Shown: positions 1 through 40,660, numbered from the stretch's first letter. The stretch is DNA of 40,660 bases from a bacterium (GCA_024275095.1 JAJRZV010000093.1:1-40660); one strand, 5' to 3'. Made by a program: numbers and translations. Notes: generated from the sequence alone by a model not told the origin.

Positions 1-579
1 ATCCTGATTTACCGCGCTGAAGGGGTGCCGGTGGGTGCGGACCAGGTGCCCCATATTGAGCTCACACGGGAAATTGCACGTCGCTTTAACCATTTTTACG
101 GAGAAACGTTTCCTGAGCCCAAACAGATACTCATGCCTGTTGCGAAAATTCCAGGGACAGACGGTCGAAAAATGTCAAAATCCTATAACAATGCCGTGTA
201 CCTGAGCGAACCTTTGAAGGATGTTGAGATGAAAATACTTACCATGAAGACGGATACACGGCGGATGCGGCGTAAGGACCCTGGTGAACCAGAAGATTGT
301 CCTGTGTTTGACCTTCACCGTGTGTATTCCTCAGAGGAAGAGAGATCTGAAATTGTTCAGGGTTGTCGTACAGCCGGTATAGGGTGCATTGATTGCAAAA
401 AGATACTCCTCGCACACCTCATTCCACACCTTGAAGAACACCAACGTCGTCGAGAAGAGGTGAGAGTGGAGAATGTAGTAGAAGTTCTCAGAGAAGGGTC
501 TCGCAAGGCTGCGGAAGTAGCGGAGCGCACTATGGAAGTGGTGAGACAGCGTGTGCGTCTGGTGGAGATATGGACATGA
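1..579 (+). CDS. trpS: Tryptophan--tRNA ligase, 3' part (truncated by window start)
   Basis: Frame open from base 1 (ILIYRAEGVPVGADQ..); VPVGxDQxPHIELTREIARRFN and KMSKS motifs; CIDCKK; followed by scpA-scpB. Confidence 0.95.
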   Translation: MLIYRAEGVPVGADQVPHIELTREIARRFNHFYGETFPEPKQILMPVAKIPGTDGRKMSKSYNNAVYLSEPLKDVEMKILTMKTDTRRMRRKDPGEPEDCPVFDLHRVYSSEEERSEIVQGCRTAGIGCIDCKKILLAHLIPHLEEHQRRREEVRVENVVEVLREGSRKAAEVAERTMEVVRQRVRLVEIWT

Positions 580-1295
580 GGCAGCTGATTCTCAATTTTC
601 ACCTGGATATATTTGAAGGCCCGCTGGACCTGTTGCTTTACCTCATAAGGAGAAATGAATTCGATATATTTGATATTCCCATTGCTGATATTACCGCGCA
701 GTATCTGGAGTATCTGAAAGTACTGGAACAAATTGGAATCGATACACTTGCCGATTATATGGCCATGGCTGCTTTGCTTATGGAGATTAAATCGAAGATG
801 CTTTTACCGCGTGATGAAGAGGAAGTTAGAGAGGGTGAAGAAGGGGAGGAGGATCCCCGGGGACGTCTGGTGGAGATGCTACTTACCTATCAAACCTTTC
901 AGTGGGCTGCTGAACAGCTCAATGAACTTCCGCAGCTTGATAGAGATGAATTCACCCGGCCTGTACGCAAGCGTGAACCAGGTGAGGCGCGATTTGAAGA
1001 TTTATCTCCATATGAACTGGCCCGTGCATATGCGGACACATTATCGCGACGACCTTCTATAAAAGTGGAAGTAGAAACAATGGACGTCGTGGATAAGGTG
1101 CGTGAGCTCAGCGAACTTTTGCACCGGCAACGGGAACTGCTTTTTACGAATCTGGTAGAAGGCAAGTCACGCATGGAAAAGGCTGTGTACTTTCTCGCTC
1201 TTCTTGATGTTGTTGTCCGTGGCCTTGCGCTTGCGCATCAGGAAAGATTGTTCGGAGACATTCTCGTGAAATCGAGGGTTATCAGTGGAAGCTGA
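576..1295 (+). CDS. scpA: Segregation and condensation protein A
   Basis: FEGPLDLLLYLI, EIKSKMLLP, EDPR and YFLALL motifs; ATG at 576 overlaps the trpS stop (ATGA) with GGAG upstream; alternative start 570. Confidence 0.93.
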   Translation: MRQLILNFHLDIFEGPLDLLLYLIRRNEFDIFDIPIADITAQYLEYLKVLEQIGIDTLADYMAMAALLMEIKSKMLLPRDEEEVREGEEGEEDPRGRLVEMLLTYQTFQWAAEQLNELPQLDRDEFTRPVRKREPGEARFEDLSPYELARAYADTLSRRPSIKVEVETMDVVDKVRELSELLHRQRELLFTNLVEGKSRMEKAVYFLALLDVVVRGLALAHQERLFGDILVKSRVISGS

Positions 1296-1863
1296 CATCA
1301 GGCCTATTGTGGAAGCCATACTTTTTGCATCAGAAGATCCCGTAACTCCCGAGTCTTTAAAAAAGGTATTTCCAGCACTGACTTTGGAGGAACTGGTCCG
1401 GGTTCTGGAAGATCTTTTCTTAGAGTATGAACATGCGAAAGGTCGAGGTTTTCATATTCGAAAAGTAAAGGGTGGATACCAGTTTCGTACAAAACCTGTG
1501 TATTCTCAGTGGGTTCTCAAATATCAGGAAGCCAAACCACAAAAGCTTTCACGTGCAGCTCTCGAGGTTCTCGCCATCATTGCTTATCGGCAACCCATTA
1601 CACGACCTGAAATTGAAAACATCCGGGGAGTTGACTCTTCTGGTGCTCTCAAGAGTTTAATAGAAAAGAATCTTGTGAAAACGTCCGGAAGAAAAGATGT
1701 TCCTGGACGCCCCCTCATGTATGTGACAACCAGTCGCTTCCTCGAGGTATTTGGTTTGAATTCTCTGGAGGATTTGCCCCCGCTCAAGGAGGAAGAAATC
1801 AAAGAGAGAGCTGCAGAAGCAGGGGCTCTTCAGAGTTTGTTTTCCAATGACAAAAAAGAATGA
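1285..1863 (+). CDS. scpB: Segregation and condensation protein B
   Basis: VEAILFAS, LSRAALEVLAIIAYRQPITRPEIENIRGV, FLEVFGLNSLEDLP. Confidence 0.95.
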   Translation: MEADIRPIVEAILFASEDPVTPESLKKVFPALTLEELVRVLEDLFLEYEHAKGRGFHIRKVKGGYQFRTKPVYSQWVLKYQEAKPQKLSRAALEVLAIIAYRQPITRPEIENIRGVDSSGALKSLIEKNLVKTSGRKDVPGRPLMYVTTSRFLEVFGLNSLEDLPPLKEEEIKERAAEAGALQSLFSNDKKE

Positions 1864-2524
1864 ACTTTTGCGTACCCGTTACCGCCAGTATATTGAAGAG
1901 CAGCTTGAACTCGCTTTAAAGGTCAGAATTAAACCGCTCAAAAGAAAAGTACGCTATGTGGCTGGAGTGGATGCCTCTTTCCCCGGCAATTATGTGCGTG
2001 CTGCTGCTGTTGTTATCGATGTGGCAACGTTTGAAACCGTTGATGAGGCGGTGGGTGAGCTTCCTGTGGAGCATCCGTACGTACCCACATTGCTCTACCT
2101 GCGGGAAGGTCCTGCTCTTCTCAAAGCCCTCCTCTCCCTCCGGCGAACCCCGGACGTGGTACTCGTGGATGGACAGGGAATCCTGCACCCCCGGCGCTTT
2201 GGTGAAGCGTGTTATATTGGAGTACACTCGGGGATGCCCGTGGCAGGGGTGGCTAAAAGTCGTCTTGCCGGCAGGCACAGGCCGGTGAAATTAAAAAAAG
2301 GTTTGTGGGAACCTGTGTATGTAGAGGGAGAACTTCGTGGGGCCGTGCTGTGTACACGCGATAATGTCAAACCAGTATATGTGTCACCGGGCCATTTAAT
2401 GGATCTTAATGACGCGCTTAATATTACCCTTCAGGCAACCGGTTCTTATCGCATTCCAGAGCCACTGCGACGTGCTCATAAGTTGGCCGGGTCTTCGGGA
2501 TCATCTCGCACAGGCTGTGGATAG
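1847..2524 (+). CDS. nfi: Endonuclease V
   Basis: VAGVDAS, PYVPTLLYLREGP, VDGQGILHPRRFG, GVAKS, PVYVSPGH, YRIPEPLRRAH. Confidence 0.93.
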   Translation: MTKKNELLRTRYRQYIEEQLELALKVRIKPLKRKVRYVAGVDASFPGNYVRAAAVVIDVATFETVDEAVGELPVEHPYVPTLLYLREGPALLKALLSLRRTPDVVLVDGQGILHPRRFGEACYIGVHSGMPVAGVAKSRLAGRHRPVKLKKGLWEPVYVEGELRGAVLCTRDNVKPVYVSPGHLMDLNDALNITLQATGSYRIPEPLRRAHKLAGSSGSSRTGCG

Positions 2525-2534
2525 GAGCATTTTC

Positions 2535-3413
2535 ATGTCGTGGTTTTCATATGCACTTTTGTGTGCTTTTTCCCTATCAGCAGCTGATCTTATCTCCAAA
2601 ATGCTCCTTGCGCAGGAGGACCATCTCACAGTGGCATTTGCACGATGGGCCTACGCGGCACCTTTTCTTTTGCCATTTTTTCTGCTGAACCGTGAAAGCA
2701 TTTTTCAGGTTAACCCCGGTGTTTTTGTGTTCACGCTGGCCATACTGATGCCATTGGAAATTCTTGCCGTCATCTTTTACATGAAGGCTTATCGTTTAAG
2801 TGACCTTTCCCTTGCCGCGCCTTTCCAATCTTTTACACCTGTATTTGCCATGGTGATAGCGTTTTTCTTGTTAAGAGAGGTCCCGCGCCCCCTTGGTTTG
2901 CTCGGTGTTCTGTGTGTGGTTGCTGGTGGATACATCATGGGGGCCGGGGTTGGAGGCTGGAAGGGCCTTGCCACTCCGATCAGGAATCTTGCCAGCGAAA
3001 AAGGCACTCTTTACATGCTGGCTGTTGCTTTTATTTACGGTATCACCTCTGTGATGGGCAAAGTTGGCGTGTTGCAAATAGGGAGTATTGCTTTTGCGGG
3101 CCTTTACATTCCTTTGCTCAGTGTTGTGTTTGCAGTATTTCTCGCTTTTTATCATCCAAAAGCGCTCAAAGAGGCATTTTCCAGACCCGTGCACTTTTTA
3201 TTGCTGGGTTTTTTTATCGCGATTATGGTGTACACGCACTTTCGGGCCATCGAACTCATCGACGTGGCTTACATGATTTCCGTCAAACGATTCAGCATGG
3301 TAATAGCGGTGATCCTGGGACGTTTTCTTTTGAAAGAACGTTTCTTTTTTGCGAGACTAACAGGAGGAGCGGTGATGTTTATGGGGGTGGTATTCATCGC
3401 CCTCTGGTCATGA
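2535..3413 (+). CDS. EamA/DMT family transporter
   Basis: About ten hydrophobic segments in two repeats; ATG 2535 preceded by AGGAG; the ORF-track extension from 2409 overlaps nfi. Confidence 0.85.
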   Translation: MSWFSYALLCAFSLSAADLISKMLLAQEDHLTVAFARWAYAAPFLLPFFLLNRESIFQVNPGVFVFTLAILMPLEILAVIFYMKAYRLSDLSLAAPFQSFTPVFAMVIAFFLLREVPRPLGLLGVLCVVAGGYIMGAGVGGWKGLATPIRNLASEKGTLYMLAVAFIYGITSVMGKVGVLQIGSIAFAGLYIPLLSVVFAVFLAFYHPKALKEAFSRPVHFLLLGFFIAIMVYTHFRAIELIDVAYMISVKRFSMVIAVILGRFLLKERFFFARLTGGAVMFMGVVFIALWS

Positions 3414-4741
3414 AAGGGATAATTGAAAAATTTTTCAGGTTTTCTCAGAATCACACCACACTCGGCACGGAAATAAGAGCGGGTCTTGTGACATTTGCCA
3501 CAATGGCCTACATCATCGTGGTGAATCCGGCAATTCTTTCCGATCCTTCCGGGGCAGGGATGGACTTTCGAGCTGTACTTACAGCCACGTGTGTTGCTTC
3601 GGCTGTTGCTACTCTTATGATGGGACTTGTGGCCAATTATCCCATCGCTCTTGCACCCGGTATGGGCCTCAACGCATTTTTCAGCTATACCATGTGCCAT
3701 ATGATGGGAATACCCTGGCAGGGCGCTCTCGCTATGGTCGCCATCTCGGGCATGGTTTTCCTGGTTCTTGCTGTTTCTGGGGCAGGAGAACGGATATTCT
3801 CCGCTGTCCCCCATTGTATTCGCATTGGTACAGCGGCAGGCATCGGCCTTTTCATTGCATTTATCGGGTTGCAGAAGGGTGGAATAGTTGTGAGTCACCC
3901 TGTGACAATGGTAACCCTGGGGGACATGACCGCACCTCACACATTACTGGCGCTTGTTGGTTTGATTTTTACGGTTGTGCTGATGGTACTGAATGTAAAA
4001 GGAGCTATTCTTATCGGAATTATCGGTACAGGTGTTGTGGCGGCTTTAACAGGAATGGTGAAGGTGGAACATATTGTTTCGACACCCACCATATCAGCCA
4101 CAGCCTTCCACCTGAATTTCCATCACCTTTTCAACACCACCGGCATTTTCGTGATATTCACATTGCTTTTTGTTGACGTGTTCGATACTCTTGGCACATT
4201 TATGGGTATTGGAGAGGCAGGAGGTTTTATCAAAGAAGGACGGTTCCCTCGAATCAACCAGGCTCTCTTCGCAGATGCAGCCGGTACACTCACCGGAGCG
4301 CTTGTTGGAACATCTACAGTGACATCTTACATTGAATCAGCAGCAGGAATTAGCGAAGGTGGCCGTACCGGATTCGCGGCTGTGGTAACTGCACTTCTGT
4401 TTCTCATCGCTCCTTTTTTTGCTCCTCTCGCCGAAGTTTTTGGAACAGGCATTACTGTTGACGGTGTTACCTACAATCCCGTAACAGCTCCAGCGCTTAT
4501 TGTTGTGGGCCTCCTGATGGTTCAACATATCAATCGCGTGAACTGGGCGCAAATAGACGAAGCCTTTGTCGCGTTTATTACCATGATCTCCATGCCTCTC
4601 ACTTACAGCATTTCAGACGGGCTTGCACTGGGTTTCATTTCGTACGCACTGGTGAAAGCTTTTACAGGCCGTATCCGGGAGGTGGGCTGGACATGCGGCC
4701 TGATAGCGCTTTTCTGTCTCATACGCTTTGCCACCATGTAA
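3410..4741 (+). CDS. NCS2 family (AzgA/PbuG-like) purine permease
   Basis: EIRAGLVTFATMAYIIVVNPAILS, ALAPGMGLNAFF, YIESAAGISEGGRTG, MPLTYSI; ATGA overlap with the EamA stop. Confidence 0.92.
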   Translation: MKGIIEKFFRFSQNHTTLGTEIRAGLVTFATMAYIIVVNPAILSDPSGAGMDFRAVLTATCVASAVATLMMGLVANYPIALAPGMGLNAFFSYTMCHMMGIPWQGALAMVAISGMVFLVLAVSGAGERIFSAVPHCIRIGTAAGIGLFIAFIGLQKGGIVVSHPVTMVTLGDMTAPHTLLALVGLIFTVVLMVLNVKGAILIGIIGTGVVAALTGMVKVEHIVSTPTISATAFHLNFHHLFNTTGIFVIFTLLFVDVFDTLGTFMGIGEAGGFIKEGRFPRINQALFADAAGTLTGALVGTSTVTSYIESAAGISEGGRTGFAAVVTALLFLIAPFFAPLAEVFGTGITVDGVTYNPVTAPALIVVGLLMVQHINRVNWAQIDEAFVAFITMISMPLTYSISDGLALGFISYALVKAFTGRIREVGWTCGLIALFCLIRFATM

Positions 4742-4768
4742 TTACATTAATAAAGGAGGTGGTATTCC

Positions 4769-6235
4769 ATGACAACCGAAGGAGTGACTTCACCGAGTTA
4801 CAGCTTTATTGTACGTCTTCGCATTCCCAATAAACCGGGAATGCTTGCAAGGGTGCTTTCCAGAGTGGGGAAAGCCGGAGGCAATATGGGAGCAATTGAT
4901 CTGGTACGTACGGAGGGTGAGCATATTCTCAGAGACCTTACCATATATGCCAGGGACGCAGAGCATGAACGCAAAATCGTGAAAAACATCGAAAAAATTA
5001 ACGGTATCGAAATCGTGAATGTTTCAGACCGGACCTTTCTCTATCACCTGGGTGGCAAACTGGAAGTGGTACCAAGGCGGCCTGTCAAAACGCGCGATGA
5101 CCTTTCGATTGCATACACTCCCGGTGTGGCCAGGGTGTGTCGAGCCATTTATGAAGATCAGGACAAGGTGTTCAACCTGACGATGCGGGGCAACCTTGTG
5201 GCCATCGTCACAGATGGAACGGCGGTTCTCGGTTTGGGTGATATCGGCCCGGAGGCCGCACTTCCTGTAATGGAAGGCAAAGCCATGCTTTTCAAAACCT
5301 TCGCAGGAGTGGATGCTTTTCCCGTTTGTCTCAAGACAAAAGATGTTGACGAGATTGTGAAAGTGGTGGAGAAAATTGCTCCTGTATTTGGTGGCATAAA
5401 CCTGGAAGATATATCCGCTCCAAGGTGTTTTGAAATCGAAGAGAAATTACAGAAAAGATTGGATGTACCTGTTTTCCATGATGACCAGCACGGCACGGCC
5501 ATAGTTGTTCTTGCTGCACTTTACAATGCTCTCAAACTTACGGGGAAGAGAATGGAAGATTTAAAAATCGTTATAAATGGTGCAGGTGCGGCGGGGGTTG
5601 CCGTGACTCGACTTCTTCTCAAAGCGGGAGCCAAAAACATCATTATATGTGATAGGGCAGGTGTGATTTACAGGGGGCGCAAAAAACACATGAATTTTGC
5701 CAAAGAGTGGCTCGCTTAAAAGACCAATCCGGAGATGTGCAAAGGCTCACTGGCCAGTGCCGTAAAGGGGGCGGATGTGTTTATCGGTCTTTCATCTCCG
5801 GGTGTGTTGACAGTGGAGATGTTAAAAACCATGCAGAAAGACCCCGTCATATTTGCTATGGCGAATCCTGTACCTGAAATCATGCCGGAAGAAGCTGCTC
5901 CGTATGCTCGCGTGATAGCCACGGGACGATCTGATTATCCCAACCAGATAAACAATGCCCTTGTGTTTCCTGGATTTTTTAGGGGCCTTCTGGACGTGAG
6001 AGCCAAAAAGGTGACTGATGAAATGAAGATGGCTGCCGCCCAGGCTCTTGCCCGGGTGGTGAAGGATGGAGAACTCAGCGAGGAATACATTATTCCCAGT
6101 ATTTTTAACCGAGACGTTGTCCCCGCAGTGGCTCGGGCTGTGAGCAGGGTAGCTGTGAAACGAGGCCTGGCTCGAAGGCCACGAAAAGAAGCGAAGGAGG
6201 AAGAGACCTTTCCTCTGGGCGGTTTGCCTGCGTAG
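4769..6235 (+). pseudogene. ACT-domain NAD(P)-dependent malic enzyme, interrupted by in-frame TAA at 5717-5719 (pseudogene or sequence error)
   Basis: N-terminal ACT (IPNKPGML), AYTPGVA, VTDGTAVLGLG, FHDDQHGTA, GAGAAG, ATGRSDYPNQINN; ORFs 4769-5719 and 5735-6235 are in the same frame (..KEWLA*KTNPEMCKGSL..); strong SD AAGGAGGT. Confidence 0.85.
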
Positions 6236-6343
6236 GTATTCCTGTTTTACTCAAAGGGTTGCGAGTATTTGAAAAGAAATTTTCTCTGCTCGGGGAAAGA
6301 GAATGAAATGTATGTTGTCAGCTTGGGAACAAAGCACGGATTT

Positions 6344-7729
6344 TTAGAAGAATGCGTTGAGTGAGACTTCCAGCATGTAAAGAGGTCGTGTGGAGTCAGG
6401 ATTGATGGTATTCACAAAGGCTGCTGCCACACCACCGGGGACGAAGAACGTGTTAACCACGTCCACTACCAGATGTGGTGAGAGTTGATAGCGAAGTGCC
6501 CCGTCTATTTCCACTCCGGTAAACCACTTTCCACGAGCATTATTGTTGTTAAGTGCCATGCCCGCTCCGGCAATTCCCATGAGCAGAAGACGTGGACGCG
6601 GATAATAGTAAATGCCTGCATCGGCCAGCAAAAATCCTGTTCTGGAGCGGAAGAATGCTCCCACGCGCTGACTTGTACGTTCATCCAGATTGTCTCCCCT
6701 GTCTCGCAGTTCATCTTCCGTGAATACGAGAGTGCGACTGAGTGAGCGGCCGGAATAGAGAAAGGCGTAATTTTCGCCGCTGCGCTCGTGCGTATCATCC
6801 GGGCTGAGCACCAGCAGGCTCATGCTCCAGCCGAAATTACCGCTTTCTTCTGCGCCTGCCAGCCCCGGAACAACACGGCCGTCCACGTATTTACCCCATG
6901 CCGTGCGTGCTGCTCCGTACATGTAGTATATCTGGAGGGCCCCGGCGGTATGCCTCTCGTCGCTTCCGTCCCAGGCCCCCCTGTTGGTCCAGCCGACCTG
7001 CAACGCCAAGTCTGCACCAAAAGTCGAAAATTCTTGAGACCGTGTTATGTGAACCACGGGTGTGAAAAGCCATGTGTGCCTGATGATGACTTCTGCGTCG
7101 TACAGCCCGTACAAGCCGGCCTGTATGGTCCATCCTTTTACTCCGGAGAAAGTAGTGGAAACGCCCCAGGGAAAAATGTCGTGTCGAAAATTGTTGAAAT
7201 CGAGGTTCGCGCTTTCGTAGTTTTGGTCAGGCAGTTGGCCTGCAAAAAATTCGATAGGCCTTTCAGAAAGATTTATGCGCACACGTACAGCACCCAGCCA
7301 GTGGTTGAGGAAGAGGCCTGTGGGATCTGCCACGTACTGGTATCCTGCTCTGATCCACAGGTATTCGTCTGCTTTGACTTCTGCGTATATCTGGCGGTGT
7401 TTGAGGACAAGGCCTTTTTCAGAGTATGAAAACGCTTCTGCTGTGTTCCTGCTCCAGATGTTGAGTCCCAGTTCAGCTTCCCAGTAAACGCGCAGGTCTT
7501 CTCCCACCAGAAGTGAGAACTTGGGATTAAAGAATGTCCCCGCATATCCCACGCTCTGACCAGCAGGTTTGTAGTAAGGCCTCGAGGAGTCAAAGTCACT
7601 GTCGGTTTTGTAAATTATCAGGTTCTGGAGGTAACCACATAGACGGGCCTTTACCTCTGCTCCGCGAGCATCCGAAAGAAAGAAAAATACGATGGCAAAA
7701 ATTGCGGATATGTAACGAACCTTCTTCAT
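6344..7729 (-). CDS. Outer-membrane beta-barrel protein, unknown function
   Basis: Sec signal peptide (MKKVRYISAIFAIVFFFLSDARG), alternating aromatic/polar strands, C-terminal Phe (..EVSLNAFF); ATGA-coupled to the GH5 gene. Confidence 0.7.
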   Translation of the reverse strand: MKKVRYISAIFAIVFFFLSDARGAEVKARLCGYLQNLIIYKTDSDFDSSRPYYKPAGQSVGYAGTFFNPKFSLLVGEDLRVYWEAELGLNIWSRNTAEAFSYSEKGLVLKHRQIYAEVKADEYLWIRAGYQYVADPTGLFLNHWLGAVRVRINLSERPIEFFAGQLPDQNYESANLDFNNFRHDIFPWGVSTTFSGVKGWTIQAGLYGLYDAEVIIRHTWLFTPVVHITRSQEFSTFGADLALQVGWTNRGAWDGSDERHTAGALQIYYMYGAARTAWGKYVDGRVVPGLAGAEESGNFGWSMSLLVLSPDDTHERSGENYAFLYSGRSLSRTLVFTEDELRDRGDNLDERTSQRVGAFFRSRTGFLLADAGIYYYPRPRLLLMGIAGAGMALNNNNARGKWFTGVEIDGALRYQLSPHLVVDVVNTFFVPGGVAAAFVNTINPDSTRPLYMLEVSLNAFF

Positions 7730-10068
7730 CTTGGATATGCCGGTGATACTCCGTTGACGACAGTATTTTCTTTGAAAAAGTACTGCCAGCCCGTATTTTC
7801 GTTGCCGGGGAGAGGCGGAAGTATGCGGATGGAGTGAATGTAGCCGGGATCATCGGCTGTTGGATACCAGTAGAGAAAACCATAGGCAAAAGCTGAACCT
7901 TCACGTGGCTCATGATGCCTATACACTGCATAACCATCAGATATCCACACGTAAAATCCGTCAGGATAATATAAACCGTAGGGAATGTATATGACCGTGG
8001 GTGCATCTGTCTCACGGCTTTCAAATTTCAGTTCAAATTCGCCCTCCGGGTTGACAATACCCTTCTCAGGGTCGAAGTAATGCAGCTTGGAGTAAAAGTG
8101 CATGGATACGGGTTTGCCGCTGAGAAACGTGGGGTGCGGCCGGCTGTAGGCTTCTTCTCCACGCGGGGTGAGGTTCCAGTCCACCACGGAAAAGTCTTCA
8201 TTATTCCAGCCTTCGCCACGGTCAGGATCGTTTTCCATTGACCAGCACCACTGCATGTGGCTGAGGAACATGTCCTCGAATACCTCGTAGTAATTATCGA
8301 GTATTTCCTCGGATACGGGACAGCGCTCGTCGCCGTCGCAGGGTTCACTGTTGAAGTTGAAATACGTGCCGAACTCTCCAAGTACAACGGGGACGTTACC
8401 CAGTGAATGTGTCGCACGCGCAATGGCGCTTTCAATCCCCGGGCGGTAATCCCGGAATTTCACCTCTTCCGGGGTAAACTCCCGCGGTGGCATGTTGAAG
8501 CCGGGGAAAGGGTAAATATCCGCATACCAGTGAGGTGCGTATACCACCTGCGGCAGGCCGTCAGGTTTTGTCATGTTGAGCTGGAATGGACTTTCGCCGC
8601 CTGCACCGAAGAATGAAAGCACTGTCTCCAGGCCCAGCGTGGGCTCTATCCATATCACGGCATCGGGGTCTTCGGCGAGTATGGCCTTGCCAATCTTTTC
8701 ATAGAAGGGTTGCAAATAGAGCTTGTCAAAGCCGTAGTTGATTCCCATGATACCCATGAGGTCCGCGTGTTCAAAACCCCATTTCCGCCGGGTTTCTTCG
8801 CTGGTATCAGGGGGCAGAAGACCAAGTCCTATTACAATATCCACTATATCGGAGGCAAGGGTGGGATAATCAGGTGTGTCAAGAAAGGTTCCGAGAAAAT
8901 TTTTCAGGGCGTCGATACTACCTATTTCGAAAAACGCAGCAGCAATGGTGAGCGTGAGGAAAAACCCCACTGGTTCGTTGATAATGTCGTAACCGATAAC
9001 ATTGGGATATTTCCCAACGCGTGCAGCCACAGCGGCCCACGCACGTGCGTAGGCGTCCTGAAGAAAGTCCTGGATATTCTTTTCTTCACCGTTGTCATTA
9101 ACAGTGAGGGTGGGATAGGCATCGTTACCTGCAAAAAACGCGGCGAAGCAGCGCTGTATGTCCAGTGAAAATATGGCGTTAATTCCCCAGGTTGTCCAGG
9201 GAAGAAGATCCGTCGTTTCTGTAATGTCATATGGATAGTGCCCTTCCGGAATAAAAGGTACGATGATGTTTTTAATTTGCTCGGCGATATCCCCGGCTGT
9301 GTACCCACCCGGGAAACCCATATCCTCACCCACGAGCTTACCGATTACCCGAGTTACCGTTTCCAGGAACTGAGGGTCTGTCAGGTTCCCCAGAATGCGA
9401 GGAAATCCCCACACGGGTGAGTCCAGATCCTTCTCCGGCATGATGGCCTTCACCGCCCATCTCGGAGCCCCATCTCCTCGAACGATATTGCTGTAGGGAG
9501 GAATAAAGGCCGTGAACATGGAAACAGGACTGCCGGGTGGAAAAAGAGCTGAAAGGACATCGGTTAGAATGTCGTTGTAATAAACCATCAAGTGCCTGCT
9601 GAAAATGTCCTGGTGCATGTCCATGAGCACGTAAATGCCGTACTCATTGGCCTTGCTGACGATTCTTTCAATAAAGTCTAAATACTCGGTATCAAGCTGA
9701 TGGGGATCGTCCGGCTGGATGGCTTCCCAGTTCATGATGAGCCGAATGGAATTGAAACCGAGCGAGCGAATTTGCTCGAAGTGCTTATCCGCTTCCTCGA
9801 TAGGGAATGGTTTGCCCACGTATGATGGCTGTAGCACCTTGTCGTAGGTGCACTGCCTTTTACTCGTGGTACACGGGTCATCGTTCACAGGAAACTTGTC
9901 GCTGCCGCTGACGTTGAGGCCGTGAAAATATACGTACCTCCCGTGCCCGTCCTTGATGTAATTGAGATATGTGTGCACTGGAGGAAGGTTGTTCGTTTCA
10001 AATTCTGGAGTGGATGAGCAGGAGAAGAAAATACCCGCGCTCAGGAACACAACCAAAAAATTACGCAT
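7726..10068 (-). CDS. Glycoside hydrolase family 5 lipoprotein, endoglycoceramidase-related (EGCrP/steryl-beta-glucosidase-like)
   Basis: Lipobox MRNFLVVFLSAGIFFSC; VGKPFPIEEADKHF, RLIMNWEAI, DMHQDIFSR, GDGAP, acid/base GYDIINEP, APHWY, nucleophile VLGEFG, GEGWNNEDFS. Confidence 0.85.
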   Translation of the reverse strand: MRNFLVVFLSAGIFFSCSSTPEFETNNLPPVHTYLNYIKDGHGRYVYFHGLNVSGSDKFPVNDDPCTTSKRQCTYDKVLQPSYVGKPFPIEEADKHFEQIRSLGFNSIRLIMNWEAIQPDDPHQLDTEYLDFIERIVSKANEYGIYVLMDMHQDIFSRHLMVYYNDILTDVLSALFPPGSPVSMFTAFIPPYSNIVRGDGAPRWAVKAIMPEKDLDSPVWGFPRILGNLTDPQFLETVTRVIGKLVGEDMGFPGGYTAGDIAEQIKNIIVPFIPEGHYPYDITETTDLLPWTTWGINAIFSLDIQRCFAAFFAGNDAYPTLTVNDNGEEKNIQDFLQDAYARAWAAVAARVGKYPNVIGYDIINEPVGFFLTLTIAAAFFEIGSIDALKNFLGTFLDTPDYPTLASDIVDIVIGLGLLPPDTSEETRRKWGFEHADLMGIMGINYGFDKLYLQPFYEKIGKAILAEDPDAVIWIEPTLGLETVLSFFGAGGESPFQLNMTKPDGLPQVVYAPHWYADIYPFPGFNMPPREFTPEEVKFRDYRPGIESAIARATHSLGNVPVVLGEFGTYFNFNSEPCDGDERCPVSEEILDNYYEVFEDMFLSHMQWCWSMENDPDRGEGWNNEDFSVVDWNLTPRGEEAYSRPHPTFLSGKPVSMHFYSKLHYFDPEKGIVNPEGEFELKFESRETDAPTVIYIPYGLYYPDGFYVWISDGYAVYRHHEPREGSAFAYGFLYWYPTADDPGYIHSIRILPPLPGNENTGWQYFFKENTVVNGVSPAYPR

Positions 10069-10074
10069 GAATGG

Positions 10075-10104
10075 AATGTAATATGAGACACAGGGGATGG
10101 TCAA
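10075..10104 (-). promoter_or_regulatory. Sigma70-type promoter for the GH5 gene, probably leaderless
   Basis: Minus strand TTGACC-N18-TACATT-N6-ATG; no Shine-Dalgarno. Confidence 0.5.
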
Positions 10105-10138
10105 GAACAAAAAGAACTCAAAGAACTCGAAAGAACTC
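10102..10138. repeat. Short tandem direct repeat AAAGAACTC x3 plus one degenerate copy
   Basis: Copies at 10111-10119, 10120-10128 and 10130-10138; degenerate CAAGAACAA at 10102-10110. Confidence 0.8.
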
Positions 10139-10366
10139 CCTTACTCGAGAAGGGCTTGTGCGTTGGCCCGGGAGAAAGGCGAAAAGTTAAAAATGTTTCG
10201 TGGATAGACATTTTGTATTTTCTATGCCCGGGCCAAAGCTCAATTTTCCTGATTTACTCAAAGCACTGCTACAGCAATATCTTCCTCAGCTACCTGCTAC
10301 CTGCCTGAAAGCTTCCGCTGACCCTCCACTTGTCAAGTTCTCCGCTTCAGGTGGAGCAATACATGA

Positions 10367-10880
10367 TCATTTTTCAAATACAAGGATATTAACAAACTCA
10401 GACGATGAACATTTATCCGTATGATCCACGCATACAGTACAACCTGCTGATAAACAAATCAAACGTTCTTTTGCACTCTCACGTATCAAAGCTGCTGTGC
10501 CCTCTATGCTACACCCAGCATCTCCCAACACAGGCTCCTCCTCAACAACCTCACCTCCCCTTATTTCCAGCTTCACCACATCATAACCACGCCGTGTATA
10601 AATCGCGTTCGTGGCTCTATCAAAAAAACTTCACCAAAATCAATCATTGCATCCTTAGAATTCCTCCCATACACCACCAGATACTGAACATGTGTATACC
10701 TTTGAAAATGAGCTAAACCATGAAGGTGGTTTTACGACCACATACAAAGCATCTCTCCCCGCCCCAACGATCATGTCTGCCTCAATCTAAAGCCGGTATC
10801 TCCTCCCCCTGACCAACCACTTTTAAAAACTCCAGCTCTCTCTTAAAACCATCCAGCACAGGAATATAAACACTATCCAT
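10367..10880 (-). pseudogene. Degenerate gene remnant of unknown family
   Basis: Protein-like segments in successive minus-strand frames (MDSVYIPVLDGFKRELEFLKVV / IEADMIVGAGRDALYVVV / AHFQRYTHVQYLVVYG / FDRATNAIYTRRGYDVVKLEIRGGEVVEEE); one junction falls in the A7 run at 10622-10628. Confidence 0.4.
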
Positions 10881-11287
10881 AAATTGTTTAAACGCAAAAC
10901 ATCTGTCAAGAACTTTTTTGTGAGTAAATTTTGCGGGCCTGCAAAAATTAATTGATATTCTATGATTTAACAATTAAACCTCGGCAACTCTTGAACTTTC
11001 AAAAGGATTTCCGCCAGGGCAAAGACGAATATCTGAAAAACAACAATTTTCAAGGCACCATCCCACGCGCCAGCGCCAGAGAAAACACCGCAACACTACG
11101 GGCGGGACATACGCACGGTAAGCGTGCAAAAAATCGTGGCCCTGATGTCAGACCAGCCACGGTCCTGAAACACGCGGGGTCCGAGAAAATGAAGATCCCG
11201 CGTGAGTAGGGGGATGTTTGCAAAAGGTTTATTGGAGCCAGGTGAAAGCACATTTCCCCCCGAATTTGTGATAGTATTTTGTGCGCC

Positions 11288-11629
11288 ATGGTCAAAAAAG
11301 TCGTTTTTTCAGAAGCGGAGCGCGTGCGCTGGCAGGTGGCTTTCGACGAGGGGAACTGGCTGCTGGGGATTTATCGCCCGGAGTTCGGCTCGCGGGAAGA
11401 GGTAAAAGAGCTGGAAAAACACGATGCTCCCGAGCTCTTTCTTCTGCTGGAAGGCCGGGTTGTGCTGCTTCTCCAGGAAGAGGAGGAAGAGGTGAAAGAG
11501 CTGGAACTTCGGGCGGGAGAGGCTGTGATTCTCGATTGCTGGCATAACGCTTACAGTCCGGACCGCAGCGGCCAGGCGCTGGTTGTGGAGCGCACAGGCG
11601 TGAGGACGGAGTTCAAACCTCTTGCATGA
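11288..11629 (+). CDS. Small cupin-fold protein
   Basis: LEKHDAPELFLLLEG..LRAGEAVILDCWHN resembles the two cupin motifs; overlaps the 3' end of lhgO convergently. Confidence 0.65.
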   Translation: MVKKVVFSEAERVRWQVAFDEGNWLLGIYRPEFGSREEVKELEKHDAPELFLLLEGRVVLLLQEEEEEVKELELRAGEAVILDCWHNAYSPDRSGQALVVERTGVRTEFKPLA

Positions 11630-12797
11630 GGTCTGCCACGTAACGCGCAAAGCTCATGGACGAAGTGAAAGCGGGGGAGACCGCGTTGAGCACGTGAACG
11701 CTTTTTTCCCCCTTCAGCACAATAAAGTCCATGATGAGTTTCTTTTCTTTCCAGTCCACGAGCTGGGCACGTATGCCCACCTTGCTGCTTTTCAGAAGGT
11801 CGCCGCGCTGAAGAGAAGGCACGAGCGCGCGTGCATCCCGGTAGAGACCTGACAGCAGGTACCTTCCCGCTTCCCTGGATGCCACGGCGCGAAAGGCGGG
11901 ATTACTGAGAAAGAGCAGAGCGTCCCTCCAGGCAATGGAAAGGAACTCGCCGTTCATCCCTTTCAACAGTCCGTAATTCTCCCGTCCCAGCGCAGGGGTG
12001 GCTGTAGGTCCTGCATACACGTTGCCATCTGCGGAAGGTGTGAAGTGCACTCCCAGGAAGGGGTTGACCAGGTCCGGCACGGGATAGATGTTGCCTCTTA
12101 CCAGGTGTTTTTTTTCGGGATGGAGTTTCCTGTAGAGACCCTTGAAGGGAATGAGGCGGTAGTTCAAGCCAATACCAAACGCGTGGGCGATGCGGTCGCT
12201 GTAGGCCCCCGCAGCATTGAGAAGGACGCTGTATTTTACAGTGCCCCGGGAGGTGAGCAATTCCCCGGAACGCATGGGTTTAAGAGCGCGCGTGTTGAAG
12301 AGAAACCGCACTTTGCCTGTATTTGAGAGTTCTTCTACCAGGGCCTTCAGCACTTTCCGGGGTTCAACCACTGCTGTTTCAGGAGAGTAAAGTGCTTTCT
12401 CAACGGTACGGGCATAAGGCTCCAGTTCGTGCAGTTCCTTTTCGTCAATGATTTTCACCTCTACCCCTGCGCTTTCCGCCCGGCTCTGGAGCTCGTAGAG
12501 CCTTTCCAGTTCTTCAGGAGTTTTCGTAACAATGACCTTGCCGCATTCCAGCAAAGGCAGGCCTTTTTCCCGGCAGTATGCCTTCATAAGGCGGTTGCCC
12601 TCAACGCAGAAACGGGCCTTGAACGAGTCAGGGGTGTAATAAATGCCTGCATGCAGCACGCCGCTGTTGCGGCCGCTGGCATGTGCGCCGACGGTATCCT
12701 CCTTCTCCAGGATGAGAATGTCGTCTGCACCCCTCCGGACCAGTTCCCGTGCCACTGTCAGCCCGACTATGCCTGCTCCGATGATTAAAGTGCTCAT
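11613..12797 (-). CDS. lhgO: L-2-hydroxyglutarate oxidase family FAD oxidoreductase
   Basis: IIGAGIVGL, HASGRNSGVLHAGIYY, IYPVPD..PFLGVHFT, GIRAQLVD, HVLNAVSPAFTSS; GGAG upstream of ATG 12797. Confidence 0.9.
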   Translation of the reverse strand: MSTLIIGAGIVGLTVARELVRRGADDILILEKEDTVGAHASGRNSGVLHAGIYYTPDSFKARFCVEGNRLMKAYCREKGLPLLECGKVIVTKTPEELERLYELQSRAESAGVEVKIIDEKELHELEPYARTVEKALYSPETAVVEPRKVLKALVEELSNTGKVRFLFNTRALKPMRSGELLTSRGTVKYSVLLNAAGAYSDRIAHAFGIGLNYRLIPFKGLYRKLHPEKKHLVRGNIYPVPDLVNPFLGVHFTPSADGNVYAGPTATPALGRENYGLLKGMNGEFLSIAWRDALLFLSNPAFRAVASREAGRYLLSGLYRDARALVPSLQRGDLLKSSKVGIRAQLVDWKEKKLIMDFIVLKGEKSVHVLNAVSPAFTSSMSFARYVADLMQEV

Positions 12798-12893
12798 GAC
12801 TGCCCTCCATGAACTGGGTTGAATTTTCAGAAGTTTTACTCTTGATGTAAAACCAAACCCGCATTGCCCGGGAGGAAATGATTGATTATTTAT

Positions 12894-12933
12894 GCTCAAA
12901 AAATTTGAGCCTTATTCATTCCTCCATTATAAT
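12894..12933 (+). promoter_or_regulatory. Promoter and overlapping palindromic operator of the SSS-galK operon
   Basis: TTGAGC(12905)-N17-TATAAT(12928)-N6-ATG(12940); perfect inverted repeat GCTCAAA-N3-TTTGAGC at 12894-12910. Confidence 0.65.
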
Positions 12934-12939
12934 CCTTCC

Positions 12940-14592
12940 ATGGCCGCCATTCATCTTACCCCGGTTGACTGGCTTATCGTTGTTCTCTATTTCGTATTTA
13001 TCATCGGGATTGGACTTTATCTCAAGAGATACACTGTCACAGGCGAGGACTTTTTCTTAGCAGGGCGTAGAAGCAGTGCCTGGGTGGCAGGCCTCGCGTT
13101 TCTCTCAGCCAACCTGGGCGCACTGGAAATACTGGGATGGACCGGTGCCACGTACAAGTATGGAATGTTTGTCGCACACTTTTACTGGATCGGTGCCATT
13201 CCGGCCATGCTCTTTTTGGGCCTTTACATGATGCCCTTTTACTACAGCAGTCGCATTCATTCCATTCCAGGATATCTGAAACTTCGATTTGACGAGAAAA
13301 CGCGGGTTCTCAACGCCATTTCCTTCGGTATCATGACGGTCCTCATGTCCGGCATCAATATGTACCTCATGGCCCTGGTGTTTCGTATTTTCTTGGGGTG
13401 GAACTGGGACGTGAGCATATGGGTGTCAGCACTGGCCGTTGGATGCTACGTGGCGCTGGGAGGTCTCACGTCTGCAATTTTTACCGAAATTGTACAGTTT
13501 TTCCTTATCTGGTTCGGACTTTTTCTCGTGACCATCCTCGGGCTGGTAGAAGTTAAAGGACACGTATTCCAGGGCCTTCCAGAGGCCATGACGTCTCTCT
13601 GGGCGGTGTCTGCACATGCTGCTGAGAATCCCATGGGCGTGACCTGGCTGGGGATTGTACTGGGATTGGGCTTTGTGCTTTCCTTCGGGTACTGGACCAC
13701 GGATTTCCTCGTGGTACAGAGGGCTTTTTCATCCAGGGATTTGAGAACGGCGCAGATGTGTCCTGTCATTGCTTCGTACTTCAAGATGGCCCTTCCGTTT
13801 ATCGTGGTGGGCGCAGGCCTCATCGCGTACAAGCTCGGCATGGCAGGCAAGCTTCACCTCATGCTGGACGAGTCAGGCAAACCCAATTACGATTCTGCCC
13901 TGCCCCTTCTCCTGGCCCGATATTATCCTCCAGGCCTGGTGGGCCTGGGAGTGACCGCGCTTCTTGCAGGATTCATGGCCGGACAGGCTGGAAACATCAG
14001 CGCATTCAATACAGTATGGACCTACGATATATACAAAGCGGTGATAAAAAGAGACGCTCCCGACGAACACCTGGTATGGATGGGGCGCGTGGTTACCATC
14101 ATCGGGATCATTCTCAGCGTTGGTGCCGCTTACTGGGCCAAGCAATTCCCTACCATCATGGATTACATCCAGGCCATATTTTCATGGGTAAACGCACCCC
14201 TGTTCGCCACCATGCTCCTTGGCATGTTCTGGAAGCGAACAACTTCTGATGGTGCTTTTTACGGGTTGCTGGTGGGTATGGTTGCCTCTTTCCTCATGTT
14301 TCTCGGCCTTCGCTTCGGGTGGCTGGACTCGTACTGGTTGACGTTTTCACACAATGCCAGCGACATGAGCAACAACCTGTGGAGGGCGTTCTGGGCCTGG
14401 CTGATATGTTTCGTGCTGACCATTGTTATCAGCCTTGTTACACAACCCAAGGAAGAGAAAGAGCTGGAAGGACTTGTCATGGGGCTGACGCCCATGCCGG
14501 AACATCGTTCCTATCCCCTGATTCAGCGCCCGTCATTCTGGGCAGCCGTGTCGTTTGTGGTGTTGATTGTGCTTAATATTTATTTCTGGTGA
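12940..14592 (+). CDS. Sodium:solute symporter (probable galactose/sugar transporter)
   Basis: DFFLAGR, FLSANLGALE, IPGYLKLRF, YWTTDFLVVQRA, AFNTVWTYDIY; many TM helices; upstream of galK. Confidence 0.9.
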   Translation: MAAIHLTPVDWLIVVLYFVFIIGIGLYLKRYTVTGEDFFLAGRRSSAWVAGLAFLSANLGALEILGWTGATYKYGMFVAHFYWIGAIPAMLFLGLYMMPFYYSSRIHSIPGYLKLRFDEKTRVLNAISFGIMTVLMSGINMYLMALVFRIFLGWNWDVSIWVSALAVGCYVALGGLTSAIFTEIVQFFLIWFGLFLVTILGLVEVKGHVFQGLPEAMTSLWAVSAHAAENPMGVTWLGIVLGLGFVLSFGYWTTDFLVVQRAFSSRDLRTAQMCPVIASYFKMALPFIVVGAGLIAYKLGMAGKLHLMLDESGKPNYDSALPLLLARYYPPGLVGLGVTALLAGFMAGQAGNISAFNTVWTYDIYKAVIKRDAPDEHLVWMGRVVTIIGIILSVGAAYWAKQFPTIMDYIQAIFSWVNAPLFATMLLGMFWKRTTSDGAFYGLLVGMVASFLMFLGLRFGWLDSYWLTFSHNASDMSNNLWRAFWAWLICFVLTIVISLVTQPKEEKELEGLVMGLTPMPEHRSYPLIQRPSFWAAVSFVVLIVLNIYFW

Positions 14593-14601
14593 GGTGTTCA
14601 G

Positions 14602-14814
14602 GTGGCTGAACGCATGGTAACCGTGTGGGAATGGGTGGGAGCGGTTCTCCTGACATACGGCGTGATTATTTTCCTTACAGGTTTGTACCTGCTCTATCGG
14701 CCGCATACTTCTACAGAGCTTCATCATCTCTATCCCAACCTGTGGTGGGGCGGTGTGATGATCATGGCCGGATTGATTTTTCTCGTGTTCCCCAGAAGGG
14801 CCGGCAGTGATTGA
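14602..14814 (+). CDS. Small two-TM membrane protein associated with the SSS transporter
   Basis: GTG start after GAGGTG; two hydrophobic helices flanking HLYPNLWWG; overlaps the galK start. Confidence 0.7.
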   Translation: MAERMVTVWEWVGAVLLTYGVIIFLTGLYLLYRPHTSTELHHLYPNLWWGGVMIMAGLIFLVFPRRAGSD

Positions 14815-15982
14815 AAACGAATACCTGAGCTTTCTCAAACACGAGCTCAACAATGTGTTCGGGTATTCACGTGAAAGGGTATGTTTTTCATTTGCCCCCG
14901 GAAGGGTGAACCTTATCGGTGAACATACCGATTACCACGAGGGCTTTGTTTTTCCTGTGGCCGTAAACCTCAGGACCTTTGTGGCGGGACGTTTACGCAG
15001 GGATGACCTGGTGTGTGCCTGCAGCGTAAACAATCGCCAGAAGATTGAGTTTCGACTATCTGAACTCGCCCCTCCGGGTCAGAGTCTATGGTGGACGTAC
15101 GCACTGGGTCCCATCTACGTTTTACGCGAGGAGAAAATCCACCTGGACGGAATGGAATTTGTCATTTACGGCGAAGTGCCTCAGGGCGGTGGACTCAGCT
15201 CATCTGCAGCGCTGGAAGTGGCCGTGCTCCTTTTTGTTAACTCCTTGTTTAACCTCAGCCTTCCCCCAGATAAAGTTGCTTACCTGGCGCGCCGTGCAGA
15301 AAATGAGTTCGCAGGAGTGCCCTGTGGCATCATGGACCAGTGGGCAGCGGTGTTCGGAAGAGAAGGCCACGCCCTGTTCATTGATTGTCGCGGTATGGAA
15401 ACAGAGTTTGTGCCGGTTCCCGGAAGATGGTCAATAGTCGTCTGTGACTCAGGCGTGAGACACAGCCTCGCTTCATCCGAATATGCGAAACGCCAGGAAG
15501 AATGTCGTGAATGTTTGCTGGCGGTTCGGCGAAAACATCCACATGTGAAGGCACTCCTAGATGTAACAGAAGAAATGCTGGAGGAAGTCAGGGGGGAAAT
15601 CAGCGAGGTGGCTTACAGGCGTTGCTCTTACGTGCTGGAGGAAAATCGCCGTGTACTGGAAGCGAAAGAGGCACTGCGCACGGGTAACAGGGAGAAGGTG
15701 CGAGAGCTTTTTGGGGGGTCGCATGAAGGGCTGCGTTATAAGTATGAGGTTTCGTGCAGCGAACTGGACGTGCTGGTGGAGATTGCCGGGAGCATTCCTG
15801 GAGTGGTCGGTGCACGCATGACAGGTGGGGGTTTTGGAGGGAATACCGTGAACCTGGTGGAAAAGGGAATGGAGGAGGAGTTTGGGCGTATTATTTGTCA
15901 GGAATATAAAAAACACACAGGAAAAGAGGTAAAGGTGAGAGTGCTCGAGGCGGGGGAAGGAGGAAGGGCGTGGCAGGAGTGA
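14807..15982 (+). CDS. galK: Galactokinase
   Basis: APGRVNLIGEHTDY, PQGGGLSSSAALE, CGIMDQ, GARMTGGGFGG. Confidence 0.95.
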   Translation: MIENEYLSFLKHELNNVFGYSRERVCFSFAPGRVNLIGEHTDYHEGFVFPVAVNLRTFVAGRLRRDDLVCACSVNNRQKIEFRLSELAPPGQSLWWTYALGPIYVLREEKIHLDGMEFVIYGEVPQGGGLSSSAALEVAVLLFVNSLFNLSLPPDKVAYLARRAENEFAGVPCGIMDQWAAVFGREGHALFIDCRGMETEFVPVPGRWSIVVCDSGVRHSLASSEYAKRQEECRECLLAVRRKHPHVKALLDVTEEMLEEVRGEISEVAYRRCSYVLEENRRVLEAKEALRTGNREKVRELFGGSHEGLRYKYEVSCSELDVLVEIAGSIPGVVGARMTGGGFGGNTVNLVEKGMEEEFGRIICQEYKKHTGKEVKVRVLEAGEGGRAWQE

Positions 15983-17778
15983 CAAGAGAAGAAATTTTTT
16001 CTCGCTGTACCAGCTTGAAGGAATTTGTAGATACACATCCGGATGCATTGCAGCTTTTCAATGCGCTCCTTGAAAGGGAAATGGGGGGTACATTTGTTAA
16101 GTACCTGAAAGATGCGAACGGAGAGGTGCTGAAGACTTTTTTCTCTGAAATCGCCCGAGCTGACCTGGAACGACTGAGCCTGCATCGCAAAGTGCTTCTG
16201 GAACATCTGAGCGGCAAAGAGGAGAGGAAGCTGAGCCTTGAGGACGTTGAGCCTGTTGTCCAGGAAGGACCTTCAAGGGGCAATGAAAGTAGCGGAAAAG
16301 CATCATTGCAGAAAGGCGAATGGGCCTGCGCTGTGCTTGCCGGTGGCTCGGGCACGCGGTTTTTCGCTGCACTGTCCGATGATTCACCTTACAAAAAGGT
16401 GAAAGCAAAAGGTCTTTTCCCCATTACTCCCGTGGCCGAACATTCTTTCCTTGAACTGTTTTGTGGAGAACTGCTTGAGAATGCAATTTCATCCGGTGTT
16501 TTCCCTCCCTGGGTAGTAATGGTAAGCAGAGTTACACATCACGACGTTGAGGACTTCATTGCTCAGGAGCCATGGGGATTACCCCGCGATTGTGTGTTGC
16601 TCATCCATCAGGCAGAACATCCCCGGCTTGACCATGAAGGTGATCCTGTCGCGGATGAGGAAGGGTATCTTATATGGAGCGGGGACGGGCACGGTGGATT
16701 GTACCTTGCAATGCTGAAGAAAGGTGATGGCGGGTTTTCTTCTCTCGAGCGTCTTAAAAACTGGGGCGTTAGATACCTGGTCCTTCACAACGTGGATAAT
16801 GCCCTTGCGCGGCCACTGGATCCTGCAAGGCTTGGTTTTCACGTGGATGGGAACTACATGCTCACGTTTTCATGTACGGGCAGGCGTGATGTTTCTGAAA
16901 AAATGGGGGTGGTGGTTTACCTGAAAAGCAAGGGTCGCTACGAGGTGATGGAGTACAGTGTTGCGGAACCGGAAATTTACGAAGCACGAAGGAATGGTTC
17001 AAAGGAACTTCTTTTCAATGCTGGTCATATCAACACCAATCTGGTTTCTCTGGATGCAGTTTCCCCCCGTCTGGAACCCACTTTGTACACGGGGAAACCG
17101 GTGAAAATAAGAGATCAAATAGTGCAGACGAGCACTCTCGAGTACCTCAATCAGCATCTGTCAAGGCTTCTGCCCCCTGAAAAAGTGGGGGTTTACTGGG
17201 TGGAGCGCACGGAGTTTTTCTCACCGACCAAATCACTGACAGGTGAAGATTCTGCTGAAACCACAAAAAAACTGCTGTCCGATTATTTCCGCAGACGACT
17301 GGAGGCATGCGGGGCCAGGGTTGCTGCTGATGCCGTTGTTGAAGTCACGCCCTGCATGGGATTTAGCCAGGAAAGGTTGAGGAGTTCCGGTGCAGGTAAG
17401 AACTGGACCGTTGCAGAAAAGGCCAGGCTTTACTTAGGAGCGCTCTTTGGACCGGGAGGAAGACAACCTTATGGCCCTGATCTGAAAGTGGGAAAGAATG
17501 CTTCTTTGGTCATAAAGGTCAACAGGCCCTTTGGAGAAATAAGGGTGAATCCTGAAACCCGGCGTGTAGAACATGATCCTGAAGAAGCAGGGAGAATTTT
17601 AATGGGTAAGGGTGTCGAAATTGGCGAAGGTGTGGAGGTTGTAGTGGAACTGGAAGGAAATGCTGTGGTGAGAATACCCGATGGGGAAAAATTTAACAGG
17701 AATATACATGTGCGTGTAGGTGAAGGCGAAAGCGTTGTCCTTACATCTCAGGGACCACGTCACTGTAATCCTGAGTAA
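15970..17778 (+). CDS. UDPGP-family UTP:sugar-1-phosphate uridylyltransferase (UAP1/USP-like)
   Basis: LAGGSGTR, KGLFPI, GDGHGG, HNVDNAL, EKMGV, VMEYS, FNAGHIN, FSPTK; C-terminal beta-rich extension. Confidence 0.8.
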   Translation: MAGVTREEIFSRCTSLKEFVDTHPDALQLFNALLEREMGGTFVKYLKDANGEVLKTFFSEIARADLERLSLHRKVLLEHLSGKEERKLSLEDVEPVVQEGPSRGNESSGKASLQKGEWACAVLAGGSGTRFFAALSDDSPYKKVKAKGLFPITPVAEHSFLELFCGELLENAISSGVFPPWVVMVSRVTHHDVEDFIAQEPWGLPRDCVLLIHQAEHPRLDHEGDPVADEEGYLIWSGDGHGGLYLAMLKKGDGGFSSLERLKNWGVRYLVLHNVDNALARPLDPARLGFHVDGNYMLTFSCTGRRDVSEKMGVVVYLKSKGRYEVMEYSVAEPEIYEARRNGSKELLFNAGHINTNLVSLDAVSPRLEPTLYTGKPVKIRDQIVQTSTLEYLNQHLSRLLPPEKVGVYWVERTEFFSPTKSLTGEDSAETTKKLLSDYFRRRLEACGARVAADAVVEVTPCMGFSQERLRSSGAGKNWTVAEKARLYLGALFGPGGRQPYGPDLKVGKNASLVIKVNRPFGEIRVNPETRRVEHDPEEAGRILMGKGVEIGEGVEVVVELEGNAVVRIPDGEKFNRNIHVRVGEGESVVLTSQGPRHCNPE

Positions 17779-17878
17779 TAACTGTTCTGCTGTTTCACAG
17801 GAGTGTAATCTCACCCGCTTGTGTTCTCCTCTTCGATGGGGATGGGTCCTTTGTGGGAGGTGTGCGTGAAACCAAACG

Positions 17879-18868
17879 CTATTGAGAAGACTCCTTGCGC
17901 TCCCATTCCCATGCTGTTTTCACAATGAATTCCAGGTCATCGTAACGTGGTTTCCATCCAAGGGTTTGCTTGATACGCGCAGGGTCTGCAATAAGCACGG
18001 GAGGGTCGCCCGGCCGCCTGGGTCCGATGTTTACCGGGAAATCAACACCGGTGACTTTTTTCACCACGTCCACAACTTCCCGCACTGAATAACCACGACC
18101 GTAGCCACAGTTGAATACAGCACTGTCTGCTCCTGATAGAAGATATTCTGCCGCGAGCACATGTGCTTCAGCCAGGTCAAGCACGTGTATATAGTCACGA
18201 ATACACGTGCCGTCGGGTGTGGGATAGTCGTCCCCGTATATGGTGAAAGATGGGAGTTCCCCCTTCGCTGTTTTGAGTAGCAGTGGGATGAGATGAGTTT
18301 CGGGTCGGTGGCGTTCTCCCAGGCGGGCATCGATGCTTGCCCCCGAGGCGTTGAAATACCGCAGAGACACAAACCGAATGGCACCTGCGTTGCTCAGGTC
18401 CTGAAGCACTGTTTCCACAGCTGCCTTGGATCGGCCGTAGGGATTGGCAGGCCGAAAAGGCGCGCCCTCCGGGATGGGTACGGTGTCGGTGAGCCCGTAC
18501 ACAGCCGCAGAGGATGAAAAGATAAAGAGTTCCACTCCGGCCTCCTGCATTGCTTGAAGGAGCATGATCGTTTTACTCAGGTTGTTGAGGTAATATTTCA
18601 TGGGATTTCGTACGGATTCTTCCGCCTGTATGAATGCGGCAAAGTGGATGACTATGCGGGGCCTGAAGCTGGAGAGGGTCTCTTTCATGGCGGACAGGTT
18701 GCCGATGTCCACCTTTTTCAATTCCCCGTACGTGATGAATTCCCGGTAGCCTGACGAGAGGTTGTCAACAACCAGGATGTCCGCTCCCTTTTCTCCAAGG
18801 AGACGCAGTGTGTGGCTGCCGATGTAGCCGGCACCGCCTGTTACGAGTATTCTTGTATTCTTCAACAT
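17879..18868 (-). CDS. galE: UDP-glucose 4-epimerase
   Basis: VTGGAGYIGSH, FSSSAAVYG, PYGRSK, LRYFNASG, PDGTCIRDYIHVLDLA. Confidence 0.95.
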   Translation of the reverse strand: MLKNTRILVTGGAGYIGSHTLRLLGEKGADILVVDNLSSGYREFITYGELKKVDIGNLSAMKETLSSFRPRIVIHFAAFIQAEESVRNPMKYYLNNLSKTIMLLQAMQEAGVELFIFSSSAAVYGLTDTVPIPEGAPFRPANPYGRSKAAVETVLQDLSNAGAIRFVSLRYFNASGASIDARLGERHRPETHLIPLLLKTAKGELPSFTIYGDDYPTPDGTCIRDYIHVLDLAEAHVLAAEYLLSGADSAVFNCGYGRGYSVREVVDVVKKVTGVDFPVNIGPRRPGDPPVLIADPARIKQTLGWKPRYDDLEFIVKTAWEWERKESSQ

Positions 18869-19072
18869 CTCCAGCTCCTTTTAAAAGGGCATTTTAACTG
18901 GAAGGGGATTTGCTCACAAAGCATAAACAGGTTTCTTGGCAGTGATTACAAGGATTATTTTTTGAGCAGCGTCGTAATCCCGTAGAGACATGATGGTCTG
19001 GTCACAGGTGCAGAATACGCAAAGGGTAATGGCTAAATTTTCCCTTGACGAGGCATGCGGTGTGAGGATTTA

Positions 19073-19098
19073 ATAATGAATGATAGTTCATTCATTAT
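19073..19098. promoter_or_regulatory. FadR-type (TetR) operator
   Basis: Perfect 11-bp inverted repeat ATAATGAATGA-TAGT-TCATTCATTAT just upstream of the TetR gene. Confidence 0.8.
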
Positions 19099-19121
19099 AT
19101 ATAATAAGGAAGAGGTGAAAT

Positions 19122-19727
19122 ATGGCACGACACGTTGACAGAGACGCAAAGAAACGGCGGATACTTGATGCTGCTGCAAGGGTATTCGCCAGGAAAGGGT
19201 TTTATAACACACGGATATCAGAAATTGCCGAGGCTGCAGGTGTTGCTGACGGCACCATTTACATTTATTTCGAAGGCAAGGATGAACTTCTTATCAACAT
19301 TTTCGAGGAGCAGATGGAGTTCATTATCAAACGGTTCCGTGAAAAACTCGCAACCACCCATGATCCTGAAGAACGCATGAAAGTGTTCGTGGAGGAGCAT
19401 TTTAAACTTGCAGAAGAGTTTCCTGATCACGCAGGTGTTATTACCATCGAACTCAGGCAATCCAACAAATTCATGAAAGAGTACAGAAACGAGAAGTTCA
19501 AGGAATATTTGAGCCTTATTGAAGACATTATTGAATACGGCAAGCTGCGCGGGCGTATCCCGAAGGACCTCAACACTGTTTTTACTGCCAGGGCGGTTTT
19601 CGGGCTTCTGGATGAATTGACGCTTATGTGGTCCCTGGCGAAATCAAGACCTTCAATTGATGAGCTTGTCAGTTCTGCATGGGGGTTGATATCCCGGGGG
19701 CTTTTCGGCCATGAAGAGGCTTCCTGA
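19122..19727 (+). CDS. TetR family regulator, Bacillus FadR (YsiA)-like
   Basis: ILDAAARVFARKGF..IAEAAGVADGTIYIYFEGKDELLI; IELRQSN motif; upstream of etfBA. Confidence 0.88.
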   Translation: MARHVDRDAKKRRILDAAARVFARKGFYNTRISEIAEAAGVADGTIYIYFEGKDELLINIFEEQMEFIIKRFREKLATTHDPEERMKVFVEEHFKLAEEFPDHAGVITIELRQSNKFMKEYRNEKFKEYLSLIEDIIEYGKLRGRIPKDLNTVFTARAVFGLLDELTLMWSLAKSRPSIDELVSSAWGLISRGLFGHEEAS

Positions 19728-19817
19728 GCCCATGGCGCACCGTGTCAAAAAACCTTGACGGTAGCATGGCCTGCTGATTAACCTTTAAACCCGAAAAACA
19801 TACTAAGGAGGAGGGTG

Positions 19818-20573
19818 ATGAAGATACTGGTGACCGTGAAGCGCGTTCCTGACCCCGATATGAAGGTCAGGGTCAACGCGGAAGGCACGGGGATCGTGGA
19901 GGACAACATGAAGTTTGTCATCAACCCCTTTGATGAAATTGCCGTGGAAGAGGGGTTGAGGATCAAGGAGAAAAAAGGCGAAGGGGAGGTCGTGATAGTG
20001 GCGATTGGTCCATCGGTGGTTCAGGAGCAGATTCGTGCTGCTCTTGCCATGGGGGCTGACAGAGGAATTCACGTGGATGTGGACTCGTATCCGGATCCTC
20101 TAAACACAGCAAAGTTGCTCAAAGCTGTTGCAGAGAAAGAAGCTCCCAACATCGTGATCATGGGCAAGCAGGCTGTGGACGATGACTACGGTCAGGCGGG
20201 ACAAATGCTCGCTGCCATGCTCGGATGGGCTCAGGCGACATTTGCATATAAGGTGGAAATTGCCGATGACAATTCCAAAGCCACTGTCACAAGGGAGGTT
20301 GATGGTGGACTGGAGACCATAGAGATTGATCTCCCCGCTGTGGTCACTGCTGATTTGCGCCTCAACGAACCCCGTTATGCAAGCCTTCCCGGAATTATGA
20401 AGGCGAAGACAAAGCCCATGGACGTATTCAAACCAGCAGATCTGGGAGTGGAACTCAGTCCGGTGCTTGAGCTGGTTCGCATGGAAGAGCCGCCTCCGCG
20501 TAAAGGTGGCATCATTGTCGAGACGGTGGATGAACTCCTTGACAAGCTGCGCAACGAAGCCAAGGTCATTTGA
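19818..20573 (+). CDS. etfB: Electron transfer flavoprotein beta subunit
   Basis: KILVTVKRVPD, INPFDEIAVEE, ALAMGAD, GKQAVDDD, LNEPRYASLPGIMKAK; SD AAGGAGG. Confidence 0.96.
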   Translation: MKILVTVKRVPDPDMKVRVNAEGTGIVEDNMKFVINPFDEIAVEEGLRIKEKKGEGEVVIVAIGPSVVQEQIRAALAMGADRGIHVDVDSYPDPLNTAKLLKAVAEKEAPNIVIMGKQAVDDDYGQAGQMLAAMLGWAQATFAYKVEIADDNSKATVTREVDGGLETIEIDLPAVVTADLRLNEPRYASLPGIMKAKTKPMDVFKPADLGVELSPVLELVRMEEPPPRKGGIIVETVDELLDKLRNEAKVI

Positions 20574-20584
20574 GGAGGGATGTC

Positions 20585-21568
20585 ATGAATGTGCTGATTG
20601 TGGCAGAAGTGTTTAAAGGAGCGGTGAGAAAGGCGTCTTTTTCAGCCATCACCGCAGGTAAGGAACTGGCAGAAAAGTCCGGAGGCTCTTTTTCCATTCT
20701 CATAATGGGCAAAGGCATTGAAGGCCCCGCAGGAGAACTTGGAAAGTTCGGTGCTGCCTCTGTTCTTGTGGCGGACAGTGATGCTCTGGAGCACTATCTC
20801 GCGGAACCCTATGCACAGGTTGTGGCGAAGGTGGTTCAGGATAAGGGGTTTGATGCGGTGCTTGCAGCAGCAAATACCTTCGGAAAAGACCTCCTCCCAC
20901 GGGTGGCCGCCAAGTTAAACGCAGGGATGATCAGCGATATTACCGAGGTCGTTGAAGCCGGTGATGAGCCGGTGTTTCGACGGCCCATGTACGCGGGAAG
21001 CGTTAATGCCACGGTTAAAGTGAAAACAAAACCTTTTGTTGCCTCTGTGCGGGGTACAGCATTTGCCAAGGCGGAACCGGGAGATGGAGACTCTCCCAAG
21101 GAAAGCGTGACCGTGGAAATCGACGGATCGCTCGCGGGTAAGCAGAGATTTGTGAAGTTCGATGAAGCTGTATCCGAGCGTCCGGAACTCACGGAAGCTG
21201 AAATTGTTGTTTCGGGCGGTCGCGGGGTTAAAAGCAAAGAGAACTTCAAACTCATCGAAGATCTGGCAGACGTGCTCGGTGCTGCTGTGGGTGCCTCACG
21301 TGCGGCAGTGGATTCCGGTTTTTGTCCCAATGACTGGCAGGTGGGTCAAACGGGTAAAATCGTGGCCCCAAATCTGTATTTTGCCATCGGTATTTCTGGT
21401 GCCATTCAGCATGTGGCAGGCATGAAAGACTCCAAGGTCATTGTTGCCATTAATAAAGATGAAGAGGCCCCCATCTTCCAGATCGCCGACTACGGCATAG
21501 TCGCAGACCTGTTCAAGGTGGTACCAGAGTTAATAGAGAAACTGAAGAAACTGAAAGCAGAAGGCTGA
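20585..21568 (+). CDS. etfA: Electron transfer flavoprotein alpha subunit
   Basis: [46 protein letters not shown]. Confidence 0.96.
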
Positions 21569-21599
21569 ATTACTTTTCTGAGCCGTGGTAAAACTCGGG

Positions 21600-21635
21600 A
21601 AGGGGCACCTGAGAAAAGGTGCCCCTTTTTTATTT
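21600..21635 (+). terminator. Rho-independent terminator between convergent etfA and fsa
   Basis: AAGGGGCACCT-GAGAAA-AGGTGCCCCTT followed by a T tract. Confidence 0.85.
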
Positions 21636-21636
21636 A

Positions 21637-22281
21637 TCAAACGTGAAGTTTTTCCCAGTCTTTGAGGAATCGTTCAAGCCCGATGTCCGTGAGAGGATGA
21701 TTGAAAAACTGGTCAAATATTTTGTAAGGGACTGTCACAATGTGCGCTCCTGAAAGTGCTGCCTGTAGTACGTGCAAGGGATGGCGTGCGCTTGCGACGA
21801 TAATCTGAGTCGAAAAGTTGTAATTTCGAAATATCTCAACAATGGTTTTTACAAGCAACATACCATCATGGCCGATGTCGTCAAGACGTCCCACAAAAGG
21901 ACTGACGTACGTCGCTCCCGCCTTGGCAGCAGCTAACGCCTGGAGCGGGTTGAATATCAATGTACAGTTGGTTTTGACCCCTTTCCCCGAGAGCTCTTTA
22001 ATGGCGCGTATTCCCTCACGCGTCATGGGGATTTTCACGACAATGTGTTCGCTGATCCCCGAAAGCTCCATGGCTTCGCGTATCATCCCTTCAGTTTCGG
22101 TACTGATGACTTCAGCGCTGACCGGTCGCTGTACAATATCGCAAATTTCTTTTATGAGATCCCTGAAGTCCCTTCCTTCTTTGGCTACCAGCGAGGGATT
22201 GGTGGTGACACCGTCTATAATACCCGTTTCGGCTGCTTTGCGGATTTCGTCAAGATTGGCAGTGTCGAGAAATATCTTCAT
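21637..22281 (-). CDS. fsa: Transaldolase / fructose-6-phosphate aldolase family protein
   Basis: [51 protein letters not shown] upstream. Confidence 0.93.
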
Positions 22282-22295
22282 TTTTTCCTCCTGCT

Positions 22296-22910
22296 TCAAA
22301 AAGCATAACCTGCACCTAAGTAAAGAGCATCCTGATCGAAGTTATGCATTTCCGCCGTGAGAAATAGGTTGGGATTGACGAAGTAATCGAGTCCCAAGGT
22401 GATACCCACCGGAATTCGGGTTACAGCGTTCCCATCTATGATCAACTCAGAATATTTCACACCACCGAAGACAAATGCATGGGAAATTTTGAAGGAGAGG
22501 TAACCGCCGGCATTAATTTCAATAACGTCGTAGGCTCTCACGCGGTTATAGACTGCATTTGTGAAGAGCATGATCTGGGCTTGAGAGTCCGCCGGAAGGA
22601 GTGCAAATTTGAGGCCTCCGCCTGAGGCAAAACCCAGTGGAGTGTCTTCGCCTCTCCAGTGAAGGTCAGCCACCCCTGCCAGCAAATTCACCTGAACCCT
22701 GTTTAACTGAAGGTCCAGCTGTGGATACAACCGGAAAGATACATAGGTTTTTTTATCTTCTGTGGGCCTGATGACGATTCCTGTGAATATTCCGAGAGTA
22801 AGATAACGTGCTTCACCTGTTGTGGAGAGACCACCTCCACGAAACGCCTGAGAAGGAGTAACACATACGAAAAGAGCACAGGAGACAACAATGACGATAC
22901 CCCACCGCAT
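22296..22910 (-). CDS. Small outer-membrane beta-barrel protein
   Basis: Signal peptide ending PSQA, amphipathic strands, C-terminal ..YLGAGYAF. Confidence 0.7.
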
Positions 22911-22964
22911 TCAGCTCATTACCATAGCATAAAATTATAGGAATTAATCAAGTCTTTTCTGTCT

Positions 22965-24275
22965 TTATTCAATGATCTCTCCAAAACATTCAATGGCTTT
23001 TTTGAGTTCTGGATGTTCTCGGGCGGCCTGATGAAGAGGCACTCCTTCAAGCACCGCCTGCCAGGCGATTCGCATGCTGCGCGCGCCGATTGCAGGACCG
23101 TCAGGATGCCCGAATACTCCACCACCCGCCAGGTGGAGAAAGTCTACATGACCGAACATACGGTAATTAACAGGAACTTTACCGGCCCACTGTCCCCCGG
23201 AACTGACAGGAAGTGTCTTTTCCAGACCGTGAAAAGTACCGGTGCAGGCCAGAGCATTGGCCAGAACTTCGTCGTCGCTTTCGTAAAGTTTTCCCTGAAT
23301 CGCTCCCACGTGACACTGGTCTGCCCCGGCAATTCGAAAGAGCTTGGTGATTACAGGAAAGGACAGCCCTATGTAAGGACTGCGTGCCCACATGGGTGCA
23401 AAATCGCGGTGGCAGTGGATTGGCACCTCCGTGTGCTCCGCCAGCAGCTGAAGCACGGGTATTCCAGCAGTTGCCGCATTGAGCATTACACAGTTGCCGC
23501 CGTTTTTCACCACGATGTCGTGGAGTTTAAGCACCCTGTCAGGTTTGTCAGTGATATTAAAGGCGTACATTTTCTTTTCACCTGTTTCATCTTCTGCTTT
23601 TTTCATAACGGCAACCAGTTTTTTTACCCGTTCTTCCACTGTGGAATAAGGGGCATCGGCAATGAGTTCGTCATCTTTGAGGAAGTCGAGTCCACCGCGG
23701 AAACCTTCATAGGCCAGCTCTGCAAGCTCATCCACGGATAATCCTACATTGGGTTTTACAATGGCTCCAACAAGCGGTCTTCCTTCTACATTCAAAATCT
23801 TTCGCGTACCGGTTATTCCAAACTTCGGCCCCTGGAAACCCTTTACAAAAGATGCGGGAAAGTCAAGGTCAAGGAGTTTGACAGCATAAAATGCCCCCAT
23901 CTCATACAGGTTGCCGGCGACTGTGGAGAGAAGCATGGCTATGTTGTGGCCGAAGTTTTTCCATGGAAATGCGAGTCTGATGATGCCTGCATTTATAGGC
24001 CCCTCTCCGCTGAATTCCTGCATGGCGGTGGCCGATGGCAGACGAGGGTTCTCCGGCGAGTACGGTAAAGTGAGAACGGAAAGAATTTTTGCACCATGCC
24101 GTTCTCTTAAATCAGAGGTTTCCTTTCCCACTCGTTTCCAGGTGCCCGTGGATTGTTCCGCGGCAAATGCTTCTGCTGCCTGAAACAGGTTGAGAGGGGT
24201 TTCCAGATAGTAAGTGGCAATGACATGATGTTCAACGTCTATGCTTTCCCACAGTCGTGCAAAAGAATCTTTCAT
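22965..24275 (-). CDS. RuBisCO-like protein (form IV, resembling the non-photosynthetic/OiaX group)
   Basis: AEQSTGT, TVAGNLYE, GPKFGI, KPNVGL, DFLKDDE, HCHR, QGKLYE, GGGVFGHPDG; ATGA-coupled to folK. Confidence 0.9.
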   Translation of the reverse strand: MKDSFARLWESIDVEHHVIATYYLETPLNLFQAAEAFAAEQSTGTWKRVGKETSDLRERHGAKILSVLTLPYSPENPRLPSATAMQEFSGEGPINAGIIRLAFPWKNFGHNIAMLLSTVAGNLYEMGAFYAVKLLDLDFPASFVKGFQGPKFGITGTRKILNVEGRPLVGAIVKPNVGLSVDELAELAYEGFRGGLDFLKDDELIADAPYSTVEERVKKLVAVMKKAEDETGEKKMYAFNITDKPDRVLKLHDIVVKNGGNCVMLNAATAGIPVLQLLAEHTEVPIHCHRDFAPMWARSPYIGLSFPVITKLFRIAGADQCHVGAIQGKLYESDDEVLANALACTGTFHGLEKTLPVSSGGQWAGKVPVNYRMFGHVDFLHLAGGGVFGHPDGPAIGARSMRIAWQAVLEGVPLHQAAREHPELKKAIECFGEIIE

Positions 24276-24739
24276 CGGGCGCCCTCCACTTCCTCAAAGA
24301 GTATTTTAACGGTTTTGCCTGTAATAGGGTGTATTTTTTCCGGGCAGATATGAGCAAGCAGGCCGGCTGCATATCGGCGCTGTGTCACAGAAGGGTGAGG
24401 GATGGTGAGCTCGGGAGTTAAAATTACTTTATCCCCGTAAAAGGCAATATCTATATCGATGGGTCGTGGACTTTTGTCACCCTTTTTTGTGCGGCCAAGC
24501 TGTTTTTCTATTTTTTGTGTGAGATAGAGAAGTGCAAGAGGGTGCAGATTTGTTTCACATTCGAGAGCTGCATTGATGAAGGGTGCCTGAGGTGGTGCGT
24601 CCTCGGGCTTTGTTTCAATAAAAGGAGAGATTTTCAAGACGTTAATTCCTTCGTGTTTGAGTTCTGCAATGGCGGATTTGATATTGTTTTCACGGTTACC
24701 CTGGTTGGAACCCAGAAGAATATGTACAGTAATGTTCAT
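24272..24739 (-). CDS. folK: 2-amino-4-hydroxy-6-hydroxymethyldihydropteridine diphosphokinase
   Basis: [34 protein letters not shown]. Confidence 0.92.
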
Positions 24740-25905
24740 GGACGAAGCTCAGCTATTCGCCTGGCAGCTTCTTCAAGACGCTTCTCTGGAGCAGTGAGGG
24801 AGAAACGAACGTACCCTTCACCGGAAGGGCCGAATCCTATGCCTGGTGTGCACACAACACCTTCTTCAAGCAGTCTTTATGCAAATGACATTGAAGAAAA
24901 CCCCTCGGGCACCTTTGCCCACACGTAAAAAGTATACCGGGAGGGATACACTTCAATACCTGCTTTATTCAGTGCGTTTACCAGCACGTCCCTGCGTCGT
25001 CTGTAAATCTCTCGCATGCCCGGAACAAAGTCATCGTAGCCTCTCAGTGCTTCTACGGCTGCCTCCTGTATGGCAGTAAAAGCTCCCGAGTCAATGTTGG
25101 TTTTTACCTTGCCCAGAGCCGCGATGATTTCTGCATTGCCAGCGGCGAATGCAATGCGCCAGCCTGTCATGTTAAAGGTTTTGGAAAAGGAGTGCATTTC
25201 AATGGCCATTTCCCGGGCTCCAGAAATCTGCAGAATGCTTATTGGCGCGTCTTCTCCGGTGTAGATTTCTGAATACGCTGCATCGTGGACGACTATGATT
25301 CCGTGTTTGGAAGCGAACTCTATCGCCTTTTCAAAGAACTCTTTTGAGGCTCCTGCAGATGTGGGATTGTTGGGGTAGTTAAGGAACATGAGTTTCGCGT
25401 TTTGGGCGACATTTGAAGGTATGGAAGCAAAGTCAGGTGTGAAATTTTTTTCTTCTTTGAGAGGCATCCAATGTACATTCCCCCCGGCAAAGGTTACCGA
25501 CGTTGCATATACGGGATAAGATGGCTCGGGTACAAGCGCTGTGTCGCCAGGGTTGATGAATGCCAGCGGGAAATGTGCAATGCCCTCTTTTGAACCGATA
25601 AGTGCAATAATCTCTTTTTCCGGATCAAGGTCCACATGGAAGCGCTTTTTCATCCAGGCCGCACAGGCTTTTCTGAAATCCAGAGAACCGAGGTAAGACG
25701 GGTACACCTGATTTTCCGGTTTTTCAACAGCCCTTTTCATTGCTTCTACGATATAAGAAGGGGTGGGGATATCAGGGTCTCCCACACCGAGTGAGATGAC
25801 ATCAACTCCCCTTGCGCGCACTTCTGCAACCTTCCGGTCAAGGTCCGCAAAAAGGTAAGGCGGCAATTCGCGGATGCGACGTGCTGTTTTATCCTTTATC
25901 TGCAT
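24736..25905 (-). pseudogene. dapL: LL-diaminopimelate aminotransferase (class I/II PLP enzyme), interrupted by in-frame TAA at 24879-24877 (pseudogene or sequence error)
   Basis: LPPYLFA, LGVGDPD, LIGSKEGIAH, NYPNNPT, HDAAYSE, SFSKTFNMTGWR, KTNIDSG; after TAA the same frame gives [35 protein letters not shown] and ends in an ATGA overlap with folK. Confidence 0.8.
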
Positions 25906-25989
25906 GGGCAGTAAACATACAGGAAATGGTGATTTCTTTTCAAGTGAAACCTTGCTTGTACACCACACCTCTGGTAACTTTTTCTGGCC

Positions 25990-27132
25990 ATGAAGGTGAT
26001 ATTCATATCCGGCAAGGGCGGCGTAGGTAAATCCACTGTTGCGTGTGTTACCGCCTTGAAGGCGGCAGAGAGCGGAGCACGTACGCTTCTCGTGAGTACT
26101 GACCAGGTACACAGTCTCAGTGATATATTCGGCAGACGTATCGGGCCGGAGATGCGCCAGGTTGCTCCAGGATTGGAGGCTATTGAGGTGGATGCGACAC
26201 GGGCATTAAGAGAATACTTTGCTGGGGTGATAGATTACACGCGTGATGCACTTGAAGAGGCGGGACTTTCTCAGACTGATGCTGACGAAGTGGCAGTGTT
26301 TCCTGGAGCTGCGGAACTCGCCTGTATGATGAAGGTTTACCACTACTATCTTACACACAGTGCCGATGTCATGGTTGTGGATACGGCGTCTTCATCTGAG
26401 ACAGTGAAATTGTTGAAAATCCCCGGCGTGATGAAAGTATTTCTCAGCAGGTTGCGTGCGTCGAGCAGCACGCTTTTTGATCGTTTCGCGTCGGTCGTAG
26501 AGAAAATCTTTTCGGTGCACCTTCCTCGTTCTCAATTACTCGAAAGGATGCTTCAAATTGCAGAAGACCTTGAAGCAGCTCGTGATGTGTTTGTTGATCC
26601 GGACATCACTCGCTTCCGCGTCGTGTGTACGCCTGAAAGGGTGGTGCTCAGAGAAACGGAACGCTTTGCTTCTTATATATCCATCCTGGGTTTTCCTGTT
26701 GAGGCGATTATTGTTAACAGGGTGAAAGCAGGGGATTCGAGGCGAATAGGCGAAATAAAGAATAAGTTTCAGCCTTTACAGGTGTTTGTTATCTCGCAGA
26801 GGGAAACAGAACCGTGTGGAATGAAACACCTGGCCGACTTTACCAAGAAGGAGCGCGAAATGCCCGGTGCGGATTTTCTTGAGACGTACTGGAACATTGT
26901 GTGCGAAGCGACTCCGGAGGGTTATGTTTTGAAAATTCCTGCTCGAGGTTTGAGAAAGGAAGATCTTGAAATTTATGCTGATTTTGACAGCCTTTTCATA
27001 CGAGCCAGGGAAGTATCACGGGAAATTCTTCTTCCTCAGATCTTGATCGGGGCACGGGTGAAACGAGCTGCTTTGAAAGATCATCAACTTCTGATATATT
27101 TTGAACATTCGGGTTCAGACGATGGCCATTGA
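25990..27132 (+). CDS. ArsA/Get3 family ATPase with a C-terminal alpha-crystallin-like domain (Get3d-like)
   Basis: SGKGGVGKST, VSTDQVHSLSD, VFPGAAEL, VLRETER; C-terminal YVLKIP..LFIR..REILLP..A.LKDHQLLIYF. Confidence 0.82.
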   Translation: MKVIFISGKGGVGKSTVACVTALKAAESGARTLLVSTDQVHSLSDIFGRRIGPEMRQVAPGLEAIEVDATRALREYFAGVIDYTRDALEEAGLSQTDADEVAVFPGAAELACMMKVYHYYLTHSADVMVVDTASSSETVKLLKIPGVMKVFLSRLRASSSTLFDRFASVVEKIFSVHLPRSQLLERMLQIAEDLEAARDVFVDPDITRFRVVCTPERVVLRETERFASYISILGFPVEAIIVNRVKAGDSRRIGEIKNKFQPLQVFVISQRETEPCGMKHLADFTKKEREMPGADFLETYWNIVCEATPEGYVLKIPARGLRKEDLEIYADFDSLFIRAREVSREILLPQILIGARVKRAALKDHQLLIYFEHSGSDDGH

Positions 27133-27544
27133 AAATGAAAATTTAAAGAAAGCAAAGGAACATTTTCTCACCAGCCAGCAGGAATTCTTGTTAAGCCTTC
27201 TGTATATGTGCAGATATGTGAAAGACTATTTTCACAGCAATGGCAGGGGCCAGTCTCCTATTGCATACCTTGCAGATGCTGGTGAAATGGTGATTAATTC
27301 CATCCTTCTTTTAATTCCTTTCGATGGCAATGAACACTATGAAAGCCTGAAAGATGATGCTCGCTTGCTTTTAAGCGCCATAGAGAACATACAGCGAGAA
27401 TATGCGCGTTCTGGAGTCCCCTATGAGCCGGGTAGCATGGAGTACCGTATGATGGAACTTCTCAAACGAGTTGCGGAAATGCTGGGAGGAGAAAATTCCC
27501 CAAAAGGTCCTCGTCCAGGTAAAACCCGGGTTGTCATTGAGTAA
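27122..27544 (+). CDS. Hypothetical helical protein
   Basis: 140-aa ORF overlapping the ATPase stop and filling the gap to an AT-rich intergenic region. Confidence 0.65.
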   Translation: MAIENENLKKAKEHFLTSQQEFLLSLLYMCRYVKDYFHSNGRGQSPIAYLADAGEMVINSILLLIPFDGNEHYESLKDDARLLLSAIENIQREYARSGVPYEPGSMEYRMMELLKRVAEMLGGENSPKGPRPGKTRVVIE

Positions 27545-27723
27545 TGCGATTTTTATTGGGTTGAAATTTTATTTTTTTTCGGTAATATTAACGCGTTTTT
27601 GCGATTGTTAAATGTCGAATTTCTTGAAAAATACCTCCAGTATCTGTATGTTCTGTCAATCGGTTGCGAAGCGCTTGCAAGAGTGGGGAGTCGAAAAATT
27701 TACAAAAGGAAGGTAGGCGAGAG

Positions 27724-28593
27724 ATGCCAGCTGGAAAAGTGAAAACATTCCAGGACGTTATACTCGTTTTGCAGAACTTCTGGGCCAGGCGGGGCTGCCT
27801 TATAGCCCAGCCCACCGATGTGGAAGTTGGTGCAGGCACATTTAATCCTCACACGTTTTTCCGCGTACTCGGGAGTGGGCCCTGGCGCGTTGCATACGTG
27901 GAGCCTTCCAGACGGCCTGCTGATGGGCGATACGGAGAGAATCCCAACAGGCTTCAGCATTATTATCAATTCCAGGTTATTATTAAGCCTGCTCCAGAAG
28001 ATGCCCAGCACCTGTATCTCGACAGTCTGCGAGCGCTGGGCATTGAGCTGGAAGAGCATGATGTTCGATTCGTGGAAGATGACTGGGAGTCTCCCACACT
28101 GGGTGCCTGGGGCCTCGGGTGGGAGGTGTGGCTGGACGGGATGGAAATTACGCAATTTACGTATTTTCAACAAATGGGCGGCATGGATCTCAATCCTGTA
28201 TCACTGGAGATTACTTACGGGCTTGAACGGATCGCCATGTATTTGCAAAACGTGGACAATGTTTTTGCTCTTAAATGGAATGAGCGTGTCTTTTACGGGG
28301 ATGTGCACCGTGAAACAGAACGGCAGTTTTCCATTTACAATTTTGACGAGGCAAACGTGTCCATGCTGAGGGAAGTATTCAACATGTATGAAAAGGAAGG
28401 CCTGCAATTGCTTGAAAAGGGTTTGTATTATCCCGCGTATGATTGTTGTATGAAGTGCAGTCATGTCTTCAATCTTTTGCACGCGCGCGGGGCTTTGAGC
28501 GTGAATGAACGCACGGAGTACGTTACTCGGGTAAGAGCTCTCGCCGGAAGATGTGCGAGGATTTATCTCAAGCATAAAGGAGACCTTGAATGA
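27724..28593 (+). CDS. glyQ: Glycine--tRNA ligase alpha subunit
   Basis: [66 protein letters not shown]. Confidence 0.97.
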
Positions 28594-30653
28594 GCAATCG
28601 CACCAGAGATTTTCTCCTGGAGATCGGCGTAGAGGATTTGCCCCCTTCTTTTGTGCCTTCCATGCTTGAACAGTTGAAAAGAGGAGTGGAGACCGGCCTT
28701 GCCGAAAAGAAGATTCTTTTTGGAAAGACGGAGGTAATGGGGACACATCGGCGTCTTGTGGTACTGGTGAAGAGCGTGGAAGAGAGACGCATGTGTGAGG
28801 AGGTTTTTGTTCAGGGTCCTCCTGAGAAGGTGGCGTTTAGAAATGGCAGGCCAACCGATACTTTAAGGGGCTTTTTAAGAGCCAAAGGCGCATCAATTAA
28901 AAATGTGGAGGTAAAAGAAACCCCCAGGGGGCGATACGTGTTTGTAAAGGTTCGCACGGGAGGCGACTCTGTTCTCCCCCACCTTTCAGACCTCGCTCAA
29001 AGGGTCATTCACAGCCTTTCCGCTCCCAAAACAATGCGGTGGGACTCTTCCGGAGTCCGCTTTCCCCGTCCGCTCAGGTATGTACTTGCTCTTTACGGGA
29101 ACAGAGTCGTCCCTTTTAGTTTCGGCAATGTAAGTGCAGGACGTAAAACGTGCCCGGACCGCTTGAGCCGAAAGGCTGTGACAGTGCGCGATGTAAGAGA
29201 GTATTTCCAGATAATGAAAAAGGCAGGGATTATCCTGGACCCTCTCAAACGAGCATCACGCATTCGCTCTTCCATAAGTCGGCTGGCAGCAGGTGCAGAG
29301 GCAAAAGCCCTTATAAGTGATGAAGCCATAGAAGAAGTGGTTTTTATGACAGAACATCCACGATGCGTGCTTTGTCCTTTTGATGAGCGCTTCGTGCGGC
29401 TTCCCCGGGAGGTCGTCTCTACGGTCCTTCAACATCACATCAGGGCGTTTCCACTTACAAGATCAAACGGTCAGCTGTACCCTGCCGCCGTGTTTGTAGC
29501 AGATACACTCACCGCCTCGCGACGTGTAGTCAGGGCGGGACTTCAGCGTGTTATTACTGCACGCTTGGAGGATGCCGAGTTTTACTATATGGAAGATCGA
29601 AAGCGTGATGTGAAGAGCTTTGTTGAGGCACTCAAGGGAATTAACTTCGGTGAGGGCTTGGGAACAATGTGGGATCGCATCGGTCGAATTGAGACACTGT
29701 TAGAAATATACGGAGGAATAGATGAAAAAAAACTGGGTGCTCTTGCACAACTTATGGATTTTGACCTTGCCACCAGCCTCGTGTCCGAATTTCCTGAGCT
29801 CCACGGTGTTATCGGTCGAATTTATGCGGTGGAGCGGGGGTTTCCTGACGATGTGGCCGAAGCTCTGGAAGAACACGTGCTGCCTCGCTTTTCAGGAGAC
29901 AAGCTCCCTTCGACTCCTCTTGGAGTTGCAGCGGCCGTGTGTGACCGCGTGGATTCCATTTGCGGTCATATGGCAGCCGGTCACAAGCCCACTGCGGAGG
30001 CGGACCCATTTGGTGTAAGGCGTGAAACTATCGGTTTGTGTGAAATTTTGTTGGAGCATTTTCCCGATATTAATCTCGAAGAACTCGTAAAGCAGGGTTT
30101 GAGGGGTTATGCCTCCGAAGCCTTATTGTCTGAAACAATGGAGTTTATACTTCAACGGTTCAGGCAGCAGGCTGTAAGAAGAGACCTTAGGCGCGATTTT
30201 GTTGAAGCCTGCATTATCTCGCCGTATAATCCCCGAACATTTATTATGCGATACCGTGCTCTTGAGAAATCCTTTAAAAGAGGGCTTCTGCCCACAATAG
30301 TGGCTACATGTAAACGTCTCAATAACATTTTGAAAGGTGCACAGGAGATGAAAGAACCGGAGGCGTCACTTTTTCGTGAAAAGGAAGAATGGGAGCTTTT
30401 TCATCACGTGGAAGAATTGCGCCAGCACATGCAGGAAATAGTGGACAAGGGCGATTTTGACAAGGCTCTCGAGGAAGTGGCGACTCTTGCTCCTGTGGTG
30501 AATCGCTTTTTTGAAAAGGTATTTGTAATGGTAGAAGACCCTCTCGTCAGAAGGAATCGTTTGTCTCTTCTCGATAGTGCCAGGAAGGTTTTTTCGCGGC
30601 TGGCTGATTTTTCGAAGATAGAATTTACAGAGGAGATTCGCGAAGTTTCTTGA
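28590..30653 (+). CDS. glyS: Glycine--tRNA ligase beta subunit
   Basis: [53 protein letters not shown]-coupled to glyQ. Confidence 0.95.
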
Positions 30654-30690
30654 AAATATGAAGGTTGAACAAATCCAGGAGGTGCAAAAA

Positions 30691-33495
30691 ATGGCCGCTA
30701 AAAAGTCGAAAAACATCTATTTTTTTGGTGGCGGCAGGGCTGATGGTAATAAGGACATGAAAGATCTGCTCGGTGGGAAAGGTGCCAATCTTGCAGAGAT
30801 GGCGGGATTGGGAATTCCTGTACCCCCTGGATTTACCATTACCACACGTATGTGCCACATTTACTTTAAAAACCGGCGGCGTCTGCCCAGACAGTTTCTC
30901 GAGGATCTTCACAGGGCAATGGCGCGTCTTGAGAGGATGACAGGTAAAAAATTTGGCAATCCGTCCAATCCACTGCTCGTGTCGGTGCGCTCTGGTGCTC
31001 CTGTGTCCATGCCGGGAATGATGGACACTATTTTGAATTTGGGGCTTAACGATCGTACTGTGAGGGGGTTGGAAAAACTCACCGGGGACAGGAGGTTTGC
31101 TCTGGACAGTTATCGCCGTCTTATCATGATGTTTGGGGACGTGGTGCTCAGGATACCGAGGGAAGAATTTGACAAGGTGTTTGAAGGTTTTAAAGCGAGA
31201 GCCGGTGTGAAGACGGATGTGGAGGTGCCGCCTGATGTGCTTGCAGACATAGTGGAGGAGTTCAAATCCATTGTCCAGGACAAGACGGGAAAACCTTTCC
31301 CTCAGAATGTTTACAAACAGCTTGAAATGGCAGTGGCGGCGGTGTTCCTCTCGTGGAACAATCCCCGTGCTATTTATTACAGGAAGCAGAATAACATTCC
31401 TGATGATATGGGCACTGCTGTAAATGTCCAGACCATGGTTTTTGGCAACATGGGTGATGATTCCGCGACGGGTGTGGGATTTACGCGCAATCCCGCAACA
31501 GGTGAAAAAGAATTTTACGGGGAATACCTTACCAATGCCCAGGGTGAGGATGTTGTTGCCGGGGTAAGGACGCCGAAGAAGATTACTGCTCTGAAGGAAG
31601 AAATGCCTGAGGTGTACAGGGAACTTATTAAGATCGCCCAGCGACTGGAAAAGCACTACCGGGATATGCAGGATATCGAATTCACCATTGAAAAGGGCAA
31701 ACTCTATCTTCTCCAGACACGCGCAGGCAAACGGACTGCTCGTGCCGCTGTAAAAATTGCTGTTGACATGGTAAAGGAACGTCTCATTACACGTGAAGAA
31801 GCTGTTTTGCGTGTGGACCCGCACGTTCTGAATCAACTTCTTCACCCCGTGATTTCCATTGATGCTGAATACACGCCGCTTGCTAAAGGCCTGGGTGCAA
31901 GTCCTGGAGCCGCGGTTGGAAAGGTGGTTTTTTCCGCAGATGCAGCAGTGGAGTGGGCAGCGAAGGGAGAACCTGTAATTCTCGTGAGAAAGGAGACTTC
32001 TCCTGAGGACATTCACGGCATGGACGCAGCCCAGGGTATTCTCACATCCAGAGGCGGTATGACCTCGCATGCAGCAGTTGTGGCACGTCACATGGGGAAG
32101 CCCTGTGTGGTGGGGTGTGAAGAACTGGAAATAGACGACAACAGAAAGCGGTTTAAAGTGAGCGGTACAATCGTAAATGAAGGGGATTTTATCACTATAG
32201 ATGGCTCTACCGGTGAAGTGATTTTGGGTCAACTTCCGCTGGAAGATCCCCAAATTTCCGGGGAGTTTGAGGAATTTATGTCCTGGGCTGATAAGTTCAG
32301 GAAACTCCGCGTGAGAGCCAATGCTGATACTCCTGGTGACGCCAGGCTTGCAAGGGAATTCGGCGCTGAGGGCATCGGGCTCTGCCGCACGGAGCACATG
32401 TTCTTCGGCGAGGAACGTATCGGCGTTATGCAGGCCATGATCATGGCAGAGACCACATCTGAGAGGAAAAAATATCTTGACCAGCTGGAGCCCATGCAAG
32501 CGGAAGATTTTGAGGGAATATTTGAAGCCATGGAAGGCTATCCTGTAACCATTCGTTTGCTGGACCCCCCATTGCACGAGTTTCTTCCAACTGCAGAAGA
32601 GATAAAGAAATCCATAGAAGAGGAGGAAAGTAAAGATAATCCTGATAGGGATCGACTCGAGCAGCTGAGAAAACTGCTGGCCCGTACAGAGGAACTGAAA
32701 GAGTTTAATCCCATGCTGGGGCTGAGGGGTGTCCGTTTGGGCCTTCTCTATCCCGAGGTTTACCAGATGCAGGTGCGCGCGATCATCAAAGCGGCCCTCA
32801 GGTGTCGTAAAAGGGGAATCAAGGTGACCCCTGAAATCATGATTCCTCTCGTGGGAATTGAAGGTGAAATCAGCAAGATGAACGAGATGGTAAGGTATGT
32901 GGCTGATGCACTCGTTAAAGAAGCAGGGATCAAGCTGGAATATAAAGTGGGTACAATGGTGGAAGTCCCTCGTGCGGCACTTACCGCCGATGAAATTGCC
33001 AGGCACGCAGAATTTTTCTCGTTTGGTACGAATGACCTTACTCAGACAACATTTGGGTTTTCCAGAGACGATTCCGCCAAGATCATAAAGACCTATCTTG
33101 AGTACAGTACCCGCTGTGAAAAATGTGGTGGTGAACTCGACGAGAGTTTTACGTGTGGTACATGTGGAGGTACTTATTCCATGAAACCAGCTCCCATACT
33201 GGATACAGACCCATTTCAGACGCTGGATGTGAGCGGAGTGGGTGAACTTATGAAAATTGCCATTGAGAAGGGTCGCTCCGTACGCAGGGACCTGAAGCTG
33301 GGGATCTGTGGTGAACACGGGGGTGACCCTGCGTCCGTAGAGTACTGTCACAACCTTGGATTGGAATACGTTAGTTGTTCACCCTATCGCGTTCCTATTG
33401 CACGTCTTGCAGCAGCCCAGGCAACGATTCGTGCAAAACAGAAGGCCAGACAGGATAAAAAAACATCAAAGAAAAAGAGGAAAAAGCGGGCATGA
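30691..33495 (+). CDS. ppdK: Pyruvate, phosphate dikinase (with a Cys4 insertion)
   Basis: LGGKGANLAEM, VSVRSGA, GGMTSHAAVVAR, GIGLCRTEHMF, SFGTNDLTQ, GICGEHGG, YVSCSPYRVP; GGAGGTG upstream of ATG 30691. Confidence 0.97.
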   Translation: MAAKKSKNIYFFGGGRADGNKDMKDLLGGKGANLAEMAGLGIPVPPGFTITTRMCHIYFKNRRRLPRQFLEDLHRAMARLERMTGKKFGNPSNPLLVSVRSGAPVSMPGMMDTILNLGLNDRTVRGLEKLTGDRRFALDSYRRLIMMFGDVVLRIPREEFDKVFEGFKARAGVKTDVEVPPDVLADIVEEFKSIVQDKTGKPFPQNVYKQLEMAVAAVFLSWNNPRAIYYRKQNNIPDDMGTAVNVQTMVFGNMGDDSATGVGFTRNPATGEKEFYGEYLTNAQGEDVVAGVRTPKKITALKEEMPEVYRELIKIAQRLEKHYRDMQDIEFTIEKGKLYLLQTRAGKRTARAAVKIAVDMVKERLITREEAVLRVDPHVLNQLLHPVISIDAEYTPLAKGLGASPGAAVGKVVFSADAAVEWAAKGEPVILVRKETSPEDIHGMDAAQGILTSRGGMTSHAAVVARHMGKPCVVGCEELEIDDNRKRFKVSGTIVNEGDFITIDGSTGEVILGQLPLEDPQISGEFEEFMSWADKFRKLRVRANADTPGDARLAREFGAEGIGLCRTEHMFFGEERIGVMQAMIMAETTSERKKYLDQLEPMQAEDFEGIFEAMEGYPVTIRLLDPPLHEFLPTAEEIKKSIEEEESKDNPDRDRLEQLRKLLARTEELKEFNPMLGLRGVRLGLLYPEVYQMQVRAIIKAALRCRKRGIKVTPEIMIPLVGIEGEISKMNEMVRYVADALVKEAGIKLEYKVGTMVEVPRAALTADEIARHAEFFSFGTNDLTQTTFGFSRDDSAKIIKTYLEYSTRCEKCGGELDESFTCGTCGGTYSMKPAPILDTDPFQTLDVSGVGELMKIAIEKGRSVRRDLKLGICGEHGGDPASVEYCHNLGLEYVSCSPYRVPIARLAAAQATIRAKQKARQDKKTSKKKRKKRA

Positions 33496-34061
33496 AAGAC
33501 CATGTTGACAGGTCCAGACCTTTGATCCTGAGTTATAAAGGCAAAACTCCAGTTATAGGTGAAGGAGTTTACCTGGCTCCTGGAGCATGTGTGATCGGTG
33601 ATGTAGTCATTGGTAACGACTCATCGGTATGGTTCGGCACGGTGGTGCGTGGAGATGAGCACTATATAAAAATTGGGTCGGAAACGAACATCCAGGATAT
33701 GTGCGTGCTTCATGTAACAGAAGGAAAGTTCCCACTGATTGTAGGTAGTAGGGTTACGATAGGACATGGTGCTGTGGTACATGCCTGCACGGTGGAGGAT
33801 GAGGTGCTTGTCGGAATTGGTTCGGTGGTACTTGATGGTGCAATTGTACGGAAACACTCGGTGGTGGCAGCAGGAGCGCTCGTTCCACCGGGGATGGAAG
33901 TTCCAGCAGGAACGATAGTGGCCGGTGTTCCAGCACGCGTTCTCAGAGAGTTGAAACCTGAAGAAGTAGAGTCCCTTATAATGCATAAATATCGAAATTA
34001 TTTGAAAGTCAAAGAAGACTACCTTTCTGCCTCTACGAGTGCGGTAGATTCAGCTTCTTGA
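33492..34061 (+). CDS. Gamma carbonic anhydrase family (YrdA-like) protein
   Basis: Hexapeptide repeats; VVRGD, TNIQDMCVLH, TIGHGAVVHAC. Confidence 0.9.
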   Translation: MKDHVDRSRPLILSYKGKTPVIGEGVYLAPGACVIGDVVIGNDSSVWFGTVVRGDEHYIKIGSETNIQDMCVLHVTEGKFPLIVGSRVTIGHGAVVHACTVEDEVLVGIGSVVLDGAIVRKHSVVAAGALVPPGMEVPAGTIVAGVPARVLRELKPEEVESLIMHKYRNYLKVKEDYLSASTSAVDSAS

Positions 34062-34073
34062 GTTTCTCTGTGC

Positions 34074-34985
34074 ATGAAAGTAGCAGGCTTTGACATTGGA
34101 ACAAATACTGTTAGATGTGTCGTACTTGAAAAGAGAGACGGGAAATGGAGGCACTTACACTACTATCGGAAGGTCACCCGCCTTGGAGAGGGACTCGTTT
34201 CTACGGGAGTGATCAGTGACTCCGCATTTCACAGGACTGAACAGGCTCTGATGACATTGAGGGCAGAGATTGAACGCATGGGTGTAGAGTGCATATGTGC
34301 AGCCGGAACTTATTCTTTCAGGCAAGCGCATAACGGAGAAGAAGTCGCGAAGAAGATCGGGCTTATATTGAAAAGACCGGTACGCATCCTGTCTTCAGAG
34401 GAAGAGGCTTCCCTTATGGTAAAAGGCGTTTTTCTCACTCTTTCGCCTTTTACAGGTGATGCGATATGTGTGGATATAGGTGGTGGTAGCACGGAATGTA
34501 TCCGCCTCAGAGCCGGCGAGGTGGTCAGTGCCGTTTCTCTCCCTACCGGGGTGGTGACTCTTGTGGAAGAGTATCTCAGTACGGACCCGCCTTCACAAGA
34601 TGATCTGACACGTATATATCATAAGGTGAAGACGGATATTTTAAATTCCCCAGTAGACGTGAAGGGGGCGAGGCGCATTTATGGAAACTGTGGAACTTTT
34701 TCGGCACTTGCCATGATGAATCTGGGTCTCCAATCGTATGAGCGGGAAAAGTTGCATGGTTATATAATAAAAAGGGAAGATTTTGAAAGGTTAAAGCAGA
34801 AAATCGTTCTTTCGCACAGAGCGGAGAGGATTAAGATGCCGGGTATCGGCAGGGGAAGAGAGGACGTGATTATAGCAGGAGTGGTTTTACTTCAGGTGTT
34901 GATGGAGCTTTCAGGGGCAGGAGAGCTGGTCGTCAGCGAAGACGGCTGGCTGGAAGCATTCACCCTGCAGGAGTGTGGAACTTGA
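34074..34985 (+). CDS. ppx: Ppx/GppA family phosphatase
   Basis: DIGTNTVR, VTRLGEG, EEEA, DIGGGSTE, GREDVIIAG. Confidence 0.88.
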   Translation: MKVAGFDIGTNTVRCVVLEKRDGKWRHLHYYRKVTRLGEGLVSTGVISDSAFHRTEQALMTLRAEIERMGVECICAAGTYSFRQAHNGEEVAKKIGLILKRPVRILSSEEEASLMVKGVFLTLSPFTGDAICVDIGGGSTECIRLRAGEVVSAVSLPTGVVTLVEEYLSTDPPSQDDLTRIYHKVKTDILNSPVDVKGARRIYGNCGTFSALAMMNLGLQSYEREKLHGYIIKREDFERLKQKIVLSHRAERIKMPGIGRGREDVIIAGVVLLQVLMELSGAGELVVSEDGWLEAFTLQECGT

Positions 34986-35659
34986 AGAAAAGGGTAAGGG
35001 CTGTGGCGTCCCAGCTGTGGAAGTGGTTTAAGTATTATTTTGGCGGAGGCCTCGTTGCTATCGCGCCCCTTCTTGTAACAGGGTATATCATTGTTTTCCT
35101 CATTCGCCAGGTAGATAAAATTTTCCTGTTTCTATTGCCACAGCAGTGGGAGTTTATCGTACGTTTCCCGGGATTTAGCGTGGTGGCTACTGTGGTTATT
35201 ATTACCCTCACGGGGGTTGTGGTACGAAATCGCGTGGGCAGGGCGCTCCAGAGAATTGTAGAATTTATTGTCCAGAAGGTTCCTCTGGCGCGTACCATCT
35301 ATCAGGCCATTAAGCAATTCATGGTTGCTTTTGTAGAAGGAGAAGATGATCGCTTTAAGCGAGCGGTTGCTTTCGAGTATCCACGCAAAGGAATTTATGC
35401 CATCGGGTTTGTCACAGGTGAAGCCAAAGGAATTCTCAAGCACGATGAAGATGTAAACTACTTAAGCGTGTTCCTCCCCACCACTCCAAATCCCACGTCT
35501 GGGTTTTATTTGATGGTACCTGAAAAAGAGACAGTCCCTGTTGATGCAAGCATAGAAGATGTTTTTCGGTTAATTATTTCCGGAGGCATAGCGGAACTGG
35601 AAGAAAGTGAGAAAATACCCCGGAACGGTGATTGTAAAAATAAAAACAAAGGAAAATAA
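34973..35659 (+). CDS. DUF502 family membrane protein
   Basis: VPLARTIYQAIKQ, FEYPRKGIYAIGFVT, VFLPTTPNPTSGF, LIISGG. Confidence 0.88.
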   Translation: MWNLKKRVRAVASQLWKWFKYYFGGGLVAIAPLLVTGYIIVFLIRQVDKIFLFLLPQQWEFIVRFPGFSVVATVVIITLTGVVVRNRVGRALQRIVEFIVQKVPLARTIYQAIKQFMVAFVEGEDDRFKRAVAFEYPRKGIYAIGFVTGEAKGILKHDEDVNYLSVFLPTTPNPTSGFYLMVPEKETVPVDASIEDVFRLIISGGIAELEESEKIPRNGDCKNKNKGK

Positions 35660-35665
35660 AAACGA

Positions 35666-37219
35666 ATGGGAAAAGGAGTGACCAGGCGCATTACATATTC
35701 GATCCGCATGAGAGAATTCATCGCTGTTTTTATTATTCTTTCGCTGGTGGGTCTTAAAGCCGCAGGTTTTGAGAAGTTTCGTGCTTCATGGAAGTGGATC
35801 GGGCTGTTTTCGATTTTCGTTTTTCTCTCTCTTGCAGTGCATCGGTTTCTACAGCGGCTTTACCGGGATATACCGGCGGTACTTTACGGGGCCGCGTTCC
35901 TGGATGTTGTGGGTGTGTGCGGAACAGTTGCTCTGGTTCGATATCCAGGCAATCCCTATGTCACTCTTTTCCCCCTCGCTGCGGCTACCTGGGCTGTACT
36001 CGCTCCGGGGAATTACGTCCACTTTGTAAATGTTTTAAGTGCTGGTTTCTGGTTTTCCTGGAAAATGGGTATGGAAAAGGTGGCATTTTTCCACGCGTTT
36101 CTGGAAGGCACCGTGATTCTTGCGGTCATGTATGCCGTCTCCGTGGGCTTGGGGCAGGTGGTTCGTGCGCTTGAGAAGAAGCGAAAAGAGGTTGTAGAGC
36201 TTAACAAGAAACTTTCGGCCGAGAAACGTGAATTGAAGGATTATGCCGACGAGGTCTTGAGTTTTACCAGCGAGGTGGAGTTTAAAAAAGAAATGTCCGA
36301 AAGGGCTCGCAAACGTTACGAAATTCTTTTTGCCCTCTCGAAAAGGTTGAGGGATACAGACGGTGAAAATATCGAATGGATTACCAGCATTTTTATGAAG
36401 ACGCTCCTGGAACATTGTGAATCTTTTTATATGGCTACCAGCTGGCGTTTGAGGAACAAGATTTCTGTGAAAGAGATGGGTAAAAAGCCCGAAGATGAAC
36501 ACCTGCGTTCATCCATATCGAGAGCGCTCGCTGGAGCGGAAGAAGTTCCCCTTCCTCCCGAGGTTGCGATTGCCCGCCACACCCTCGGAGATAAAGACCA
36601 CGTGGCAATTGCCGTGTTGTTTGCATCTCCGTATTTTGCAGATTATTACTCAGATGTTGTTGATGAGAGCTGCCGCATTCTCGCTGTGGAAATCATGCGT
36701 CTCAAATACACAGATGCTCTTAAACGTTTAACCATCACCGACGATCTTACCGGTCTTTACAATCACCGTTATTTTCATCAGCGCCTGGAAGAGGAAAAAG
36801 ACAGGTGCATCAGGATGAACGTGCCGCTTTCACTGATCATGCTGGATTTTGACCAGTTTAAAGCAATCAATGACCAGTACGGCCATCTTTTCGGAGACAG
36901 GGTATTGAAAGAATCAGCTGCCCGGTTAAAGACCTCATGTCGCAGAACAGATATAATATGTAGATACGGCGGCGAAGAATTTACAGTGATTCTTCCCGGA
37001 ACCTCTCTTGAGGGGGCGGTACAGGTGGCAGAAAAGATTCGCCAGGCGTTTGAAAAACCGCTTGAGCAGCTTACTCCTTCGGTGAAGGTTACTGTGTCGC
37101 TTGGTGTTTCGGCACTTCGGGCAGGGGAGACCAGCACATCGGAACTTGTTGCGCGGGCTGACACAGCGCTTTTAACTGCAAAACGTAACGGCCGCAATCG
37201 GGTGGAGGTGTACGGGTGA
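35666..37219 (+). CDS. Membrane-anchored diguanylate cyclase (GGDEF domain)
   Basis: N-terminal TM helices and coiled coil; TDDLTGLYNHRYF, FKAINDQYGH, I-site RRTD, active site RYGGEEF; start may be 35708. Confidence 0.9.
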   Translation: MGKGVTRRITYSIRMREFIAVFIILSLVGLKAAGFEKFRASWKWIGLFSIFVFLSLAVHRFLQRLYRDIPAVLYGAAFLDVVGVCGTVALVRYPGNPYVTLFPLAAATWAVLAPGNYVHFVNVLSAGFWFSWKMGMEKVAFFHAFLEGTVILAVMYAVSVGLGQVVRALEKKRKEVVELNKKLSAEKRELKDYADEVLSFTSEVEFKKEMSERARKRYEILFALSKRLRDTDGENIEWITSIFMKTLLEHCESFYMATSWRLRNKISVKEMGKKPEDEHLRSSISRALAGAEEVPLPPEVAIARHTLGDKDHVAIAVLFASPYFADYYSDVVDESCRILAVEIMRLKYTDALKRLTITDDLTGLYNHRYFHQRLEEEKDRCIRMNVPLSLIMLDFDQFKAINDQYGHLFGDRVLKESAARLKTSCRRTDIICRYGGEEFTVILPGTSLEGAVQVAEKIRQAFEKPLEQLTPSVKVTVSLGVSALRAGETSTSELVARADTALLTAKRNGRNRVEVYG

Positions 37220-37623
37220 ATTTTCGGTTCCATCATCAAAGGCGGGGTGGTTCTATTCTTGACATTACCCCACTTGTTGACACGGTTTTTAATCTGATGA
37301 TTTTTTTCGCTCTTTCCATGAATTTTATTGCCACGCCAGGATTTAAAGTAAAATTACCTGAGGCTTCGAGTGCTACACCGGTGAGGGAGAGGAAAAATCT
37401 CGAGGTTGTTATAAAGGCTGACGGCAATATATATATTGATAGTGACGTGATAATGGACATTCGTAAAGAAATGAAAAAGCGTTTTCACACGGGCATGTAC
37501 AGGGCTGTGATAATAAAAGCTGATTCGCGCACCCCACACGGTCGTGTTGTTGAGGTGCTTGATGCCGCAAAGGCAGCGGGTTTCAGGATGCTCGCTATTG
37601 CTACGGGACCAAGAAGGCAATGA
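37216..37623 (+). CDS. exbD: ExbD/TolR family protein
   Basis: LDITPLVDTVFNLMIFF, VKLPEAS, IIKAD..PHGRVVEVLD. Confidence 0.88.
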   Translation: MNFRFHHQRRGGSILDITPLVDTVFNLMIFFALSMNFIATPGFKVKLPEASSATPVRERKNLEVVIKADGNIYIDSDVIMDIRKEMKKRFHTGMYRAVIIKADSRTPHGRVVEVLDAAKAAGFRMLAIATGPRRQ

Positions 37624-37940
37624 CTCGGCAGCAAAAGCGTGCGATAGCGATAGCATTTGTCGTATCTGTCGTTTTGTTTCTGTACGCCATTTTTAATAAA
37701 ACAGGTGTTATAACAATGCTCGCCAAGAAGGACGATATGTATGCCATACAGAGAGAAAATCAGAGGCTCAGGGAAGAGAATGAAAAGCTCAAAGAAGAAT
37801 TGAAAAAATTGAAGTCTGACAGGGAATACCTGGAGATGCTGGTGAGGGAAAAACTGGAAGTGGTCAAAGATGACGAAATTCTTGTAAAGTTTTTAAAAAA
37901 TAGAGAAAGTTCCCGGGACAGAAAAGGCGAAAACAGGTGA
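37620..37940 (+). CDS. ftsB: Septum formation initiator FtsB/DivIC
   Basis: One TM helix, coiled coil, YLEMLVREKLEVVKDDE. Confidence 0.8.
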   Translation: MTRQQKRAIAIAFVVSVVLFLYAIFNKTGVITMLAKKDDMYAIQRENQRLREENEKLKEELKKLKSDREYLEMLVREKLEVVKDDEILVKFLKNRESSRDRKGENR

Positions 37941-39252
37941 AGAAACAACTGACTCCTCCGCAACTGCTGACGTTGAGTTTTATTTTTCTTATTGGAACAG
38001 GAACCGTGCTTCTGAAACTGCCCTATTCAGCCCGCCCCCATCTTACATGGTTGGAGGCTTTTTTCACCTCTGCATCTGCCGTGTGTGTAACAGGACTTAC
38101 AGTGATTGACGTAGGATCCCGCCTCACATCGTTCGGGCAATGGGTGTTGCTGGTTCTCATACAGCTTGGTGGTTTGGGACTTATGAGTTTTTCTGTAGCG
38201 ACTCTTTATCTTCTTCGCGGCGTATCGTCTATTGCGGGTAGAGACGCTATTAAAAGCACTTTTTCGCCCCATGAAATGCTGGAAGTGAAAAACCTTCTGC
38301 GCAAGGTTTTTCTTTATACATTCAGTATTGAAGCGGCAGGAGCGGGAGTTTTTTTTTAGCCTGGTTTCGGGAAGAGAGCATCTTTCATACTCTCTTTAGT
38401 GCAATTTTTCATGCTGTGTCTGCCTTCTGCAATGCCGGGTTTTCACTTTACAGTACCAGCCTGGAAGCTTTTTACAACAGACCGCTAACCGTGATAACGT
38501 TTTCGCTTCTTATCATTGCAGGCGGCCTGGGCTTTTTTACTCTTGATGATGTCGTCAATCGAGTTCGATTAAGAAGCAGGCGCTTCTCGCTCAATACAAA
38601 GCTGGTGCTTGTATCTACGGGGCTTTTACTGGCAGGAGGTACAGTATTAATCTTTTTGCTTGAGAGGAACGGTGCTCTTGCCGCTCAGTCGTGGCCGGTG
38701 GGATTGCTCAATGCTTTTTTCCAGGCTGTCACATCGCGGACAGCAGGTTTTAATACCCTGCCCATAGGAGTCCTTGCCCCTGCTTCAGCAGTTGTTCTTA
38801 TCTGCCTTATGTTTATCGGTGCATCTTCAGGGTCCTGTGGAGGTGGCATAAAAACGGGGACAATTTCCGTGATTATGCTTACCATCAAATCTTCTCTTAT
38901 GGGGAAGGAACAGGTGGAGGCGTTCAGCAAAAGCATACCCAACGAGGTGGTATTCAGGGCCGTAACTGTTGTCGTGGGTGCAGCACTCCTCGTTTTCACG
39001 GGGTGTATTGTTATTCTCGCGGTTGAAGGAACACGGTTTTACTTTCTCGATGTGATTTTTGAAGTTGTTTCAGCGTTTGGCACTGTAGGGCTTTCCCGGG
39101 GAATCACCACTCAGCTCAGCCCCGCATCTCAAGTAACGCTGACCCTTCTCATGTTCGGTGGCCGCGTGGGACTCCTGAATCTTGCATTTGCTGTGAGGCG
39201 TCTGGAGGCCGCCCGCATTGAATATCCTGAAGAGAATGTGATGATAGGATAG
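37937..39252 (+). pseudogene. trkH: TrkH/KtrB potassium uptake protein, frameshifted at the T9 run 38349-38357
   Basis: FTSASAVCVTGL and LIQLGGLG in the 5' frame; LAWFREES..FHAVSAFCNAGF, RTAGFN, GGGIK, FEVVSAFGTVGLS, MFGGRVG in the -1 frame. Confidence 0.85.
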
Positions 39253-39258
39253 GATCCG

Positions 39259-40212
39259 ATGAAGAAAGTTTACACGCTAAAGAAGGCACGGGAGAACAGG
39301 CCATGGGGGGTCATGGCCATAGGCGTGTTTGATGGAGTCCACTTGGGACATCGTGACATTCTGAAAACTACTCGTGAACTTGCAAGAAAAATGAAGACGG
39401 TGGCATCGGTAATGACATTCCATCCTCATCCAGACGTGGTCCTCGGTAAAAGGCTGTCCTTGCAACTCATCTGTTCTCTCGAGGAGCGGTTGAGATTGCT
39501 CGAACATGAACACGTCGAAAAGTGCTTAATAATGGTTTTGGATAAAGAGTTTTCCCTTACGCCTCCTGAGAGATTTGTAAACAATATATTGGTGGAAGTC
39601 CTTGGGGTCTCGGGGGTTGTGGTGGGGGAAAACTTTCGGTTTGGCAGGGATGCAGCTGCGGATGCGTTTGTCCTTCGTGAGCTTCTTAAAGAACACCGCG
39701 TCCCCGTTGAAATCGTGCCCAGGAAGGCCCTTGACGGTGAGGTCATATCCAGCTCGTATATACGCCAGAGACTTTCTTCAGGGCATGTTGAGGTCGCGAA
39801 TCGTTATCTCGGGCATGCTTATTCTGTGACAGGTGCAGTTGTTCAGGGCAGGGGACTGGGAAAAAGGATCGGTTTTCCCACGGTAAACATAAAACCGTTT
39901 TGGCGCGTAATCCTTCTTGAGGGAGTGTATGCCGTTCGGATGTGGACAGGTGAGGCGCTCGTGGATGGGGTGGCTCACTGGGGCAGGCGTCCAACTCTTA
40001 ATGAAGATACTCCCGTGCTGGAGGTTCATGTTTTGAGGGAAAGCCTGAACATTCCGCCGGAGAGGAAGGTTCGTGTTTATTTTCTGCACTGGCTTCGCGA
40101 GGTTCAACGTTTTCCCAGTCTTGAAGCATTGAAAAACCAGATAACACAGGACGTGGAAAAAGCAGAGAAATATTTTGCGGGTGTGGAAAAAGTTTTTGAA
40201 CCGGGCATGTAA
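39259..40212 (+). CDS. ribF: Bifunctional riboflavin kinase / FAD synthetase
   Basis: AIGVFDGVHLGH, TFHPHP, VGENFRFG, ISSSYIR, IGFPTVN, EVHVL, LKNQI. Confidence 0.95.
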   Translation: MKKVYTLKKARENRPWGVMAIGVFDGVHLGHRDILKTTRELARKMKTVASVMTFHPHPDVVLGKRLSLQLICSLEERLRLLEHEHVEKCLIMVLDKEFSLTPPERFVNNILVEVLGVSGVVVGENFRFGRDAAADAFVLRELLKEHRVPVEIVPRKALDGEVISSSYIRQRLSSGHVEVANRYLGHAYSVTGAVVQGRGLGKRIGFPTVNIKPFWRVILLEGVYAVRMWTGEALVDGVAHWGRRPTLNEDTPVLEVHVLRESLNIPPERKVRVYFLHWLREVQRFPSLEALKNQITQDVEKAEKYFAGVEKVFEPGM

Positions 40213-40420
40213 TCACAACTCCACAACACCCCTGCGTATGTACCGGGGTTGATGTTTGGGGAGGGCGAGGTTGAAAACAGAATTTTTATAATTTTCCCAC
40301 TACCAACCTGTTGAGTTTTTTGCTGATTGCGAAAAAGATATGAGGAAATGGCTCAAAAACTGATGAATTTTGAAAGGTTTTAACGGACATGAGAGGGATT
40401 TCGGGTGTGAAGGGGTTCGT

Positions 40421-40449
40421 TTGACTCGTGTAAGTGATGGAGTTACAAT
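40421..40449 (+). promoter_or_regulatory. Sigma70 promoter of tRNA-Arg
   Basis: TTGACT-N17-TACAAT, ending 13 nt before the tRNA. Confidence 0.75.
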
Positions 40450-40462
40450 CAAAAAATCATCC

Positions 40463-40536
40463 GCCCCCGTAGCTCAGTAGGACAGAGCGACGGATTCCTA
40501 ATCCGTAGGCCGCAGGTTCGATTCCTGCCGGGGGCA
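40463..40536 (+). tRNA. tRNA-Arg (anticodon CCT), CCA not encoded
   Basis: Acceptor GCCCCCG/CGGGGGC-A, D arm GCTC/GAGC, anticodon arm ACGGA-TTCCTAA-TCCGT, T arm GCAGG-TTCGATT-CCTGC. Confidence 0.96.
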
Positions 40537-40660
40537 GGAGCGTGTTTCAGGGGGAGGGTGGGTGTAGTGGTTGTGGGTGGTGCGAGTGTGAAGTACGGAA
40601 GGAATCGAACGGCGTGAGCCGGTGGCGAGCGGAGCGAGCATATACGGAGCGCGTGTGGGA

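Follow-up and report, generated by a model that had tools for sequence, protein, structure and literature searches.

The Leloir pathway comprises GalK, GalT, GalE and GalM. The promiscuous BLUSP of Bifidobacterium longum, a bacterial UDPGP-family enzyme, has been used in vitro to make UDP-Gal and UDP-Glc, among other UDP-sugars, according to the excerpts available on it. BLUSP is shorter than the 602-aa enzyme described here, at about 500 aa, and bifidobacteria retain GalT; it is set apart here by description, not by sequence. In plants and Leishmania, the available parts of PMC9306886 and PMC4722067 describe UDP-sugar pyrophosphorylase (USP, EC 2.7.7.64) as converting Gal-1-P and UTP to UDP-Gal after galactokinase, without GalT, and USPases have been reported in "a few bacterial species" (PMC6329318, in part). 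No report of a dedicated galK-coupled, GalT-less UDPGP operon in bacteria was found in the main texts of the open-access papers searched.

The locus analyzed here lies in a 40,660-nucleotide stretch of bacterial DNA (the window) and shares with the Leloir pathway GalK, GalE and a galactose-type transporter. It differs in that searches of the genome found neither GalT nor GalM, and that a pyrophosphorylase, needing UTP and releasing PPi, would replace the uridylyl-transfer step. We regard it as rather probable that the 602-aa enzyme is a UTP:hexose-1-phosphate uridylyltransferase that acts on Gal-1-P, probably on Glc-1-P as well, and thereby bypasses GalT. UDP-Glc synthesis would then probably be a function in common with bacterial GalU (NTP_transferase fold), although GalU belongs to an unrelated sequence family and has half the length of the UDPGP enzyme.

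Layout of the locus

The operon runs in the order Na+/sugar symporter, 70-aa membrane protein, galK and the 602-aa UDPGP gene, with partly overlapping reading frames, and galE is convergent with it. Features of the window were as follows.

6344..7729, minus strand, 461-aa secreted protein with signal peptide; no Pfam family
7726..10110, minus strand, GH5 glycosidase with lipoprotein-type signal; PF00150, PF18564; likely start near 10068
12905..12933, plus strand, sigma-70-like promoter match TTGAGC-17-TATAAT, 10/12; ends 7 nt before ATG 12940
12892..14592, plus strand, SSS transporter (Na+/solute symporter, SGLT type); probable ATG 12940
14602..14814, plus strand, ORF for a small 70-aa protein with two hydrophobic helices; no Pfam family
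14807..15982, plus strand, galactokinase GalK; TIGR00131, PF10509, PF00288, PF08544
15970..17778, plus strand, 602-aa UDPGP-family nucleotidyltransferase; PF01704, 69.8 bits
17879..18868, minus strand, UDP-glucose 4-epimerase GalE; TIGR01179, 439.5 bits
30658-33495, PPDK

The ORF coordinates agree with the original prediction, in which the first four genes formed one overlapping operon converging on galE; its start for the symporter, at 12940, coincides with a likely ATG. Overlaps are 8 nt between galK and the small ORF and 13 nt between the UDPGP gene and galK, with a Shine-Dalgarno-like site (AAGGAGGA-like) preceding the UDPGP gene. Sigma-70-like matches across the region numbered 5, versus 4.9 expected from shuffles, so that for the match upstream of the symporter the position alone is suggestive; a transcript from a putative promoter so near ATG 12940 could have little or no leader. 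Overall, scans for terminators and promoters yielded no more matches than chance would, no Rfam RNA family was found in 9900-19300, and no RNA or DNA data set was listed as containing the operon.

Family and fold of the 602-aa enzyme

The PF01704 match of the 602-aa enzyme (cut-off 22 bits) covers residues 144-365 and is the only UDPGP match in the genome; NCBIfam gave no model match for this enzyme or for 25 outgroup proteins. None of 9 long outgroup proteins examined carried a phosphatase fusion. The motifs GGSGTR, GDGHGG, NVDN, VMEYS and FNAGHIN are all present in the translation and, together with the Pfam match and the fold, bear out their earlier assignment to the UAP1/UGP/USP type and not to GalU or GlmU. 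An AlphaFold2 model (pLDDT 93.5) predicted a UAP1-like core, matching the UAP1 fold and domain order (N-terminal helical, central catalytic and small C-terminal domains), followed by a C-terminal beta-rich extension of ~110 residues that UAP1 lacks.

Solved chains served as the reference for comparing the enzyme with UAP1, UGP and USP, by E-value, alignment and structural score. The best fold match was 8yp3, a UAP1 (Z 39.7, rmsd 2.6 Å over 425 residues, Foldseek E 3.7e-30), versus Z 28.4 for UGP and 28.3 for USP; across UAP1/AGX1 chains Z was 36-40 and rmsd 2.2-3.0 Å over 418-446 residues. The family profile matched UAP1 with E 3e-49, and UAP1/AGX1 chains with values up to 5e-34, across nearly the whole UAP1 chain, UGP with 1.6e-12 and USP with 8e-8 to 5e-5 (MbUSP 8e-8, L. 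major USP 4.7e-5). A single-sequence search with the 602-aa enzyme returned no USP at E<=0.01. By sequence and modeled fold, the enzyme is UAP1-like rather than USP-like. The original prediction of a UAP1/USP-type pyrophosphorylase stands as to UDPGP membership and is refined as to the USP clade, outside which the enzyme lay in every alignment test made. What it has in common with USP is the job proposed for it, a similar length and a structural alignment with L. major USP that reaches the C-terminal extension (model residues 21-561); it differs in its weak sequence similarity and in being encoded in a bacterial operon. From the eukaryotic UAP1/AGX1 it differs in being bacterial, galK-coupled and accompanied by GlmU in the same genome.

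Two annotations were recorded separately. A protein-language-model search, used as a lead only, placed plant "UTP-monosaccharide-1-phosphate uridylyltransferase" clusters nearest (0.95-0.96), and one source labels a homolog "UDP-N-acetylglucosamine pyrophosphorylase".

Pathway genes in the genome

The genome searched comprises 2.45 Mb in 136 contigs, with a completeness of 97.02%. Each of the four GalT models (PF01087, PF02744, TIGR00209, TIGR01239) had 0 matches at E<=1 in the whole genome, control genomes being positive, and tblastn with five GalT-like proteins from other genomes carrying the UDPGP family returned only two small HIT proteins (114 and 162 aa). The absence of GalT, first noted for the window, extends genome-wide in these searches and, being drawn from a 136-contig assembly, falls short of proof. 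The mutarotase GalM (PF01263) was likewise not found in the genome. GlmU is present (499.8 bits), so a UDP-GlcNAc role for the 602-aa enzyme is unneeded. A homolog of di-myo-inositol-phosphate-type synthases is also encoded, which hints at a thermophile.

For GalU, the best TIGR01099 match in the genome scored 82.7 bits versus a cut-off of 326.8 and was RmlA-long (TIGR01208, 484.6 bits). In the absence of GalU from the genome, the 602-aa enzyme probably doubles as a UDP-glucose pyrophosphorylase; such a dual role would make it a USP-like Gal-1-P/Glc-1-P enzyme on a UAP1-like scaffold. GalU exceeded the cut-off in 0 of 14 carrier genomes, with a full-length match only in one (G043, 264 bits), versus 11/39 non-carrier genomes, which are unrelated to the carriers and of which 18/39 had a full-length match. 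This distribution is also what would be seen if the 602-aa enzyme were a housekeeping eukaryotic-type UGPase replacing GalU, with Gal-1-P handled otherwise, for instance by a promiscuous RmlA-long or an unrecognised transferase. That RmlA-long is encoded in the genome, and that a Planctomycetota protein named UTP--glucose-1-phosphate uridylyltransferase by NCBI is among the nearest outgroup proteins, fit such a role. Against it, GalK, whose signature occurs in the genome only in the operon, would be left partnerless in a GalT-less genome. We consider a UGPase acting on Glc-1-P only unlikely, and a UGPase activity is compatible with Gal-1-P use if the 602-aa enzyme is dual-specific.

Homologs and galK linkage

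The 602-aa enzyme belongs to a small, rare bacterial clade of long proteins, of about 560-610 aa. Homologs formed 51 clusters at 90% identity, of which 3 had too little upstream DNA, leaving 48 assessable. galK lies directly upstream of the UDPGP homolog in 21 of these 48 and in 5/12 species-genome loci, and the linkage is scattered over the homolog tree, requiring no fewer than 8 changes on branches with good support. Lineages in this survey include Myxococcota, Bdellovibrionota, Fermentibacterota and further MAGs. galK linkage is therefore conserved, being spread over the tree; the translational coupling to galK in the present operon, and the recurrence of the linkage in 21 clusters of several phyla, are left unexplained by a UGPase with no part in galactose use.

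More than half of the family, 27 of the 48 clusters, has no adjacent galK and sits among housekeeping genes, as a UGPase might; these include the four clusters closest to the 602-aa enzyme, whose neighbors are unrelated housekeeping genes. The nearest relative genome (G001) has kept the SSS-small-galK arrangement, carries the UDPGP gene on another contig and gave no GalT match. Of the 13 other carrier genomes, for only one of which a completeness value is known, 6 have a GalT-like gene that exceeds the TIGR00209 cut-off (104.9-128.2 bits vs 102.1), and 3 of these 6 belong to the five genomes with galK-UDPGP adjacency. The UDPGP enzyme is therefore no universal stand-in for GalT: the proposed replacement is consistent with the absence of GalT and the galK linkage in the present genome and does not hold family-wide.

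Residues of the sugar pocket

Excerpts of PMC8386105 list Asn227, Gly294, Glu309, Tyr310, Asn335 and Lys421 of CaUAP1 as hydrogen-bonding GlcNAc-1-P. In the 602-aa enzyme these contacts align to H241, G313, E328, Y329, H353 and K421, so that Gly, Glu, Tyr and Lys, four of the six contacts to the sugar phosphate, are kept. The other two are the hexosamine-recognising Asn pair (Asn249/Asn355 in AfUAP1, Asn227/Asn335 in CaUAP1), which plant, human and fungal UAPs all share according to the available parts of PMC3888555 and PMC8386105; in the alignment this pair is absent from the 602-aa enzyme and replaced by His241 and His353.

Position 241 is His in all 50 family representatives and in 78/93 nearest outgroup proteins, and this sharing weakens H241 as a family-specific switch away from HexNAc. 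At position 353, 33 of the 50 representatives have His and 17 have Asn, whereas only 1/93 of the outgroup proteins has His there. All 21 galK-adjacent representatives have His353, which a Glc-1-P-only UGPase leaves unexplained, whereas galK adjacency occurs in 0 of 15 assessable Asn353 representatives; of the 33 His353 clusters, 21 have galK immediately upstream. GalK was found in 9/9 His353 carrier genomes vs 1/5 Asn353 carriers, among 14 carrier genomes. Allowing for shared descent, the association comprised three independent contrasts, in the same direction in 2.4 on average and never opposite; the median p in the sign test was 0.5.

The nucleotide-binding loop GGQGTR(L)G of UAP1 reads GGSGTRFF in the 602-aa enzyme. 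All 50 family representatives retain its Gly, Thr and Arg. At the Gln position, 37 have Ala, 9 Ser, 2 Thr and 2 Gln, versus Gln in 73/93 outgroup proteins. AGX1 F381 and F383, of which F383 was the one enlarged so that larger N-acyl groups could fit (PMC8501146), align to His and Ser, the equivalents being polar or small and variable across the family.

Transporter, galactokinase and epimerase

The SSS transporter matched PF00474 (171 bits) and TIGR00813 (230 bits, cut-off 184), with Vibrio vSGLT (2xq2, E 2e-49) and SGLT1 (1.5e-42) as its best solved relatives, and is proposed to be a galactose importer. Homologs with 67-79% identity lie upstream of galK in L008, L044, L045, L047, L056, L060, L072, L073, L081 and G001. 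Homologs of the small protein (33-48% identity) also lie between SSS and galK in L008, L044, L045, L047, L060 and G001, and the 70-aa two-helix protein is a candidate small subunit of the symporter. GalK scored 292.4 bits with TIGR00131, above the trusted equivalog cut-off of 226.65, and carries the galactose-binding signature PF10509 (68.8 bits); among solved relatives, human GALK1 (E 2e-76), Pyrococcus GalK (1e-73) and Lactococcus GalK (2e-66) matched best, with a weaker match to GalNAc kinase (6e-27). GalE exceeded the TIGR01179 cut-off of 262.3 bits. It has Leu at what we take to be the site of the bulky Tyr299 of E. coli GalE, said to exclude N-acetylated substrates.

This Leu would suit an operon salvaging GalNAc or GlcNAc, in which the kinase would form HexNAc-1-P, the UAP1-like enzyme UDP-HexNAc, and GalE would interconvert UDP-GalNAc and UDP-GlcNAc, as with human GALK2 and AGX1. 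UAP1/AGX1, by far the closest solved relatives, are HexNAc-1-P-specific, and AGX1 accepts GalNAc-1-P (PMC3888555, in part). We nevertheless judge HexNAc salvage improbable: the kinase is of the GALK1/bacterial GalK type, both Asn residues described in the available sources as recognising hexosamine are His, the F381/F383 equivalents are not conserved, and GlmU and a glucose/galactose-type transporter are present. Galactose is favored over GalNAc because the kinase is near GALK1 and far from GalNAc kinase, because the transporter is vSGLT/SGLT1-like and because UDP-GlcNAc is already covered by GlmU. Of the two sugars named in the original prediction, the sequence comparisons thus point to galactose and disfavor GalNAc. 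Another sugar with a GalK-like kinase (L-arabinose, galacturonate or glucuronate), as in plant USP salvage, is very improbable: plant USP accepts many sugar-1-phosphates (PMC6329318, in part) and the solved relatives of the GH5 enzyme leave its sugar substrate unfixed, but the kinase exceeds the galactokinase trusted cut-off, with PF10509, and GalE adjoins the operon.

Proposed pathway

The four-gene operon with galE is proposed to be a GalT-independent version of the Leloir pathway. The GH5 lipoprotein encoded close by would probably release galactose outside the cell, the SGLT-type Na+ symporter and its small membrane partner would take it up, and GalK would phosphorylate it to Gal-1-P. The 602-aa UDPGP enzyme would convert Gal-1-P and UTP to UDP-Gal and PPi, and GalE would convert UDP-Gal to UDP-Glc. 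UDP-Glc could enter glycan synthesis or, with PPi, be converted by the same 602-aa enzyme to Glc-1-P and UTP, Glc-1-P entering glycolysis through one of two phosphohexomutases. From these assignments we infer which substrate is used, which way the flux runs and what the GH5, outer-membrane and small proteins do. A PPi-linked route, as predicted, fits the PPDK gene in the window; a membrane H+-PPase is encoded in the genome, and a family-I soluble PPase was not found there.

More tentatively, and with somewhat less than even confidence, the enzyme may represent a rare UAP1-derived bacterial clade turned UDP-Gal/UDP-Glc pyrophosphorylase, with Asn->His at 353 as the switch admitting Gal-1-P. With GalK it would form a self-contained GalT-free bypass, a bacterial counterpart of the plant USP route, inside a locus using galactose from glycolipid-like substrates through the GH5 lipoprotein, an outer-membrane channel and the SGLT-type symporter with its small subunit.

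If Gal-1-P is accepted, GalT-free galactose catabolism or salvage would occur in several uncultured lineages, among them Myxococcota, Bdellovibrionota, Fermentibacterota and the present phylum-level orphan. Such organisms would be wrongly scored galactose-negative by pathway-reconstruction tools that demand GalT, and the plant/trypanosomatid solution would have arisen independently in bacteria on a UAP1-like scaffold. His/Asn353 is named as a candidate specificity residue, and the clade could yield new one-enzyme catalysts for UDP-sugar synthesis. Basic biochemistry would be unchanged, since both the reaction and the superfamily of the enzyme are already known.

GH5 enzyme and 461-aa protein

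The GH5 protein carries the lipoprotein-type signal MRNFLVVFLSAGIFFSC and is proposed to be an extracytoplasmic enzyme releasing sugar. Its best solved relatives are the fungal sterylglucosidases 8exd (3e-24) and 7lpo and endoglycoceramidase II. Its gene forms one operon, with a 4-nt overlap, with that of the 461-aa protein, which ends in ...NAFF and, judging by its sequence features, is possibly an outer-membrane beta-barrel. In L044, L047 and L056, a GH5 homolog of the same orientation immediately precedes SSS-galK-UDPGP. By tblastn, a homolog of the 461-aa protein lies between GH5 and SSS in L044 (36% over 472 columns), and in L008 the end of such a homolog directly precedes SSS. The block GH5-(outer-membrane protein)-SSS-small-galK-UDPGP thus recurs in L044, L047, L056 and L008.

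Arrangement of the galactose genes

The simplest account of the operon, and the one that we favor with some reserve, is a GalT-free variant of the Leloir pathway. The genes are arranged as follows:

12892–14592, + strand: SSS-family symporter, probable ATG at 12940
14602–14814, + strand: 70-aa protein with two hydrophobic helices
14807–15982, + strand: galK, overlapping the 70-aa ORF by 8 nt
15970–17778, + strand: UDPGP-family gene (602 aa, "the enzyme"), overlapping galK by 13 nt
17879–18868, − strand: galE, convergent with the plus-strand genes

This set was as described in the original prediction, and every sequence motif cited there was located in the enzyme's translation. A TTGAGC-17-TATAAT match ends 7 nt 5′ of ATG 12940, the frequency of such matches here being no higher than in shuffles, and a AAGGAGGA-like site precedes the UDPGP gene. 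The divergent gene upstream of the symporter encodes an L-2-hydroxyglutarate-oxidase-like flavoprotein; because its real start lies near 12798, the spacer between the two genes is ~140 nt.

The window's GH5 protein has a lipoprotein signal and is nearest to fungal sterylglucosidases and endoglycoceramidase II, and a 461-aa secreted protein is encoded downstream of it. Between the GH5 gene and a 116-aa ORF (11279–11629, cupin-like by eye) lie ~1.2 kb (10111–11278) in which no ORF >103 aa and no Rfam match were found; a 17-nt inverted repeat occupies 10156–10243, in the gap beside the GH5 gene. Beginning ~250 nt past the galE 5′ end on the opposite strand, 19122–21568 (+) encodes a FadR-like TetR regulator (NF053878 166 bits, under its cut-off of 200), then the ETF beta and alpha subunits, which seem unrelated to the galactose genes.

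Family assignment of the enzyme

The original assignment to the UAP1/UGP/USP type agrees with the Pfam family (UDPGP) and with the order of solved-structure matches, UAP1 first and then UGP; no NCBIfam model matched. In the single-sequence search, UAP1 structures scored E 7e-21 to 6e-13 and UGP 7e-4; USP did not appear at E≤0.01. With a profile built from 21 members of the family, E was 3e-49 to 5e-34 for UAP1 over nearly the full chain, 1.6e-12 to 6e-6 for UGP and 8e-8 to 5e-5 for USP. The AlphaFold2 model (pLDDT 93.5, pTM 0.91) aligned with UAP1 at Z 36–40, UGP at ~28, L. major USP at 28, with the alignment continuing to residue 561, and truncated E. coli GlmU at 25.6 (residues 112–577). Taken together, the profile and structural scores indicate a UAP1-like core, with the ~110 additional C-terminal residues modeled as a beta-rich extension of the kind also borne by USP, UGP and GlmU. 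In a language-model search plant USP clusters were closest (0.95–0.96), which was treated as a lead only.

Gene complement of the genome and proposed route

The assembly containing the window (contig C59) is 2.45 Mb in 136 contigs, with 0.94% contamination. The original prediction had noted no GalT gene in the window, and none was found in this 97.02%-complete genome: PF01087, PF02744, TIGR00209 and TIGR01239 gave no matches at E≤1 (control genomes were positive), and tblastn with five GalT-like proteins from other genomes carrying the enzyme family (carriers) returned nothing but two HIT proteins (114 aa and 162 aa). The GalK signature and UDPGP each occur once, GlmU was identified at 499.8 bits, and there are two phosphohexomutases; no mutarotase was found in the genome. 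No GalU was detected either, the best TIGR01099 match (82.7 bits; cut-off 326.8) being an RmlA-long ORF (TIGR01208, 484.6 bits). A membrane H+-PPase (875.8 bits) is present, no family-I soluble pyrophosphatase was found in the genome, and PPDK, which the original prediction had tied to a PPi-linked route, is encoded within the window.

Galactose would enter through the symporter and be converted by GalK to Gal-1-P, from which, with UTP, the UDPGP enzyme would form UDP-Gal and PPi; GalE would then convert UDP-Gal to UDP-Glc. UDP-Glc would go to glycans or, through the same UDPGP enzyme, react with PPi to give Glc-1-P and UTP, Glc-1-P passing onward via phosphohexomutase. Because no GalU was detected, the enzyme probably doubles as the UDP-Glc pyrophosphorylase of the cell and would then resemble USP in function. 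PPDK, the H+-PPase and the lack of any detected soluble pyrophosphatase form a PPi-conserving background, which fits reversible use of the enzyme. A strict UGPase is judged unlikely.

Such a galactose route is described for plants and Leishmania (PMC9306886, PMC4722067); the GalT-free route proposed here would be the same solution on a different superfamily branch. USPs occur in "a few bacterial species" according to a passage of PMC6329318, and bacterial USPs, e.g. BLUSP, are already known as promiscuous catalysts. No description of a galK-coupled, GalT-less bacterial operon or of this long UDPGP clade was found in the open-access papers searched.

Clues to sugar specificity

The window's kinase passes the galactokinase equivalog model and among solved relatives matches GALK1 at 2e-76 versus 6e-27 for GalNAc kinase, archaeal and bacterial GalK also being far closer. 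The symporter is nearest to the Vibrio Na+/galactose transporter and SGLT1. HexNAc salvage is considered quite improbable, and a pathway for another GalK-like sugar highly improbable.

GlcNAc-1-P contacts, as given in PMC8386105, are Asn249, Gly316, Glu329, Tyr330, Asn355 and Lys437 in AfUAP1 and Asn227, Gly294, Glu309, Tyr310, Asn335 and Lys421 in CaUAP1; both Asn residues, Gly and Glu are reported to be identical among plant, human and fungal UAPs (PMC3888555). By profile alignment the enzyme has H241, G313, E328, Y329, H353 and K421. All 50 family representatives have His at position 241; at position 353, 33 carry His and 17 carry Asn. His353 is shared by all 21 representatives that lie next to galK. 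Among the Asn353 representatives, 15 lack an adjacent galK and 2 could not be judged. On the tree, Asn353 is found in three unconnected positions, namely a 15-member Myxococcota clade, L066 and L028. With three independent contrasts, the His353/galK association cannot reach significance; its direction is the same in 2.4 of them on average and never opposite.

Among the 93 nearest outgroup proteins, His241 was found in 78 and His353 in 1, position 353 being Asn or Ser as a rule; the UAP1 state (Asn at both positions) was found in 14. From these counts, H241 is a trait general to bacterial UDPGP enzymes, and H353 is the one specific to those family members that are linked to galK. His and Ser stand at the equivalents of AGX1 F381 and F383, which vary within the family; F383 is the position enlarged to let in larger N-acyl groups (PMC8501146). 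Outgroup proteins P0104, P0107, P0137, P0159 and P0174 carry the UDPGP domain in fusions, the partners being phosphoglucomutase, D-Ala-D-Ala ligase, a phosphomannose-isomerase-like domain, LicD and a MerR DNA-binding domain.

Neighborhoods of homologs

Loci were gathered from species genomes (12) and metagenomes (69), and 76 of 83 sequences (≥430 residues, no X) were retained, forming 51 clusters at 90% identity. The linkage to galK suggested for survey was present in 21 of 48 assessable clusters, with galK not immediately upstream in 27; the other 3 clusters had too little upstream DNA to be judged. In the tree, which comprised 50 representatives once the fragment L082 was excluded, linkage was scattered; it requires 10 changes, and well-supported branches force at least 8.

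The window's order of SSS (67–71% identity), small protein and galK ahead of the enzyme recurs in L008, L044, L045, L047, L056, L060, L072, L073 and L081. A GH5 homolog lies ahead on the same strand in L044, L047 and L056, and homologs of the 461-aa secreted protein are encoded in L044 (between the GH5 and SSS genes) and in L008 (immediately before SSS). In the nearest relative (G001), the SSS (79%)–small protein (48%)–galK (50%) block reaches a contig end and the enzyme gene is on another contig. Loci without adjacent galK have unrelated housekeeping genes as neighbors. At L009, the gene at 10144–12900, two genes downstream of a His353 member without adjacent galK, encodes a protein of 918 aa that includes a melibiase (alpha-galactosidase) domain.

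GalK, GalU and GalT in carrier genomes

Carriers comprised the window's genome (G000) and 13 others. GalK was present in 9/9 His353 carriers and 1/5 Asn353 carriers. GalU above cut-off was found in none of the 14, G043 alone having a full-length match (264 bits), and in 11 of 39 non-carrier comparison genomes, a set phylogenetically unrelated to the carriers. Six of the 13 other carriers have a GalT-like gene above the TIGR00209 cut-off of 102.1 (104.9–128.2 bits), none found adjoining galK. In G041 (locus L101) and G050 (L098) the GalT-like HIT gene immediately adjoins a GH57 gene and may belong to alpha-glucan metabolism, and G045, an Asn353 carrier without GalK, has a GalT-like gene at 98 bits; at least some of these genes may therefore serve other roles. 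In four His353 carriers (G000, G001, G043 and G048) GalK is present and GalT gave no match at all.

Distribution of the family

A word-indexed search across 5.8 billion proteins yielded 36 relatives at 35–47% identity, apart from one weak match at 30%, mostly of 520–609 aa and nearly all without a protein name. When 1.84 billion representatives were searched exhaustively with HMMER, 47 proteins passed E≤1e-30. Scores of the full-length members (~560–610 aa) extend down to ~216 bits; at ~131 bits a large set of 440–505-aa UDPGP proteins starts, including a fungal UAP1 and a Planctomycetota protein named UTP--glucose-1-phosphate uridylyltransferase by NCBI. Of 40 comparison genomes, all related to the window's genome at domain level only, one (G001) has a close homolog (45% identity).

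Other genes

On contig C94 of the same genome, 1599–2957 encodes a 452-aa protein resembling bifunctional inositol-1-phosphate cytidylyltransferase/di-myo-inositol-phosphate-phosphate synthase (NF041135 275 bits, under its cut-off of 580), which may be a thermophile-type compatible-solute gene. In the window, malic enzyme is split over adjacent ORFs at 4769–5719 and 5735–6235 (+), the first encoding the N-terminal domain plus the beginning of the NAD domain and the second the remainder of the NAD domain; the split may be due to a frameshift, to an in-frame stop or to misassembly. A RuBisCO large-subunit-like gene (22965–24275, − strand; PF00016 242 bits) adjoins a transaldolase/FSA-family gene and an unnamed 204-aa ORF.
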